Virus record (IMG/VR): IMGVR_UViG_3300028591_000080
Location: 95,745-159,744 of that record
Length of the DNA: 64,000 bases
Direction: 5' to 3' (one strand)
DNA from: a virus
Taxonomy: Duplodnaviria > Heunggongvirae > Uroviricota > Caudoviricetes
The notes under the pieces: generated by a model
What the model was told of the DNA's origin: nothing
Database searches by the model: none
Seen by the model: the letters and a program-made list of their open reading frames with translations, nothing else
Made by a program: the position numbers and the translations under genes
Part shown: one piece after another, positions 1 to 64,000 of the stretch
Numbering within the stretch: position 1 is the first letter of the stretch
How the letters are laid out: the number at the start of each line of letters is the position of its first letter

Positions 1-3000
1 TTCACCTGTATCTTCTCTATATACTTTAAATGAATATGCAAAGTCTTTTATTTTTGTAGGTTCACCAATATTAGTTACACTAAATCCTCGAACATCTTCT
101 TTACTACATAATTCAACCCACTCTGATAAAGGAGTTTTACTACCATTTTGATAAACAAATGTTCTCCAATAAATTTTATTAGCTTCTATTGTTTCAGTAG
201 TAATTTCTTCTAAAGTAATACTATTACCATCTTTTAATTCAATTTCAGGCATAGTAAGTGGTAAAGTTGTTGAATTATATGTTTTATCATCTTTATCACC
301 GATATCTTTAGCTGGGTCTCCGACTATAGCACTAATAGCAATAGTTGTTTGAACTCTATTTTCATGTTCTTCATCTATAGTAGAAGTTGCACTTAAATTT
401 AATTGTTTAATACTTTTACCAGTAGGACCAGTAGGACCAACAGGACCTGCAGCACCATCAGCAATTTCAATTGCCTCTAAAGTATTAAGAGATGTATCTT
501 TAAATGTAACGGTTTGGACTCTGACATTATCAACATATGATTCAGTAGTTTCAATTTTTCCAATTCCTGGATTATTCTCGATAAAGAATGGAGTTAATGG
601 TTTAATATTTCCATCTGGATCTTTTAATTGTTGAGTAATTTTAATAGCACCATCTGTATATCTATCATCATAAGGTAATTGAGATTGTTTATCTCTATGA
701 GCATATAATGAAGCATATTTTTCAATAATTGGATCAACTAAACTAGCACCATCTCTACCTGGGTCACCTTGTGGACCTTTTAAGTCTTCTAGATTAACTA
801 TGTCATGAGCTGGACTTATAATACCGTCTTTTTCATAATAGTAAACGATTTTTCCACCTTGAACTTCAATAGTAGGAGGTAAAATATTTTGAATAGTGTA
901 TGTTTGAGTTTTAGTAATTACACCTGAACCATCCTCTGTAGGACGCTCATAATAAATTGTAACAGTAGATGCTCCATCATTGACATTAATATTTGTTACT
1001 TTAATATCTGTAATACTATAACCTTGTTTACCTTGTAAATTTCTTATAAATTGAACAAAATTACTAGGAGATTCTGTATATAATTCCTCGTCATTCTCTG
1101 TAACTAAAGTTTTTAATAAGAATAAATCACCATTATTACTAATTAATAATGCATGTAATGCAAATGATTTATCACTTTTACAAATAGTTAAAAGTTTATT
1201 AAATGATATATAATTAATTCCTTCAAATTCATAATAATCTTCACTTGAATAAGTATAAACATTAGGTGCATCACCTTTTTCACCTTTTTCACCAGGATCA
1301 CCTTTTTCACCTTTATCACCTGGTTTACCTTGTAGACCTTGTGGACCTTGTACAGTCGGAATTTGAATAGTAGTTGTTTCAGGTTTATCTTCATCTTGAG
1401 CTGAAATATTCCAAGTAAAGATGATATCTTTATAGAATAATACTGCACTCTCTTCAAATTGGTCTATTTCTTCTCTTGTTAAAGGTGTATATTGTGTTCC
1501 ACCTTCAATCTTAGTTAAACCAGGACCTCTTAAATCTCTTGTTGAATATAAGATAGGGTCATCTTCTTTTTTATCTCCATTTAGAGCTAATTTTACATTA
1601 TATGTTTTAGTATCATAATAAGGTAATAAATAAGCACCATCATCAACAGTTATAGTTTTATCTAATCGATGTTCAATTCCATCAGCATCTGTAACTACTG
1701 GAGTTAATTTTTGACGTTTCCAAACAGTTTGTCCATCAATTTTTTTATTATCAACAATTTGAATATCAAAATCTGTTAATGAATCTCCTTGCTTACCTGT
1801 GTCACCTTGTTCACCATTTTCTCCACGTAATTCATCTAAATTGACTAATTTAGTCCATTCAGCGTCTGTTGTATATTTTCAAGCGATATATTTTGTTACT
1901 TTTTCATCTTCTGAAATTTCCTCTAAAATTTCGAATTCGACATCTTTTCCGTCATTTACTGTATAAGTAAAGTCTGGAGTATAAACACCTGAATAGCTTT
2001 GGTCATATCTTTGGTTAGTTGATAAATATATATTATATCTAGTTTTATATTCTTCTGTATAAGTATCATCTTTTTCAATATCTTTTATTGAAGCTGGCTC
2101 ATCTAAATAGAATGAAGCTGAATGCCAAGTTGTAGAATCATCTGGATCACCATAAGTAACTAAAAATTTAACTTTTCCAAATAAATCTGATTTAGCCTTT
2201 TCAATACTAACAACACTTTCACCTTTAGGTCCTTGAGCTTTAATTTTAGTATCAGTATCTCCAATAAACCAAGTTTTAGTTATTTGATCTATATGTGGAG
2301 TTGTACCGTCTATACCAATAGCTTTTACACCTGTTGGTTCAGTTCCAATATACCAATATCCATTTTTAATATTTGGAACTGGAGCATCTTTACCATTTGT
2401 GACAGTAAATTCGTATGAAGTATTGTCTGAATAATTTATATAATAATGATCTTCTAAACCTTCAGAGTATTTTGTAACAGATTCAATTCCACGTCCATCA
2501 ATACCATTAGTAACAACAAACTCTTTTGAACTTCCACTTGTTAAATTTATTCTAATTCTAGTATCATTTCCATCTGGTTCTATATCAATACGACTAATAC
2601 CAACACCATCGTTACCTTGATGTACTTTGAAGGTACCTATAGGTACATCACCATCCCTAAGAACTTCATATTCTTCATAATTATTTTCAGTACCTATATA
2701 TCTAACCTCTTTAATAGAATTTCCATCTTGTCCGTCTTGTCCTTGAGGACCTTGATCACCTTTTTCACCACGATAAATTTTAAAGACTTTAGTAAGAGAA
2801 CCATCAACCTCTCTATTAAAAGTAATAGTTAAATTTTGATATTCCTTATCTTCTTCATCTTTTATAAAGTTAGGATCTAAATTAATATTTACAATTTGTG
2901 TACCAGTTTCACCTTGTGGACCTTGAAGACCTTGTTCACCAGTATCACCTTTGTCACCTTTATCACCTTTTGGACCTTCAGTAGCAGAAGACATATTAAC

Positions 3001-3642
3001 TAAATAATTCCATTCAGAGCCACTCCAAGTGTAAACAGAACCATAGTTTTTCTTTTCTGGTCTTAAATCACCTTGAGTACCTAAAATAATAACATTATAT
3101 CCAACATTAAGGCCTGTAGTATCAATTAACATCATTTCTTCATAAGATGCAACTGATTTATCTATTGCCCAGTTTTTACCAGGATCACCTTTAGGACCTT
3201 GTTCACCTTGATCACCCTTAGGACCAGGTTCACCTTGTGGACCAGTCTCACCTTGTGGTCCTTGTTCACCTTGAGGACCTTGAAGACCTTGTTCACCAGG
3301 ATCACCTTTTTCGCCCTTTAAATCTGCTAAAGAACATTCAAGAGTAGTATCATCAGTAAATGTTAAAACTAATTTATTTTTTCCATCTTGTGTTGGTACT
3401 AAATCTAAAGATTTAATACTTTTTGCTCCAGCTTCCTCTTGATAACCATCAGCTTGAGTCCATCTATATGTTTTTTTATCTTGACTTACATAAACAACTG
3501 TACCATCAACTAAAACGCTTTTATTAATCTTAGCGCGTTCAGTATAATTAGCTACAACTATGTAAGTACCTCTAATTTCTTTACCATCGGCAACATACTT
3601 ATTTGTAATATTTGTTAAATTTTGAGTTATTTGTATTGCCAT
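1..3642 (-). CDS. Large collagen-like tail fibre/adhesin (>1200 aa, runs off the window); code 4
   Basis: Track ORF 1879-3642 continues through TGA 1879-1881 (KYIA-W-KYTTDAEWTKLVNLDELRGENGEQG) with no TAA/TAG seen down to position 1; many G-X-Y repeats. Confidence 0.85.
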
Positions 3643-3664
3643 ATTTTACTACTCCTTAAATTTT

Positions 3665-5980
3665 TTAAACTTTTAAATCTATTCCTGTGGCTCCGTCTGC
3701 TGGAGTGTATTTATGTACATTATAAGGAATATTAAGTCCACTATTTATACGTATATTCTTAGTAGTTTTTACATAATAATCTGGATCTAATGCAACCTCA
3801 AGATATTCTTGAGAGAAACTATCATAAATTTTTAAGTTTCCAGAATTCATTGTTAGATAATAAATACATTGACCACTTCCAATATTAATATTTTTAGCAT
3901 TTCCAACAGAAACTTGAGTTAAATGATCTACATCAATTTCTTCAGAAGCACTTTGAACAATATAATAATCGTATTTAATAAAGCTATTACGAACATTACT
4001 ACTAGTTACATAACCATTTTTCGTGTCATAACAAGTAGCTCTGAAGTAATCAGCATATCCTACACTATTTAATGTAGTCAAATTAATAGGTGTATCTAAA
4101 TCAATAGTCATATTTAATGATATATTTTCTGTTATATCTTTTTTAATATCCCAATTAGCAGAATCATTTAATTTATATTCAAGAACAACTCTTGATATAT
4201 CTTCTGTACCTTTAGTTATATTAATATTAACTGATGAAACAGATCCCATATTTGTACCTATTTCTATATTATTTCTACCAATACCACTTCCACTTACAGA
4301 AATTCCTTGAGGTTTCTTATATGGATATAATATTTTATCTAATAATTCTTTTATTGTAATATTATTTATTGTAGAACCTGCAGGTAATCCACCTACTGTA
4401 GCACTAGTATCACCTTTACCAGCATAAGTCATATTTAAATTTAAATAATCTAAATCTGTACTTATAGTTTTATTAGTAATATTGATACCGTTTCCTTCAG
4501 TATATTCATTTTCAAAAGTAATTTGTTTTTTACCTTGATCATCTAATCCAATAACTAAATATTGACCAACTTCACCATCATCGACATTTATAACTTTATT
4601 TGCTAATTCACTGAAATCAACTTCAATATCATCGCCTTTATTAAAACTAAATATTAGTTTAGATTTATCTTGAGACCAATTAATTTCAGTAATAGTATTT
4701 CCATCAGCACCATTTTTAACAGTAAATGTACTTGTTAACGGATCACCACGATCATAAGTGATTGTATAGACATCTATTAAATCATGAGATTGATCTGGAT
4801 CTTTAGTAATTGAAACAATACTTCTACCATCTAATCCATTATCACCATCATGACCACGACCACCACGATCACCTTTTAGATCACTTAGAGGCACTAAATT
4901 TGTTCATTCTGTAGCGTTTTCTGCTTTATATTGTATATAACCACCATATTTTCTAAAAATGGTTTTAGGGCCGATTTCACCAATATCACCTTTAGCTCCT
5001 TTTTCTCCGTCTTTAACTTCGAAATAGGTTTTAGTGTTATCAGTATATAAAATACGATATCTAGTAGTTAATCCATCTTTTGAATCTATGTCTACAGAAT
5101 AGATACCTTTACCAGTTTCTCCTTTTGGACCAGCAGGACCTTGAGCTCCTTGTCTACCATTTGTAACTTCAAATGTTGTTGTTTCACCATCTTCAAAAGT
5201 TATAGTATAAGTATCAACTAATCCTAATGTATTAGTTTTTTCAATACTAGATATTCCAAATCCACGAGGACCCTTAATCTCTTCTAATGGAATAATTGGG
5301 ATTCAAGGAGTAATAACAACACCATCATGATCTTTAACTCGATATTCGATTCGTTCATCTGTTTTTCTTAATTCTAAAGTATGTGGATAAGCAGAAGTAC
5401 CTGAATCTACTATTTGACCACCTTCTTGAACCATCCAATGTCCATTTGTTTGATTGATTTGTGGACTATATCCTTGAGAGATTGTTGCAATTGGGAATAA
5501 ATCATTCCAATTTTCATCGATATCTGGTAACGAATTATGTTTTCATTGAACTACCTTTTGATCAGCCCATGGACCTCCGGCTTTACCATTTTCGCTGTAT
5601 CGTAATACAACTTTATCCATGTCTTTACCATCTTCACCTTTAGGACCACGTTCAACAAAGAAGTTCTCTTTACTTCCATTAGTATATTCAATAATATACT
5701 TGATTTTTATTCCTTCTGGATCAACGTAATCTTGATCTTTATATATAGTTCTAATACCTTTAGTCGCAGCTTGAGCTTCTCTCTCTTCAGCTGTTTGATC
5801 TTTTATGATCCAACGTTGTTCAACTGCAGAATAGATATAAGAATTTCCAGTATCTAATTCTAAAAAAGTTGAACCATCATAATTTCTTCCATAATTAGGT
5901 TTTGTATCTGAACTTAAACCTTTAATATTTTTAACTTGATTTGTTCTATTTTTTGTTTGGGCCATATATAAAACCTCCAA
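3665..5980 (-). CDS. Collagen-like tail fibre protein (771 aa); code 4
   Basis: Joins track ORFs 5543-5980 and 3665-4894 via in-frame TGA at 5543, 5303 and 4904; YIQYK..ATE-W-TNLVPLSDLKG module matches the neighbouring fibre. Confidence 0.85.
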
Positions 5981-6056
5981 ATTTTATTCAATGAATCAAG
6001 TAATTTAGCAAATGGATATTCTTAAATACAAAAGAAAAGTGACGTTTAGTCACTTT

Positions 6057-6413
6057 TTAATTTGATATGATAAATTTAGTTTTTTTTGTAGTAGTAATAA
6101 CTTCTTCGTCTTCTGTTCCAACATTTTTTCTTAATTTTATCTCATAATAATAAATTCCAGGAATTAAGTTGGCAGTCTCATCGCTAGATAGTCTGATTTT
6201 AACAGAATTTCCAGTCATATCAGAACAAAAGAATTTTTTTCTAATAATAGCGTCTTCAAATAATGCATTTGGAAGCATAATTCCAAAATATAAAATATCA
6301 TTATTTTTTAAAATATATGGCTCTGCACAAATAACGCAAGGTTCATCATAAATCTTATAATTCATATTAAGTGTATCGCCACGAACTAAAGAGATAATTC
6401 CAGATCTATTCAT
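6057..6413 (-). CDS. Structural protein, BppU-like Ig-fold
   Basis: ISLVRGDTL N-terminus and YYYEIKL strand pattern typical of phage baseplate-upper-like proteins. Confidence 0.55.
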   Translation of the reverse strand: MNRSGIISLVRGDTLNMNYKIYDEPCVICAEPYILKNNDILYFGIMLPNALFEDAIIRKKFFCSDMTGNSVKIRLSSDETANLIPGIYYYEIKLRKNVGTEDEEVITTTKKTKFIISN

Positions 6414-6422
6414 TTAAATCTC

Positions 6423-6947
6423 CTATTGTCTATCTAAATATCTTCCATAAATAGTATCACTAACGCTAATTTTTTTAAAAGTTTCAATTTTTGTAGTATC
6501 TACATACTCATCACGTTGTCCATTATCAATATCTAAAATAATTACAACTTCACATAATACTAAATGTCCTGGAGCTGTGGTTCTTAATTTTATTGTTTCT
6601 TCGGCTGGTAATTTTAGTAAGATTGAATCAACATTATCATTTTCTTCACCTACTCCATAAGTAAATGAGAAATAAGGATTAGGAAGCAATTTTCCTTCTG
6701 GATCAAAACGTTCGTCTCCAAATAAATCATATTTTAAAATCCTACCATCTTGTCTAAACATAAAAGATAATTGTTTAATATCATTAATAGTATAACTATA
6801 TATTGGGTGTCCTTCTTCATCTTTAAGTATATATTCGAACATAGCTGAAGCACCTCTAGAAATATATTCAACTTCTTCTTCTGGTTTTATAATTGGTTCT
6901 TCTGGTGGAAAAACTCCAATAATTGTTTTAATATTTAATTCATTCAT
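6423..6947 (-). CDS. Hypothetical protein, probably structural
   Basis: 174 aa ORF with SD site in the tail operon. Confidence 0.7.
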   Translation of the reverse strand: MNELNIKTIIGVFPPEEPIIKPEEEVEYISRGASAMFEYILKDEEGHPIYSYTINDIKQLSFMFRQDGRILKYDLFGDERFDPEGKLLPNPYFSFTYGVGEENDNVDSILLKLPAEETIKLRTTAPGHLVLCEVVIILDIDNGQRDEYVDTTKIETFKKISVSDTIYGRYLDRQ

Positions 6948-6956
6948 AATATTCTC

Positions 6957-7391
6957 CTACTTAATACTTAAAATCATATCATTCTCAGAAATTAATACAT
7001 AACAAATATCATTATAATCTACTTTTAAATTTATATAATAATTTCCATAAGGAAGTGTTTCTTCACCAGCATAAATTTGAGCACGAATAGTTTTATTAAG
7101 TGTACAAATTTCTAATTCTTCTTCTATTTCAGCAACTAATTGGTGATATTTATCGTAAATTTCTAAATAAAAATATCCATTTGTTAATAAATCATAATCA
7201 GCACCATCTAAAGTAAAAAATAGAGAAAAAACAGTGTCTTCTTTAGCTTCTACTCCAATCAATTTACCGGCAAGATTGTAAACTAATTTAGCAGAGGTAG
7301 TAAAATTATATCTTTTTTCTTTTTTCTTTTTAAGTTCAGGATATTGACCACTTTTATCAGCTAAGTCATATATATCAAAGATTCTTGACAT
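6957..7391 (-). CDS. Hypothetical protein, probably structural
   Basis: 144 aa ORF with GGAG SD; TGCTAAATT motif upstream at 7428-7436. Confidence 0.7.
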   Translation of the reverse strand: MSRIFDIYDLADKSGQYPELKKKKEKRYNFTTSAKLVYNLAGKLIGVEAKEDTVFSLFFTLDGADYDLLTNGYFYLEIYDKYHQLVAEIEEELEICTLNKTIRAQIYAGEETLPYGNYYINLKVDYNDICYVLISENDMILSIK

Positions 7392-7489
7392 AAAGAACTC
7401 CTATCTATATTTTTTAAATACTCATACAATTTAGCAATTAAATAAGAAAGAAAAAAGGTCTAATCAAATTAGACCTTAAAAATTTATAA

Positions 7490-7834
7490 TTAATTTTTCT
7501 TAGCTTCAATGAATGCATTATTATTAGCAACTATTTGGTCAATAACTGCTAATAATTGATTCATAAATGGCTCAATGTCTATATTCTTTGCAGCAGCTGC
7601 AGCCTTAATAGCAGCAATAGCAATTTCTTTCTTTTCTGCACCTGATTTACCTGTTTTTTCAGCTTCATTTACTGCGGCAATAGCCATATCTTTTAAATCA
7701 GCAAATATTTCTTTAGCTTTTTTACCTTTAAATAAATTATAAATTACAACTCCTAGAGGAATAGCAGCAGATAATAAACCTACAACTGCACTAATTAAAG
7801 CAACGATCGCATTAGCATTTTCTATAAAATCCAT
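7490..7834 (-). CDS. Holin, LL-H-like
   Basis: N-terminal TM helix, then AVNEAEK..SGAEKKE..A..I..L...IDQIV pattern. Confidence 0.7.
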   Translation of the reverse strand: MDFIENANAIVALISAVVGLLSAAIPLGVVIYNLFKGKKAKEIFADLKDMAIAAVNEAEKTGKSGAEKKEIAIAAIKAAAAAKNIDIEPFMNQLLAVIDQIVANNNAFIEAKKN

Positions 7835-8349
7835 TATTCGTTCTCCTTTTTATCTTCAATTCTTCTGCCTTTACCGTGTTCTACATCTGGAATAGTTGGT
7901 AAGTTATTAACTTCTTCTTTCCATTGATCAACATATTCCTTGAAGTGATTGCCACCTAATTCTTTATAATCATTATATAGTTGATTTCAAGCAGCTTTAT
8001 CATTTCTTGATGCATAACCTAAATCTCTATATCTATCTCTTAATAACATTAAGTCTGTTCTTAAACTTGTTGTGGTAGCTGATTTATTTAATTTTAATTC
8101 TTCTTGAATTTCATCCAATTTTACAGATAACGGATGAATTAAATCTAGAACTTTTTGTTCCCACTCTTCTTGACGGCGTCTTTCTTCTTCATGTCTTGCA
8201 TCGTCTTCGGCTTTCTTTTCTAATTCTTTAATTCTATTAATCTTAGCAGCACTATGACGCCAGATTGTATTTACTATTAAAGTTATTAGAGCAGATCCGC
8301 CCAGAGCTAAAAATACTGTTAACCAAACTGGCATGCTGGTCACCTCCAA
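7834..8349 (-). CDS. Holin-adjacent membrane/coiled-coil protein (171 aa); code 4
   Basis: Reads through TGA 7987 (DKAA-W-NQLYNDYKELGGNH) to a TAA overlapping the holin ATG; N-terminal TM; Y..Y..LGGN motif common in lysis-module genes. Confidence 0.75.
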
Positions 8350-8469
8350 AAAACAAAATATTAACTAAATAATTTAGCATATCATTAAATAACTTTTATT
8401 TAAATTACTTATCACATAATTTAGCATATAAATACATATAAAAAAGAGTTATTAATAACTCTTTTTTAC

Positions 8470-9576
8470 TTAATTTAATCTAAATAACATTAAATTTAAA
8501 TATTCAGTATTTCAGTCTTTATTATCAAATATTTTGGAATAATCATATAAATCGATTTGTGAAAATGCATTGCTTAAACTTAATTGTTTTTCGTCTTGTA
8601 AATATTTAATATAATTTATTAAAGGTTTATATTCAAAAAACTTATTTATTCCGTTATAATTAATTAATTTTCTAATACGATCGTCTTTTACTAAGTCCTG
8701 ATCATAAATCGTACTTGTTAAATTTAGCTGTTCACAATTAAATAAAGTCATCGATCTATGATTAAGAAAATCTTTATTAATATACTTTAAGATAAAAGAT
8801 GAAATACTACCTTCTAGTTCTTCTGCACCTTTCCATCCGTGTGCATCAGCACCACGTGCTTTTCTATTTGGTATATGTCTAGTTAAAGAACCAAATATAA
8901 TTTTTACACTTCTAAATACCGAATCAAGATAATTTTTTCTATCTTTTATATTATTTAAAAGTCTAACCATGGCACAGAACTTGTCTTGATAACCACCAAA
9001 AAGCTCTAAGATATTTTCATTATTATAATTTGGAATAAAATTTTTAATATTTTTAAACTGATATAAATTTTCTGGCATTAATCCTTCAAATCCATAACAA
9101 ATTCCACCTCTATAAAAAATTCCACTATCTGTCGCGAAACAATTTGGTCGAAATGGTCCATTTAAAATTGGTTTACAACAAACAACAGCTAAATCTGAAT
9201 TTGTATTAAATTGGTATAACACTTCTAAAATATCTCCACCACACAATTCACTATCAAAGCTCATATCATCATCTAATAATCCATATACTAAACTATCAGG
9301 ATATAGTATTGCACATTCATTTCTCATTTGAATTAATGGAGTGTATGGTTTTATGATTTTATAATCTTTATAAAAATATTTATATTCAAAATGTAAATTA
9401 TCTAATTCTGTTAGAACTTTATTAATTTGAGTATCTGTGTACGGAGGTTGAAAACAAATTGCAAAATTAACATAATCCTTTGTAATTTTGATATTTTTTA
9501 ATGAAGGTAAAAGTCATTTAAACATTTCATCTGGTTCACATGTTGGTAATAAGAATGTTATTTTATTTTGAAACAT
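8470..9576 (-). CDS. GT-A fold glycosyltransferase-like protein (368 aa); code 4
   Basis: Start MFQNKITFLLPTCEP with AAGGAG SD; TGA at 9514 and 8512; LLDDDM (DXD) motif; paralogous to the N-terminal half of 16111-17448. Confidence 0.7.
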
Positions 9577-10530
9577 TTATTTATTATCTCCTTTAATTAA
9601 ATTAATATATCAACATAAATTACAATATATTTTATTATTAGATTTATTATTAATAAAACACTTATCAAAATCCTTATTTAAAGGTAATTTAAAATCTTTA
9701 ATTGAAATAACTTTATATGCTTGATGAACTCCTTTACAGCCACAACGATATACTGATCCATCAGGCTCTATAAATATACCATTATATCCAGCTGAACAAT
9801 CGAAATCAGTTGGGTCAAAGCCACCATCATCTAAAGTATTTGCAAATTGAACTCCATTAGAAATATTAAATGTTTCTTTACTAGTAATAACTGTTGCATA
9901 ATTACCGGTTTGATTTTTTCAATATTGTTTCATAAAATTACTTAAAGTTTCATTTAAAGGTTCTATTTTATTTTTATCTCCTCTAACAACACTTAAATTT
10001 AATTTTACTTTGTTATTTTTTAAATATTCATAATTAGCTAAATCAAAATTATTATCTACCATTAGTCTACATATAGGTAAGGAATAACCATAATCTAAAC
10101 ATCATTTAGTTAATTCAATTATTTTATCATCATAATCTTTATTTTCATCATGCTTACTACACATTAAACAAAAATTAATATTTCTACTTCTCGTATAAAT
10201 ATATAATTCTTTATAATAAGTTACAGAATTAGAAAAATTAGTCGTCATACTAATTTTATTGATTCTATTTATCTTATCTAGAATATTAATTCAATTATAA
10301 AATGCAACCTCTCCACCTAATAATTTAAAATAAATTTTTTTATCTTGAGGTAATCTATTAATAAATTTATTTATATACTCAGCAATCTGTAATACTTTAT
10401 TTTCATTTACATAACTTTCTTTAGGACTAACACAATAAGAGCAATGATAATTACACCATCTTGTAGGATGTCAATTAATTAAAAAATAATCACTATTTAA
10501 TTTGATAGCTTGTATATCACTACTCTTCAT
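9577..10530 (-). CDS. Radical SAM protein (317 aa); code 4, absent from the ORF track
   Basis: IN-W(TGA 10471)-HPTRWCNYHCSYC CxxxCxxC motif, GGEVAF, C-terminal Cys cluster (DCSAG, IFIEPDGSVYRCGC). Confidence 0.85.
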
Positions 10531-11317
10531 TATATTTTTTCTCCAAATCTTCTATCAATTTTGGTAAAAATTTTTTATCAGCAAAGTCAACAATGCTTTT
10601 TAATTTATTACTAAAATAATATACTCCTCGATATTGCTTTTTAAAAAAATCTGATTCTTTTGTACAAAAAATAATTCTATCATTATTTTTAACTATTAAT
10701 TTATATTTATGACTACACCATAATTTATTAAATCTTTGATAATAATTAAAATCGTCATTATTAATAATAACATAAATAAAACATTGTTTTTTAAATGCAC
10801 TTAGATGAATAAAAGTTCTATTTCAATTAAATAAATCTATATTAGAAGGACGATTAAATTTTAAAAAATGAAAAATTTCTTTATCCTTCATATTTAAAAA
10901 TGATTTATTTAAAAATTTGTCTCAAATCATTTTAAATATACGTGTATTATTAGCATTATAGATTTTATCTCAACAGTCATCGAAATAGATTTTATCTAAA
11001 AAAATATTATTTAATGCATCTTCAGAAATTAATACATCACCATCAAGTCATAAATAATTATTATGTTTTGATAAAATATAAATTCTAAAAGCATCCGCTA
11101 TAAATTCAATCCTCTTATTTGTGTATAAATCCCATATAGGACTAAATAATTTTCAAAATTCAATATATTCAGGATTTAATTTATTATAAATAATAATATT
11201 TTTTATATTTAAATTATTATTTTTATAATTATATCAAGAATTTAAACAAATTTTTTGTAACTCATTATCAAAATAATTATTTAAATTTAGTGAAAATATT
11301 GTAACCATATTATTCAT
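10520..11317 (-). CDS. GT32/OCH1-like DXD glycosyltransferase (265 aa); code 4, absent from the track
   Basis: ADAFRIYILSKHNNYL-W(TGA 11048)-LDGDV matches the sDxxRlxxLxxxGGxYxDxDv motif. Confidence 0.75.
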
Positions 11318-12287
11318 CTCTTTTTCATGAATCTGATTTATAATGTAATTTACATTGATCTAAAAATTCTTTTAATTCTTCAAATTTTCTTGAAAGTATT
11401 CCACAATTAAAACAAGGATGAGATTGATCGACTATTTCTCCATTAAGAATTTCTTTAGTTCTCATGTATTCAAGACTATTAAATAACCCTTCTAAGCCAA
11501 TATCAAAAACATTAATGTTAGTAGGAATTTTATTTCCACAGCAGATCAATCATAATCCGTTTCAATTAATAACTATTTTTTCATCAAAATAAGTTGTTTT
11601 ACATTTATGAAATTTACTATGATTATGTTCTTTTGGTAATTGCTTTCTATTTAATCACTGTAATCCAGTAAGCTCTTTTATTTTGTCCGGATTTGACGGA
11701 ACATAATCTAATTCTCAAGTTAATTTAAACTCTATTTTAATTCCTAATTTATTAGCTAAGGTTAAAGCTTTTTGAATTTCTTTTGGATCATCATCTGTTT
11801 GCATTACAATATATTGTCATACAATTTCAGGATAAGTAGAATTCTTTTCTTTCTTGTAAGTAATTAATTTTTTAAGATTATCGATAACAATATTAAAATC
11901 TCCTCCACGTCTGTATCTTGAATAAACTTCTTGGCTTGCTCCATCTATAGCAACATACACAATTTTAACTTGATAATCAACTAAAGCTTTAATTAATTCA
12001 TCTGAGACTTTTGTAAAATTAGTACCATTTTTAATAGTTATATCTATATTATTTTCATATGCATATTTAATTATTTGAGGTGCTTCTGGATTTAATAATG
12101 GTTCACCACTATTAGATATTTCAATACTAGAAATTAAATCCTTATTTTTATCTATAAATTTTTTAAAGTTTTTAAAAGTCAGAAAGCCAGCACCAATTTT
12201 TCCATAATTTATCTTACGCATTCCACAGGCTGGACAGTTTAAATTACATCAAGTAGATATGTCTAATTGAATTCTATATTTTTTCAT
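11310..12287 (-). CDS. Radical SAM/SPASM-twitch protein (325 aa); code 4
   Basis: DIST-W(TGA 12249)-CNLNCPAC, GEPLLNP, C-terminal KC..INWNGLWLICC..HPCFNC; joins track fragments 11817-12221 and 11325-11549. Confidence 0.85.
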
Positions 12288-12723
12288 AACTATCCTCCAG
12301 TCTATAAATTAATTCTTCAAGATTATAATCACTATTTTTTATTAAGTAAGTATTAATATTTAATGAATTACATAAATCTTTTAAATTAGATAAATATATT
12401 CCATCATCTAAAAAACTTGAATCAATTCTGTTACAGGTTTTTCTAGTTTCAATTTGTTTCTTAATATTTAGAATAATAGACTCATCAGGTAAAATAACTA
12501 TTAAAGGTAATTTATATGTTGCTAATTCTCTTAATATATAAGCATTAGTACCTATAAGTAAAATCTTATCTAAAGTTAATCAATTATTTATAGTTCAATT
12601 AATAAATTCATCTTTATCTGTAAATAAATCAAAGGTTGGATTATAAAAATTATTTGGTTTGGATTTTGCTAAAGTACTTTTACCTATACCTGGAAAAATA
12701 ACATAAATATATTTACCTTTCAT
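12274..12723 (-). CDS. Small P-loop NTPase/kinase (149 aa); code 4, absent from the track
   Basis: MKGKYIYVIFPGIGKSTL Walker A; overlaps the downstream radical SAM start. Confidence 0.7.
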
Positions 12724-12735
12724 TTTTATCTCACC

Positions 12736-13746
12736 TTAATTTCTATATAAATTTGTACCAGCACATAAATCACAACGTTTATCTTTAGTAGGATTATTTG
12801 AATTTAGTTTACATTTAACAGGTTCTGTTTTGATTTTATAATTATTTAAATCGGATAAATTTCCTATAATATCTTTTTCTAAATAAGCACATCTAGCTTT
12901 AACTATATTTCCATTAGGTAAAATAGCAATAGCATTTACTCCAGCTGTACAATAATAACCATCTGGAATAAAACCGGCTTTATCTATATGATTTGTAATA
13001 TTAGATGCACATGTAAAACCTTGTATTGTTCCATCATTTAATTCTAATTGATATGTATCTCTTTTTAGTTTTTGAATAGGATTAGAATATTCTTGATAAA
13101 TCTTATTATATTCATTTATATAATCTAAAATATTATTTGGTAAAGGTTTATTAGATTGGTTACTTAATCTTAATCGAGTTAATCTAATTCTTCAAATATT
13201 ATTATTTAAATAATCTTTTAAAATATTTTTGTCAAAATCGTCATCTACTACTAGTGTTAATTGTGGATCTTTATAACTTATTTTATCGTGATGATGACTT
13301 CTACATCAATTAGTTAAAGTAATGAATTTTTCTTTAAATTCTTTATTTTCTTTATGTAAGCTACAAATTAATACTAATTGAATTCTTCTATTAAAACAAT
13401 AATCTTCTAATTCATAAAAATAATTTAATTCTCTAGAAAAATTAGTTATTAGAACAACTTTATTTAGACGTTGTATTTTGTCTAAAATTTTAATTAGATT
13501 ATAATAAGTAACTTCTCCTCCGATTAGCTTTAAAGCAATTGATTTATTAGAATAAAAAGTATTAATTAAATCATTAATTTTAAAAGCTTTATCTAAAATT
13601 AATTTTTCATCTATTCAAGAGCATTTTAAATGGTTTGTAATACAGTAAGGACAAGAATAATTACACCAGCCTGTCATATATCAATTTATTTGAAAAAAAT
13701 CTTTTGTTAATTTAATAGCTTTTATATCATCATTATGTATTAACAT
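12736..13746 (-). CDS. Radical SAM protein (336 aa); code 4, absent from the track
   Basis: IN-W(TGA 13681)-YMTGWCNYSCPYC, IGGEVT, C-terminal YYCTAG..ARC..C..CDLC; paralogous to 9577-10530. Confidence 0.85.
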
Positions 13747-13748
13747 AA

Positions 13749-14561
13749 TTAATCCTTCTTATATTTCTTTTTCATCATTTCATTATATTTATATGTACTT
13801 TTTAAATATTCATTATCTGTTTGATTTGCATAAGCACGTTCATCTTTATTAAAACAATGACTATCTCAATATGGATGACTTGGATAAACTGCTGAATGTG
13901 GTCTAGGTATTCTTTCATCTAATAAAGTTGCCTCTCTCACATTCTCAAAACAAATACCTAATTTTTGACAACCTTCTCAAATACTTGTTCAGAAACTAAC
14001 TGTATTAGCTAAATAAGCATTTTCAGTTAATTTTGCGGCTTCAGCTTCCTTTCTAGTTACATATCTAAATATATGCCTTGCATCAAATACTTCTTGATAT
14101 ATTTCCTGAACTTTTTGACAGTCCTCGACATCTCCACCGAGAATTGTAAAATCATAACTAAAATTATTACAATGCTGTGTTGCACCACTATGTTCAGGAC
14201 TATGAATTATATGTTTACTTGTTTGTTCGACTAAATAATCACAATAACCAACATTAACTGTCGATTTAATTAGATAAATTTTAGCATTTACTTCGTTTAT
14301 AGCATCATAAACTAAATGACAATCTAAAACTCCACTTTCTTTATCATATGGTGTTGGAACTGCAACTATTGCCAAATCATATTCTACATCTTTTATTCTT
14401 TCTAAAGCATCTTCAAATTTTAATAGTTCTTGTTTTCCAGTAGAAAATAACATACTTCCATTTAAATCTAAAATATCCGGAGTATATCTTTCAAATAATA
14501 CATCATATTCAAGTTTACCTACAACTCCAAACCCAACAACGACAATACGTTTATCTAACAT
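13749..14561 (-). CDS. UDP-glucose/GDP-mannose dehydrogenase-like protein, short form (270 aa); code 4
   Basis: VVGFGVVG Rossmann motif, IAVPTP, IKSTV, SPE, KLTENAYLA; TGA read-through adds HCFNKD (catalytic Cys motif). Confidence 0.8.
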
Positions 14562-14632
14562 ATTTAACTCCTAAATTTATTACTATAATATATTATAATA
14601 TATTATACAATATTAACAAAAGAAGATCAAGA

Positions 14633-15616
14633 TTACTTTTCTTGATCTTCTTTATCTAACATTAATAGTTCTTTTATTTTACTTACACTTATATGTCCAC
14701 AAAGTGTACAACAATTATGAGGACATATTTTTGGTTCTTTTAATAATTTAAAATTCTCTATTGGCTCTTTAAATTTACAATTAGACTCACCAAGTCTTCC
14801 AACATGATAATCTTGTTCTAAATATACAAAATCATAATCTCGAGTACAATAATAACCTTTAAAAACTCCATAAGAATTATAATCAGTAGTTTCTCCACTA
14901 ATGAATTCATTTCTAGTTTTAAATAATAATTCTTCATCTAAGTCAGTTATTATTTTATATCTATTAGATTTTTGTTTACTAGCACCTACTTTTAGTTTTT
15001 GTTTTATCTCAGGTGGTTGTGATAAATCTCTTTCGACAAAATAACTCAATTGATTTTCTTCACAATAAGAAATAAATCTTTCGACTAATTCTTGATTATC
15101 TATTCTTGAAACTAATTCAGCTCTAATTCCTTTTTGATTAGTTGGAGATTTAATTTGTTGAAATTTTTCCATGAATTTTTCAAGAGAGACGAATTCAGAA
15201 TGAAAGCTACAAGTTATTCCCAATTCAGCGCCAAAAGAATGAACTAATTCGCATAAGTTGGTATAAAATTGAGCTGGTTTACTCATATTTGTTGTTATAT
15301 TAACTCTGAATAACTTTCCATCTGATAACATGAATAATAATCTTAACATTTTATCTAGATCAAATAAAGAAACCTCACCACCAATTAAATCTAATTTAAC
15401 TTTTCCAGGTAATTCTCTTATAATTTTAGCTACAGATGGAATTGCTCTATAAATTTTATTTGAATCTTCTTCTATTTTATTTAAGGATCTATCTGGAGCG
15501 AATTGTGCATATCTTAAACAGTAAGAACAAGCATAATTACAAACATCTGTCATTCTTCATTTGATAACAGATTGACACTTACCTTTTATATCTAATACAG
15601 CTTTTATATTATCCAT
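14633..15616 (-). CDS. Radical SAM protein (327 aa); code 4
   Basis: Start MDNIKAV with SD; IK-W(TGA 15557)-RMTDVCNYACSYC, IGGEVS, ITTNMS; third paralog of the W..T..CNY.C.YC type. Confidence 0.85.
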
Positions 15617-15708
15617 AAGAGTAATCTCCTTATATAATGTATAATACAATATATTATTTAATAATAAAAAACATTGTATATTTAATATGACTGAGAGGTT
15701 AAATTTTT

Positions 15709-16032
15709 ATGATAATTAAAATTTCAAAAATCGATTATATAAAAGAAGAAGAAAAAATAAAAATTCCAGATACTTTTACTGATTCCACTGGTCGTTCTAA
15801 TGCTTATAAAATAGCGGCGGATTGGTTGTATAGAAGAAATAACAAGGTCGAAGAAAAACGCAAACCTGGACCAACCAAGATATTACCTGATGAACTATTA
15901 ATGGCTATAGACGTACGTTCTGTAGATGATTTAACAAATGTAAGTACTGAATTACTTGTAAAAAAGTATATAAGAGAAAAAACTGGTTGTGAAGCTAGAT
16001 CATTTAGATTGTCATGTGAATATTTTGAATAA
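15709..16032 (+). CDS. Hypothetical protein
   Basis: 107 aa ORF with GAGG SD; ends at the bidirectional terminator 16035-16063. Confidence 0.6.
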   Translation: MIIKISKIDYIKEEEKIKIPDTFTDSTGRSNAYKIAADWLYRRNNKVEEKRKPGPTKILPDELLMAIDVRSVDDLTNVSTELLVKKYIREKTGCEARSFRLSCEYFE

Positions 16033-16034
16033 AT

Positions 16035-16063
16035 AAAAAAAGACTAAGAAATTAGTCTTTTTT
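16035..16063. terminator. Bidirectional intrinsic terminator
   Basis: AAAAAAAGACTAA-gaaa-TTAGTCTTTTTTT between convergent genes. Confidence 0.8.
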
Positions 16064-16110
16064 TATTTTATATAGAATCTAGGTATTTCTTTTAATATTA
16101 AATTCAGGTC

Positions 16111-17448
16111 TTATAGTTTAACATTTCTATATTTATCTACCACCCAATTATTAACTACTTTATCTATCTCAATTTTATGAACGACTAATTCATAATTACC
16201 AAAATCTGTTTGAGAATAGATTCCATATCTAAATTCATGTTTATTAAACCATCTTTCGTATTTCCATTTACCATCATTTATTTCAATAGAATCAGATGTA
16301 ATATTAATACTAATCGTATAATCTTGATTTAATTCAAAGTTATCCAATTTAGTATAATGATTTACATTACAATTATCTTTATAAGTAATATAAATACTAT
16401 TATCTATAATAGAAATTCTAATTACTGGAACATGTCCATTATCTAAAGAATGTAATTGTAAAACTGTAAATTCTTTATAATCTTCTGCTTTAGTTACTTT
16501 AAATGAATACTTAATTGAATTACTATTTACTGATCTTTCATCTCTTGGTGTCGAGTGATTAGTGAAATAAACTTTCGTATATTTATTTAAATTTAAAGTA
16601 AATTTCATTGGATGGGCTAATTGTTCTACTAATAAGACACGTCTTTGATGAGATAACATTAGTTTTAATTTTTCATCAAAAATTGGATTACGATGAGCTA
16701 GATCATATAAGCTACAAAAATATTTTCTAATAAAACTACATACAGAACCATTAATTGGTTCAGCACCTTTCCAGCCGTGTTGAATATATCCAAAAACTTT
16801 TCTATTTTCTCAATGTCTTGTTGGAACATTTATATAACTTTTAGTTAAACCACCTTGAGCAATTCTAATCATTGCACATAATTCATCTTGATGACCACCA
16901 AATAATTCTGTTAAGTCTTCTCCATCATAAGGTTTTAAAGTATAACATTCATTAGGTAGTCTATGTGGTACTAAACCTTCATAACCATAATATTTTCCAC
17001 CTCTATAAATTAACCCAGCATTAGTATAAAAACAATTTTCTAAAGCTACAGGCCTCTTAGAAAAAGAACAAACACATAATTTTTGATCTTCATCCATAGA
17101 TTTTATAACATCATCATAATATTTATCTATTCCTTCTTCAAATTCCATGTCATCATCTAATAATGCATAATAATCTGAGTTTGGATAGAGCATAGCACAA
17201 TCATTCCTCATTTTCATTAACGGTACTTTAGGTTTTTCAATTTTATAATCTTTAAAAATATATTTAAAATCAAAAGGTTCAAATCAAGTTATAGTATCTT
17301 GAATTTGCTGTTCAGTATATGGAGGTTGAAAACAAATTCCAAAAGATATTTTATCTTTAATTGATAATAAATATTTTAATGATTTAACTAAATATTTTTC
17401 AATTGTATCTGGTTCGCATGTTGGTAGGACAAATGTTAACTTTGACAT
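16111..17448 (-). CDS. Glycosyltransferase fused to a polysaccharide-lyase-like (PL7-like) domain (445 aa); code 4
   Basis: Read codon by codon: start MSKLTFVLPTCEP, LLDDDM, TGA 16810, open in frame into 16111-16659 (TVLQLH and FRYGIYSQ resemble PL7 QIH and YFKAGxYxQ). Confidence 0.7.
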
Positions 17449-17652
17449 GTAATCTCCTTTCTAACAATCCGCTCATTTAAAAATACTTAATTTACTCTTT
17501 TTCACTTAAAACTTTTTCAATAAGTCAGACAATAAAAACAATAAGTGTATATAATTTATTATACAATATTATTTATAAGTATTTTATTACTAAATTTATT
17601 GTATTATATTATATAAAATTATTATATAAAATTATTAAAAGGTATTATAAAT

Positions 17653-18297
17653 ATGGAAATCAAGTATTTTGTTAGGACTACTGGTGAGAGAAAGCTAGAT
17701 GAATCATTTAATCAAATAGAATATGAATTATTAATAGATAAAGAACACAAGCCAATTACTTCGTTTATAGCACAGCTAAAATATATTAATGAGTATAATG
17801 CTATTTTATTAGAAGATGATGTAATATTGTGTAAAGATTTTAAAACAAAAATTGAAGAGGTTATTAATCAGTATAAAGATGATATTATTAATTTTTTCAC
17901 TTTTCCAATGGACTATTTTACTACTCAATATTCATTTAATTTTTGTTATAATCAATGCACTTATTATCCAAAAGGTTTATCTGAGATATTAGCTAATGAA
18001 ATGATTACTTGTTTTAAGCTTTATCCAGATATTCGTGGTTATGATTGTTTAGAAAATAAAGTTTTAAATAAATTGAAATTACCACATTTACAATATCGTC
18101 CATGCTTAGTACAGCATAATGATAAGAAAAGTTTAATAAGTTTTTCGTCTGAAGGTAGAATAACTCCATACTTTATAGATTATTTAAATGAATTAAAAAT
18201 TAATTATGAAAGTAAAGATACGTTAATAAAAAGATTAGACCTATTAAAATTAAGAAATGAACATTTAAATATTAGATTAAATAAAAAAAGCTCTTAA
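17653..18297 (+). CDS. Glycosyltransferase, GT25-like
   Basis: ILLEDD motif, PCLVQH C-terminal motif; paralog of 20628-21272. Confidence 0.7.
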   Translation: MEIKYFVRTTGERKLDESFNQIEYELLIDKEHKPITSFIAQLKYINEYNAILLEDDVILCKDFKTKIEEVINQYKDDIINFFTFPMDYFTTQYSFNFCYNQCTYYPKGLSEILANEMITCFKLYPDIRGYDCLENKVLNKLKLPHLQYRPCLVQHNDKKSLISFSSEGRITPYFIDYLNELKINYESKDTLIKRLDLLKLRNEHLNIRLNKKSS

Positions 18298-18317
18298 TGA
18301 GCTTTTTATTTTATAAA

Positions 18318-19067
18318 CTATGAATAAGATACAACAGGAGCTTTTTCAACAGTAAATACTTCAGATATATTTGAAATAGTTCCACTTTCTGGAAGTGTTG
18401 CAGATACCCAAGTAACGTCTGAACCACTTATCTCTTGACCAGCTTCCCACACTATAATTGAATTATAAAGTATAGCTTTATCATAAGATTCACTACCTAA
18501 ATTTGGAAAATATAATAAATTTGAACCAATTGCTTCACTTATATTATCTAAGAATTCTCTAACTGTTATTCCATCATATATTTTTACACCAGAAATATAC
18601 TTTGATGAATAAATGCCAGTAATTTCTATTTCTAAATTGTATATTGGTTTATTGTCTGATGTTGTTCCATTGCGGTTAGAAGCTGTTTTGTCTAATACTA
18701 TACGACCTGCACTACGATTATAGTTTTGATCAAAAAGTTCAAATAAACATAAACATAAATTAGTATAAGTTACAGTAGTACCATCAAATTTAGTATATTG
18801 AAAAGCTAACTGATATCCAGAATTAGAATATAAACTAAAAGTTCTATTTAAAAATTCTTCTGGTAAATTTTCTTTTAATTTATCTAGATGAACAATAAGG
18901 TTATAACCAGTAGCAGATGGAATAGTAATAGAACCTATTTTATTCTCTTTAATATTTTTAATTTCTGAACCAAAATCTTCAGCTGCAATTGGAGTTGTTT
19001 TTCCTGTTTTTTCTTGTATTGCTACAGCTACTTCATTAAAGATTGTAGTTAAATTTTTAGCCATCAT
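18318..19067 (-). CDS. Putative virion accessory protein
   Basis: N-terminal IA.AI.EKTG....I...DF.SEI pattern seen in phage tail-associated proteins; TGCTAAATT motif upstream. Confidence 0.5.
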   Translation of the reverse strand: MMAKNLTTIFNEVAVAIQEKTGKTTPIAAEDFGSEIKNIKENKIGSITIPSATGYNLIVHLDKLKENLPEEFLNRTFSLYSNSGYQLAFQYTKFDGTTVTYTNLCLCLFELFDQNYNRSAGRIVLDKTASNRNGTTSDNKPIYNLEIEITGIYSSKYISGVKIYDGITVREFLDNISEAIGSNLLYFPNLGSESYDKAILYNSIIVWEAGQEISGSDVTWVSATLPESGTISNISEVFTVEKAPVVSYS

Positions 19068-19134
19068 TTATCTCCTTATAAGACAGATTTTTTAGTCAAA
19101 TAATTTAGCAAATAAAAATAAGTCATTATCTGAC

Positions 19135-19977
19135 TTATTTTTCATATTTAGATTTATCTTTAAAATTATTTTTAAATCAATTATTTAATTCTTCGTTATC
19201 ATAAACACTAAGATTACTTCCATCATCATTTATACAGACTACTTGATTAAACTTACTATTTAAGCATCTAGGCGTATTTCTAAAATATAATGAATTATGG
19301 ATTTTAGATTTAGTGGTTTTTCCAATCTTTTTTAAATAAAAACTAAATAAATAAACATTAAAATTAAATTCAGTACGTGTTTTTGAAATAGAATTTAATA
19401 TTTCATTTTTATAAATATTAAAACACTCAATACATTTGCTCTTTAATAATGTTTTAATAGAGTGGTTCATTGAAACAACATAATCATTTCCAAAAATTAG
19501 CCTACATCCATTTTTAACGTGATTTCCATATATTCCTATTGGAAATCTATCTGTGAAGCTTTGACAAACTTTATCCTCGATGAAAAATTGTGTTCTTAAT
19601 AATGGTTTAATTACAAATACATCATCATTAAAATATAAAAAGTGTTCTGATAATCCAGGAATGTTTTGTAAAAACATCTCTATGGTACAACTACTATAAA
19701 CAGGTAGAAATTCTTTTGGAATAAAATCTTCATGTTTTATTATTTTTATTTTTGATTTATCTATGAATTCAGGCACTTGTGAGTCACTTTGAACGATCAA
19801 AAATAAATTATTTATCCAAGGAAGATTTTTATCAATACATCTAAAGAAATATTTAAAAAAATCTCCTTGTCCTCTAAAACGTTCTTTTTGAATTCTTATA
19901 TTATTTTGTTTAGCTAATTCTATCCAATTTTCATCATTCATATCTACATATGGAACGACTAAATCTATATCAGACAT
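19135..19977 (-). CDS. Stealth-family hexose-1-phosphotransferase (280 aa); code 4
   Basis: CR1 DIDLVVPYVD; CR2 LPW..HEDFIP..IPGLSEHFLYFNDD; TGA 19177 read-through completes CR4 (W F..F..KSKYE). Confidence 0.85.
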
Positions 19978-19978
19978 T

Positions 19979-20641
19979 TTAAACTCCTTCTGTTAAGAAT
20001 TTTTGTCTATAAATAATATTTGTACTTTTGTAATCTTTTAATGCATATCTAACTAATTTTCGCACATCAGGCATAAAATAATCATCAAAAATAATAATAG
20101 TATTTTCATCAATATTATTTTTTAATTTATCAAAAATGACTTTATCTATATCAAAGATATGAGAACAATCAAAAAAGATTAGATCATAAATTACGTCTTG
20201 TTTAATTGTTTCTCGTGCATCGCCGTAAATTAAATCATAATTATTATAGTCTTTTAATCTATCTTTTATAATATCTGCATAATCTTTATCTACTTCATAA
20301 ATATCTAAATATGCATCTTCGTTCATATTATCAAGTATCCAAATAGATGAGCTTCCATATCTACCACCAATCTCAGCTATTTTGTTAAACTTTTTTATAT
20401 TTTTAATATATTTATTTATAGATGGCTTAATATTGATATTACTAAAAATAGTATTAGGTTCATAAGTATATGTTCTTGGCTCATTTATAAAAATAGGTTT
20501 TTTATCTACAAATTTAATATGTGGACCATTAAACATAATTTCATTAGTTTGAATTATTTCTTGTTTTTTAAAATCACTATGATTACTTATTATAATAGAA
20601 TTCGAATCCTGCCAGAAGACAGCTTTATTATCGATTAACAT
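19979..20641 (-). CDS. Class I SAM-dependent methyltransferase
   Basis: IAEIGGRYGSSS, YDLIFFDCSH and IIFDDY motifs. Confidence 0.8.
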   Translation of the reverse strand: MLIDNKAVFWQDSNSIIISNHSDFKKQEIIQTNEIMFNGPHIKFVDKKPIFINEPRTYTYEPNTIFSNINIKPSINKYIKNIKKFNKIAEIGGRYGSSSIWILDNMNEDAYLDIYEVDKDYADIIKDRLKDYNNYDLIYGDARETIKQDVIYDLIFFDCSHIFDIDKVIFDKLKNNIDENTIIIFDDYFMPDVRKLVRYALKDYKSTNIIYRQKFLTEGV

Positions 20642-21272
20642 CTTTATTTACCTCTTCTTTAAAGTATTTATCTCTTAATTTACTTAATTCTTTTCTATAT
20701 TTTAAAACATCTAAGTTATTGTAGTCAAGGTTTAATTCATCTAAGTAATTTTTAAACCAAATAGTTGTTCTTGCTTCTTTTCCAGGCTGTAATATTGACG
20801 AATGGTCATTATGTTGAACTAAGCAAGGTCTATAGATTATATGCGGTATACCTAAATTCATTAATGCTCTACTTTCAACTTGAGACCACAATCTTGCTGA
20901 TGATGGCCACCACTTTAAAATCTTTTTCATTTCTTCAGCTAAAATTTTTCCAATTCCTTTTGGATAATAAGTACATTGATTGTAAGTAAAATCTTCTAAT
21001 GTTAAAGTTGTTTGAAAATAATATTTAGGACGTGAGAAAAAGTTAATTATTTTATCTGAATATTTAGCTATAACTTTTTCAATCTCATTTTGAAAATCTT
21101 TACATAAAACAAGATCATCTTCTAATAACACAGCATCATATTCACTTATAATCTCTAATTGACTAATAAAACTATTTATTGGATCGTGATTATAATCATA
21201 TAAAGGTGTAACATTTAATGGAGAATAATCAAAAGATCGTTCTCCAGTAGTTCTAACAAAGTATTTAATCAT
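20628..21272 (-). CDS. Glycosyltransferase, GT25-like
   Basis: VLLEDD and PCLVQH motifs; paralog of 17653-18297. Confidence 0.7.
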   Translation of the reverse strand: MIKYFVRTTGERSFDYSPLNVTPLYDYNHDPINSFISQLEIISEYDAVLLEDDLVLCKDFQNEIEKVIAKYSDKIINFFSRPKYYFQTTLTLEDFTYNQCTYYPKGIGKILAEEMKKILKWWPSSARLWSQVESRALMNLGIPHIIYRPCLVQHNDHSSILQPGKEARTTIWFKNYLDELNLDYNNLDVLKYRKELSKLRDKYFKEEVNKDVNR

Positions 21273-21301
21273 AAAATTCTCCTATAAAGCGCCGGATATA
21301 C

Positions 21302-21820
21302 CTATTTTTGCGTTTTATAATATCTCTTAATATCTTTTAATACATCATCTGAAAAGTCATAATATGACTTAGAATAAGTTTTGTCCCATGTTTGATTAAG
21401 TGTAAAAACATATAAGTTTATATTTGATGAAAGCATCACATCGATTATTATACTAATCTTTTCATATTGTTCATTTGTTAGTTCTTCACATGGAAGCATA
21501 ATCCAACCCATAGTTAATCCTATATCACATCTAACACGAACACAATTACATAAATCCATGAATTGACTTCCTTCTTTAACTTCTTGGAAGTCTCCATTAA
21601 GTTTAATATCTCCACTTGAGATTAAAAATTTATCAATCTCATCATGAGATAATGTGTCGACCATTCTTCCATCTGGATAAATATATAACCCTAGATTTTG
21701 AAGTCTATCTAATGGTTTATTAAACATGAATTTACTATAAACTTTAGAAAGACATACTTCTTTATTTTTAGATGCTAAACTTAAGTCTAGTTTATTTGTG
21801 TACAAATTTTGATTAAACAT
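21302..21820 (-). CDS. Hypothetical protein
   Basis: 172 aa ORF overlapping the upstream GT2 stop. Confidence 0.6.
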   Translation of the reverse strand: MFNQNLYTNKLDLSLASKNKEVCLSKVYSKFMFNKPLDRLQNLGLYIYPDGRMVDTLSHDEIDKFLISSGDIKLNGDFQEVKEGSQFMDLCNCVRVRCDIGLTMGWIMLPCEELTNEQYEKISIIIDVMLSSNINLYVFTLNQTWDKTYSKSYYDFSDDVLKDIKRYYKTQK

Positions 21821-22793
21821 TTTTTACCTCTTTTAAATTTATAGTTATTTGTTTTGAAGCTAACCAATCTGGAAGCGTTTGAATTAATATTAAATCATTA
21901 ATAATTGGTCGATTTAATGGAGTTGAAGTTAAACGATTTATAAGTTCTTTATAATTAATTAATTTAAAATCTTCTGAAAACTCTGAACGAATTGTTTGCC
22001 ATTGATCAAGGTTTTTAATATTAAATCGTTTTTCAACATCAAAACATTGAAATAAAAGGTCAATTAACTTTGTTTTAAAATATTCTTTATTAGATCTAAG
22101 TTTTAATTCTTTTAACGTTAATATATAAGCTTGAATTAGTGATAAACGAATCTCTAATTGTTTTTCAATTGAATTATTCTTTTTAAAATCTGTAATTGAA
22201 TCAGGTCTATATTTATAAATGTATATTGCGTCATCAATTAAACTAATCTTCGGTTTTTCACAAAGAACGAGATTATTAAAATAAAAATCTTCATTCCAAA
22301 TAATAATATCTTTATTCCATTTAATATTCTTTTCAAGTAAAAATGCACGTTTATATACTTTTCCATGTATTTCATAACTTCCGATCAAAGATTTTGCTTG
22401 AAGCATTTCTACTTTTCCTTTTACATCTTGAAATCTACTACCAATAATAAAATCTGCATTAGTTTTCTTAATACATTCTAAGATTTTATATAATGAATCT
22501 ATCCTTGAGAACAGATCATCACAGTCGCAGAACATGATATAATCAGCAGTAGCATGATCCATTCCAAATTGTCTAGAGTCTGATAATCCAGACCAATCTT
22601 TAACTAAATACTTTATTTTAAAATCATATTTAGATAATAGATCTTCACTAATTAATTTTTCATTTCCATCGTTGATTAATAATACTTCAAAATCGTTTTT
22701 ATCAATATAATCTTGAACTTTTACACTATCTAAAAATCTTTCAACATATCCAGGATGTTCTTTATAATGAGTAACTATTAATTGTAATAACAT
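21813..22793 (-). CDS. GT2 glycosyltransferase
   Basis: LLINDG, GLSDSRQFG, YIMFCDCDD, WNED motifs. Confidence 0.9.
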   Translation of the reverse strand: MLLQLIVTHYKEHPGYVERFLDSVKVQDYIDKNDFEVLLINDGNEKLISEDLLSKYDFKIKYLVKDWSGLSDSRQFGMDHATADYIMFCDCDDLFSRIDSLYKILECIKKTNADFIIGSRFQDVKGKVEMLQAKSLIGSYEIHGKVYKRAFLLEKNIKWNKDIIIWNEDFYFNNLVLCEKPKISLIDDAIYIYKYRPDSITDFKKNNSIEKQLEIRLSLIQAYILTLKELKLRSNKEYFKTKLIDLLFQCFDVEKRFNIKNLDQWQTIRSEFSEDFKLINYKELINRLTSTPLNRPIINDLILIQTLPDWLASKQITINLKEVKNV

Positions 22794-22806
22794 TTCTCAC
22801 TCCATA

Positions 22807-23817
22807 TTATTTTAAATACTTTTGTTTTAAATTTTCAATAAATTGTTCTAATGTATCTTTTGGAACTAAATACACTTGTTTTTCTTCAAAGAATCTCTTT
22901 ACTAATGCTGTATATAACGTAGAAGCAAGTCTTGGAGAAACATAATCTAAATATTGTTTATATTTTTCGTATAATTCAATAAACTCTTTTTCAACTTGTT
23001 CTCTATGTGCAGTATATTCTCGAACTAAATCTATATTTGAATCAATTGAAGTTATTAAGAAATAAACTTCATACATAGTTATAAATAATTTAACACCAGC
23101 ATCTTTTAATTTATCTAATTCAATATAAGCCTTAATTGCTTCTCTTTGCGAATTTAAACAATTTAAATAGTCTAGCATTTCAGTTTTACCATCGCCACGA
23201 GTACTGCTTGTAGCACGATATTTCCATGCATATAAATCTAAATTAATTCCGAATTTCTTTGGTCTGAATGCATCAACCAATCGAACAAAATAAGCATCTT
23301 CAAAGTTATTTAATGATTTGTTCCAACTAATATCATTATCTTTTAAAAATTTTGTTCTAAAACATTTTCCATGGATCCAAACATTCTCATTATAATAATC
23401 TCTAAATCCTTTTGTTAATCCATTGTCGTCTACAAAGTTAGTTTTAAAAATGGTAAATAGTACATCTGGTTTTTCTTTTATTAATGCATGTTTAATTGTA
23501 GCTAGAGCATCAAAACGTAAAAATGTATCGTCACAATCACAGAACATAACATAGTCAGCTGTTGCACGATTTAATCCATGTTGTCTAACTCCACTTCGTC
23601 CACTCCACTCATTTACATGATATCTAATTTTAAATGGATAATTTTCAAAAAGTGATTTATCATAAACAACTTTATCTCCATCATTTTCGATTAAAACTTC
23701 TAAATCTCTAAAATCAAACCACTGTTGTAATTTTAAAACATTTAATAAATTTTTAATATATGACTCATCTTCGTCATAATGAATTACGATTAATTGTAAT
23801 AACATATATCTTCTCAC
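22807..23817 (-). CDS. GT2 glycosyltransferase
   Basis: VLIENDG, GRSGVRQHG, YVMFCDCDD, FED motifs; tandem paralog of 21813-22793. Confidence 0.9.
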   Translation of the reverse strand: MRRYMLLQLIVIHYDEDESYIKNLLNVLKLQQWFDFRDLEVLIENDGDKVVYDKSLFENYPFKIRYHVNEWSGRSGVRQHGLNRATADYVMFCDCDDTFLRFDALATIKHALIKEKPDVLFTIFKTNFVDDNGLTKGFRDYYNENVWIHGKCFRTKFLKDNDISWNKSLNNFEDAYFVRLVDAFRPKKFGINLDLYAWKYRATSSTRGDGKTEMLDYLNCLNSQREAIKAYIELDKLKDAGVKLFITMYEVYFLITSIDSNIDLVREYTAHREQVEKEFIELYEKYKQYLDYVSPRLASTLYTALVKRFFEEKQVYLVPKDTLEQFIENLKQKYLK

Positions 23818-23914
23818 AGTCTATAGTCTATATCTATATATTATACAAAATAAGATAAAAATAAAAAGATGAGCTTTTAAACCCATCTTTTTATTTTTAT
23901 CTTATAATAAATTT

Positions 23915-25153
23915 TTAATTATTGTTAGTAATGTCTTCAACTTTTTCCCAGTATAAAGTCACTCTGCCTTGGTCTACTCTAGCTCTTAATGCATAGATAC
24001 CATTTGTACTTAGAGATGTTGGTTCGTTGTATTGAGGTCCAGATACGTTGAAAATATCACTAACCTCATTTCTAATGATTTGTGCATAATTGAAAGCACC
24101 TTCAGCAACTCGATAAGCACCTTCTATACCTGAAACTTGGTATCCATCTGAATCAGTACCGCTTGCTTTATCATACCAATAGTCTCCAGATACATCATCA
24201 CCAAATAGTACTCTAGCTAGTTGTACGGCATAAGAATAAGATGTTTCAGCTACAGAGTATGCACCGCTTACACCATAATAGAATCCATCAAGTGATGGGT
24301 AGTCACCATTGTCACTGTTCCAACCATAAATTGTTGCTTGGTATGCTTCATTTGCAAGAGACATAGCACCTTCAACACCAATATATTCATTATATCCACT
24401 ACCATTATAAATACTTGTAGTATAGCGTGCAAGACTATAAGCCTCATAAGCTAAGCTGTCTAATGCTTGTACTGCACTATATAAATCATTTGCACCATAG
24501 AAAGTCGTTGAATCACTATAACAATCATCATAACTGTTATAAGTATGAATTGTAGCATATTTATATGAACTATCAAATGCAGACATTAAGTCATCTACGT
24601 TATCAAGTTTTGATCTAATAATACCATTGTAAATGTTAGTTGCAAGACTATATGCTCCACTAAGACCATCGTAATAAGTTTGAGTAAATCTATCATAATA
24701 CTGATAGTGATACATTTCACTACCCATACTATATGCTTGTTTTGCATATGAGTATGCTTCACCAGCTACAGAGTAAGCACCTTCAAGTCCAACATAATTT
24801 TGACCTAAACCATAATCCTGTCCATTCCAAGTATAGCTTACAACACTATTATTAATTTCATCTGCATAATTATAAACTTCGTCAGCTCTATTATAAGCTT
24901 CGTCAGCTCTATTATAAGAATCATCTGCTTTACTATAAGATTCACTAGCTAGATTATAAGCTTCTTGTGCTAATGTTAAAACTCCAATTGGTTCTCCACC
25001 TTCACCTGGAACATATGATCCATCAATTAACTCGTTAAGAGTTTGTTGTACTGTTGATTCTTTTCCATTTCTTGTGTATGTAACTTGATTTGATGTTGTT
25101 TTTGGATAAACAATTTCACCAGTTAAATTTTTTAGTGTACCATTCTTTGCCAT
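23915..25153 (-). CDS. Tyr/Ala/Gly-rich repeat protein, probably virion-associated
   Basis: Probable start MAKNG; YPKT motif; heptad AYNRADE repeats and about six G.EGAYS.A..AY repeats. Confidence 0.65.
   Translation of the reverse strand: MAKNGTLKNLTGEIVYPKTTSNQVTYTRNGKESTVQQTLNELIDGSYVPGEGGEPIGVLTLAQEAYNLASESYSKADDSYNRADEAYNRADEVYNYADEINNSVVSYTWNGQDYGLGQNYVGLEGAYSVAGEAYSYAKQAYSMGSEMYHYQYYDRFTQTYYDGLSGAYSLATNIYNGIIRSKLDNVDDLMSAFDSSYKYATIHTYNSYDDCYSDSTTFYGANDLYSAVQALDSLAYEAYSLARYTTSIYNGSGYNEYIGVEGAMSLANEAYQATIYGWNSDNGDYPSLDGFYYGVSGAYSVAETSYSYAVQLARVLFGDDVSGDYWYDKASGTDSDGYQVSGIEGAYRVAEGAFNYAQIIRNEVSDIFNVSGPQYNEPTSLSTNGIYALRARVDQGRVTLYWEKVEDITNNN
24879..24918. repeat. 21 bp tandem repeat encoding AYNRADE heptads
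   Basis: TTCGTCAGCTCTATTATAAG repeated at a 21 bp period. Confidence 0.7.
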
Positions 25154-25154
25154 G

Positions 25155-26231
25155 TTATTTATTCTCCTCTTCACGGTCATATTCTATAATATAATTTTCA
25201 ATAAATGATTCTTCAATATTAGCACTAATTTCATTTGTTTTGCCATCTTCATCAACTAAAATAAGTTGTTCTTGATTTCCAGCCTCATCCTCAGTAATAA
25301 CTGCTTCTTGAGTATTTTCTTCTATTGAGATTCCAACTGTTTCTTTATTTCCACTAGAATCTTCTACATAAACATTCCAATTTGGATCTGAATTATGTAA
25401 TGAATATAGATAATTTAAATGATTCTTTAATACATTTATTGTTTCTTTTAAATTATTTATTTCTTGATTTTGTGTTTCATCTTCAGAACTAGGTCCTGAA
25501 CCTTTTTCCTCAGCAAGTTCTCTAGTTGTTTTTCGAACTTCTTCTGTTGGGTAAGATCCGTCTGCCAAATCATCTAATCCTAGATCATTACTAATTATTT
25601 TTAATAAATCATCATGTGTTTGTATCTTTTGATAAGTTGGAACTTGTACCTCTTCTGTAGGATATTCTTTTTCTATTTCTGAATTAAGTCCTAAATCTGA
25701 AGCTAATAGACTAACAATATCATCTAAATTTTGTGATTTTGTTTCTAATTGAGCTAATTTATTTCCATAAAGCTCGATATAATTTTCTACTTCTGCTAAT
25801 CTCTGTTCGATATCTTCAAAAAGTTCTTTAGGAATTTCTGTTGAACCAATTTGCTCTGGTGCATCATTTACTACTATATATTCATAAAATGCATTAGCAC
25901 TAGTTGAAGTTTGTTCAACCTCAGATTCAGATACTTGTTGAGGATTGTAATTTGGGTCGTCAATAATTCGTTTATCTATTAGATATATTATATTTTGTTC
26001 TGTAACATCACTTAATGATTGAACGATCTCAAAATGAAGATTTGAAAAACTTTCGAATCGTTCGTCCACTTCCTGTGCAAATTCATCTATCTTTTGTAGT
26101 GAAGATAATGGATCTAGTGAACTACCAGCGTTTTCACCGGCTAAATTGATTATAAAATCTACAAATCTTTCTAAATTAAGATGTTCTTTATCGATTAATG
26201 TTAAGCCTAATCTTGTTGTTGTGCTTGACAC
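25155..26231 (-). CDS. Acidic coiled-coil structural protein
   Basis: GTG start with SD; T.RLGL.LI..QKID N-terminus typical of tail-fibre-associated proteins; internal duplication (DLGL..YPTEEV twice). Confidence 0.6.
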   Translation of the reverse strand: MSSTTTRLGLTLIDKEHLNLERFVDFIINLAGENAGSSLDPLSSLQKIDEFAQEVDERFESFSNLHFEIVQSLSDVTEQNIIYLIDKRIIDDPNYNPQQVSESEVEQTSTSANAFYEYIVVNDAPEQIGSTEIPKELFEDIEQRLAEVENYIELYGNKLAQLETKSQNLDDIVSLLASDLGLNSEIEKEYPTEEVQVPTYQKIQTHDDLLKIISNDLGLDDLADGSYPTEEVRKTTRELAEEKGSGPSSEDETQNQEINNLKETINVLKNHLNYLYSLHNSDPNWNVYVEDSSGNKETVGISIEENTQEAVITEDEAGNQEQLILVDEDGKTNEISANIEESFIENYIIEYDREEENK

Positions 26232-26321
26232 GATAAAAAACCTCCTATTAATAAATTTTAATACAAGTAATTTAGCAATTAAAAAGTAATTAAAAACTAA
26301 AATAAAAAGAAAAAGGATTAA

Positions 26322-27110
26322 TTAGTCCTTTTTCTCTACTAGTTTTTCTTTTTTGTTTTTAGTTTTTTCTTTTTTAGGTTCTTCTTCTTGCTTAGGTTCT
26401 TCAACCTTTTGTTCTTCTTCAACTTTAGGTTCTTGATTGATACCTAATGCCCATTTAGCTAATGCTTCGTTTGGATTCTTAGATTTCTTTACTTCATCCG
26501 GAATCTCATATCCTAAAGCAGTCATCTTATTAATAACATCTTTTTTATCTGAAATCGTTTCAACAAATTCTATCTCATGGTCAACATATAGAGTTTTTTC
26601 TGCTGCTACATCAATAGCATTTGTAATAATTCTATATGGATTCTTTTCATTATACATATGTGATGTTTCAATAACACCTAATGCCACATCTTGACCTGAA
26701 CCTATAGCATCATAATCTTCAATCTCAGTTACAGTTAAATCTTGACTGATCTTCCAACATTTATCTTTATATGCAATAAAGAATTCATTTGGTAAACTAA
26801 ATGGTTGTGTTGGATCATCTACAATAATACCATGTGCTTTTAATGTTTCATAAAGAGTTCTAGGAAGTTGTAAATGGATGAATGCATCATCTAAATTTTC
26901 TTTTCCAAATCCTGCACCATCTAATAGTCCTTTTATATATTGAATTATTTGAGAAGCTCTTGCATAGCCTACAGAACCAATACAACAACCTTCATATTCT
27001 GAATACCATACTTTTGTTGCAGAATGGTCTTTATTATTCCATTGTGATACTTGCTTATCAGCTCCTAGAATAAATCTGTTTTTATCTTTAATAGCAATTA
27101 CTAGTGACAA
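26322..27110 (-). CDS. Ntn-hydrolase peptidase, proteasome-beta/HslV-like
   Basis: MSLVIAI..ILGAD.QVS N-terminus (Ser nucleophile position) and AIGSG motif. Confidence 0.7.
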   Translation of the reverse strand: MSLVIAIKDKNRFILGADKQVSQWNNKDHSATKVWYSEYEGCCIGSVGYARASQIIQYIKGLLDGAGFGKENLDDAFIHLQLPRTLYETLKAHGIIVDDPTQPFSLPNEFFIAYKDKCWKISQDLTVTEIEDYDAIGSGQDVALGVIETSHMYNEKNPYRIITNAIDVAAEKTLYVDHEIEFVETISDKKDVINKMTALGYEIPDEVKKSKNPNEALAKWALGINQEPKVEEEQKVEEPKQEEEPKKEKTKNKKEKLVEKKD

Positions 27111-27180
27111 AATATCATCTCCTTAAAACTAAAAATACTATATAATATAATATACAATAAAAGCACCAAAATGTTTGGTG

Positions 27181-27528
27181 CTAAAAATTAACTACAATAA
27201 CTCTTAAATTCTTATCTTTTGCGATATTAATCATATGTCCTGTGCCTTTAGATTTTCCATTCCAAAATGCAATTAAAGCGTCAGCATAATCTGCCATTTC
27301 AACATTACGTCTATACCCTGCAGACTTACCATATAGATCCCAATTAGCTGGAAATTTTTTAACTTGAATATTATATTCTTTTGCGAATTGTTCACCTAAA
27401 GTGTCTGCACCTCTAGCTGTTCCAGAAACTATTTCTTCTACTTCACATCTTTGAAAATTTTCTTGAATACTTTTCTTTAACAAATCATAATCATTAAATT
27501 CTCTAGAGCCTGCTACAATTAACTTCAT
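27181..27528 (-). CDS. SLOG/YspA-like protein (DUF2493-type)
   Basis: IVAGSR, VSGTARGAD, AGYRRN..M, FWNGKSKGT motifs. Confidence 0.85.
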   Translation of the reverse strand: MKLIVAGSREFNDYDLLKKSIQENFQRCEVEEIVSGTARGADTLGEQFAKEYNIQVKKFPANWDLYGKSAGYRRNVEMADYADALIAFWNGKSKGTGHMINIAKDKNLRVIVVNF

Positions 27529-28001
27529 TATTGACTAGCTTCTTTCATAATATCTTTATAATATTGTCTAACACTCATTAAAACTTGTCCTAATAAATTT
27601 TGACCACTTCCATCCCTACCAATTCCCCAAACATAGTCAAATGGTGAATCTTCTACTATCTTAGTATCACCTGTACTCATTAATATTTTTCTTAGTTCAG
27701 GGTTTTGTCTATACTTTTCATGATTAATTGAAAGCATATTTTTATAGCGTACTTCAGCCCAAAGTTCTTCATCAAAGCCTTTAACTTGTCTTCCTAATTT
27801 CTTAATCTTTTTAGGATCAGTTTCTAACATTATTTGATTAGCTGTTTCATCATCATGAAAGCATCTAGCTTTTGACCACATGAAAGCTTGTTCAGAACAA
27901 TTAAATTTTCTACCTTCCCAAGTAAATTCACATGGATAGAAATTACTAAAACAGCCATATTTTTCTCTTTCTTGTCAAAATCCAATTACTTTTTCTTCCA
28001 T
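27528..28001 (-). CDS. NADAR family protein (157 aa); code 4
   Basis: Start MEEKVIGF-W(TGA 27975)..CFSNFYP..SEQAFMWSKA; EDSPFD..WGIG, GQNLLG motifs. Confidence 0.9.
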
Positions 28002-28004
28002 AAA

Positions 28005-28238
28005 TTACTCCTTAATTACATAAATACTTTTACTAGGACTTGTGATATATACAGTATTTTCAGATCCATACTTAGAATAGTATGATATAATTAGTGGTTT
28101 ACCAATTTTAGTTTCATCTTCTTTTAATACAGTTCCAATAAAAAGCTGAACACCTTGTGATTTATTATGTGTAAAAACCACTTTATCACCAACATGGATT
28201 TCTTTTCCTTCAATATCTTTTTTCATATTAATTACCAT
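28005..28238 (-). CDS. Hypothetical protein
   Basis: KDIEGKEIHVGDKV motif common in small phage proteins. Confidence 0.6.
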   Translation of the reverse strand: MVINMKKDIEGKEIHVGDKVVFTHNKSQGVQLFIGTVLKEDETKIGKPLIISYYSKYGSENTVYITSPSKSIYVIKE

Positions 28239-29136
28239 TTATCTTTCTAATATCATCAAACATTGGCTTGATGTCCTCTAATAATGGTTTTCTCTCTTCT
28301 TCTGGAGTCGTTGAAGAAGTTGAATAAGTATTCTTAACTAAATCAATAAACATAGTCATTTGTCCATCTTCGCCCATATATGATTGATTCCATTCTTCAT
28401 CTGTTAATAATCTCTTAGGTTCTAATTGTTTTAAAGCTAGATTATCAAAAGATACTACTGCAAAATGCTTTGTAAGTTCTTCTAAAGAGTCATATAATTC
28501 CTTTTTATTATTATCAATTTCCTCTTTATACATCCAATAATCATAAGCATCTTTACCACGTCTAAATTCTTTATAACCTAAAATTAATAATTTTAAATTC
28601 TTATTATATAATTTCTTTAATGTTTCAACTGAGTGAACGCCATTAATTACATGAATAACTGCATTTTGAATAGTTTGAACATTTTCTATAAAACCTTCTT
28701 GATCTGGATTTGTTAAAGATACACCTAGACCATAAATAAGTTTATTTTGAATCAATTTCATAATTCTATCATAATCTCTCATAAAATGCATTTGATTAAC
28801 TGTCATATTAGGAATTAATCTTAAAGATTTGCATTTTTCTAAGAATGCTTCTAAGTCTGGATGTTCAAGTGGATTTCCACCACCAATAGCTAATTCAGTA
28901 TAAGGAAGTAAAGTTTCAATAAACTTTGCATTCATTATATCTCCATGTTCACCATTTGATACTGAATTTTCATGACAGAATTTACAACCTCTATCACATT
29001 TATTAGTAATCTTAATATCCATAGAATCTGGATACTCTGGAATTAGTTTATCCTCTTTATTATATTTAATTAAAGTTCCATCATCAAATAGCACCTTCCA
29101 ATAGTTACCATTTTTTACTTTTCCAATTGGTTTCAT
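28228..29136 (-). CDS. Radical SAM protein
   Basis: DIKITNKCDRGCKFCHE CxxxCxxC motif, AIGGGNP; no SPASM Cys cluster. Confidence 0.9.
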   Translation of the reverse strand: MKPIGKVKNGNYWKVLFDDGTLIKYNKEDKLIPEYPDSMDIKITNKCDRGCKFCHENSVSNGEHGDIMNAKFIETLLPYTELAIGGGNPLEHPDLEAFLEKCKSLRLIPNMTVNQMHFMRDYDRIMKLIQNKLIYGLGVSLTNPDQEGFIENVQTIQNAVIHVINGVHSVETLKKLYNKNLKLLILGYKEFRRGKDAYDYWMYKEEIDNNKKELYDSLEELTKHFAVVSFDNLALKQLEPKRLLTDEEWNQSYMGEDGQMTMFIDLVKNTYSTSSTTPEEERKPLLEDIKPMFDDIRKINGN

Positions 29137-29169
29137 CTATTTCACCTCTTTATAATATAAAATACAATA

Positions 29170-29195
29170 AAAAAGAGGCTATTTAGCCTCAATTT
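29170..29195 (-). terminator. Intrinsic terminator between the FETNSSS-1 gene and the radical SAM gene
   Basis: GAGGCTA-tt-TAGCCTC with an A-run on the + side. Confidence 0.7.
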
Positions 29196-29644
29196 TAATA
29201 TTCTTCTCCATAATTACCAAAAGCAATTATTTTTTCTCCGGATTTGGTTTCGTATTCTTGCGAAAAGCTTTCTAAATATTCGTTATCTAAAAATTGATCT
29301 AAAGTACAAACTTCATTTCGATCAAATGGTCTATGTTTAGCGTCCTCATCTTCATCTTCGTCTTCTTCATAATAGTCATTAGGATCAAGCTGAATCATCT
29401 CGACTAAATCTTCAAGACTTTCAGGATCTTTTCCTAATGCATTACAATACTTATCCCATTTTTCTTTATTCCAATCACTATTATTAATTAAAGCATCAAA
29501 TAAGTTTTCCTTTAAGACTACTTTCTCATCAACTAAGAATGCTTCTTCGTCTTCTAATAACTTATATTCACTAGCTTCACACATAATTAATGAATGAGTA
29601 CTTGAACTATTAGTTTCAAAAGTATTTTTTCTAACTTGTAACAT
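29195..29644 (-). CDS. FETNSSS-motif protein 1
   Basis: MLQVRKNTFETNSSSTHSL. Confidence 0.85.
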   Translation of the reverse strand: MLQVRKNTFETNSSSTHSLIMCEASEYKLLEDEEAFLVDEKVVLKENLFDALINNSDWNKEKWDKYCNALGKDPESLEDLVEMIQLDPNDYYEEDEDEDEDAKHRPFDRNEVCTLDQFLDNEYLESFSQEYETKSGEKIIAFGNYGEEY

Positions 29645-30150
29645 TATTTTTTCTCCTTAATGACTTTCTTATATTTGTCTAAAACATCTTCAACAAATTT
29701 TTTTGTTTCTTTATGTAAAATCATAGTCTTTTTATGATTATCATACCAGCTTAATACTTCGTCTAACTTATCAACCTTAAACGAAAAACTCATCCAATCA
29801 CAAAGCATTTCTACTGCTGTTTCTCTCGGCATTTCTAAAGCTTTATCACCATTATCGTCTTGAACTAAAACCCAATGTTGCCAATGATGTGGATTTGCAT
29901 GTTGGTGATGTAGCCAAGCTAAATCAAAGTCATCTTTAACCTTTTGTGTCTTTTCACTATAAAAATACTTATCATAAGCATCATATTCTGCATCAGTCCA
30001 TTTAGACATATCATGCTGAGCTATTTGTTTTTCTGCTGCAGATAAATTACAATCTTTGCTTGTAATAATCTTATTATCTTTTAAGAACTTAAAAGCTTTC
30101 TTAACATTTTCGACATGTTCAATAATATAATCATTATATTGTTTACTCAT
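29644..30150 (-). CDS. HD-domain-like protein (DUF5662-type)
   Basis: HVENV, HDMSK, AWLHH..NPHHWQHW, EMLCDW motifs. Confidence 0.8.
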   Translation of the reverse strand: MSKQYNDYIIEHVENVKKAFKFLKDNKIITSKDCNLSAAEKQIAQHDMSKWTDAEYDAYDKYFYSEKTQKVKDDFDLAWLHHQHANPHHWQHWVLVQDDNGDKALEMPRETAVEMLCDWMSFSFKVDKLDEVLSWYDNHKKTMILHKETKKFVEDVLDKYKKVIKEKK

Positions 30151-30794
30151 TATTCTTCAAAATCCTTTTCTGTGATATTATATTTTGAGCAAGTATGGTC
30201 ACTACCAACATATACTTGCACTCCAGTATTTAGTCCTGGTTTTAATGTTGGATTAAATGCATCATAATAATCTGAATTATCATTATCAATAACTATCAAA
30301 CATCCTTTATTAAATATAACCTTAATTAAATCTTCATCATCTAATAAATCTTGACTATCATGATCAATACTTCCGAATGGATCTCCATACTCATCTACAT
30401 TCAACTCAAATCTAATTTCTTTAATTTCTGGACATAAATCTTGAATTTTTTCTAATAAGGCTCTAGCTTCATCATTTTCATAAATAGCACCATTAGCAAT
30501 CATTATTTTAGCTTCATCATAAGTAGTATCATGTTCGTCTCCCCAATTTAAATGACGACATAACGTAGTCATGACATAATCTAACTTATCATTAGAACTT
30601 GCTAATATATCATCAGTACCAAATCCATAAAAAGATTCAGGACCTGACCAACCATAATCTCTAAAATGAATAGTTAAAATACCATTATCAGTTTCTAATT
30701 TATATTCAATTCTATTTGGGTTAGCTTGAGAATAAACTAAAGCATGTGATGAACTTGAATTAGTTTCAAATATACTATTCCTAACTTTTAGCAT
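30150..30794 (-). CDS. FETNSSS-motif protein 2
   Basis: Probable start MLKVRNSIFETNSSSSHAL. Confidence 0.85.
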   Translation of the reverse strand: MLKVRNSIFETNSSSSHALVYSQANPNRIEYKLETDNGILTIHFRDYGWSGPESFYGFGTDDILASSNDKLDYVMTTLCRHLNWGDEHDTTYDEAKIMIANGAIYENDEARALLEKIQDLCPEIKEIRFELNVDEYGDPFGSIDHDSQDLLDDEDLIKVIFNKGCLIVIDNDNSDYYDAFNPTLKPGLNTGVQVYVGSDHTCSKYNITEKDFEE

Positions 30795-30795
30795 A

Positions 30796-31092
30796 TTATT
30801 CTCCTTCTTTTTCATTTAATTTATTCTCTAACTCTTCAATTTCTTTTTGTTGTATGTCAGCAATCTTTTCATTATCATTTTGAATATCTGTATACGCATT
30901 TGATGTGCCAAAGATAAGTCCACACAATGCACCTGTACTTACATAATTTAATGTAGTATCATTCACAACGCCACACTTATTTAGAATTAAGAATGTTATC
31001 AGTGTAATTAAAATAATTATACAAAGAATTACAAACATAATTTTGGTAACTTTAATATCATCTTTAATTTCTTTGATTTCATTTTTATACAT
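30796..31092 (-). CDS. Two-TM membrane protein
   Basis: Two hydrophobic stretches and a coiled-coil tail. Confidence 0.6.
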   Translation of the reverse strand: MYKNEIKEIKDDIKVTKIMFVILCIIILITLITFLILNKCGVVNDTTLNYVSTGALCGLIFGTSNAYTDIQNDNEKIADIQQKEIEELENKLNEKEGE

Positions 31093-32107
31093 TTATATCA
31101 CCATCCTGTGCTGTAACTACATTTTCAATTTTTTGAATTTTACCATTCTTTGTTTCAAATTGTTTTCCACATTCTAAACAACGATAATGTATTATTGTCC
31201 AATTAGGATTTGGAGTATCTTGTAAAATTCCATCTTTATAAATTCTTGGAACATAAGCTAATGATTGCATTGTTACACCTTCTTCATAATGTCTAGCACC
31301 ACAATATGGACAAACTAAATCTGGATGTAATCCTTCAGCTTTATGAAAATTATAACGTGGTAAATCAAATGGAGTTCTTGAAATTCCATCACAAGCATCT
31401 TTTAAGATCTTATTTAAATCTTCATTTGTTTGAATTGGAGTAGATGTTTGAATAGACTCATCTTTAGTTTCTTCAGAAGATTGATCCCAGCTTAAGACTG
31501 CTAGTACAGTTTCTGCATATTCTTTATTAAGCGAAACTGCAAATCCTTTTGGATTATAAAATTCTAATAATCTCATAAAAACAGCATCTTTAAAATCTTT
31601 TCCAAATTCTTCCCAAAGACGTCTCTCATTAATATATCGACTAATTTTTATATTAATTTGTGAAGTATAAGAATATTTACCATCTAAAGCTGCAGTTCTA
31701 ATATTTCTAGCTACATCTTCTTTTATATCATTTACACACTCATCAACTGCCTGATTATATTTAGAATATTTTTCATTTTCAGCTTGTTTAGCAATTTCAA
31801 TTAGTTCATCTGCTGTTATTTCAACATCATTAAGAGAATCGTCTATATCTGGTTTCTCGAAATCCCACTTTTCTCCAAAATCATCTAATGTAAATTCATC
31901 AGAAGTATATAATTTACCATCAATAGTTTTATAATTTACTCTTAGCTTGTCATCTACAAATTCACAATCATATCCCATTCTAGGATGTATTGTGAGTACG
32001 ATAATGTGATTTAAATTGTTTCTGATCTTTTTTCTTAATTCTATTTTATTCATTTTTATCTCCAAATTCATTAAATAACTCATTAAAAGTTTTACATAAA
32101 AGTTCAA
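31085..32107 (-). CDS. Hypothetical protein with C-terminal zinc ribbon
   Basis: CPYCG..CLECG motif; start uncertain. Confidence 0.6.
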   Translation of the reverse strand: MNFYVKLLMSYLMNLEIKMNKIELRKKIRNNLNHIIVLTIHPRMGYDCEFVDDKLRVNYKTIDGKLYTSDEFTLDDFGEKWDFEKPDIDDSLNDVEITADELIEIAKQAENEKYSKYNQAVDECVNDIKEDVARNIRTAALDGKYSYTSQINIKISRYINERRLWEEFGKDFKDAVFMRLLEFYNPKGFAVSLNKEYAETVLAVLSWDQSSEETKDESIQTSTPIQTNEDLNKILKDACDGISRTPFDLPRYNFHKAEGLHPDLVCPYCGARHYEEGVTMQSLAYVPRIYKDGILQDTPNPNWTIIHYRCLECGKQFETKNGKIQKIENVVTAQDGDINV

Positions 32108-32480
32108 AACACATTGGTGCTTTTTCTGGCATTTTTGCCTTTCCAGTACCTAAGAGAATTTGTCCATCTTTCATTGGAACATAGACATTTTTTCCAGCCT
32201 TTAACTTATTTCTTAAGCTAAAAAGTATGTTATGTAGATAAAATCTATACTGTCCAAGATTTCTATCATTTAAAAAACTTTCTTGTGATAGTTTCCTATC
32301 TATCTTAGTTATTATGCCAAAAGCATTTGGTAAACCTCTAATCACTGCCTGTGTAACAGAAGGAACATATCCTGTTTCAGCATCAGCTAAGTTATCTCCA
32401 AAAACATAAATATTCTCTGGATCTGCTTCAACCTCTGCTCTTGTTCATATTCCTTCATAAGGTAAAATTTTTCCAGCCAT
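32046..32480 (-). CDS. Conserved phage protein, IYVFGDN type (144 aa); code 4
   Basis: Start MAGK with SD; GI-W(TGA 32445)-TR; IYVFGDN..QAVIRGLPNAFGI.TK and GTG.AK motifs. Confidence 0.75.
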
Positions 32481-32488
32481 AATTTCTC

Positions 32489-32860
32489 CTAACCAAAGTA
32501 GTAAGTTAAGGAAGCCTCTTGCTTATCAGAATTATAATCATATTCCTCTAACTCATCAATAGAGTAGAATGTTTCTTCAAAATATAACAACTCATTAATT
32601 CCATGATATACATCTTTTCTAGCTTCATCGTCAATATCTAAGTCGGCAAATTTAGTTCTATTTACAGAATTATAAATTCTTCTAATATGAAGTTTAATAT
32701 CTTTTAAAGTACAAAACTCAGGTAAACCATTACTCTCATGCAAAGTATTATAAAATAGTTTACCTCTTGCAAAATCTAACCAAGTTTCTTCATTACAAAC
32801 AACTAATGAATGAGAACTTGAACTATTAGTCTCAAACGTTCCTTTACGAATGTTTATCAT
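32489..32860 (-). CDS. FETNSSS-motif protein 3
   Basis: Probable start MINIRKGTFETNSSSSHSL. Confidence 0.85.
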   Translation of the reverse strand: MINIRKGTFETNSSSSHSLVVCNEETWLDFARGKLFYNTLHESNGLPEFCTLKDIKLHIRRIYNSVNRTKFADLDIDDEARKDVYHGINELLYFEETFYSIDELEEYDYNSDKQEASLTYYFG

Positions 32861-32861
32861 A

Positions 32862-33065
32862 CTAATCACCAACTTTTTCTACATATTGCACTGCAGCAAT
32901 AACATTACCACTAATAGAATAGCTACTATCATTACCTACTCCGTCAGGACGTGGAATATATACAATGTTATGCAATCTAGGATAATTATCGTCTAAAGAT
33001 AGATTTTCTAAAAATTTATTCAATTCTGCTTCACTCTCACAATATTTAACTCGCATTTTAAGCAT
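32862..33065 (-). CDS. Hypothetical protein
   Basis: 67 aa; TAATG coupling. Confidence 0.55.
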   Translation of the reverse strand: MLKMRVKYCESEAELNKFLENLSLDDNYPRLHNIVYIPRPDGVGNDSSYSISGNVIAAVQYVEKVGD

Positions 33066-34039
33066 TAATTATCACTCTCCTCATCATGATTATCAATTCT
33101 AATTGTATCAAATACTGATAAATCTAAATCTTTTAAATCATTCATAGTAATCTTATCTTCTCTTGAATATGTGTAAGCACAGAATACAGATTTAATATTT
33201 GGACATAATGTTCTAGCATAATCAATTAGTTCTTTGATTAATTTAGTGTCATTATTAAATTCTGCCACTGTATCTCTATCTTTATCAGATCTAGCTTCAT
33301 CGTCAGAAAATTCAAAACTAAATGTTATGGATCTAGTTAATGGATGCATAGATTCTTTAATATGAGTCTCAAGCTCTTCTTTGGAACTATTATAAAGAGA
33401 ATATTCACTAACATGAATGTCTGAATCATTCCAATAATCAGCTCCAGAAGAAATATCTTCTAAATCCTCTGCATTAATAATTCCAGCGTCAAATAATGAT
33501 TTAAATAGTTGACTTTCATCACCATCTACAATAATTGTATATTTAGGATTTAATATTAAATCTTCCATTGAGATATTGTGTGCTTCAACATAATGCATTG
33601 GATCTTCGCCAGAATCATTTGAATAAACAGCACCATAAGTAATATGCTTTTTAAATCCTTTATAATGATAGAATTCACGCTCATCCTTACAAAGAATAAT
33701 CTTTTTTCTATTGGTAATTCCAGTTTGTTTCATAATAAAATCTTGGATTCTCTTTATATCAGCTTTTTTAGGTTTTCTATAAGTACCTAAAGTATAAGCA
33801 GCATAATATCTTAATTTATCTAATGGAGTTCGTAATACTTGGAATGGACTTCTCTCATATGTCATATCACTAGGTTCTATCCAATGCCATAGATCAAAAT
33901 CTTTATTTCTTTCTTTTTCCCAAGTGCTATATCCTAAAGCTAATTCATCTTCTGTATAAGGTTTAATAATCTTAGATACAACTAAACTATGCATTGATGA
34001 TGAATTTGTTTCAAAACAATTTCTTCTAATATTAATCAT
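33065..34039 (-). CDS. FETNSSS-motif protein 4
   Basis: Probable start MINIRRNCFETNSSSMHSL. Confidence 0.85.
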   Translation of the reverse strand: MINIRRNCFETNSSSMHSLVVSKIIKPYTEDELALGYSTWEKERNKDFDLWHWIEPSDMTYERSPFQVLRTPLDKLRYYAAYTLGTYRKPKKADIKRIQDFIMKQTGITNRKKIILCKDEREFYHYKGFKKHITYGAVYSNDSGEDPMHYVEAHNISMEDLILNPKYTIIVDGDESQLFKSLFDAGIINAEDLEDISSGADYWNDSDIHVSEYSLYNSSKEELETHIKESMHPLTRSITFSFEFSDDEARSDKDRDTVAEFNNDTKLIKELIDYARTLCPNIKSVFCAYTYSREDKITMNDLKDLDLSVFDTIRIDNHDEESDN

Positions 34040-34319
34040 TATCATTACCTCTTTCTAATTCGGTAACTTGAATTATATCATCTAATAAAATAATACTTTT
34101 TAATCCGATTTTATCAAGCATGTTTTTTAAATTAATTGCTAAAGTATGTTTTTTATTAATTGGCATGCCTTCTTTGTTAATTCTAAAAATATAGACTTTA
34201 TTTTTATTTAATTCACTAACAGTAATATCGCTACCATTTTTTTCTAAGATTGTTTGTAATTCTTTTTCTGTATAAGTTTTAGCCATACTATCATCTCCTA
34301 TTAATATAATATACAACAA
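34032..34319 (-). CDS. Hypothetical protein
   Basis: Probable start MAKTY after GGAG. Confidence 0.55.
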   Translation of the reverse strand: MLYIILIGDDSMAKTYTEKELQTILEKNGSDITVSELNKNKVYIFRINKEGMPINKKHTLAINLKNMLDKIGLKSIILLDDIIQVTELERGNDND

Positions 34320-34364
34320 AAAAACCGCTAATATGCGGTTTAATTTTTGTTATTATTCCTTCTT

Positions 34365-35225
34365 TTAATCATTTAATAAATCAGCTAATGCTGCGGTTTT
34401 TGATCTTTCTGATTGTACTAAATGGACATATCCAAATAATGGATTTCCACTTAATCTCTCAATCATAGTTTCGATACCTTTTGATTTTTCAAAAATTGCT
34501 TTATCTCTTTGTCTAACATCTGCATCAAACCAAACTTCTGATCCTTCAGCTGCTCTTGCAATAATTAATTGAATATGTTCTTTAGTTAGGTTTTCAGCTT
34601 CAGAACACATAATTAAAGTTCTTTCTAAATTACGTCCTCTAAGACTCTGTAATGGTTCAATAACAAGCTTTCCATTACTAAGCATACATTCAACTCCTGC
34701 TTCACCACAGTGGTCAATAAAAGGTCCTAAAAATGGCATAAGTTTATCATTAACTTCACCAGGTAAAGCACCTAAATCTTTAGTATCTTTAACATCAACA
34801 TTATTTCTAATCCATACGATTCTATCAAAAACATTTTGTTCTAATGCTTCTAAAGCAGCAGTAACTAATAACATTGTTTTACCAGTACCTCAAGTACCAG
34901 TTAATAATTTAACAGTTTTATCTCTGTCTTTTAGCATATCAATTGCGCAGATTTGTTCTGAATTTCTCGGTTTTATACATATATTTTTATCCGCGCTCTT
35001 TTTACTTCTAAAATTGATTGATCCCCTTCCAAACTTTCTTAATTTACCGTTTTCATAACACCATTGAGATGCAAGTTTTTCTTTGCCATCTTCTTCATTG
35101 AAAACTAACAAATACTCATTTTCTTTCAACTCATAAGGTGAATAGGCCTTAACTGAAAACTCTGCCCATTCGTCTAATGTTGGAATCCATCTCTTCCAAC
35201 CTGTGTAAATAAGTTCGTTTGTCAT
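34365..35225 (-). CDS. phoH: PhoH family ATPase (286 aa); code 4
   Basis: EQICAIDML..LLTGT-W(TGA 34890)-GTGKT Walker A; G.LPG, RGR, EAENLT, DVRQRD motifs. Confidence 0.92.
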
Positions 35226-35301
35226 AACTATTAAATTCTCCTACATCAAAAAACTGATATATACTTTTATAAACATATATCAGTTAATTTAGCAAAATAT
35301 A

Positions 35302-37182
35302 TTATTCAATTATAACACTTCTGGCTAGATTTCTTGGTTTATCAGGGTTAATTCCTTTTTGAATTGCAATATAATACGCAAGTAATTGTAAATAAATAAT
35401 AGTCAAAGATTGTAAGAATTGTGATCCGTTTATAATTTCTGGAATTAATAAATTAAGGTCAGTTGTTTCTTTTAATATTTTATTTCTCTCAGTTTTAGAG
35501 GAAATTACTATTAGTTTTCCTCCTCTAGCTTTAATTTCAGAGGCTGCAGAAATTTCATGGACATTTGTGTCACCGGTACTAATTAAAATACAATAAGTAT
35601 TTTTATCAATTAAAGATAAACTACCATGTTTTAATTCTCCTGCTGGAATTGCTTCAGCATGAATTCCACAAATTTCTTTTAATTTTAAAGCACCTTCACA
35701 ACATGTTGGAAAATCTACACCACCTAATAAATATATATCATGTTTATCAGATAATGTTGTTGCAAGTTTTTGAACCTCTAGTCTATTTTTAAAGATATCT
35801 TCAATATATGCTGGAATACTTTTAAAAATTTGAATATAATCATCTAGAATTTTATTTGTAAAATTTTTATCTAATTCTCGTTTTTGTAATAATTTTAAAT
35901 GCTTAACTTTAGCACCAATCAAGTATAATAAAATTAATTGACAAGAATATGATTTAGTTGTAGGAAGAGATACTTCAGGAAAGGCTTCTGTATATAAAAC
36001 ATAATCAGCTTCAAAAGCTAATCTTGATGTCTTAACATTTGTTATTGCGAGTGTTTTTATTTCTAATAACTTACAATATTCTAATGCAGTTAACGTATCT
36101 TGAGTTTCTCCAGATTGAGATAAGAAAATAGCAATAGATTTTTCTTTTTTTAATTGATCAGCCTTATAAATAAACTCTGATGCTAAAATTGTTTTAGTAT
36201 TAAAATAATGAAAATATCTATTTGTTAAATATTCACCAACTAAACCTGCATTGTAAGATGAACCACTTCCAATAAAATAAACGTCATCAGTATTAACTAA
36301 AATTTGATTAGGTATTCCTAAAACAATATCTTTATTTATTATATATTTATTAAGAGTATTTTTAATAGCTTTTGGAGTCTCTTCTATTTCTTTAATAAGA
36401 TAATGTTTAAATTTACCACGACCTGTAGCACTCTTTATTGAACAAAAATTAAATGGTTGTCTATCAGAAGTTATATCATTAGCATTTAAATCAAATATCT
36501 TTGTCTCTGTAGCGCTTATATATCCATATTCGTTTGTTCTTAATGGATATGCTAATAAATTATCATCAGTCAATGCTATTGTATCGGAAGATATATAAGA
36601 CTCTTTTGTTTTTTCGTTTAATGCAACAATTAATGAAGATTCTTTTTTAGCAAACCAAATTTTAGTTAAATCATCTTTAAAAACTACACTTAATGCAATT
36701 GATCCATTAATACTTAATAATGTTTTTCTAATAGTAGTATTTATATCTTTATATTTTTTATAAAAATAATCTATAAGATTTAAAATTATCTCATTATTAG
36801 ACTTTGAATAAAAAGCATAATTATATGAAAGCAATCTTTCTTTAATGTCTATTAAATTATTAATATTTCCACTATAAATACCAGTTACTAAATAATCATC
36901 TGAATGATTTGATGCTTCACTAATACTTTCATCATCAGTCCAAGTTACATATCCTAATCCAATATTACCAATTAAATTTTGATCTTTCAAATCTATTTTT
37001 GATTCTAACTCAGCAACAGTTCCTTTATCTTTAATAATATTAATTCTTTTCTTAGACGAATTAAAAAGAGCTACGGCAGTCATGTCGTGGCCTTTATATT
37101 CTAAAGTAACTAAACCGGTTTTTAATTTACTCCAGAGATTTTTAGTCGAGTCTTGTGAGATATAACCAAATATACTACACAT
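35302..37182 (-). CDS. glmS: GlmS-like protein with degenerate catalytic motifs
   Basis: MC start, SQSGET, EGALKLKE, GELKHG and PRNLA.SV give full GlmS architecture; several catalytic motifs altered (see findings). Confidence 0.85.
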   Translation of the reverse strand: MCSIFGYISQDSTKNLWSKLKTGLVTLEYKGHDMTAVALFNSSKKRINIIKDKGTVAELESKIDLKDQNLIGNIGLGYVTWTDDESISEASNHSDDYLVTGIYSGNINNLIDIKERLLSYNYAFYSKSNNEIILNLIDYFYKKYKDINTTIRKTLLSINGSIALSVVFKDDLTKIWFAKKESSLIVALNEKTKESYISSDTIALTDDNLLAYPLRTNEYGYISATETKIFDLNANDITSDRQPFNFCSIKSATGRGKFKHYLIKEIEETPKAIKNTLNKYIINKDIVLGIPNQILVNTDDVYFIGSGSSYNAGLVGEYLTNRYFHYFNTKTILASEFIYKADQLKKEKSIAIFLSQSGETQDTLTALEYCKLLEIKTLAITNVKTSRLAFEADYVLYTEAFPEVSLPTTKSYSCQLILLYLIGAKVKHLKLLQKRELDKNFTNKILDDYIQIFKSIPAYIEDIFKNRLEVQKLATTLSDKHDIYLLGGVDFPTCCEGALKLKEICGIHAEAIPAGELKHGSLSLIDKNTYCILISTGDTNVHEISAASEIKARGGKLIVISSKTERNKILKETTDLNLLIPEIINGSQFLQSLTIIYLQLLAYYIAIQKGINPDKPRNLARSVIIE

Positions 37183-37185
37183 AAG

Positions 37186-37716
37186 TTACTCCTTATCTTT
37201 AAACATTTTTATTAACTTCTCAACTATTTCATTATATCCATCTTCAGTACCTTCAACAACAGTAAATGGAATATTATTTTCATTTAAAAGTTTAATAATT
37301 TGTGTATCAATTAATTTAGCTTCTGATTCTGTTTGATTTCTACCATTTGGATTATATTCTTTTCGTCTTTTAATAAAAAGATTTATATTTTCGTGTTTAT
37401 TAAATTCATACATAATTCCAGGAATTAATGCTGGATTATCACTACAATACATTGCACCTAATAATATTGGAGAATCTGTTACTGCAACATCAACTTTACC
37501 ATCACATCTTGCGATTTTCCAAGCTTGTTTTCCAGTAATATAAAATTGATTTTTAAATACTAAATCATTTTCTTCCCAAACTTTATCTTTAGCGAATTCT
37601 GAAATATATTCAGCATCAATTCCAGCCATTTTTAGTTTAGAAAAAATATAAGTAGCTCCAGTAGATTTACCAGCACCAGGACCTGCAAATAAATTTATAA
37701 TAACAGTTTTCTTCAT
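37186..37716 (-). CDS. NadR-like/AAA_28 P-loop kinase
   Basis: INLFAGPGAGKST, VTDSPIL, GRNQ motifs. Confidence 0.8.
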   Translation of the reverse strand: MKKTVIINLFAGPGAGKSTGATYIFSKLKMAGIDAEYISEFAKDKVWEENDLVFKNQFYITGKQAWKIARCDGKVDVAVTDSPILLGAMYCSDNPALIPGIMYEFNKHENINLFIKRRKEYNPNGRNQTESEAKLIDTQIIKLLNENNIPFTVVEGTEDGYNEIVEKLIKMFKDKE

Positions 37717-37725
37717 ATTTTACTC

Positions 37726-38022
37726 CTAATATCTTTTCATTAAATCTTTATGGTTTTTACAAATATCAACTAATTCTAGTTTATTATTAATATGTCTATA
37801 AATTAACAATAATTCACCTGTGATATGTAATTCTTTAAGTCCAGTTAATCCAGACTTAACAACAGAAGTTTTTTGTAAGTTATGGACTTTATTTCCAGGA
37901 TGTTCTCCTTTAATAAGTTTTTCTATAATTCCATCTAGATCCTTATCAATTTTAGTTCCTTTAATCTTACGAATGTCTTTTAGAGCTCTTTCATATGCTC
38001 TATAAGTAATTATATTTCTCAC
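37726..38022 (-). CDS. YafQ/RelE-family mRNA interferase-like protein
   Basis: H.L..ELHI.GELLLIY..H.DL matches the YafQ ECHI.PDWLLIY..GTHSDL pattern. Confidence 0.7.
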   Translation of the reverse strand: MRNIITYRAYERALKDIRKIKGTKIDKDLDGIIEKLIKGEHPGNKVHNLQKTSVVKSGLTGLKELHITGELLLIYRHINNKLELVDICKNHKDLMKRY

Positions 38023-38093
38023 ATATGCTCACCTCTTATATTAATATATTATACAATAAAAGGCAGCACTAAGCTGCCTATTTTTAAAAGACG

Positions 38094-38348
38094 TTATAAA
38101 TTTCCAGTAATTGCTGCGATTATTCCTACGATCAATGCAATAATAAGTATTACAACAATAAGTGCTCCTGCGATTGCCCATGGAATCCAAAGTGGGAACC
38201 AAACCCAAAACCAAGTTAACCAAACAGGATTAGCAGTAAGTTTAACAATTAAGAAAGCAATAAATACAAAAAATCCTATTGTACCTAATCCAATGCCACC
38301 TTCTTTTACTACTACTGTTTTTGTGTTATCATTTAAGTCGTAATTCAT
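38094..38348 (-). CDS. Small membrane protein (W-x-W-x-W-V-x-x-P-L-W type)
   Basis: GIG..FIAFLIVKL..WLTWFWVWFPLWIP. Confidence 0.75.
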   Translation of the reverse strand: MNYDLNDNTKTVVVKEGGIGLGTIGFFVFIAFLIVKLTANPVWLTWFWVWFPLWIPWAIAGALIVVILIIALIVGIIAAITGNL

Positions 38349-38349
38349 T

Positions 38350-39348
38350 TTAATTCTCCTTTCTATTTAAAAATTCTTTTACAAATTCCATATCTTGCTC
38401 TGAATTCTCGTCACAAGTATGTAATACTTTTAAGCAATTATATAATTCATCTCCTAATAAAGCTTTATCTTTTTCTTCAGCTTTCTTAGAATCTTTCCAA
38501 GCTTCTAAAGGTCTCATATGATAATTAATTAATAAAGCAAGTTTATATTTATCCTCTGCTGATAAATCAAACTTAATACCTAAAGCAAAGTAAGCACCCG
38601 GATTTGCATGTTGATAATAATGAGCTACTTCTGTTGTTTGGCCTTTTCTATTAACATATGTTTTACAGAATTTCTTACCGATATCATGTAATAAAATAGC
38701 CTTTTCTAAATAATCAGGATAATCATTTGGATTATAATGAGTATTAAAATAATATAAGGCTGCACGCATATGCTCATCTACATTCATGTTATGCCATGGA
38801 TTTTCATGAGTTAAATCTTTAGCATAATAATCAACTGCTTCTGCCCAAGCAATATTTGGCTCTGTAGAATAATAAACTACAATTATATCCCAACCTTCAT
38901 TATAAGTAGGTAACTCAAAGTTTTTAAGCATATTATCTATAACATACTCTGGTACAACACGATCTCTAGAAGCATTTCTTCTTTTAACCTCAGCAATATC
39001 TGTATAAACCACAACTGCCTCAGTGTTAAAAGGTCTAGAAACAGCTTTCTTTAGTCTATCTAAAGTATTTATTCTTAACTTTCTATTTATATTAGTTGCA
39101 TCATAAATAACGTCACAGTTATTTTCTAGTGCTCGAACTGCTCTATAAAACATTGTAGCAAATACTCTTTCAGGCTCCATTTGTTCATTTTCGTCACCAA
39201 AAAGCTCCTCCCTAATAGAATCAGAAGAAAGAATTACTTTATTTGGATCATCTTTGAATTTATTTGCTAAAGTTGACTTACCACAGCCAGGAAGTCCAAT
39301 TAACATTGTAAACTTTGGTTTTAAATCTGACATAATATAAGCTGACAC
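38350..39348 (-). CDS. Polynucleotide kinase (AAA_33) fused to an HD phosphohydrolase
   Basis: GLPGCGKST, SSDSIR, DATN, VP..VI..M; LLHDIGK. Confidence 0.85.
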   Translation of the reverse strand: MSAYIMSDLKPKFTMLIGLPGCGKSTLANKFKDDPNKVILSSDSIREELFGDENEQMEPERVFATMFYRAVRALENNCDVIYDATNINRKLRINTLDRLKKAVSRPFNTEAVVVYTDIAEVKRRNASRDRVVPEYVIDNMLKNFELPTYNEGWDIIVVYYSTEPNIAWAEAVDYYAKDLTHENPWHNMNVDEHMRAALYYFNTHYNPNDYPDYLEKAILLHDIGKKFCKTYVNRKGQTTEVAHYYQHANPGAYFALGIKFDLSAEDKYKLALLINYHMRPLEAWKDSKKAEEKDKALLGDELYNCLKVLHTCDENSEQDMEFVKEFLNRKEN

Positions 39349-39399
39349 AGTATCGCCTCATTTCTAATTTATATTTTTAATATTATACAATAATTATAA

Positions 39400-39585
39400 C
39401 TAATGTTGTCTAGTATCATTAGATAACATTTTAATTTTTTCTAAATAAGTATATCTATAATTAGTGTTATATAATTTATTATAAGCCTCAACAAATGAAC
39501 ATTTATGCTTTCTCATATAACGTTCACATTTTCGAGTTATTTCTCTATTACAGTAAGGAATTACATCATCAAAATAATTAACCAT
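39400..39585 (-). CDS. Hypothetical protein
   Basis: 61 aa ORF in operon. Confidence 0.45.
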   Translation of the reverse strand: MVNYFDDVIPYCNREITRKCERYMRKHKCSFVEAYNKLYNTNYRYTYLEKIKMLSNDTRQH

Positions 39586-39586
39586 A

Positions 39587-40177
39587 TTACTCCTTGTTTA
39601 ATAACTTAAAATATTTTATACCAGTAGCTGTAAGATAATAATAACAAAATACATTAGTATTTGTATCATCATAAGAACTATAAGTTTTAGATATTAAGTT
39701 ATCTCTATACAAATCTCTAAGTAAATTTGCAAATTTATTTTTCTTAGTTTCTAACTTTTTTTCTAACTCAGCATCAGTGATACCTGGGTTATCATGAATT
39801 GCTTTTAAGACAGACATAAAATATTTTTCATATTTTTTTGGAAGAGAAAGAACTCTATCTTTATGCTTTGTTACTTCAAGTAATGCATCAATAATATTGT
39901 AAGTATTAATCTTACTTATTAGATTAATAAGAATTTCACGTAAATCGTCTTCAATATTTAATTCATCCAATAAATCCCAATAATGATTATAATCTGACCT
40001 AAGCTTTTTAAAATTCTCTTCAATTGAATTAGTACTTTTATCTTTAAAAAGAAGTGCATTTAATAATTCAGCTGTGGCAACTATATATCTGCCTGAGCTT
40101 TCTAGTTCTTCATTAATTTTTTGGTATAGCTCTTTCATAATTAAATAGCACCTCTTCCACTTAAAATCTTCTTCCAT
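39587..40177 (-). CDS. Protein with C-terminal winged HTH (MarR-like)
   Basis: PGIT..EL..L..L....LI..YYLT..G pattern. Confidence 0.65.
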   Translation of the reverse strand: MEEDFKWKRCYLIMKELYQKINEELESSGRYIVATAELLNALLFKDKSTNSIEENFKKLRSDYNHYWDLLDELNIEDDLREILINLISKINTYNIIDALLEVTKHKDRVLSLPKKYEKYFMSVLKAIHDNPGITDAELEKKLETKKNKFANLLRDLYRDNLISKTYSSYDDTNTNVFCYYYLTATGIKYFKLLNKE

Positions 40178-41235
40178 CCTGAGATACTTATTTTCTTAAG
40201 TTCTTCATCAACATTTTCATATCTAAATAAGAAATATTGCATATAAGAAGGATATCTTTTTACTACTTCTGCATATTCTCTTCTTGAAGAATAATTTGCT
40301 GGAGCTAAATTAACAATTTCTAATTTAACTTGAGTTTTAAATAATTCCATCTCTGCAATTAAATTATTTATCTTTTCAGTATATTCAGCTGCATAGATTA
40401 AGAACTCATCTATTTCATTACTTAAAATTATTTCTAATAATCTTGAAGTAGAAATATTACCATTAGTTCTACCTTTATGGGCTAATACATATTCTGGAGA
40501 TTTAATCTTTACACGATTAAATTTATTATCACATACTACATAGCCTTCCTCATCCCAAGGTAAAGCGTTTGCAGCATTCTTAACATCTTCTAATGTATGT
40601 AAGTTATATCTCTTAGAAGGAGCTATCATTAAAGGTCTTTCTTCTGGTGAATATTCGTGATCAGTAACTAAATATCTACAACCTAAGTAATATAATTTTG
40701 GTTCCTTATATTCTATAACTACTCTATTATAAGGAGATACCATTTCAAACATATAACAATAGTTTGTATCTAATTCTCCAAAGAAGTCATGCTCATTTAT
40801 TCCCATACGATTTAAACAGTATAAAAATAATTTACCATAAGAATCTAATTCAGCATCAGCACAGTCTAATGGTGCTTTAAAAGCATCTATTAAACCATTA
40901 GTTGAAATATTCCAACCTTTGTTATACCAAACTTTCATTAAAGAACCATCAACTTTTTCTTGTACTGAACAATTATCCCAATTTATTTCTGGACAATAAG
41001 ATTCACCATAGTTACCAAACTTATTGAATGGATGACATACACAAGTCCAATCATCCTCTTTGAAGATTATACCTCTAGCTTCTTGTACTAATGGTAAGTT
41101 AAAATCTGATGATAATTGGTTATACTTAAACATTATATAGCCATTATCTCTTGATATTTTTAAGTTGTATGGATCTTGAGTTAATAACTCTTCCCAGTTA
41201 TCATGTGACTTTATAAATTCTAATAAATACAACAT
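40141..41235 (-). CDS. T4 Rnl1-like RNA ligase
   Basis: EARG, PFNKFGN, EKVDGS (motif I), FEM, EGYVV (motif IV), KIKS. Confidence 0.9.
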   Translation of the reverse strand: MLYLLEFIKSHDNWEELLTQDPYNLKISRDNGYIMFKYNQLSSDFNLPLVQEARGIIFKEDDWTCVCHPFNKFGNYGESYCPEINWDNCSVQEKVDGSLMKVWYNKGWNISTNGLIDAFKAPLDCADAELDSYGKLFLYCLNRMGINEHDFFGELDTNYCYMFEMVSPYNRVVIEYKEPKLYYLGCRYLVTDHEYSPEERPLMIAPSKRYNLHTLEDVKNAANALPWDEEGYVVCDNKFNRVKIKSPEYVLAHKGRTNGNISTSRLLEIILSNEIDEFLIYAAEYTEKINNLIAEMELFKTQVKLEIVNLAPANYSSRREYAEVVKRYPSYMQYFLFRYENVDEELKKISISGWKKILSGRGAI

Positions 41236-41292
41236 TTTATCACCTCTATATTTATATTATACACTAAAGTAAAAGAAAAAGAAACTCTTTTT

Positions 41293-41523
41293 TTAGAGTT
41301 CCTTAAATTTTTCTTCTCATCAGTAATAACAATCTTGTCTTTTAAATATAAAATGTCTGTGCGTTGATAACGATAAGATTTCTACTGTAAATTCATTTAA
41401 TTCTGGTTTAAAATCTTTTTCTACATGCTTTATTGCGAAATGATTTTGAGAATATTTATAAATAAAAATATCACCAACATCTAAATCAGTAAATAAGTTA
41501 TCACCAAGTTGTAAAGTGTACAT
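41293..41523 (-). CDS. Hypothetical protein (76 aa); code 4
   Basis: Strong SD; TGA-TGA at 41317-41322 read as WW gives ..YYWWEEKFKEL-TAA. Confidence 0.55.
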
Positions 41524-41550
41524 GATTATACTCCTCTACTTAATTTAGAT

Positions 41551-41637
41551 AAAAAAGAAAGGCGACATGTATGCCATGCCACCACCAAATCCCCAGTGGA
41601 GATCTGTTTTGGATCCCTAGTAGAGTATCCCGCCGAT
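41551..41637 (-). ncRNA. Candidate ~87 nt three-hairpin small RNA or attenuator leader
   Basis: GC-rich island after an extended -10 (41644-41651); two hairpins plus a 9 bp terminator hairpin and U-tract. Confidence 0.5.
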
Positions 41638-41666
41638 CATTATATTATACAATGATTTTTTAAAAT

Positions 41667-41900
41667 TTACATGCTCTCATGAATTGTTCTTGAGATAACA
41701 TCATCCTGTTGTTCTTTAGTTAATTTAATAAAGTTAACAGCGTAACCAGAAACACGAATAGTTAATTGAGGATATTTCTCAGGATGGGCCTGAGCATCTA
41801 GTAACATCTCACGATTAAATACGTTAACATTTAGATGATAACCACCATCATCTACATATGTATCTAGCATTTGAACTAAATTATCTACTCTCTCGCTCAT
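41667..41900 (-). CDS. grcA: Autonomous glycyl radical cofactor
   Basis: [35 protein letters not shown]. Confidence 0.92.
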
Positions 41901-41909
41901 ATTATTCTC

Positions 41910-42407
41910 CTATTTAGTATATAAAACTGGCTTAAATTTTTTGTTTTTTATAGTAGCTTTAAAATCAATCACTCTTTGATTAGAAGAGCCTTTATAACGT
42001 AATTTTGGATCAAATAGATCAATATCAAACTTACCGTCTATAAGTACATCAATAGAACTATCTTTAATTTTATTAATTACGTCTTCTAATAAATATCCTG
42101 TCCAAACCCAAACAGTTTTATTTGGATAAACTTCTTTAAATTTTTCAATTAATCTTAATGTTCCGTTTATATTTTTATCATGCAATGGTTCTCCACCTAA
42201 AATACTTAATCCAACAATATAATCTGGTTTGGCTAATTCAATTATTTTTGAGATTGTTTCATCAGTAAATTCTTTTCCAGAATTAAAATCCCAAATAGTA
42301 TAATTATGACAACCTTTACAATATAAATCACAACCGCTAAAGTAGATTGCTACTCTACATCCTGGACCATCTGAGATATCCATTTTTCTAATTTGAGAAT
42401 AATTCAT
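41910..42407 (-). CDS. nrdG: Anaerobic RNR activase
   Basis: DGPGCR..SGC...CKGC.N, GLSILGGEP, GSSNQRVID. Confidence 0.95.
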   Translation of the reverse strand: MNYSQIRKMDISDGPGCRVAIYFSGCDLYCKGCHNYTIWDFNSGKEFTDETISKIIELAKPDYIVGLSILGGEPLHDKNINGTLRLIEKFKEVYPNKTVWVWTGYLLEDVINKIKDSSIDVLIDGKFDIDLFDPKLRYKGSSNQRVIDFKATIKNKKFKPVLYTK

Positions 42408-42436
42408 ATTTAACCTCCAAGAAAGATATAGGAAGC

Positions 42437-44662
42437 TTATTCAGCTTCCTTATTATCTAAGTGTAAAACTCTATCTTTAATTTCTTGTGTTCTACCTTTG
42501 TTCCAATAATGCTGGCCGATGTAACCACAAGTACGTCTAGCAACATTTAAGAAGTCCTTATCTCTATTTCCACACTGTGGACAATACCAATTCAAATCAT
42601 CGTCTAATAAGATTTCACCATCATATCCGCATTTTTGACAATAATCTGATTTAGTATTTAATTCAGCATACATAATATTATTATAAATAAATTTAATAAC
42701 TTCAAGTACTGCTTCGATATTATTTTGTAGATTTGGTGTTTCAATATAACTAATTGCACCACCTGGAGATAATGCTTGGAATTCAGATTCTAGTGCAAGT
42801 TTATCAAATGCATCAATATTTTCAAATACAGGAACGTGATAACTATTGGTAATGTAGTTTCTATCGTGACCATCTAATTTCTCGAATACGTCAGCTCCAA
42901 ATCTAGCCTTTAAACATTTAGCAAATTTATAAGTTGTTGATTCAAGTGGTGTTCCATAAATTGAATAATCGATATCTTCTTCAGCTTTCCACTTATTACA
43001 AGCATCATTCATATGTTGCATTACTTGTAAACCAAATGCTTTACCACCATTATTATCTGTATGAGAATGACCTGTCATATATTTAACACATTCATATAAT
43101 CCAGCATAGCCTAATGAAATAGTTGAATAACCGTGATATAATAATTCATCTATCTTTTCATGTTTATCTAATCTAGCTAACGCTCCATATTGCCATAAGA
43201 TTGGAGCCATATCGGATAATTTTCCTTTTAATCTTTCATGTCTACATCTTAATGCTCTATGACATAGTTCAAGTCTTTCATCAAAGATTTTCCAGAATGC
43301 ATCCATATTTCCTTTACTAGAGAATGCAACATCTGGTAATGAGATAGTTACAACACCTTGATTAAATCTTCCAGAATATTTATGTTTACCTTCAACATAA
43401 TTCTTTGCTTTAGCAATATTACCATACTTCTCACTAAATCTATCTGGAGTTAAAGCTGAACGACAACCCATTACTGAATAACAGTCACCTTTCTTTAATT
43501 CCTTCATCTTCTTTTCTGAAATATAATCTGGAACTAAACGTTTTGCTGTACATTTTGCTGCAAGTTTTGTTAAATAATAATATTCAGAATCTTCATTAAT
43601 ATTATCTTCTTCTAAGACATAAATTAATTTAGGGAATGCTTGAGTGATATATACACCTTCCTCGTTCTTCATCCCAATAATTCTTTGCTTTAAAAATTCT
43701 TCAATTAATAATGCATGGTCATGTTTTAATTCAGGTCTTTGATTTAAATACATAAATACAGTAATAAATGGAGCTTGTCCATTAGTTGTAGACATTGAAT
43801 TAATTTGATAATTAAATGTTTGTACAGAAGCTTCAATTTCTCTCTTTAAATCATCTTCAGCATATTTATAAGCTTTTTTAATAAAATATTTTTTAAAGAA
43901 ATGACGCTTAAACCAATTTCTTCTATTTAAATGTATTTCAATGTATTTCTTTCTACTTGAGTCTACAAATGGTACTAGATCTCCTAAATCAATAGAACAT
44001 CCACCATATTGTGAACTTGCGACTGCTGTAATAATTTGTGTTGCAATTGTTGTTGCTTTACTTAACCAATGTGGTTTATCGATTTTAAATCCATTTACAA
44101 CAGTACCATTTTGAAGCATATCATCAAGATTAATTAGATCACAATTATGTAATGCATTTTGTCCAAAATAATCTGCATCGTGGAAGTGAATGATACCATC
44201 TTGATGAGCTTTTACGATATCTTTAGGCAACAAAAGACGGTTAGTGAGGTCAGTGGAAACAATTCCAGCCATATAATCACGTTGAACAGTTACAATCTTA
44301 GCATCTTTATTACTATTTTCTTCATTCCAATACTCAGATGTTCCACCCAATAGATCAAAAATAGCATCATCAGTAGTATTAGCTTCTCTTCTTAATTTAT
44401 GAATATATCTATATTGAATATAAGAAGATACAATTTCTGGCTTATTTAATTCTACAAGTTTATTAACAATAATATCTTGAATGGCTTCTACACCTAAACA
44501 CTTTTTATCGATATTCTTAATAAATTCAGCAATACTAGTTATTTCTTCCTCAGTTAATCTATGTGCTTTCTTAGTTTCAGCATTAGCTTTTCTAAGTGCA
44601 ATTTTGATTTTATCTTCATCAAATGGCACTTGCTTCCTGTCTCGTTTAATAACTTTTTCCAT
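42437..44662 (-). CDS. nrdD: Class III anaerobic ribonucleotide reductase
   Basis: ATP cone, MGCRS, GRFNQG, TNSYHV, CxxC..CxxC zinc site, RRTCGYIG glycyl radical motif. Confidence 0.97.
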   Translation of the reverse strand: MEKVIKRDRKQVPFDEDKIKIALRKANAETKKAHRLTEEEITSIAEFIKNIDKKCLGVEAIQDIIVNKLVELNKPEIVSSYIQYRYIHKLRREANTTDDAIFDLLGGTSEYWNEENSNKDAKIVTVQRDYMAGIVSTDLTNRLLLPKDIVKAHQDGIIHFHDADYFGQNALHNCDLINLDDMLQNGTVVNGFKIDKPHWLSKATTIATQIITAVASSQYGGCSIDLGDLVPFVDSSRKKYIEIHLNRRNWFKRHFFKKYFIKKAYKYAEDDLKREIEASVQTFNYQINSMSTTNGQAPFITVFMYLNQRPELKHDHALLIEEFLKQRIIGMKNEEGVYITQAFPKLIYVLEEDNINEDSEYYYLTKLAAKCTAKRLVPDYISEKKMKELKKGDCYSVMGCRSALTPDRFSEKYGNIAKAKNYVEGKHKYSGRFNQGVVTISLPDVAFSSKGNMDAFWKIFDERLELCHRALRCRHERLKGKLSDMAPILWQYGALARLDKHEKIDELLYHGYSTISLGYAGLYECVKYMTGHSHTDNNGGKAFGLQVMQHMNDACNKWKAEEDIDYSIYGTPLESTTYKFAKCLKARFGADVFEKLDGHDRNYITNSYHVPVFENIDAFDKLALESEFQALSPGGAISYIETPNLQNNIEAVLEVIKFIYNNIMYAELNTKSDYCQKCGYDGEILLDDDLNWYCPQCGNRDKDFLNVARRTCGYIGQHYWNKGRTQEIKDRVLHLDNKEAE

Positions 44663-44849
44663 ATATTAAGTTATCCTTTCTTTTAAAATTTTTTGTTGAT
44701 ATATTTATACCTTAGGTAATTAATTTAGCATTAGAAAACCCTTGAAAATATTTACATATTAACTCTATTTAATATACAAAAATTTCTGGTAAGGAAATAA
44801 AAAACTAAGTACGAAACTTAGTTTTTATAATTAAAATTTAAAGTTAATT

Positions 44850-45521
44850 TTATTCAGCTTTACTTGGATCAAATGTAAATGATCTTCTAATTAATAATCC
44901 TTGATATGGATCATTGAAAACTTCTCTAACTCTTTCTTCATCTTCTCCATATACACCTTCAGATATTTGATCCCAAATACTTGGAAAATCTCCATATCCA
45001 TAAATATCAATACTTTCTAATACATCATTTAGTCTAGCATATTCTTCAACAGAACATAAACCACCATATGGCCAAACAGAAAGTAAATTATTAATGCGAA
45101 CATATCCTTCTGAATTAGTATCTCCAGATTCATATTCATCTAAATAGTCTTCCCAAGCTTCAACCTCGTCACCTTCGTCAACTAACTCTCTAATTACATT
45201 TAATAATTCTTCTTTATTAGTTATAACTACTGGTTCTCCATCAGCATAAATGTGTAAAGATGTAATGTTAATACCGATATTTTGTTCTATTTCTTTAAAA
45301 TAAGGTGAAAAATCATCTAATTCTCCATCCATCATACCATCTAATTGAGAACAAATATACTTTATTTCTTCATCCGTAAGTTGTCTATATTCAGATATAT
45401 TTAAACTTTCGTTTAATTTTCTTTTATAATAAAATGATTCTCTTACTTTTCTTTTTTGAGATAGATCATCAGTCCACAAATTATCCCAATCTATACTGAA
45501 TTGATTTCTATTCTTATTCAT
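44850..45521 (-). CDS. Acidic hypothetical protein under a TGCTAAATT promoter
   Basis: 223 aa; own promoter motif and terminator. Confidence 0.75.
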   Translation of the reverse strand: MNKNRNQFSIDWDNLWTDDLSQKRKVRESFYYKRKLNESLNISEYRQLTDEEIKYICSQLDGMMDGELDDFSPYFKEIEQNIGINITSLHIYADGEPVVITNKEELLNVIRELVDEGDEVEAWEDYLDEYESGDTNSEGYVRINNLLSVWPYGGLCSVEEYARLNDVLESIDIYGYGDFPSIWDQISEGVYGEDEERVREVFNDPYQGLLIRRSFTFDPSKAE

Positions 45522-45578
45522 TTAGATCTCCTAAAAATAATTTAACATGATTTACATAATTTAGCAAAAAATTTAATC

Positions 45579-46271
45579 TTAAATAAGTGCTTGTTTTGCT
45601 CTTTGAACTAATTCAATTATATCAACTTCGCTTATTTTTGTTTGTGCTTGGACAGATTTATATTGACATTTAAATAATGATAAGAATTCTGGTAACCAAC
45701 CTCTAAGATACCAAGTTAGATTATCAGTTTCTAAGTTTGAAATATTCTTACAAGCTTCTCTCAATTGGTTGATTTTTTGTTCTGAAATTTTATTTGTAAT
45801 ATCTTCTATTATAAATCTTGTATCTAGAGTACCTTCATATTGATGATCTGAATTTCTTATTGCACCACAATTTATTAAGATTCCATTAAAACATATTCCG
45901 AAAGAACTATAAATAGTAAAATTTTCATTATGAATTTTATTTAATGAACTCATTGCAATAATAACCCATAAACATAAAGCATAAGTATATAATGTAATAA
46001 AGTTTGCATCAGCTTCAGTTATTGTTAGAAGACTTTGACTTTGGCTATTTTCTGGAATTAATTCTAATAATTTGTCCTTAAAGTCATGGCTGACAAGCAT
46101 AGTTGTACTTATACTACGAAGAAGTGTACTTCCATCTTTTGTAGCATTCGAACCAGCGAAAACTGGACATTTATAAAAATATCGATTTGCAATAAAAGCT
46201 AATGATTTATTTTTTAAAAGTAATTCTACATAATCAGAAGAGCTTAGATGTAGAAGTGGTTCTTTTGCCAT
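45579..46271 (-). CDS. Hypothetical protein
   Basis: 230 aa; GGAG SD; TGCTAAATT variant (AGCTAAATT) at 46296-46304. Confidence 0.7.
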   Translation of the reverse strand: MAKEPLLHLSSSDYVELLLKNKSLAFIANRYFYKCPVFAGSNATKDGSTLLRSISTTMLVSHDFKDKLLELIPENSQSQSLLTITEADANFITLYTYALCLWVIIAMSSLNKIHNENFTIYSSFGICFNGILINCGAIRNSDHQYEGTLDTRFIIEDITNKISEQKINQLREACKNISNLETDNLTWYLRGWLPEFLSLFKCQYKSVQAQTKISEVDIIELVQRAKQALI

Positions 46272-46302
46272 ATTAATCTCCTAAACTCAGTATATAATTT
46301 AG

Positions 46303-46560
46303 CTATTGTTTCATTAGGTTTTTAAGTATTTCAAAATAAACTTTTGTAATTTTTGGATAACAATATGAATCTTTTAAATCACAATCTTCTAATTTAATTC
46401 TTCTATCTAATAAATATCTTGAGACTACTTCTGCTTCTTCTTTTGTCATTGAGACATTAATAATGTCTTTATTGCCTAAGTATTCAAAATCCACATTAAT
46501 CACTTTCCTTTTCATTAGATTTTGATTCAATTTTATCTTTAATAAAGTTATCAAAATCAT
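46303..46560 (-). CDS. Hypothetical protein
   Basis: Small ORF; true start probably internal. Confidence 0.5.
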   Translation of the reverse strand: MILITLLKIKLNQNLMKRKVINVDFEYLGNKDIINVSMTKEEAEVVSRYLLDRRIKLEDCDLKDSYCYPKITKVYFEILKNLMKQ

Positions 46561-46804
46561 AAGGTTTAATTAATTCAATTATCTTATTATAAACTAAATC
46601 TCTAGTTTCTTCAGTATCAAATTGTAACATTGATGGATCTTCACTCGGTCTATAAATCATAATTAAATAAAAACATTTATTAACTTCGTCTTCAGAACAA
46701 TCTCCATTTTCTAAATCTTCATCTGTATAAGTATATTCACTTGTTGACATTCCAATAATATTTTCTAAAGTAAAAATCTTATTATTAAACTTAAAATATT
46801 TCAT
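46496..46804 (-). CDS. Hypothetical protein
   Basis: TAATG-coupled; resembles 48781-49167 and 49525-49773 (F.T.E.RD pattern). Confidence 0.65.
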   Translation of the reverse strand: MKYFKFNNKIFTLENIIGMSTSEYTYTDEDLENGDCSEDEVNKCFYLIMIYRPSEDPSMLQFDTEETRDLVYNKIIELIKPYDFDNFIKDKIESKSNEKESD

Positions 46805-47235
46805 TATTTGTCCTCCAAGTCTGGATCCTCTAATCCGAATTCTTTTCTTAATCTTTCATTTTCTTCTTTATTAATCCAACGACCATAGTCTGTCTTTATC
46901 CAACCTGGATTTTCTTTAAGCCATTCTTCAACTCTTTCTTTGCCTTCTTCCATAGATTCAACCCATTCAAAATGGTTATCTGGAAATTCATATTCAAACA
47001 TAATATGCTCATCAGCACCGACTGGTTTGAAGTGATCTTCATATTCTTTATCATTATAATCATTTTGAATCCACTCTACAGTAATGGTATCTTCATAACC
47101 AGCAGGTTTTATAAGAATTTCAACAAAAGAATCTCCACTTGTTCTATTATATTCTAACAGAAAATTAATTAATTTAATATGCAAGCCTTTCTTTTGCTCT
47201 TCTAAATTAAATCTCATATAACTAGGTTCAATCAT
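46804..47235 (-). CDS. Hypothetical protein
   Basis: 143 aa with SD. Confidence 0.7.
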   Translation of the reverse strand: MIEPSYMRFNLEEQKKGLHIKLINFLLEYNRTSGDSFVEILIKPAGYEDTITVEWIQNDYNDKEYEDHFKPVGADEHIMFEYEFPDNHFEWVESMEEGKERVEEWLKENPGWIKTDYGRWINKEENERLRKEFGLEDPDLEDK

Positions 47236-47245
47236 ACTAATTCTC

Positions 47246-47824
47246 CTACATTAAATCTTCTTTATTATCTGATGTTGCAATAATAGTATCACAATACTCT
47301 CTTGCTACTCCATACTTATCTTGCTCTGTCCACACAGCGTAGACAGTATCTAGACCATGCTCAGAGTGTGTTCCAAATCTTATTTTAACCATGTCTAATA
47401 AATCAATAATAGCATTAAGTTTTTCAGTCTTAATATATCTATGAAGTTGCTTTATGTTTATATCGTATTTAGGACTAAAATAAGTACTAACTGGGACTTC
47501 TTCATAAGACTCATCTAATGCAATAGTTAAATTTACAGGTAAAACTCTTATATTATCTAATCTAACATCTTCACCATATCCACGTCCAGATAGATAACCA
47601 TTAATAGCTGCTTTCCATCCTCTATAATATTTGATATGTTTATTTAGATTAGCAAGTTCCTCTACAGGAATCCACCAACCTTTATCCCAAATATTCTTTA
47701 AATCTTTATCAAAAATAACCCATTTAGTTTGTTTTAGATTTAACATACTCTCACCTCTATATATAAGTATACAAAGAAAAAGAATCTGAATAACCAGATC
47801 CTTTAATATTTTATAATTCATCAC
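47246..47824 (-). CDS. Hypothetical protein
   Basis: Probable start MLNLK after GAGG. Confidence 0.6.
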   Translation of the reverse strand: MMNYKILKDLVIQILFLCILIYRGESMLNLKQTKWVIFDKDLKNIWDKGWWIPVEELANLNKHIKYYRGWKAAINGYLSGRGYGEDVRLDNIRVLPVNLTIALDESYEEVPVSTYFSPKYDINIKQLHRYIKTEKLNAIIDLLDMVKIRFGTHSEHGLDTVYAVWTEQDKYGVAREYCDTIIATSDNKEDLM

Positions 47825-48167
47825 AAAGATGTCCGTACTTACAAAACCAATTAGCGACTATATGTCTATGACAGAAATCTTCAGGCTTTTCATAACATAA
47901 TAAAACTTTACCATCAAGTTGTTTAGCTAGCTCATGTACTTGTGGAACTAATGGTTCTAAAGTTTCTTTAACATAAGCGTCATAATATTGTAATTGATAA
48001 CCAGGATCGTTTTGAGCTTTCTTGTCTAATGTCTTCCACCACCTTAATAAATCTTTAGACGGAGCAAAGCATAACATAGATTCACCAGTAAACCAACTAG
48101 GAGTCCATCTTGCGATAGATATTCCTTTATCACCTTTATATTTTCCAAAATAAGAAGTATAAATCAT
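47811..48167 (-). CDS. DUF488-like protein
   Basis: IYTSYF, ISIAR, LAPS-like FAPS, LLCYEKP..FCHR.IVA. Confidence 0.8.
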   Translation of the reverse strand: MIYTSYFGKYKGDKGISIARWTPSWFTGESMLCFAPSKDLLRWWKTLDKKAQNDPGYQLQYYDAYVKETLEPLVPQVHELAKQLDGKVLLCYEKPEDFCHRHIVANWFCKYGHLCDEL

Positions 48168-48168
48168 T

Positions 48169-48438
48169 TTAGTCTCCTTGTTTTAAATAAATATATTTAG
48201 CATAAAGCTCTTCATGCTCATTTGCTGAATTTACCTTTTTTATCAATTCAGCTTCTTCCACTGTATTTAATTCCTTAAAATTACAATAAACTAAAACTTC
48301 CCAACCTTTATTATATTTATCTAAGAGTATTTTATCTGCGGCTCTTTTACTTCTTGCTTTAACAATAATTTTCAAATGACCATATTCTTTATTTAAGCCT
48401 TCATAAAAATGATATCCATTATACATATTATTTCTCAC
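48169..48438 (-). CDS. Hypothetical protein
   Basis: 89 aa in operon. Confidence 0.55.
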   Translation of the reverse strand: MRNNMYNGYHFYEGLNKEYGHLKIIVKARSKRAADKILLDKYNKGWEVLVYCNFKELNTVEEAELIKKVNSANEHEELYAKYIYLKQGD

Positions 48439-48447
48439 TACCTTAAT

Positions 48448-48771
48448 TTATTTAAAACTTCTATTAAATTCAATCCAGTTCGGATCTTCGTCACCTTTAT
48501 CTTTAATCTTTTTAAAATTCTTTCCTATAACTTTATAACAATTATGTCTATTATAAATAGGTCCTAAATCTGCAAACCAGTCTTCTAAATCATCATAATG
48601 ATATGTATGTACAATAGTACCAGAATTAGTTACATAATATTCATCTCCATAGTCAGTACTACCATCTACGCAACTACATACACCAGCATACTCTGCAACT
48701 GTATTAAGATTATCTAAATCTATAGTCTTCTTACCATTAGACCAAACACCTGTATAACATCTATCTTTCAT
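48448..48771 (-). CDS. Hypothetical protein
   Basis: 107 aa in operon. Confidence 0.6.
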   Translation of the reverse strand: MKDRCYTGVWSNGKKTIDLDNLNTVAEYAGVCSCVDGSTDYGDEYYVTNSGTIVHTYHYDDLEDWFADLGPIYNRHNCYKVIGKNFKKIKDKGDEDPNWIEFNRSFK

Positions 48772-48780
48772 TAATTACAC

Positions 48781-49167
48781 CTACTTATTAAATAAACTTT
48801 GAACTGCTGGAATAGAGTATGCATCAGCTCTTGAATCTTCTTTTGGTAATGAAGCTGAACCAAGAACAGTATCGGTTGGAGAAATACATCCTACAGAATA
48901 ATCATGTTGAATTTTAATAGTAGGCACAAATGCTAGAATTTCATCAATGCATTTATCACGAGCTTCTTTAGTTTTAAAACTAGAAGTAAAGCAACCCTTA
49001 CCACTAAAATTAAATTCTAATTTATACTTCTTTCCATCTCTAGCGCTATCGTCTTCATAAGGTGAAAAATATTCTAATTGCATTAAGTTAACAACCCAGC
49101 CATCGCCAAAATCATATAAAAATCCCATATTATATATCACTCCTAAATGTTTTGTTATCAAACTCAA
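48781..49167 (-). CDS. Hypothetical protein
   Basis: Probable start MGFLY; paralog-like to 49525-49773. Confidence 0.6.
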   Translation of the reverse strand: MSLITKHLGVIYNMGFLYDFGDGWVVNLMQLEYFSPYEDDSARDGKKYKLEFNFSGKGCFTSSFKTKEARDKCIDEILAFVPTIKIQHDYSVGCISPTDTVLGSASLPKEDSRADAYSIPAVQSLFNK

Positions 49168-49537
49168 AAGTTATATTGTACATTACATCCTTTTGCTTTT
49201 TCTTAGTAGCGGTTTTCCAATCCATTTCAATGCTAGATGGCCAGCATCCTTGATAAACCTGATTACCTATAATAATATCAGCCTTATATTCACGTGGAGA
49301 AGCATGTTCTTTTACACCTGAAGGGTCCCAAATATCAGTCATAAGCTTGGTAATCTCTTGAGCAGCTATACCATCAGTTTTTGCATAAATAGTTCCACCT
49401 TGTAAATGTAAGCTTACAAAAGCCATATCAAAATCAAATTCTGGTTGTAGTGTTTCATTTAAATAAGTTATATTAATTCCGTTATATTTACTAGGAATAT
49501 TTTGATCTTCATTATATAATAACATTAAAAATCCCAA
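49130..49537 (-). CDS. Hypothetical protein
   Basis: Small ORF in operon. Confidence 0.6.
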   Translation of the reverse strand: MGFLMLLYNEDQNIPSKYNGINITYLNETLQPEFDFDMAFVSLHLQGGTIYAKTDGIAAQEITKLMTDIWDPSGVKEHASPREYKADIIIGNQVYQGCWPSSIEMDWKTATKKKQKDVMYNITFEFDNKTFRSDI

Positions 49538-49773
49538 TGCCTTTCTGCAGAAGTTTTAACTGTATTTGTTAGGTGGACACTTTTATTAGCATTATAAATT
49601 TTACTATAAGCTTCATCTCTTTCTTTCTTAGTTGAAAAATAAAAATTATTATAACCTCTAATAAAATGTAATTGAAGCCCATATTGACCATCTGTTCTAT
49701 CTTCTAAATAAAACTTTTCAGCATATTGGATAAGCTCTGGATTAATTAAAAGTCCTTCTCTAATTTCTAACAT
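49525..49773 (-). CDS. Hypothetical protein
   Basis: 82 aa in operon. Confidence 0.6.
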   Translation of the reverse strand: MLEIREGLLINPELIQYAEKFYLEDRTDGQYGLQLHFIRGYNNFYFSTKKERDEAYSKIYNANKSVHLTNTVKTSAERHWDF

Positions 49774-49774
49774 A

Positions 49775-50008
49775 TTATTTTGTCTCCGTTACATTCATTT
49801 CATAATTAGCCAAGACTCTGTCTGGAGTATCAGCTATCTGAGCTAACACTAAAGACTTAGCTTCATCTTCATTTTCAGCAAACACATAAAAACCTTTAAT
49901 TGGTTTATTATTATCAATAAATAAAACTGAATAAATTTTGTTCATATTATGCATTATCCTCCATTGATTGAAAATATCCAAAGAATGTACCATAAATAAA
50001 TTGGTCAT
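49775..50008 (-). CDS. Hypothetical protein
   Basis: True start probably internal (MHNMN). Confidence 0.5.
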   Translation of the reverse strand: MTNLFMVHSLDIFNQWRIMHNMNKIYSVLFIDNNKPIKGFYVFAENEDEAKSLVLAQIADTPDRVLANYEMNVTETK

Positions 50009-50270
50009 TATCTAAGTCAAATTCATCTTCATTAAATAAAGATATATCAATTGATTTCCAAGTTTCTTCTCTGTCAGTATCACCAAAACGACCTTTAATG
50101 TAAATGATATCAATTCTAGTTTCTAATGAATCTGAATCAGAGTCGACAAACTCTATATCAAAATCTATATTATTTAACTCAAATTTCCACTTATTACCAA
50201 AAGTATGCTGTAAACAATAATTAGCTATATGCTCTACTTTAGTTTTAAACTCTGTCATTTCTTTAATCAT
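49947..50270 (-). CDS. Hypothetical protein
   Basis: 107 aa; GAGGTG SD. Confidence 0.65.
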   Translation of the reverse strand: MIKEMTEFKTKVEHIANYCLQHTFGNKWKFELNNIDFDIEFVDSDSDSLETRIDIIYIKGRFGDTDREETWKSIDISLFNEDEFDLDNDQFIYGTFFGYFQSMEDNA

Positions 50271-50347
50271 AAAATCACCTCATGTATCAATTTAATATAC
50301 AATAAAAAAGAAGTCCATTTAATGACTTCATTTATCTTTATTTTAAA

Positions 50348-50968
50348 TTACCATTCCTTCCAAGCAGACTTACGAATAACAACAGTCTTCTTACAATTTA
50401 GTATATCACGAAGCTCATAAGGACTTAGTGCTAAGAATCTACCATAAGTTCCTCTACAACAATATACTCCGCCAATATCTTTAAAGTCAGTACAAATAAC
50501 AGTTCCATTCTTAGGAGCTCTATCTACTGTCCAAACACCATAGTGATTATCTCTATCGTCTTCATATAAAAACTCATTAAGTTCCATATGCTCATCAAAT
50601 ATATGTAAGTTCTTTATATGAATTGCATAGGCTTTATCATGAGTCATTTGATCTTCAATCTTTTCTCTGCTCATACAAGCAGCATCTTCAAGAGAGACAA
50701 CACTCATAGTATTAGTAGTTGGAAGATAATCATGTTGCCAATCTAAATCGCCGTATAATTCATAGAATATATCTTCTACCTCATAATCACATTCGGCAAC
50801 TATATTGCCGTTACAAACATCCTCAAGCATACTCTTATCTTCCCAACGAGTTTCATATCCATAATTAATATATTCTGAAGGTGATAAGGCACAATATTCT
50901 CTATGATATACTAAATAGGGTTTTGATTTATTACAATATAATAATAACTTATAAGTCACATTACTCAC
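50348..50968 (-). CDS. Conserved phage hypothetical protein
   Basis: K.LLYC.K.KP.L..NG.IVAEC..YA.HI.NL.IFD pattern. Confidence 0.7.
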   Translation of the reverse strand: MSNVTYKLLLYCNKSKPYLVYHREYCALSPSEYINYGYETRWEDKSMLEDVCNGNIVAECDYEVEDIFYELYGDLDWQHDYLPTTNTMSVVSLEDAACMSREKIEDQMTHDKAYAIHIKNLHIFDEHMELNEFLYEDDRDNHYGVWTVDRAPKNGTVICTDFKDIGGVYCCRGTYGRFLALSPYELRDILNCKKTVVIRKSAWKEW

Positions 50969-51343
50969 CTACTTTATTAATCTATAATAACCATGGCCAT
51001 TCTCATCCACAGTATGTTTAACAATTACTTTAGATCCTACTTCACCTGTAAACCTAGATTTAGTAAATATCATACCATAGATTTCTACCTTATCAAAATC
51101 ATATTTAATAGCATAGCTTTCAATAGCTAATAAGTCTTCACTAGCAAATTTATATTTACCATCTACATATAATACAAAGCAGTCGATTAACTCTTCAACA
51201 CCATTTTCTGTTTTAGCTATTACTTGCTCTTCTTTAATTACATCCGTCTCGCCGATATAATAACCTGTAACCTTTTTATTTTCTATAATAATATCATCAT
51301 GCTTATTTATTTCATATATATTTGAATTAGTTCTTATAAACAT
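50969..51343 (-). CDS. Hypothetical protein
   Basis: 124 aa with SD. Confidence 0.65.
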   Translation of the reverse strand: MFIRTNSNIYEINKHDDIIIENKKVTGYYIGETDVIKEEQVIAKTENGVEELIDCFVLYVDGKYKFASEDLLAIESYAIKYDFDKVEIYGMIFTKSRFTGEVGSKVIVKHTVDENGHGYYRLIK

Positions 51344-51363
51344 ATTATTCCTCTATCTCATTA

Positions 51364-51783
51364 TTACTTTACTTCTTGAATGCCTAGCTTCTTATATATA
51401 ACGTTTAATCTTGCTGTGTACATATCAAGAGTCTTTCCAATATAATTAGATACACGATTTATAAATTCATTATATGAATTAGCTTGAACATTATTATAAA
51501 CAAAATATCCATTTTCTCTTACGAAATATTTAAGTTCTTTTTTGGAAAAAATCTTATTAGCGAAATTAAATTGCTTAGATTCTAAAACTATCTTATACTC
51601 ATTTAATACTTCTAAATAAAACATTCCATAAGATTTATGGCGAGTTGAGTTATTAAATATTAAAAGTGTCTTACCACAGTTATTCATAAGTAAATCATTA
51701 ATAGCTTTTAAATCATCACAGCGTTTTTGGATCTTAAAAATTTCATCTTCTAATTTTTTATAATATAATAATTTAGTCTTCAT
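51364..51783 (-). CDS. Hypothetical protein
   Basis: 139 aa with SD. Confidence 0.6.
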   Translation of the reverse strand: MKTKLLYYKKLEDEIFKIQKRCDDLKAINDLLMNNCGKTLLIFNNSTRHKSYGMFYLEVLNEYKIVLESKQFNFANKIFSKKELKYFVRENGYFVYNNVQANSYNEFINRVSNYIGKTLDMYTARLNVIYKKLGIQEVK

Positions 51784-51948
51784 TATTTATCACTCTTATC
51801 CTCGTCTTTAGTTCCTATAAAAGTTTCAATTATAAATATTAATTTATCTTTTGTTTGATTTATATTAACATTATGTCCTAAATTCCAAGCAACGTGAGAT
51901 TGCAATTCTCTTTTAGGTAATTTTCTTAATTCTTCTTTTGTATACATA

Positions 51949-52152
51949 TTATTCACCATTACCTTCTTCTATTTTATCATACACAACAACTATAGAATAA
52001 TCCGAATAAGTATGAGTACTATATCCGCTACCAACTACATTTTCTATAGACTTCCAAAATATATTAGACAGTCTATAACCTCTTTCATTCCAGAATTGTA
52101 AACTTTGTTCTAAGTCATCTATAGTTCTATAAGTCTGGATCATTTGTTTCAT
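51949..52152 (-). CDS. Hypothetical protein
   Basis: 67 aa with SD. Confidence 0.55.
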   Translation of the reverse strand: MKQMIQTYRTIDDLEQSLQFWNERGYRLSNIFWKSIENVVGSGYSTHTYSDYSIVVVYDKIEEGNGE

Positions 52153-52334
52153 TATTAATTCACCTCTAAAACTTTAGTGCCTCTTCAATTTCATATCTTT
52201 CATCCCAAGTTATTTCATAAGTTTTACATAAGGCATCTAGATAACCTTTAATATAAGAGTCTACGTCAGACTGAAGAATATAGTCTTCAAGGTTTTCTTT
52301 AATTTCTTCTATAATTTCTTCTTTACTCATTTTC

Positions 52335-52577
52335 TTATACCTCGATTTCCTGATCTAAGACATCTTGATTTAAAACATTTAATACGTCTTGTTCAATCTT
52401 GCTATTAAGATATTTATTACTAAGTTTAAATTTAAATAAGTTAGAAATATGATCTTTATTAATTTTTAATGCATACTTCATAACATAATATCTTTCAGGA
52501 TATTTTTGTAAATGATCTAGGACTGCAACTTCGCGCTTCATTTCCTTAATAGTTAAATCTCGGATTTTCTTTTTCAC
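52335..52577 (-). CDS. Hypothetical protein
   Basis: GTG start coupled to the upstream TAG. Confidence 0.55.
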   Translation of the reverse strand: MKKKIRDLTIKEMKREVAVLDHLQKYPERYYVMKYALKINKDHISNLFKFKLSNKYLNSKIEQDVLNVLNQDVLDQEIEV

Positions 52578-52762
52578 TATTCAGTCACCTCACATTTAAT
52601 TATATGTTCTTTAATATCTTTAATAACAAACATAAAGTTAGTAATCCTATCTCCTACAAGTCTCTCAGCAATAGTCTGAGCTCGCATGGGTCTGACTGCA
52701 CAGAACCAATAACCTCTTACAATCTTACCATTCACTTTACCTTTAAACTTTACTTGCTTCAT
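52577..52762 (-). CDS. Hypothetical protein
   Basis: 61 aa. Confidence 0.5.
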   Translation of the reverse strand: MKQVKFKGKVNGKIVRGYWFCAVRPMRAQTIAERLVGDRITNFMFVIKDIKEHIIKCEVTE

Positions 52763-52763
52763 A

Positions 52764-53141
52764 TTAGTTCACCTTTACAAAGTCATTCTTTGTATCCCAT
52801 TCATAATAGCTTTCATCCTCACAATCAACATCCTCTAATACATAAGAAGATTCCTTAGTAACATGGTCAAAGTATTGAATCTCTACTTCACTACTATAAT
52901 AACCATTTTGGTCTGTATAGCAAGGAACATAATACATCTTTCCTTCATTACCAAATCTAAAACCATAATTACACTTTTCAAATGTTAATGGAGTAGTAAA
53001 CTTTTCATTAAATATTCCAGTATCCTTTAATTGTCTGAAGTCTGGCCAGTTAGTCTCACAACAGTCTTGATAATGATACCAACCTATTGAATCTCCATTA
53101 TCAAAATATATTCCATAATCATCTATACTCTTTACCTTCAT
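52764..53141 (-). CDS. Conserved phage hypothetical protein
   Basis: H.QDCCE.N..Y.DQNGYYSS motif; sigma70 promoter upstream. Confidence 0.75.
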   Translation of the reverse strand: MKVKSIDDYGIYFDNGDSIGWYHYQDCCETNWPDFRQLKDTGIFNEKFTTPLTFEKCNYGFRFGNEGKMYYVPCYTDQNGYYSSEVEIQYFDHVTKESSYVLEDVDCEDESYYEWDTKNDFVKVN

Positions 53142-53254
53142 CTTCTTTCACCTCTTCTTTATATTTATATTATACATTAAAATTATTAGAATGTAAATAT
53201 CTTTTTTAAAGAAAATAAAAAAAAAGAGCTTAATTAAAAGCTCTTAGTAATTAT

Positions 53255-54250
53255 CTATGATTTTAAGTCTGAAATGGCTGAGTCAATGTCAGACACAATT
53301 TTGTTAAGGTCATCTGATGTTAAATCATTATCTTGCTTTGCTTCAGGTTCAGGCTCTGCTGTAGGTTTAGGTTGTTCAGGTGCTTTTTCAGCTTTAAGTT
53401 TATTATTAACCTCTTCTAAAGCTTGGCTCTTTGTAGTTAATGTATTAAAGATAGCAACATGTAAATGAATAGTAATATTGTTTTGAGCCATATTACTAGC
53501 AGTAACAGTTTCTAGAACTAGTTTACCAGTATTAGCTTCAACAAGAGCTTTGAATTCTGGATAATCATTAAATACTTTAAATAATGTTATATCAGAATTT
53601 TTAACCTTTGCTGTAATACCATTCCAACTAAAGTTATTCCATTTATTTCCATAAGCATCGATTATTCCGTATTCGAAAATATCTGAAGCAGCTGATTGAT
53701 ACATATGTTTACTAATATATTCTCTTATTTCTTTTTGTACTTCGTTAATATCTCTCTTTGGGTAACTAGGCATTCCGCTTTCAGTAAGTTCATTTTCTTT
53801 TGTATTACCTTTTACAGCTTCAGATAAACAACCATTTAATACTAATGAGTTAATAGCAGTGAATAAAATCTGACGCTTATCATCATCACTAGCATTAGCA
53901 AGTTCTTTATCAATTAACTCTTTATTCTTTGCATCTACTTTATTAGATATTGTAATACGTAAGCCTCGGTTATGATAATAATCCATCATAGCTTCATGTT
54001 CATTAGCACCTTCAAGGGCATCAGCAATTAAAGAGTCTAATGCATCTTGTTCATCAAGTTCTAGATCTGCTCCCCAATCAGATAACTTCTCGGCTGACTC
54101 AGCATCTCCAACTAAACTATAAACAATCTCTCTAGCTGCGTACATAGCTGCTGGTGCACTCTCATCGAATAGATCATACCAAAAGTCCCAATCTAAACTA
54201 GAGCCATAGCCAGCTATATCTTCAAATAGTGCATCTGAAAAGTCTCTCAT
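53255..54250 (-). CDS. Acidic hypothetical protein under a TGCTAAATT promoter
   Basis: 331 aa; own promoter motif (54300-54308) and terminator. Confidence 0.75.
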   Translation of the reverse strand: MRDFSDALFEDIAGYGSSLDWDFWYDLFDESAPAAMYAAREIVYSLVGDAESAEKLSDWGADLELDEQDALDSLIADALEGANEHEAMMDYYHNRGLRITISNKVDAKNKELIDKELANASDDDKRQILFTAINSLVLNGCLSEAVKGNTKENELTESGMPSYPKRDINEVQKEIREYISKHMYQSAASDIFEYGIIDAYGNKWNNFSWNGITAKVKNSDITLFKVFNDYPEFKALVEANTGKLVLETVTASNMAQNNITIHLHVAIFNTLTTKSQALEEVNNKLKAEKAPEQPKPTAEPEPEAKQDNDLTSDDLNKIVSDIDSAISDLKS

Positions 54251-54342
54251 ATATTTAATCTCCTATTTAGTTCATTTATTAATAATAAAGTTTACAGTTA
54301 ATTTAGCAAATAGTAAAAGACAGATGTTACTCTGTCTTATCT

Positions 54343-54591
54343 TTAGTAATACACTTTGTCTTCTCTGGCTATTTGACGGTCAACGCTAGTTATCTGCTCA
54401 TCAATGCTTTCTATATGATGTAATAAAGCGTCATGAAGGATATCAGCATCCTTAGCCTCTTCACTATTATAATCTACATTAGGTCCATAGGCTATCTCGC
54501 TATATTTATCAAGAAGCTTAGATGCACGTTCTTTATCTTCCAATAAACCTTCTTTTAAAGACTTAAGTAGTTTTATATTCTCAATTGACAT
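54343..54591 (-). CDS. Hypothetical coiled-coil protein
   Basis: 82 aa. Confidence 0.55.
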   Translation of the reverse strand: MSIENIKLLKSLKEGLLEDKERASKLLDKYSEIAYGPNVDYNSEEAKDADILHDALLHHIESIDEQITSVDRQIAREDKVYY

Positions 54592-54614
54592 AGCTTACTG
54601 ACATAGCTTACCTC

Positions 54615-54992
54615 CTATGTACAATGGAAGAAGCTTACTAGGCAAGGTGCGTCATCACCATCATAGTACTCTCCAAAGATATCCTTATATAAATCACAGA
54701 CAGCATCTGCAGCATGATGGTCAACTACATCACATATATGCATGCTAAAGTCTGCACCACTAGAATACATGTCATCTTGTTCTACTTTCTTTAGTACATA
54801 TATAACATAAATATAATTACCATTCATACCATCTACAATTATCTGTAAGCCTGGCTTATCAGCATTAGGATTTAAGAAACTATATTCTTCATATTCCTTA
54901 TGCTCATCTAAGAAAGCATCTATCTTCTTTATGTTCTTGTCATAATCTAACTTATAACCTATTCCTAAATAATGTGTTAATGATGTGCTCAT
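54615..54992 (-). CDS. Hypothetical protein
   Basis: 125 aa with SD. Confidence 0.65.
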   Translation of the reverse strand: MSTSLTHYLGIGYKLDYDKNIKKIDAFLDEHKEYEEYSFLNPNADKPGLQIIVDGMNGNYIYVIYVLKKVEQDDMYSSGADFSMHICDVVDHHAADAVCDLYKDIFGEYYDGDDAPCLVSFFHCT

Positions 54993-55002
54993 ATTATTCT
55001 CC

Positions 55003-55281
55003 TTAAAATTCTTTTAAAGTATTTGTGGTAAAGTATATACAGTCTTCATATAAGAAGTTATTATCTTTCTTTCCATCTTTATCAAAGGCATCAAAGTGTT
55101 CCCAACCGCTCTTACTAGTAGTAACTACTTCTTTTCTTATGGGTAGGTTAGGATATTCCTTTTCCAATACCTCGAACAATTCTTGCTCAGACTTATCACT
55201 ATAGCCTATTACCTTTGAGTCACCAGCAGGTTCGCCTTTACCTACACAATAAAATCTAAAACGTTTAACTATCCACTTCAT
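55003..55281 (-). CDS. Hypothetical protein
   Basis: 92 aa with SD. Confidence 0.6.
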   Translation of the reverse strand: MKWIVKRFRFYCVGKGEPAGDSKVIGYSDKSEQELFEVLEKEYPNLPIRKEVVTTSKSGWEHFDAFDKDGKKDNNFLYEDCIYFTTNTLKEF

Positions 55282-55284
55282 ATA

Positions 55285-55548
55285 TTATTCTCTCTCCTTT
55301 AATCCTAATTTATTTAAGTAAGCTAACTCTTCTTCAGTAAAAGGAAGATTACTAATTTCTACATCACTCTTAGGATAGAAAGTAATCTCTTGTCTTTCAA
55401 TAGGAGTATATGTATTGTCATCTAAGTCTACCATGAACTGAGTTAGTACGAATGGATCATCATCCTCATCCGCCATAGAATAAGTATATGTATCTTCATG
55501 TATTTCTGTTAATCTAAACCTGCCTATTCTATTCTTAATATCCTTCAT
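55285..55548 (-). CDS. Hypothetical protein
   Basis: 87 aa; sigma70 promoter upstream. Confidence 0.6.
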   Translation of the reverse strand: MKDIKNRIGRFRLTEIHEDTYTYSMADEDDDPFVLTQFMVDLDDNTYTPIERQEITFYPKSDVEISNLPFTEEELAYLNKLGLKERE

Positions 55549-55624
55549 ACCGAGTACCTCCTTATTTATCTTACATATATATTATACCATATTTATTTTG
55601 AAATGTAAATACTTTATTATAATA

Positions 55625-55972
55625 TTATTTGCTCATGTCTTCTCTAAGCCACCAGGTCTTCTTATAATCACTCTCATAAAATCTTGTTCTACCAAGTGTA
55701 TATCCATTAGTAATACTTCTTAAACAAAATTCATTTCTTACAGTATCATAATCAATTATAAATTCATCTGTTCTCCACATACTATATCCATCGAAGAATC
55801 CGTATTTCTTTGCTATAAGAAGTTTACTTTCTTTTTCTCTAAGTGCTTGCTTGATAGGCAAAATCAAGTTATCAACATAATCGTTGATATTATCATTTAC
55901 ACCATTACCAATTAACATATCTTTTAATGTTTCTAATGCTTCATTATAATCTTGCATGTTACTTACCTCCAA
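55625..55972 (-). CDS. Hypothetical protein
   Basis: Probable start MQDYN; shares RDY.KTW/SDY.KTW with 56316-56558. Confidence 0.6.
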   Translation of the reverse strand: MEVSNMQDYNEALETLKDMLIGNGVNDNINDYVDNLILPIKQALREKESKLLIAKKYGFFDGYSMWRTDEFIIDYDTVRNEFCLRSITNGYTLGRTRFYESDYKKTWWLREDMSK

Positions 55973-56312
55973 ATATAACTGCTTCTAATTTATCAACAGG
56001 AAATGTTTGATATGTAATTCCTTTAGTCTGCCAATCCCAACCAAATAATAAATCTATAAATGTTTGAGTACCATAGCCAAGATGCTTAAAGAAATACTTA
56101 TCTTCCTTGCATCTCACTGCTACCTGGTAATCTCCATCTATATCATCCATCTGTATAGAATAGTGCAAGCCATCTCTTACAAAATTTATTCTATCTAAAT
56201 GACTAAAAGAACATAGACCTATATAGTTAACTCGACCTGTCTTAAGGTTTGTTTGATGTTCTCCTTGTAGACCAGTTCTTTTTATATGAGTTATCTTTAA
56301 CATATTAAACAC
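55959..56312 (-). CDS. Hypothetical protein
   Basis: 117 aa. Confidence 0.6.
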   Translation of the reverse strand: MFNMLKITHIKRTGLQGEHQTNLKTGRVNYIGLCSFSHLDRINFVRDGLHYSIQMDDIDGDYQVAVRCKEDKYFFKHLGYGTQTFIDLLFGWDWQTKGITYQTFPVDKLEAVIFGGK

Positions 56313-56315
56313 CTC

Positions 56316-56558
56316 TTATTCTAAGTCTTCTCTATTCTTAGACCAAGTAATTTTATAATCTCTTTCAATTAGTTTAATAGGATAAGTATAATGCCAAGCT
56401 AATTCAAGTCTAGGATAATCTTCCCAACCTTTATTCTCTACTTTGCATTGATGAATCTCACCATTATATTTAATATATACATATCCTTGCTTTAAAATAC
56501 TTCTTAGTAACTCCCACCATGTTGGAGCAATAGATAACCATCTACTCATTCTAATCAC
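56316..56558 (-). CDS. Hypothetical protein
   Basis: 80 aa; sigma70 promoter upstream. Confidence 0.6.
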   Translation of the reverse strand: MIRMSRWLSIAPTWWELLRSILKQGYVYIKYNGEIHQCKVENKGWEDYPRLELAWHYTYPIKLIERDYKITWSKNREDLE

Positions 56559-56630
56559 CTCTATCTTATTACAATTATATTATACCAAAAAATTGAGGAA
56601 ATGTAAATATCTTTCCTCAATTTATTTTAA

Positions 56631-57242
56631 TTATTTCTCAAAGAAATATTTCTTATTAAAATTAGTAGCTTTAACTCTGTGAGCATAGGCAACAGTTGCA
56701 AATACTACATAAGCCTTACCTCTATAAACTTCTACTTTATAATCTTTAGCTTCGACCTTTTCTAATCTATATTCTTTACTATCACCACGATACTTAGTTC
56801 TAACATAGATTGGTAAGCCTGCTTCCTTTCTTTCCACTAACATATCATAAAACATTTTATTAGGTTCTGTTAAACTGTTTGGATCGTAAGGATCTGGATA
56901 TTTATCTTTAGTTCTCTTATCCCATGTTCTTTCAGTTCTATACATTAAATCTTTACCTGCTTTAGAATCGGCTAATGCCCACATGCCCCAGCGTTGACGA
57001 TGATAGTTTAAATAGTTATCTAATAATACTGTATCAGTAGTTCTAAAATCTGGCCTGTGACCATCATGATGTGTGCTGTCATAATTTAAAATATTATCTA
57101 CTACTAATTTAACTTCATACTTATATTGATTTCCTGTCACTTCAACTGATTTAATTACTCCAGTATAATAATCAAACCAACCTACATCAAATACAATTCT
57201 CTTACCTACAAAACTCATAACATATGTTAATTTATCTTTCAT
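56631..57242 (-). CDS. Hypothetical protein
   Basis: 203 aa; sigma70 promoter upstream. Confidence 0.7.
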   Translation of the reverse strand: MKDKLTYVMSFVGKRIVFDVGWFDYYTGVIKSVEVTGNQYKYEVKLVVDNILNYDSTHHDGHRPDFRTTDTVLLDNYLNYHRQRWGMWALADSKAGKDLMYRTERTWDKRTKDKYPDPYDPNSLTEPNKMFYDMLVERKEAGLPIYVRTKYRGDSKEYRLEKVEAKDYKVEVYRGKAYVVFATVAYAHRVKATNFNKKYFFEK

Positions 57243-57309
57243 ACTTATACACCTCTTTCTATCTTCATATATATTATACCATAAAACACTTGATTTGTAA
57301 ATATATAAA

Positions 57310-57343
57310 CGAAAAAACTTTAGAAATTAATCTAAAGCTTTTT
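57310..57343 (-). terminator. Intrinsic terminator closing the ncRNA unit
   Basis: Inverted repeat CTTTAGA-aattaa-TCTAAAG flanked by A/T runs. Confidence 0.7.
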
Positions 57344-57344
57344 C

Positions 57345-57950
57345 AGAAAGGAGGGTATAAGAATGATTGATGTTTCAATACTAACTAACATTGCACAAGG
57401 TCCAGCTCTCTCTGTAGCTATCAGAGTCGTGTGCTTGTGGAATCGGTCTTAGCTTTGGCGCCTCCTACACTAACCACCGTTCTGCTACTTTCAGCGGTCC
57501 TGCTTTCTGTTTAACGGCTGGGCTCAGTGCAATATTAGTTAATTAATAAGTTAATATCTTTGGTTGATTCTATCCGACCCCATCAGTATTTCTTATGTCG
57601 GCATTCATCTAGCGATGGGATATTCTGCTCTTCATCCTTATCCGAAGACTGTCACTCCAGCACGAACCTCTCAACAGATAGCTGCGCATCTAACATGTTG
57701 TTCGTCTTGATATTAACTATTACTAAATAACATTATACCCGGTACGACTCGGTCGGGCCATCCCCACTAGATAAATCTAGCTTGTTGCGTCGATGCAACT
57801 TTGTTACGACTACTGTCACCACAATTGTAAGGTACAGGCTTTGATTACTTATTCCGGAATTACATAACCTTTAGCCTTAGAGAATTAATCTCATGTATAA
57901 ATACTTGCTTGTGCGTGCTACACCTTTTACGTCATACCCGCTATAATATT
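57345..57950 (-). ncRNA. ROOL-like large structured RNA (~600 nt)
   Basis: No ORF; ends pair (GGGUAUGA 57932-39 with UUAUACCC 57353-60); 14 bp helix 57527-40/57383-96; many hairpins. Segments GAAUAUCCCAU..AUGAAUG, UGAAAGUAG and GGUGGUUAGUGUAGGAGGCGCCAAAGCU resemble ROOL as I recall it (unverified). Confidence 0.7.
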
Positions 57951-57971
57951 ATTTAGTCATATATTTAATTA

Positions 57972-58674
57972 TGGAGGGGCCGGCAGGATTTGCACCTGCA
58001 ATACTAAATGATTTTTCGGATATAAGCTGCTATATTTACTTTATCTAGAATTTCATATAACCCGAATATACTCTACTCAACCAACCACATTAAGGTTCTC
58101 GATACCGCTTATTTCTAAGTGTGTGCTCCTCCCTAGTGGGCAGCCCCATAGTAAATCGCATCAGCAGGTCGCTTGTCTGACTTTTCACTTGGCCTTCGCT
58201 AGCTGATACTTATCTTTCCACTCGGCAGGAAAAAATCTAAATCGTGCCACCTACTCGACTATGTCCTCGGCCTCTAGCAGTATACGAACTTGTTGGGCAG
58301 ACTTAACTGCATATGCTCATATACTCTTAGAGACTGACTAAGATATTCTTAGTAATCTCACCACCGCCAGAGGTTTATTCTATTCCGCGGCTTAGGGCGC
58401 ACAGAATAGTTTTCGCCTCTAGCAATATATAATACCAAACTCGGCCGAATCTTTCGGAGATGCTGGACCGATAGTTTATTCTCACATTTAAATATTATAT
58501 ATTCTTAGAGACGATCAAGATGGCCGTATAATTCGAATTGACTCCCTCACCAGCTTCAACCTAGGACTATAGTTGGTTTTTGTTCAAGCCCTAACTTATA
58601 TACTTCCTCAACTACATTGGCTCATGACTTCCTCAATAGAAGTGGACATTTATAAGCTTGCTTCATCTTGATAC
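57972..58674 (-). ncRNA. Second large structured RNA (~700 nt), possibly GOLLD-like, with tRNA-like 3' end
   Basis: Starts just after a consensus promoter; no ORF in the track; nested helices (GCUAGAGG/CCUCUGGC, CUAUUCU/GGAAUAG, UCGGUC/GGCCGA, ACUAAGA/UCUUAGU); ends in T-arm-like hairpin, 7 bp stem and U-CCA. Family identity is tentative. Confidence 0.6.
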
Positions 58675-58680
58675 ATTTAT

Positions 58681-58709
58681 ATTATACACCAATTTAATTG
58701 AAATGTAAA
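58681..58709 (-). promoter_or_regulatory. sigma70-type promoter driving the ncRNA unit
   Basis: TTTACA (58704-09), 17 nt spacer, TG-TATAAT (58681-86). Confidence 0.85.
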
Positions 58710-58736
58710 TATCTTTTTTATATTTTTTTAAATTTT

Positions 58737-59210
58737 TTATACTTCATCATAGAATGGATCTGTTGTTGTGTCAAAGCATACTGGTGCGTCGCTTCCATTG
58801 TAATAACAATACTCAACAACTCGTATTGTTTCCTTGCTTAATTCTGGACAAGGCAATTTAACAGCTTCGAAGAATGCTTTAAACTTAGGTATATATTTTA
58901 CTAATTCATTATCTGTTAATTCTCTAGACTTAGTAAATTCACCTGCTTCATCCCATCCTCTATCTAATAGAAAATCTATGTAATATTCATGAAGAGATTG
59001 CCAGTCTCCATTAACCTTAATTAAGCTTGCACCATAACTAGACATAAACTTTCCAGGCTTCTTCCAATCTATGATATCACTAAACTCAGGTCTATCTAGA
59101 TATTCTTGTATATCATCATCACAATCATACTTCTCATTTCTGAATTTCATAGAACTAATTTCTTTAGGTAATCTTAGTCTGACTGCTTTAATTCTTTCCA
59201 TCTCACTCAT
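58737..59210 (-). CDS. Hypothetical protein
   Basis: 157 aa; EYCYYNG..P..FD motif. Confidence 0.7.
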   Translation of the reverse strand: MSEMERIKAVRLRLPKEISSMKFRNEKYDCDDDIQEYLDRPEFSDIIDWKKPGKFMSSYGASLIKVNGDWQSLHEYYIDFLLDRGWDEAGEFTKSRELTDNELVKYIPKFKAFFEAVKLPCPELSKETIRVVEYCYYNGSDAPVCFDTTTDPFYDEV

Positions 59211-59359
59211 TATTCTTCACTCCAACCTTTCATCTTTTGTTTCTTATCTTCTTGTTCCTTTTTCTCTTGCTTTGTCTTAGTCATATTCATGTGTGTTCCA
59301 CTTGTTATGATAGCAAAGTGAATAGGATTTCTTAACTTTCTTTTCTTTTTAGGTTTCAT
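59210..59359 (-). CDS. Small basic protein (49 aa), below the track cutoff
   Basis: MKPKKKRKLRNP..; SD and promoter upstream; TAATG-coupled. Confidence 0.55.
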   Translation of the reverse strand: MKPKKKRKLRNPIHFAIITSGTHMNMTKTKQEKKEQEDKKQKMKGWSEE

Positions 59360-59451
59360 AAGTATACCTCTCTTATCTTTATCTACTTATATTATACCAC
59401 AAACGTTTTAATTTGTAAATACTTTTTATAAAATATTTTTTATTTTTATTC

Positions 59452-59525
59452 CGGCTAGGTTTATAGGTAACTAATTATTTTTAGTTTAATTATACTTCAC
59501 AATCAAAACATAGACTCCGAAATCC
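59452..59525 (-). repeat. Dispersed intergenic element, copy A (TCGGAGTCTATG box, TATAAT, ACTAA hairpin, ACCTA)
   Basis: Imperfect ~70 bp repeat of 60100-60170; CATAGACTCCGA at 59509-20. Confidence 0.75.
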
Positions 59526-59569
59526 TAACTCCTGAGTGAATAAAAAAAAGAAGTGGATTGTTCCACCTC

Positions 59570-60007
59570 TTAATTTAAACTTTCATACAATGCATCTAGT
59601 TGTTTTAAAGTTTTAACTGAGTCAAACTTTTGTTCATTAGTAGGGTACCAAGTTCCATTTTGATTAACGGACCAATAAGTATATTCTGGAGTGAATGAAT
59701 GATATAAGCAATCACCATCTGGAGAATAACCATTAGTACTTTCTTCCTTATGTGCCCACATACCATTTGCACATCCAGTATCGCCTACCTTAAAGCATAC
59801 ATAACCTTTATAACCTCTCTTGATTGCTTGTGTTAAGAATGATTTCATTTGATTTAATCTTGACTTAGATAACGTTCTAGGCCACCAGTCAAAGATACTT
59901 AACTCCTTACATACATACTCAATTAGGTAAGGTCCTGAATAACAATTAAGTAATCTGTTAACTTCCTTTAAAACTTGTTCTGCATTGAATTGTGAATATT
60001 TATTCAT
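59570..60007 (-). CDS. Conserved hypothetical protein
   Basis: 145 aa; GGAGG SD; promoter upstream. Confidence 0.75.
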   Translation of the reverse strand: MNKYSQFNAEQVLKEVNRLLNCYSGPYLIEYVCKELSIFDWWPRTLSKSRLNQMKSFLTQAIKRGYKGYVCFKVGDTGCANGMWAHKEESTNGYSPDGDCLYHSFTPEYTYWSVNQNGTWYPTNEQKFDSVKTLKQLDALYESLN

Positions 60008-60099
60008 ATTCGATTCCTCCTTTATTTTTTACAATTACATTATACCACGTTTTATGGCGGATGTAAATACTTTTTTAAAACTTTTTTAAAATATTTTCA

Positions 60100-60170
60100 G
60101 GTTAGGTTTGTAGGTAACTAAGTTCTCTTAGTTCAATTATAACGATCTGCCTAAAACATAGACTCCGAGA
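60100..60170 (-). repeat. Dispersed intergenic element, copy B
   Basis: CATAGACTCCGA at 60157-68; TAGGTAACTAA..TTAGTT. Confidence 0.75.
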
Positions 60171-60214
60171 AGTCTGTTATAAAAATAAAAAAGAGACTGT
60201 TTAGTCTCTTTATC

Positions 60215-60508
60215 TTAAAACATATCAAATGGGTTATCTGATTGGATTGGAAGTCCTAACAACTCTCTGATTTCGCTTGTAGGCTTTTCAAAGCGAGCAT
60301 ACCAACAATCACCATCAGTTTGAATATAAATATATTCATCTTGTAATTTAACTAATTCTTCATCACTTAATCTATAAGGTGCATCATATCCATCTGGAGT
60401 TCTATAACGTCCTGCTTGTAATCTATTTAAAATAAATCTGTTCTCTTCATCATTCAATAGATCTTTAATCTGAACTCTTTGTGCAGAGTTATCGAATACT
60501 ATTCCCAT
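60215..60508 (-). CDS. Hypothetical protein
   Basis: 97 aa; GGAGG SD. Confidence 0.65.
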   Translation of the reverse strand: MGIVFDNSAQRVQIKDLLNDEENRFILNRLQAGRYRTPDGYDAPYRLSDEELVKLQDEYIYIQTDGDCWYARFEKPTSEIRELLGLPIQSDNPFDMF

Positions 60509-60519
60509 ACTTAGTCCTC

Positions 60520-60717
60520 CTACTTCTTGCTTTGCATCTCTTCAACAGGTGCAGGTGTTGTTTGAGTCTTTAATAATCTGTCTTGAAGTTCTTGAACTCT
60601 TTTCCTTAACTCTTCATTTTGATTAGCCAAATTTGAATTTGTAATATTTAGGTTTCTAATCTCTAGATCCTTCTCAACAATTAAAGTCTTTAATAAATCA
60701 TTAATATCTTGTTCCAT
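60520..60717 (-). CDS. Hypothetical coiled-coil protein
   Basis: 65 aa with SD. Confidence 0.6.
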   Translation of the reverse strand: MEQDINDLLKTLIVEKDLEIRNLNITNSNLANQNEELRKRVQELQDRLLKTQTTPAPVEEMQSKK

Positions 60718-60730
60718 GTTTTAGTCTCCT

Positions 60731-60967
60731 TTACTTAACAACAATATCTAGAACTGGAGTTTGGTCATAAACATCTGAAGATACAGCTAAGTTAAAACTC
60801 ACAACATCTAAATCACTGAAATCTGAATATGGTTCTAATTCAAAGTCAAATCTAGGTTTATCTTCATAATCTTTCTTAATGATAGATCCTTTAAAGTAAG
60901 CTTTATATTCATGATAGATATTAAATTGTCCTGATGTTAACTTATCTACAAGTTCATGAAGCTTCAT
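60731..60967 (-). CDS. Hypothetical protein
   Basis: 78 aa with SD. Confidence 0.6.
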   Translation of the reverse strand: MKLHELVDKLTSGQFNIYHEYKAYFKGSIIKKDYEDKPRFDFELEPYSDFSDLDVVSFNLAVSSDVYDQTPVLDIVVK

Positions 60968-61000
60968 ATTAGACTAAATCTCCTATATGTTATTATACAA

Positions 61001-61150
61001 TTAAAACTCTTCTTTTTCGTCAACAACTGTAATCATTACAATTTCTCTGTTTGGAAATTCTTCATTTAGTTCACTCACTAAAGTATCTTTATCATCTGCA
61101 AATCTGCGAACAGTATTTCCATCAGCGAAAAATATTTTAAACAGTTTCAT
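61001..61150 (-). CDS. Small protein (49 aa), below the track cutoff
   Basis: MKLFKIFFADG..; AGGAG SD; TGCTAAATT motif at 61179-87. Confidence 0.5.
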   Translation of the reverse strand: MKLFKIFFADGNTVRRFADDKDTLVSELNEEFPNREIVMITVVDEKEEF

Positions 61151-61209
61151 AATCAAAACTCCTTTAAACAGTTTATCCAATTTAGCAATTAAAAAACTAG
61201 GTAATTAAC

Positions 61210-61425
61210 CTAGTTTATTTGTCATTCAATTATATCTTCTGCCGGTCTTGGATAGGACTCGTTAAGCAATGGAGAGTCAAAGTTGAAATTATCATTATCA
61301 TCTAGAACATCGAAATAGATAATACTTTCGGTGCCAATAGATTTTAAGTAATCTCTAGCTTCATTTTCATCCTTAAATTGTTTCTTCTCCATGTTTCCAT
61401 TTCTAAAAGCAATTTCTAATTTCAT
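61210..61425 (-). CDS. Hypothetical protein; code 4 extends it by 4 residues
   Basis: TGA 61222 then Q-I-N-TAG inside a terminator hairpin. Confidence 0.55.
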
Positions 61426-61467
61426 AACTTTTCATCTCCTTTCTTTTAGAGTCTGGTTTATTATTTA

Positions 61468-61770
61468 CTAATTTAAATGATAGTAAGTTTTAGATTGTAA
61501 TGGTGCTCTATAGCGCTTTGCTAAAGCTCCGAAAGCAGGAATGATTGTTGGTACATACTTAAAAGTTACAACTAATCCAAAATCTCCTGACTCAATATCT
61601 ACTACTTCAAAATCATTTAGTTCTCCTAAATCAGTACCTGTAATCTGATTTGCTAATACATAATCTTGACTTCCAGTTAATGAGATTGAAAACTCTTGTG
61701 TACAATCAGGTTTTGTTGTATCTAGCTTTTCTATATTATTTAAAATTCCTTTTATTTCTCCAAACTTCAT
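61468..61770 (-). CDS. Hypothetical protein
   Basis: 100 aa; GAGGTG SD. Confidence 0.6.
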   Translation of the reverse strand: MKFGEIKGILNNIEKLDTTKPDCTQEFSISLTGSQDYVLANQITGTDLGELNDFEVVDIESGDFGLVVTFKYVPTIIPAFGALAKRYRAPLQSKTYYHLN

Positions 61771-61784
61771 TTTATCTTCACCTC

Positions 61785-62072
61785 TTATTTGATATTATAT
61801 TTATCTTTTAATTTATTTTCTTTTTCTACAAATTCATTATAAGTAGAACTACAGTCTTTACTGAATTCTAGGATTTCTTTGTAGTCACTTCTTTCAACTG
61901 TGTAAGTTGCTCTATCGAACCAACGCTTTGCTGATTCGTAGTCCTCACCACGTGCGAAACTTAATCTTATAGAATTATCTGGCATTAGAACTACTACGTT
62001 CCACCACTTTTGTCTTTCTTCTTTATTACCATCAAAGTCCATCATACATAACACCTCTTTATCTTTCTTCAT
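61785..62072 (-). CDS. Hypothetical protein
   Basis: Probable start MMDF; sigma70 promoter upstream. Confidence 0.6.
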   Translation of the reverse strand: MKKDKEVLCMMDFDGNKEERQKWWNVVVLMPDNSIRLSFARGEDYESAKRWFDRATYTVERSDYKEILEFSKDCSSTYNEFVEKENKLKDKYNIK

Positions 62073-62123
62073 TATTATTATAACATTAAATTAATGTTTT
62101 GTAAATATCTTTTAGAAAAATTT

Positions 62124-62372
62124 TTAAAGTTTTATAAATTCATATTTATTCTTTAAGTTTTCTGCTAAGAATTTACCTTTGCTTTCAGAGTTAATCATGT
62201 TGATAAACATTTCTTGTGGAACATTTAAATACTTATAAGATGAACCACCTTTAAAATCAACAACTAATTCTCCATTTTCATAACCAATACTATTAATATT
62301 ACTTGATTCAACATTTACTTTATACATATACTTAATCTCCTTATTTCTTTTTCTACAATTATTATACAACAT
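62124..62372 (-). CDS. KTSC domain protein
   Basis: VESSNINSIGY..L.V.F..G..Y.Y.NVP..SKGKF; probable start MYKV. Confidence 0.85.
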   Translation of the reverse strand: MLYNNCRKRNKEIKYMYKVNVESSNINSIGYENGELVVDFKGGSSYKYLNVPQEMFINMINSESKGKFLAENLKNKYEFIKL

Positions 62373-62447
62373 TTCTGAAACTTTGTAAATACTTTTTAAA
62401 TAAAAAATAAAAGGACCTATGATAGGTCCGTAGATAACTAAATTATT

Positions 62448-63734
62448 TTAGTTCTTATTATTAAATTGAGTTTCGAAATCAACTGCATTTGAAGCAAGCT
62501 TTTCTGCTTCCTCACGCATTGACTGTAAAAGTTCTCTGTCGAAAACACTTCCATGATCTTTACTGAAATCTAATACATCTTTAAAATCTTTAAATCCTAA
62601 AGTCTTACTAAGATTTTTAAATTCTTCATCTTCTTCTGGAGTGAAGTTCTCATTAAATAATGTATCATCATCTTCTTGTGTTTCACAACTTCCACATTCT
62701 TTACAAGACTCACATGATTCGTTAACAGGAAGCTCTTCACCTTCATAAACTAAATCTGCTTCAGTTAAACTATATCTGTATTCATCAATTAAGTTTGCCC
62801 AACTCATCCAGTATGGATCTTCAGCATTTTCAATGAACTCAGTCCACTCAGCTTTAGTTCGATAACCGTTCTCACACATAGGGAACATTGCTAGATCATC
62901 GTTGTAATCATTATTCTCAGCTGAGTATTGATCTCTTTCTGCTTCTACTTCCTTTGGATCTACTTTGTATGCAATGATTTTATTTCCTTTATAGTATGCA
63001 TCATCATTCATCCAATCGAACTCTAACTGCTTTACATCTAATGCAACAGGTTCTCTAGACTCAACAATCTTTTTAGACTCTTGAACAGGTGCTTTAACAC
63101 ATTCATCAACAGGGTGTTCTTCGGCAGCCTCATCACTTACTAAAGTTTCATCTTTAGCTCTTGCTGCTTTTAACTCATCACCAATAGTTTCATGTTCTAA
63201 AGTATCCCAAAGCTCAGGTTTAATAAGATGGTCCTTAGTAAAATTAATAGTGTATTCAGGAACTTCATTGTTCTCTGTATTTCCTTCTTTTACGATTTCA
63301 ACCCAGTCATTATCATTTAAATATTCATTTCTAAAATTTAAACAATCAGCTTTAGATCCTCTAAACCATTTAAATCTATCATAAAATTCTTTTGGAAAGA
63401 AATATTCTTTAAACTCTTCATCTAAATCATCGTCAGTTTCAGGAAGTCTAAAGTTTCCTTCATCATCGTAATTAGCTGGATTATCACCTGAACATGAGTC
63501 ACATCCATCAGGTAATTCCATATCAGCCTCAGTAATTTTATCCTCACTTACTAAATTCCAATCTTCATCATAACATAAAGCATAAACTTCTGCACCATCA
63601 AACTCTCTTGCTAAGTCAAATGCTTCCTTGTCTGAAGCAAATCTAGGTGTTTCACCTAAGATTGGATCGTTTATATTTCTAACTTCGTAAACAAAATTTA
63701 CCATTATTAATTCTCCTATTATGTAGTTTGACAT
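62448..63734 (-). CDS. Large acidic hypothetical protein under a TGCTAAATT promoter
   Basis: Probable start MVNF (63704) after GGAG; D/E-rich; CDSC and CESCKEC motifs. Confidence 0.75.
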   Translation of the reverse strand: MSNYIIGELIMVNFVYEVRNINDPILGETPRFASDKEAFDLAREFDGAEVYALCYDEDWNLVSEDKITEADMELPDGCDSCSGDNPANYDDEGNFRLPETDDDLDEEFKEYFFPKEFYDRFKWFRGSKADCLNFRNEYLNDNDWVEIVKEGNTENNEVPEYTINFTKDHLIKPELWDTLEHETIGDELKAARAKDETLVSDEAAEEHPVDECVKAPVQESKKIVESREPVALDVKQLEFDWMNDDAYYKGNKIIAYKVDPKEVEAERDQYSAENNDYNDDLAMFPMCENGYRTKAEWTEFIENAEDPYWMSWANLIDEYRYSLTEADLVYEGEELPVNESCESCKECGSCETQEDDDTLFNENFTPEEDEEFKNLSKTLGFKDFKDVLDFSKDHGSVFDRELLQSMREEAEKLASNAVDFETQFNNKN

Positions 63735-64000
63735 AAATCAGTTAATTTAGCAATTAAACTTTCTTTCTTTTTCTTTTTATATTATTTTTCTTTTTCTTTC
63801 TTTATATAAGAGAGTTATATAAGTTTATAGTATACTATTAAGTATTATACTATTAAGTATACTATATTTATTTTATTTTTGAGAAAGAGAATATTTAAAA
63901 AAAACCTTTTCTTTCGAAAAAAATATTTTTGTCTAATCACTCTCCCCTAAAGTCCCCGTAAAAACTGGATTAAAGCATAGACTCCGAAATCCATAGATCA

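Follow-up and report, generated by a model that had tools for sequence, protein, structure and literature searches.

Four open reading frames on the minus strand of the window (the whole 64,000-nucleotide stretch of phage DNA analysed here) begin with the same short peptide and accompany a gene for a radical SAM (rSAM) enzyme, raising the question of what a shared N-terminal tag does on proteins with such diverse bodies. The original prediction described a register-locked N-terminal FETNSSSxH in these four proteins, hereafter called clients p1 to p4, and both positions and strand proved to be as claimed. Each client starts with the pattern M-x3-R-x3-FETNSSS-x-H, and the four agree at R5, F9-S15, H17 and L19. 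In p1, the tag (codons 1-19, MLQVRKNTFETNSSSTHSL) lies at 29588-29644, and in p2, p3 and p4 it lies at 30738-30794, 32804-32860 and 33983-34039, respectively, always on the minus strand. In the six frames of the whole 230,252-base genome, FETNSSS occurred exactly four times, each time at the start of one client open reading frame, which excludes chance. Furthermore, p1 to p4 differ in whether a given serine codon of the tag is of the AGT or the TCA class, showing that selection acts on the peptide rather than on the DNA. The client open reading frames and the rSAM gene were unchanged under genetic code 4, which is in partial use by the phage.

The client bodies, which range from 95 to 420 aa across relatives, fall into two main classes, type-0 and type-1. 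Client p1 (29195-29644, minus strand, 149 aa), directly upstream of the rSAM gene, is a short, acidic type-1 protein with the conserved C-terminal hairpin motif SGxxIIAFGxYG. Client p2 (30150-30794, minus strand, 214 aa) belongs to type-0 and carries the conserved motifs GW, KLxYxxT, GSIDHxS and IVIDNDN beyond the tag. Client p3 (32489-32860, minus strand, 123 aa) is type-1-like; BLAST clustering left it as a singleton, and its C-terminus aligned as TYYFG without the final YGYD residues. Client p4 (33065-34039, minus strand, 324 aa) is a divergent type-0 protein with approximately VEAH instead of IDH, DGDE instead of DNDN, and about 95 additional residues at the C-terminus. The resemblance of p2 and p4 in their later DKLxY and IxIDxD patterns, also part of the original prediction, is real, as p4 matched the p2-type (type-0) profile with 97% probability over 191 columns in hhalign.

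Across relatives, the tag follows the consensus M-x3-R-x3-(F/Y/W)-E-T-N-S-S-S-x-H-(S/T)-(L/I/V) and is the only universally conserved client element. R5, E10, N12, S13-15 and H17 were invariant in 167 unique members, and E10-S15 were invariant in 171 representatives chosen by profile, not by pattern. The arginine stood four or five residues after the start codon in 405 of 423 unique members. Rare variants affected S15 (five), T11 (three) and S13 (one), and never E10, N12 or S14.

The genomic linkage of this tag with one rSAM clade is near-obligate and reciprocal. Of 79 motif-seeded viral loci, 71 carried a member of the clade on the strand of the motif gene, with a gap of 0-33 nt between the rSAM and motif genes in about 44 of these loci and in either gene order; in the two exceptions with full flanks, the rSAM gene lay elsewhere on the same contig. 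Conversely, 77 of 78 rSAM-seeded loci held at least one same-strand motif open reading frame. Among GTDB genome contigs (bacterial and archaeal assemblies), the rSAM gene was found in 61 of 71 loci and in all 33 with full flanks. Co-occurrence had been proposed as a check in the original prediction, and these counts (71/79, 77/78 and 33/33) show that motif proteins are not independent of the rSAM clade. In 85 of 87 rSAM lineages, defined as sharing below 70% identity with one another, a motif gene lay within 4 kb, and the next commonest neighbour family was seen in 15 of 87. No third conserved gene family was detected among the 87 lineages, suggesting a two-component module, and no conserved protease, leader protease, exporter or structural/head gene was detected near the rSAM gene among them. 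One to ten clients accompany each rSAM enzyme. The present genome has four clients and one rSAM enzyme of this clade, the latter being the single match to the clade HMM (E 1e-128). The module ranges over gut and rumen phages of Firmicutes, Bacteroidota and methanogens, Lak megaphages and the cultured cyanophage Ma-LMM01. A putative sister tag in phage RB43 was dropped, since a TNSSSS pattern scan returned only one antisense chance match inside ORF277.

Other genes around the clients were rejected as parts of the module because they were absent from all 79 related loci. These are the interleaved gene originally labelled HD-type, which corresponds to Pfam DUF5662 (4e-35), was present at 0 of 79 loci and is incidental, the 98-aa membrane, 340-aa zinc-ribbon and DUF7831 genes, and the 67-, 77- and 95-aa open reading frames. 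The 58 nt that separate p1 from the rSAM gene contain a terminator-like hairpin followed by a T-run (29175-29190, minus strand), detected by a consensus scan; judged from this single instance, it could attenuate transcription such that the client is produced in excess of the enzyme.

The rSAM gene (28228-29136, minus strand) encodes 302 aa, and its identity as a radical SAM gene was borne out by matches to PF04055 (31.6 bits against a cut-off of 29.5) and phrog_16999 (2e-46); weak sequence matches to NrdG models were also seen. The protein contains a single CxxxCxxC motif (CDRGCKFC), whose cysteines C47, C51 and C54 are shared without exception by 26 diverse homologs, four of which have an insert of 10-11 residues between the first two cysteines. 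The window's enzyme has four cysteines in total, and no cysteine column outside CxxxCxxC is conserved in the rSAM alignment, which leaves no C-terminal cysteine motif for auxiliary (SPASM/twitch) clusters. SPASM/twitch auxiliary clusters are needed by most rSAM enzymes that oxidise or crosslink proteins and peptides, and their absence narrows the feasible chemistry. The AF2 model (pLDDT 94.9) shows the partial TIM-barrel fold of the radical SAM superfamily, and in it the N-terminus forms a three-stranded β-sheet (residues 3-25) without helices. The top Foldseek matches of the model were SuiB with bound precursor peptide, CteB, SkfB, anSME with bound peptide, and PqqE. The SuiB-precursor structure matched with E 9e-9 and a TM score of 0.56, the anSME structure 4k39 with E 3e-6 and TM 0.53, and the SPASM/twitch maturases, over the core and C-terminal region, with E 9e-9 to 1e-5 and TM 0.45-0.58. 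There were 69 PDB matches at E ≤ 1e-3, and those listed were nearly all rSAM enzymes. As modelled, the enzyme is structurally akin to peptide and protein maturases.

Modelling of the complex, likewise proposed in the original prediction, placed p1 residues 1-23 in the rSAM enzyme with ipSAE values of 0.88, 0.88 and 0.86, against 0.38 for the best control, in which the client was kept and the rSAM enzyme swapped, and 0.01 and 0.00 for the others. In the calibration of the tool, the ipSAE mark was reached by 58 of 80 solved complexes and by 2 of 110 mismatched pairs. The runs agreed in at least 88% of contacts, with partner pLDDT of at least 71. Client residues 1-23 are predicted to lie against the N-terminal β-sheet of the rSAM enzyme and in its barrel, in contact with rSAM residues 19-31 and with barrel residues that include the invariant D40, E81, T112, G136, G138, S140, H162, F230, D231 and S275. 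Invariant rSAM columns were enriched at the predicted interface (14/25 vs 55/277, Fisher p = 2e-4). Because solved rSAM-peptide complexes exist, part of the ipSAE score may stem from resemblance to them. In the modelled binding mode, the tag is taken into the rSAM active site.

Taken together, linkage and complex prediction support the claim that the N-terminal tag marks several clients for the adjacent rSAM enzyme, and we consider it on balance probable that enzyme and clients constitute a phage protein-maturation system in which the tag is a docking site and probable modification site. In this scenario, approximately the first nine client residues would pair as a β-strand with the small N-terminal β-sheet of the rSAM enzyme, in the manner of a RiPP leader, and E10-H17 would be threaded into the open barrel, coming to lie above SAM and the 4Fe-4S cluster, where the 5'-deoxyadenosyl radical would abstract hydrogen from a tag residue. 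S14 or S13 would be the most likely modification targets, because variation is seen occasionally at S15, T11 and S13 and never at E10, N12 or S14. Once modified, the tag would fold back onto the body of its client. In type-0 proteins, it would probably complete a polar, metal-site-like pocket with the IDHxS and DNDN(H) motifs, so that the modification may serve to mature an enzyme or a ligand-binding protein. The short, acidic type-1 clients have nothing but the tag in common with type-0. A Tad2-like domain (PF11195, Thoeris anti-defence) is absent from p1 to p4 and is fused C-terminally in some client relatives (an L006 member, 3.9e-7, and proteins P0023 and P0043). It is conceivable, and in our estimation quite unlikely, that S14 or S13 becomes a non-canonical catalytic residue or crosslink, that the clients are a hitherto unrecognised class of phage enzymes of new fold built around the modified tag, IDHxS and DNDN(H), and that members fused to the nucleotide-binding Tad2-like domain act in counter-defence on nucleotides of immune signalling or on other molecules of the host.

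The genomic linkage and the complex prediction would also fit if the clients were stable, interchangeable subunits of the rSAM enzyme, an arrangement that we regard as unlikely. The unmodified tag would then supply E10, N12, S13-15 and H17, while the bodies would bring third-party substrates such as nucleotides, nucleic acids or proteins. A run of invariant polar residues suits a catalytic or ligand-binding role, and a stretch of seven is seen more typically in a loop that performs catalysis or binds a ligand than in a mere substrate. The rSAM gene is usually abutted or overlapped by one or more client genes, suggesting co-translation, and the Tad2-like domain on some bodies is ligand-binding. 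However, some clients are encoded 10-27 kb from the rSAM gene, one enzyme stands against up to ten clients, and the peptides bound by the nearest solved folds are substrates. The contact list of the predicted complex also suggests that the tag fills the substrate cavity, which would leave little room for another substrate.

The relation between the client bodies bears on a further alternative, to which we assign a small chance: the clients may form a single divergent family of phage enzymes in which the tag is the conserved active-site loop after strand 1, with the rSAM enzyme as a pathway partner that shares the small-molecule or nucleic-acid target of this family and makes no contact with the tag. 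Type-0 clients do have further invariant polar motifs (W49, KLxY, IDH and DND), 62 of 175 members end exactly in DNDNH, and these catalytic-looking motifs suggest that the tag may work chiefly within the active site of the client itself. In the AF2 monomer model of p2 (pLDDT 83), strand 15-21 belongs to the modelled core. BLAST clustering of the bodies joined the two classes by one marginal link (E 1e-4), the classes merging under single linkage at E 1e-3 and separating at 1e-5; we thus describe them as "not detectably homologous" rather than "unrelated", and by sequence comparison they may descend from a single ancestral fold. Nevertheless, the profile-profile alignment of type-0 and type-1 is limited to columns 1-24, the nearly invariant residues of type-1 outside the tag amount to one Glu and two Gly, and positions that never vary are found solely at the very N-terminus, in a fixed register. 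In the p2 model, the tag loop (residues 6-13) is of low confidence, with pLDDT below 50, and in the complex prediction, which holds up against its controls, the tag lies in the barrel. The motif is therefore not simply the first core strand of one shared fold, and the structural outcome that the original prediction had named as refuting it did not arise.

Searches of family and structure libraries identified no known fold for the clients. Clients p1 to p4 had no match in Pfam, PHROGs, NCBIfam or PADLOC, and 67 diverse relatives yielded a single match, one Tad2-like fusion. The p2 model had no PDB match in Foldseek (best E 2.1), reached a best Z of 3.4 in the wide VIA-align search, and showed no match between type-0 and HAD or SGNH hydrolase folds, the tag loop being of low confidence. 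Its matches in the AFDB clusters and ESM Atlas were only uncharacterised, mostly viral clusters, and a PDB sequence-profile search with the clients found nothing.

In phage T4, the capsid-targeting sequence of internal proteins is a conserved N-terminal handle of about 10-20 residues on otherwise variable phage proteins. That the start-locked tag is likewise a constant targeting signal on diverse bodies, for capsid packaging as in T4 or for export, with the rSAM linkage incidental or regulatory, is scarcely credible given the near-obligate reciprocal linkage to one rSAM clade over 87 lineages, the predicted docking in its active site and the lack of any conserved protease or structural gene nearby. 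In T4 itself, no rSAM enzyme is known to take part.

rSAM enzymes are well known to mature proteins and peptides, among them sulfatases, glycyl-radical enzymes and RiPPs. The proposed maturation system resembles that of anSME (AtsB/anSMEcpe) and sulfatases in that one rSAM enzyme serves several folded clients through a short Ser-containing motif, which in sulfatases later forms part of the client active site. The analogy with anSME drawn in the original prediction nonetheless fails, since auxiliary clusters are absent and the substrate motif is different: only C47, C51 and C54 are conserved here, without SPASM auxiliary-cluster cysteines, and FETNSSSxH stands at the extreme N-terminus, in contrast to (C/S)xPxR in sulfatases. 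In addition, the present system is phage-borne, and its clients lack a PDB match and are not alkaline-phosphatase-fold sulfatases. The leader-guided RiPP maturases SuiB-SuiA, CteB, SkfB and PqqE/PqqD, which include the best structural matches of the rSAM enzyme, share with it the predicted strand pairing of the substrate N-terminus with the enzyme N-terminal domain, and substrate genes that are adjacent and often multiple. Unlike in RiPP systems, however, the substrates are proteins of 95-420 aa rather than short peptides, the enzyme has a three-stranded sheet with neither a winged-helix RRE nor auxiliary clusters, and no leader protease or exporter is conserved near it. The glycyl-radical activases PflA and NrdG, with PflB, TdcE and GrcA, are comparable as small single-cluster rSAM enzymes acting on a conserved loop of several folded proteins. 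The tag, however, contains no glycine and is N-terminal rather than near the C-terminus, where no RVxG-type glycine loop was found in the clients, and the present rSAM enzyme exceeds the activases in size and has a docking sheet.

A literature search found no paper with the motif string and no description of such an rSAM-tag system. The proposed service of folded phage proteins by an rSAM enzyme via an extreme N-terminal tag is widespread and, in the literature searched, apparently undescribed; the type-0 profile alone retrieved 3,871 clusters at 50% identity. If residues 9-17 are indeed modified, this would define a new post-translational modification and would give a first way into the function of thousands of "hypothetical" phage proteins, of which some show hints of an anti-defence role.

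Every gene between 28.2 and 34.1 kb lies on the minus strand, and four of them encode proteins, here called clients, that start with the tag M-x3-R-x3-FETNSSS-x-H: p1 (29195-29644, 149 aa), p2 (30150-30794, 214 aa), p3 (32489-32860, 123 aa) and p4 (33065-34039, 324 aa). In a six-frame scan of the virus record (a single piece of 230,252 bases, GC 28%), FETNSSS occurred four times, each time opening one of p1 to p4, so that the four ORFs with an N-terminal FETNSSS described in the original prediction were borne out, without other copies in the genome. When aligned, the four proteins had M1, R5, F9 to S15, H17 and L19 in common and little else. The codons of the tag serines varied in class among the paralogs (AGT TCA AGT, TCA AGT TCA or TCA TCA TCA), indicating that the conservation is that of the peptide and not of the DNA. 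The ORFs of p1 to p4 and of the radical SAM gene rSAM (28228-29136, minus strand, 302 aa) contain no TGA and are the same under code 4. The NADAR gene (27528-28001, 1e-49), the DUF7831 gene (32046-32480, 6e-23) and the PhoH-like gene (34365-35225, 1.5e-33) are whole only when TGA is read as Trp (code 4), which, at the sequence level, agrees with partial TGA recoding in the phage.

The claimed association of the motif proteins with this rSAM held when related loci were collected from either side. An rSAM homolog was present in 71 of 79 motif-seeded viral loci (phmmer 1e-116 to 5e-27), on the same strand every time and in either gene order; in this sample the spacing was 0-33 nt in about 44 loci and at most 1.3 kb in 70 of the 70 loci with both genes. 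Two full-flank exceptions carried the rSAM elsewhere on the same contig, and the remaining exceptions were short fragments or contig-end positions. Conversely, 77 of 78 further viral loci seeded with rSAM alone contained motif ORFs, one to six each and all on the rSAM strand. In assemblies of bacterial and archaeal species representatives, the rSAM was found in 61 of 71 loci (33/33 with full flanks), with up to ten motif paralogs per locus. Most of these assemblies are of Firmicutes and Bacteroidota from gut and rumen, Methanobrevibacter and Absconditabacterales are also represented, and among the isolates are Thomasclavelia cocleata DSM 1551 and Eubacterium plexicaudatum ASF492. The largest expansion was seen in L180 and L181, loci on Fibrobacter and Prevotella MAG contigs, with ten tag-bearing paralogs in 20 kb around a single rSAM. 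When the rSAMs were collapsed into 87 lineages (identity below 70%), a motif gene lay within 4 kb in 85, and the second commonest neighbour family, a P-loop kinase-like protein, was found in 15. Cultured phages bearing the rSAM include Prevotella Lak megaphages and Microcystis phage Ma-LMM01. In the Ma-LMM01 module (gp130, gp129 and gp128; 5070-6876 of the fetched locus L158), the rSAM is gp128, annotated as "Fe-S oxidoreductase", and the client is gp130, a type-0 protein (a body class described below) of 165 aa, with an unrelated 112-aa gene between them.

None of the genes interleaved in the window, encoding DUF5662, membrane, zinc-ribbon and DUF7831 proteins, recurred in the 79 motif-seeded loci, and the DUF5662 gene was ruled out as a part of the module by its absence from related loci. 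Directly downstream of rSAM, 27181-28001 holds a YspA/SLOG-family gene (PF10686, 1.5e-14) and the NADAR gene, a pair suggestive of conflict genes related to NAD or ADP-ribose; near the module, a homolog of the SLOG gene was present in just 3 of the 87 lineages, and the link between SLOG and the module is thus not conserved. The ORF at 26322-27110 (262 aa) has a Lys/Glu-rich tail, and its N-terminus weakly resembles the proteasome/Ntn-hydrolase family (PF00227, 1.6e-4, just under the cut-off). Seven rSAM-like genes were counted in the genome, and only 28228-29136 matched the profile of its own clade of homologs (E 1e-128), with no further match in the rest of the genome even at E <= 10. The others include genes at 41934-42344 (PF04055, 1e-10) and at C1:204534-204917 of the genome (PF04055, 1.6e-4), and four with Cys-rich C-termini (9577-10530, 11310-12287, 12736-13746 and 14633-15649), none of the clade, in a very AT-rich island (8470-17448, GC 21-27%). 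This island also holds glycosyltransferase-like ORFs and a nucleotide-sugar dehydrogenase-like gene, many TGA=Trp codons occur in its ORFs, and it looks like a separate cluster for sugar or glycan radical chemistry.

The clients p1 to p4 had no match among Pfam, PHROG, NCBIfam and PADLOC models, and the homologs of p2 were nameless metagenomic or viral proteins. An exhaustive profile search returned 3,871 representatives (50% identity) at E <= 1e-3 and 1,438 at E <= 1e-10. Across 171 representatives, chosen with the profile instead of a motif pattern, E10, T11, N12, S13, S14 and S15 were unvarying and H17 was kept in 170. Rare variants in rSAM-adjoining paralogs affected S15 (n=5), T11 (n=3) and S13 (n=1), and never E10, N12 or S14. 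Among unique members of the fetched loci, the nearest start codon preceded the invariant Arg by 4 residues in 256/423 and by 5 in 149/423, which puts the tag at the very start of the protein, in an almost constant register.

After residues 1-24 had been cut off, BLAST clustering (E <= 1e-5) sorted the bodies beyond the tag into two large classes (253 and 143 members) and about 30 small groups. Type-0, which contains p2 and p4, has a median length of about 180 aa and IDHxS and DNDN motifs; p4 matched its profile across 191 columns, with the DH and DNDN positions altered. Four elements persisted in distant p2 homologs, namely the block at the N-terminus, the KLxYxxT helix, the motif GxIDH(Q/E)S and the strand end (I/V)xDNDN, and the exact DNDNH ending was present in 62 of 175 proteins. 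Type-1, which contains p1 and with which p3 aligns, comprises acidic proteins of 95-149 aa with the C-terminal end ..SGDxIVAFGYYGYD, and 17 of 38 in a first sample were encoded directly upstream of rSAM. When the profiles of the two classes were compared with each other, columns 1-24 alone aligned (98.4% probability); since one marginal BLAST link (E 1e-4) joins them, the bodies are best called not detectably homologous rather than unrelated. The sole recognisable domain on any client, a C-terminal Tad2-like domain, was the Pfam match of 1 in 67 diverse members. The same C-terminal fusion was found on some type-0 clients of 65-70 kb phage contigs, namely a 262-aa member of the related locus L006 and the fetched members P0023 and P0043, and on an Atlas cluster with 62 members; the Tad2-like (Thoeris anti-defence 2) client of L006 lies at 10001-10786 (PF11195, 3.9e-7, above the cut-off).

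The AF2 model of p2 (pLDDT 83, pTM 0.84) placed residues 15-21 in a strand, with residues 6-13 (NSIFETNS) below pLDDT 50. Foldseek against the PDB gave no match (best E 2.1), VIA-align against 48,161 chains gave a best Z of 3.4, and matches in AFDB and Atlas were uncharacterised and, wherever taxa were recorded, viral. The missing fold match of this predicted structure does not prove a new fold.

In an alignment of 26 diverse rSAM homologs (A3), C47, C51 and C54 were kept, and no further conserved cysteine column was found. Also retained were a GGGNPL stretch, the SFDNLALxQ block and, near the N-terminus, ..NGN..DGTKIR... In four of the 26, the first two cysteines are separated by 10-11 additional residues; such an insert (Cx13-14CxxC) was seen in the lineages of L006 (8591-9505) and of the related loci L008 (8297-9235), L041 (10417-11313) and L053 (11296-12234). 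"Fe-S oxidoreductase" was the only label on the rSAM. Its AF2 model (pLDDT 94.9) has three N-terminal strands (3-9, 12-17 and 22-25) ahead of the barrel and best matched SuiB with precursor peptide (E 9e-9, TM 0.56), followed among the top PDB matches by CteB, SkfB, BlsE, anSMEcpe with peptide (3e-6, TM 0.53), PqqE, DesII and EpeE; the sequence-profile match to these proteins was confined to their rSAM core. A single putative terminator-like hairpin between p1 and rSAM would fit a high client-to-enzyme ratio.

Complex prediction with rSAM (A3), a 4Fe-4S cluster, SAM and p1 (with A4, the type-1 alignment including p1 and p3) gave ipSAE values, a model confidence to which solved rSAM-peptide complexes may have added, of 0.88, 0.88 and 0.86, compared with 0.01 and 0.00 when the partner was swapped and 0.38 when the rSAM was swapped. 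The tool's mark, met by 58/80 solved complexes and 2/110 mismatched pairs, is only rough here because our own alignments and small molecules were in the input. The runs had at least 88% of contacts in common, with partner pLDDT at least 71. The predicted confident interface comprises residues 1-23, 25-27, 40-42 and 119 of p1 and residues 1-3 and 12-31 of rSAM, of which 19-26 would be strand-paired with client residues 1-9; predicted barrel contacts include the invariant D40, E81, T112, G136, G138, S140, H162, F230, D231 and S275. The interface was enriched for invariant rSAM columns (14/25 vs 55/277, p = 2e-4).

Under the main rival explanation, the clients would be stable subunits that confer specificity, with the tag completing the rSAM active site. 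The data fit an enzyme-client system of rSAM and tagged clients, and a start-locked, invariant 19-mer on bodies diverged past recognition is what is expected under a shared, highly constrained partner. We propose that, in such an enzyme-client system, the tag may dock through strand addition onto the small N-terminal sheet of rSAM, which would bring E10 to H17 to the radical-generating site. In type-0 clients, the tag loop probably adjoins the IDHxS and DNDN(H) motifs, suggesting, by analogy with sulfatases, a possible active-site maturation. With no further conserved Cys in the 26 homologs, the rSAM has no auxiliary clusters, which disfavours chemistry dependent on them: thioether formation, most crosslinks, and two-electron oxidation of the anSME type, with its internal electron transfer. 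The candidate chemistries start from hydrogen abstraction, for which S14 or S13 is the predicted site, and would result in epimerisation, elimination, an adduct or a protein radical. No description of the motif or of the rSAM-client pair was found in the literature searched, nor any family model for the clients. The process to which the rSAM-client module would belong, rSAM-dependent protein maturation, is already known.

What the first reader, a model, noticed from the sequence alone, without database searches (positions are those of the whole stretch)
57345..58709. Two different giant structured RNAs in tandem in one non-coding operon (ROOL-like plus GOLLD-like)
Seen in sequence: a consensus sigma70 promoter (58681-58709) and a terminator (57310-57343) bracket ~1.35 kb with no ORF in the track and higher GC than its surroundings. 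It splits into a ~700 nt unit (58674-57972) and a ~600 nt unit (57950-57345), each with many complementary helices. The second unit has paired ends and a 14 bp long-range helix. Established knowledge: ROOL and GOLLD are phage/prophage-associated ornate RNAs that form multimeric RNA-only cages, with unknown function. Inference: the downstream unit is ROOL (size and recalled motifs) and the upstream unit is GOLLD-like or new. I do not know of the two classes being co-transcribed back to back. An early promoter suggests a dedicated RNA-only system acting at infection.
Basis: partly seen in the sequence, partly recalled or inferred. Interest (0 to 1): 0.88.

Follow-up and report, generated by a model that had tools for sequence, protein, structure and literature searches.

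The report
Two new phage RNA genes in tandem
A 1.36-kb gene-free stretch of an uncultivated 230-kb phage holds two large folded non-coding RNA genes that match no catalogued RNA family; they are neither ROOL nor GOLLD, although the same phage carries a true ROOL elsewhere.

Summary
Window 57310-58709 (minus strand) has an early-type promoter, a terminator, no ORF under code 11, code 4 or TAG=Q, and 38-44% GC against 28% for the genome.

The ROOL/GOLLD naming fails. Rfam 15 gives no hit there even at E<=10. The ROOL model scores 252 bits elsewhere in the same genome, beside its tRNA array.

About 35 homologous loci from metagenomes show two separable RNA genes. In one relative (L059) they have separate promoters and terminators, 3.6 kb apart.

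Unit 1 starts with a 151-211-nt core. The core is a closed four-helix junction with an invariant 24-nt strand. 92% of its pair cells are standard pairs, against 31-45% in slid controls. In some relatives this core sits inside large tRNA arrays. Variable stem-closed modules follow it, then a tRNA-like element (acceptor stem, T-arm, CCA).

Unit 2 is three stem-closed domains, and the first has covarying inner hairpins.

Function is unknown. I infer a processed early operon of stable RNAs that acts on the tRNA or translation machinery.

The scan has reported other new RNAs in jumbo-phage tRNA arrays. None shares sequence with this family beyond a 6-word overlap with one unfollowed note.

The parts
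58681..58709 (-). Sigma-70-type promoter (TTTACA, 17-nt spacer, TATAAT) of the phage's repeated promoter family. The transcript probably starts near 58674.
   Evidence: 11 of 12 matches. (five other copies in the genome at 81-84% identity). The -35 and -10 hexamers are invariant in six homologous loci.
58514..58672 (-). Conserved core RNA domain of unit 1 (159 nt here, 151-211 nt in relatives). Helix P1 closes it. Inside are P2/P3 (a long irregular arm), P4 (a variable arm) and a 3-bp P5 that carries an invariant loop.
   Evidence: Model R1 finds 35 copies in the related loci (one more, L036) and one copy in the own genome. Covariation: 92% of cells paired against 31-45% in slid controls, and 36 of 42 pairs with changes on both sides. 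G.U 90 against A.C 12 in the pairs.
58522..58545 (-). Invariant 24-nt strand GGAGUCAAUUCGAAUUAUACGGCC. It differs in only one lineage, by a paired C-to-U and G-to-A change. It contains the 10-nt palindrome AAUUCGAAUU and a T-loop-like UUCGAAU.
   Evidence: Predicted unpaired probability 0.64 against a 0.42 mean.
58413..58513 (-). Module M1: a long hairpin closed by the bracket motif GUCUCUAAGA...UGCUAGAGGC, with a variable tip.
   Evidence: Minimum-energy helices 9+12 bp. The bracket follows the core by 3 nt in the relatives that have their own promoter, and its contents differ between them. Homologs.
58380..58409 (-). Module M2: a 10-bp hairpin (CUAUUCUGUG/CGCGGAAUAG).
   Evidence: Found in 11 loci.
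58271..58373 (-). Module M3: a second bracket-type module (…GUCUCUAAGAG…CUGCUAGAGG).
58144..58255 (-). Module M4: a branched hairpin. Part of it (58144-58209) gives a sub-threshold match to the int-alpA motif.
   Evidence: (25.6 bits, gathering score 35.8). Not corroborated in the L043 homolog.
57972..58147 (-). Module C: a tRNA-like element. It has a 7-bp acceptor stem (GGGGCUG/CGGCCCC), a 5-bp T-arm with loop UGCAAAU abutting the acceptor 3' strand, and a 3' UCCA. About 140 nt are inserted where the D and anticodon arms would be. It is the probable processing point between units 1 and 2.
   Evidence: changes on both sides at two acceptor pairs and two T-arm pairs; NCCA in 3 of 4 homologs. 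ARAGORN and the Rfam tRNA and tmRNA models do not call it.
57722..57957 (-). Domain D of unit 2: a multi-branch domain closed by an invariant 16+7-bp stem, with conserved junction strands and covarying inner hairpins.
   Evidence: 97% of cells paired against 31-44% in slid controls; 13 pairs with changes on both sides.
57545..57719 (-). Module E of unit 2: a present-or-absent insert. It is nearly identical in the window, L037 and L059, and absent from L025.
57380..57543 (-). Domain F of unit 2: closed by a 17-bp stem that resembles the closing stem of D.
57345..57358 (-). Single-stranded AUACCCUCCUUUCU just before the terminator. It resembles an anti-Shine-Dalgarno sequence. It is kept in six loci and absent from L059.
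57310..57345 (-). Intrinsic terminator (14-15-bp stem plus a U run). The stem sequence differs in L037 and L032 but still pairs.

Best explanation
The stretch is an early-type transcription unit that encodes no protein. It holds two separable genes for large structured RNAs, both of families absent from Rfam 15.

Unit 1 (about 58674-57972) begins with a strongly conserved 159-nt core. The core is a closed four-helix junction whose helices come in the order of a tRNA cloverleaf. Its invariant 24-nt 3' strand carries a palindromic, T-loop-like sequence. Exchangeable stem-closed modules follow the core, and the unit ends in a tRNA-like element with an encoded CCA.

Unit 2 (about 57957-57345) consists of three stem-closed domains (D, E, F).

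Shown here: non-coding status, conservation, covarying secondary structure, RNA strand, separability of the two units, mosaic exchange of modules, and placement of the core inside tRNA arrays in relatives.

Inferred mechanism: the host polymerase transcribes the unit early in infection. The precursor is cut at the tRNA-like element (RNase P and 3' tRNA-end enzymes) and perhaps at the 16-24-bp closing stems (RNase III). This would release several stable folded RNAs. By analogy with tRNA-island RNAs (ROOL, GOLLD, T4 RNA C and D), these would act as RNA-only or RNA-protein particles on the tRNA or translation machinery during takeover. The palindromic invariant loop may let the core pair with itself.
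For: Non-coding:
- No ORF under three codes.
- No three-base periodicity of substitutions, and gap lengths that are not multiples of three. Nucleotide identity is 84-92% against 77% for the neighbouring protein gene.

Transcription signals:
- Promoter and terminator are present, with none between them, and both are conserved in relatives.

Structure:
- Core: 36 of 42 pairs change on both sides; 92% of cells are paired against 31-45% in slid controls.
- Core: G.U pairs outnumber A.C 90 to 12, which fixes the RNA strand.
- Domain D: 97% paired against 31-44%.
- tRNA-like element: compensatory changes in the acceptor stem and T-arm.

Two genes:
- In L059 each unit has its own promoter and terminator.

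tRNA link:
- In L042, L047, L062 and L043 the core lies inside tRNA arrays. In L052, L063 and L065 a tRNA follows it directly.

New family:
- No Rfam hit.
- No GenBank phage match.
- No match in one genome of each of 185,579 prokaryote species.
- No literature match.
Against: Transcription, RNA ends and cleavage at the tRNA-like element are therefore unproven.

The covariation alignment for the core was fitted to the model, which inflates pair counts. The covariation in domain D rests largely on one deep split among seven sequences. Domains E and F have almost no informative variation.

The closing stems of D and F and the 24-nt strand never vary. Their pairing or exposure is inferred, not shown by covariation.

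The function is argued only from context and analogy, and the closest analogues themselves have no known function.
Confidence: 0.8

Rival explanations
1. One reading: the downstream unit is a ROOL RNA and the upstream unit is a GOLLD-like RNA, co-transcribed.
For: Size (about 600 and 700 nt), phage origin, a rumen-type source (from an earlier unchecked note), and the general link of ROOL and GOLLD to tRNA islands (PMC12286853).
Against: There is no ROOL or GOLLD match in the region at gathering score or at E<=10. The ROOL model detects a true ROOL at 252 bits elsewhere in the same genome, so the search works on this phage. GOLLD finds nothing in the genome. The 20 homologous loci searched with Rfam also give no ROOL or GOLLD hit.
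Confidence: 0.02
2. The stretch is not two large RNAs but a string of about ten independent small stem-closed RNAs, like a tRNA array whose slots hold tRNA-like decoys or sponges. Each would be released separately and each would have its own target, for instance host tRNA-directed or RNA-directed defences.
For: Every module is closed by its own stem. Modules are gained, lost and swapped one at a time between relatives. In relatives the core occupies a slot between tRNAs. In L029 a Tad3 anti-defence gene occupies the equivalent position, and a Lar restriction-alleviation gene lies nearby in L025 and L035.
Against: D-E-F and core-plus-bracket travel together as blocks in several relatives. No cleavage signals other than the tRNA-like element are recognisable. 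There is no evidence for any target.
Confidence: 0.25
3. The stretch is a DNA-level element, such as a replication origin, packaging site or recombination hot spot, made of inverted repeats. The folded RNA would be incidental.
For: There are many inverted repeats. The invariant AT-rich stems lie at the mosaic break points. A perfect 10-bp palindrome is present.
Against: The pairs tolerate G.U far more than A.C (90 to 12), which only makes sense on one RNA strand. Compensatory changes keep helices whose sequences differ completely. The promoter and terminator bracket the stretch exactly. The core also occurs inside tRNA arrays, which are transcribed as RNA.
Confidence: 0.04
4. The stretch is a cis-acting leader (riboswitch or attenuator) that controls the downstream 203-aa gene.
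For: The core has a riboswitch-like build: a closing P1, a junction with invariant nucleotides, and variable arms. The RNA lies directly upstream of the 203-aa gene in several relatives.
Against: The RNA ends in its own terminator, and the gene has its own promoter (57301-57273) and ribosome-binding site. The gene occurs without the RNA (L029, L030). The RNA occurs without the gene next to it (L035, L037, L042, L059).
Confidence: 0.03

Closest known systems
ROOL RNA (Rfam RF03087)
   Same: A large (about 600 nt), multi-helix, phage-borne non-coding RNA from rumen-type samples, often near tRNA islands, with no known protein partner (PMC12286853). The same phage carries a true ROOL next to its tRNA array.
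   Different: The RF03087 model gives no match at E<=10. The helix layout differs: beads-on-a-string stem-closed domains rather than the ROOL fold. Whether these RNAs form multimers is untested.
GOLLD RNA (Rfam RF02032)
   Same: One half is universally conserved and the other is variable. tRNAs sometimes lie within or beside it. It is phage-borne (PMC12286853).
   Different: There is no match to RF02032. Here the 5' end is the conserved part, whereas in GOLLD it is the 3' end. The conserved core is far smaller (about 160 nt).
Phage T4 stable RNAs C and D (species 1 and 2) of the T4 tRNA gene cluster (from my own knowledge; not tested here)
   Same: They are non-tRNA stable RNAs encoded among phage tRNA genes and co-transcribed with tRNA-like units, and their function is unknown.
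   Different: In this window the RNA has left the tRNA array and has its own promoter.
tmRNA tRNA-like domain, and mascRNA-type tRNA-like punctuation (from my own knowledge)
   Same: Module C has an acceptor stem stacked on a T-arm, an encoded CCA, and a large insert in place of the anticodon arm. It sits where a long transcript would be cut.
   Different: The tmRNA model gives no match. There is no G3.U70 pair (G3-C70 here) and no tag reading frame. The phage has a separate true tmRNA.

Membership tests
ROOL (RF03087) | Covariance-model score at or above the gathering score of 99.1 bits | tested here: not met
   No hit in 57200-58800 at E<=10 or in the window at gathering score. The whole-genome search finds only G000:C1:1356-1973 at 252 bits.
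GOLLD (RF02032) | Covariance-model score at or above the gathering score of 150 bits (conserved 3' domain) | tested here: not met
   No hit in the window or in the whole genome at E<=10.
tRNA (RF00005 / ARAGORN), for module C | Complete cloverleaf with D arm and anticodon arm, detectable by tRNA models | tested here: not met
   ARAGORN finds no gene in the window. Rfam gives no tRNA hit.
tRNA-like element (acceptor/T-arm mimic), for module C | 7-bp acceptor stem continuous with a 5-bp T-arm and 7-nt loop, a discriminator base, and CCA | tested here: met
   the stems are kept by changes on both sides, there are zero nucleotides between the T-arm and the acceptor 3' strand, and NCCA is present in 3 of 4 homologs.
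tmRNA (RF00023), for module C | Model match; G3.U70 alanine identity pair; tag-peptide reading frame | tested here: not met
   No RF00023 hit. Position 3 pairs G-C. The true tmRNA is at G000:C1:228755-229128.
int-alpA RNA (RF02996), for module M4 | Covariance-model score at or above 35.8 bits | tested here: not met
   25.6 bits, E 0.011. The only diverged homolog (L043) gives no hit.
Stable RNAs of phage tRNA clusters (a kind, not a sequence family) | Non-tRNA structured RNA located between tRNA genes of a phage array | tested here: inconclusive
   Met for the core in relatives L042, L047, L062 and L043. Not met in this window, where the nearest tRNA array is about 75 kb away across the contig ends.

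The most novel reading that the evidence does not exclude
The 160-nt core would be a new class of tRNA-array RNA with cloverleaf topology. It would self-associate through its invariant palindromic loop (AAUUCGAAUU) into an RNA-only assembly. The exchangeable modules and the tRNA-like element downstream would be cargo that it displays or sequesters. That would make it a third, independent invention of the ROOL/GOLLD type of phage RNA particle, possibly used against host defences aimed at tRNA or translation.
Probability: 0.15. Interest if true: 0.9.

Novelty: new variant of a known kind. Interest (0 to 1): 0.7.

Why it matters
Large ornate phage RNAs such as ROOL and GOLLD were recently shown to build RNA-only cages, yet their function is unknown and few classes are known.

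This locus adds two further families. Both are well conserved, have clear boundaries, and share the biological setting of tRNA islands in large phages. They occur in a phage that also carries ROOL, a tmRNA and a tRNA array.

The modular build is a small invariant core plus swappable stem-closed modules and a tRNA-like punctuation mark. This gives a compact, experimentally tractable system for three questions: how such RNAs are processed, whether they assemble, and what they bind.

It also shows that size and context alone do not identify ROOL or GOLLD.

Tried and rejected
- **GenBank phages:** blastn with the window RNA and with the L042 version gave no match.
- **Prokaryote genomes:** the 24-nt pattern gave no match in the representative genomes. 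I ran no further search on a shorter pattern, because chance hits would dominate.
- **Flanking proteins in IMG/VR:** these gave one cut contig and nothing else. Terminase relatives were mostly short fragments, and the 129-kb relative L016 has no match.
- **PHROGs and Pfam on 18 neighbouring proteins:** no informative family and no obvious RNA-binding partner.
- **Wrong accession:** RF01998 was my slip for GOLLD (it is a group II intron piece). I repeated the search with RF02032.
- **RNase P RNA idea:** a GAGGAAGUC string resembles the CR-I region, but it lies in a variable hairpin that other variants lack, and no RNase P model matches. Dropped.
- **Long-range helix:** the minimum-energy fold pairs the anti-Shine-Dalgarno-like tail with AGGGAGGAG in module C. 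This is not kept in L035, and the tail persists in L037 and L032, which lack that module. Rejected as a conserved feature.
- **int-alpA identity of M4:** sub-threshold and not corroborated.
- **Plus-strand small ORF:** the ORF behind the GGAGG on the opposite strand is not conserved in L037 (read).
- **Literature:** searches for the invariant sequence and for new ROOL/GOLLD-like classes found nothing. The supplements of PMC10690425 are not held.
- **16S complementarity:** GUCAAUUC and UCGAAUUA are complementary to conserved 16S rRNA strings that I recall from memory. I left this as an untested lead, because 8-nt matches are expected by chance.

Full report
**Where the window lies.** The window is bases 95745-159744 of a 230,252-bp virus record of 28% GC. 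An earlier unchecked note of this scan says the phage reads TGA as tryptophan, so I tested all coding questions under code 4 as well. The genome has a tRNA array at its ends (tRNAs at 1-913 and a tRNA with anticodon UCA at 2900-2995) and a tmRNA at 228755-229128.

**The observation.**
- The minus strand carries TTTACA-17-TATAAT at 58709-58681 and a 15-pair terminator at 57345-57310. No promoter-like site lies between them on that strand.
- The promoter sequence recurs at five other places in the genome.
- The stretch 57243-58736 is the largest ORF-free gap of the genome. No ORF of 80 aa or more lies within the RNA under code 11, code 4 or TAG=Q.
- GC is 38-44% against 26-33% beside it.
- Both halves fold about three standard deviations better than shuffles.

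**Is it ROOL or GOLLD?** It is neither.
- Rfam 15 gives no family at gathering score anywhere in the window.
- With lax filters on 57200-58800 the only hits are a sub-threshold int-alpA match (25.6 bits against 35.8) and noise.
- The ROOL model run over the whole genome finds a full-length ROOL at G000:C1:1356-1973 with 252 bits, beside the tRNA array, and nothing here. That is a positive control within the same phage.
- GOLLD (RF02032) finds nothing in the genome at E<=10.

**Homologs.** The 203-aa protein encoded downstream has 44 relatives. Their contigs show non-coding gaps of 630-1660 nt in the same neighbourhood, or no gap at all. blastn shows a mosaic: blocks of 77-97% nucleotide identity alternate with unrelated inserts, while the flanking protein is only 60-81% identical. 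A 24-nt string invariant in these loci retrieved one more viral contig and 28 metagenome contigs. It retrieved none from one genome of each of 185,579 prokaryote species. GenBank phages have no match.

**The conserved core.** Only the first 151-211 nt after the transcript start are shared by all loci.
- *Layout.* P1 closes the domain. Inside are P2 (AAGC/GCUU), a long irregular arm (P3 and beyond), a three-base joiner GAA, a variable arm P4, and the invariant strand GGAGUCAAUUCGAAUUAUACGGCC leading back into P1.
- *Possible fifth helix.* One lineage changes two positions of the invariant strand together (C to U and G to A). This fits a 3-bp helix GUC/GGC that holds a 14-nt loop.
- *Model and covariation.* A covariance model built from six sequences recovers 35 copies. 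On that alignment 92% of cells pair against 31-45% when partners are slid, and 36 of 42 pairs show changes on both sides. The alignment is fitted to the model, which flatters these numbers. Independent single-sequence folds of the arms nevertheless give the same helices from unrelated sequences.
- *Strand.* G.U pairs outnumber A.C 90 to 12, so the RNA is the minus strand.
- *Topology and loop.* The helix order (closing stem, arm, arm, short arm directly abutting the closing stem) is that of a cloverleaf. The loop contains UUCGAAU, the common T-loop sequence, within the palindrome AAUUCGAAUU. The tRNA resemblance is one of topology and is not a tested homology.
- *Copy number.* The core occurs once in this genome and once in a 166-kb relative that has no ROOL.

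**Link to tRNA arrays.** In L042, L047, L062 and L043 the same core lies between tRNA genes of large arrays. L042 has 24 tRNAs and a tmRNA, and its core starts 11 nt after tRNA-Ile. In L052, L063 and L065 a tRNA follows the core directly. In the window's lineage the core has its own promoter. A long hairpin follows it within 3 nt. That hairpin is closed by the motif GUCUCUAAGA...UGCUAGAGGC, and its tip differs between relatives. The window has two such modules.

**The tRNA-like element.** Module C (58147-57972) has a 7-bp acceptor stem, a 5-bp T-arm that abuts it, and UCCA. Four homologs keep both stems through changes on both sides, and three encode NCCA. It has no detectable D or anticodon arm, it is not called by ARAGORN or Rfam, and it lacks the tmRNA identity pair. 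It lies exactly between the two units.

**Unit 2.**
- Domain D (57957-57722) is closed by an invariant 16+7-bp stem. It has conserved junction strands and three inner hairpins that covary: 97% of cells pair against 31-44% slid, and 13 pairs change on both sides, mostly from one deep split.
- E is an insert that is present or absent and is nearly identical where present.
- F (57543-57380) is closed by a 17-bp stem similar to that of D.
- In L032 the D stem encloses almost nothing, so the stems act as holders for variable contents.

**Are there two genes?** Yes. In L059 a unit-1 gene (promoter 7064-7036, core 6961-6758, terminator 6495-6470) and a unit-2 gene (promoter 2854-2826, D-E-F 2697-2092, then a terminator) are separated by about ten ORFs. 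In the window they are fused head to tail with about 15 nt and no signals between them.

**Coding ruled out.** Substitutions show no three-base periodicity (15/19/12 and 27/30/30). Gap lengths are mostly not multiples of three. The RNA is more conserved at the nucleotide level (84-92%) than the neighbouring protein gene (77%).

**Mechanism.** What is shown is the anatomy. The rest is inference: early transcription by host polymerase from the phage's standard promoter; cutting at the tRNA-like element and possibly at the long stems; and release of stable folded RNAs. These would act in the same sphere as the other tRNA-island RNAs of phages.

The complete invariance of a palindromic, predicted-accessible loop (0.64 unpaired against a 0.42 mean) fits self-pairing between two copies, or binding of an invariant partner.

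The neighbourhood hints at an accessory or counter-defence region, but I found no target. Evidence for that hint: a Tad3 gene occupies the equivalent place in L029, and Lar genes lie nearby in L025 and L035.

**Comparison with the rest of the scan.** The scan has reported other new structured RNAs in jumbo-phage tRNA arrays on other genomes. Sequence look-ups found no shared family, apart from a 6-word overlap with one unfollowed note.

**Verdict.** This is a real and well-bounded pair of new structured RNA genes. The kind of object is right: large phage RNAs tied to tRNA islands, function unknown.

Noticed in passing
G000:C1:1356-1973 (minus), outside the window; locus L069: A true ROOL RNA (RF03087, 252 bits) lies beside the phage's tRNA array (tRNAs at 1-913), a tRNA with anticodon UCA (2900-2995) and, across the contig ends, a tmRNA (228755-229128).
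   Followed up: partly
window 57345-57358 (minus): AUACCCUCCUUUCU lies just before the terminator and resembles the anti-Shine-Dalgarno end of 16S rRNA. It is kept (as CCCUCC or ACCUCC) in the window, L025, L033, L035, L037 and L032, but is absent from the stand-alone unit 2 of L059.
   Followed up: partly
window 58144-58209 (minus): A sub-threshold match to the int-alpA motif (25.6 bits, E 0.011) has all junction nucleotides in place. The one diverged homolog (L043) gives no hit.
   Followed up: yes
L029:234-866; L025:6853-7095; L035:6291-6530: In L029 a Tad3 (PF25185) gene and a 136-aa gene occupy the place that the RNA has in the window. Lar restriction-alleviation genes lie about 2.5 kb downstream in two relatives. 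This looks like an accessory or counter-defence neighbourhood.
   Followed up: no
L042:10881-10957: A c-di-GMP-I riboswitch aptamer hit (49.5 bits, cut-off 35) lies directly after a tRNA with anticodon UCA inside a phage tRNA array.
   Followed up: no
L063:2774-2862 and L065:1566-1654: An 89-nt tRNA with an odd anticodon loop (ARAGORN reports 'tRNA-???', anticodon 'at') follows the core RNA directly.
   Followed up: no
window 25181-26321: A second ORF-free gap of 1.14 kb under code 4, with ordinary GC (28%) and no Rfam hit. I did not examine it.
   Followed up: no
L042:4720-4745, and arm P4 of the core in L039, L044, L050, L054, L059, L063 and L065: The same short module (GGCAUGUAAGGUCCUACGUCGUAGUUUGGAGCCUAAG) appears inside the core's P4 arm in some phages and downstream of the core in others. 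An earlier unfollowed note on another genome (e1-1841015) mentions repeated CGTCGTAG words.
   Followed up: no
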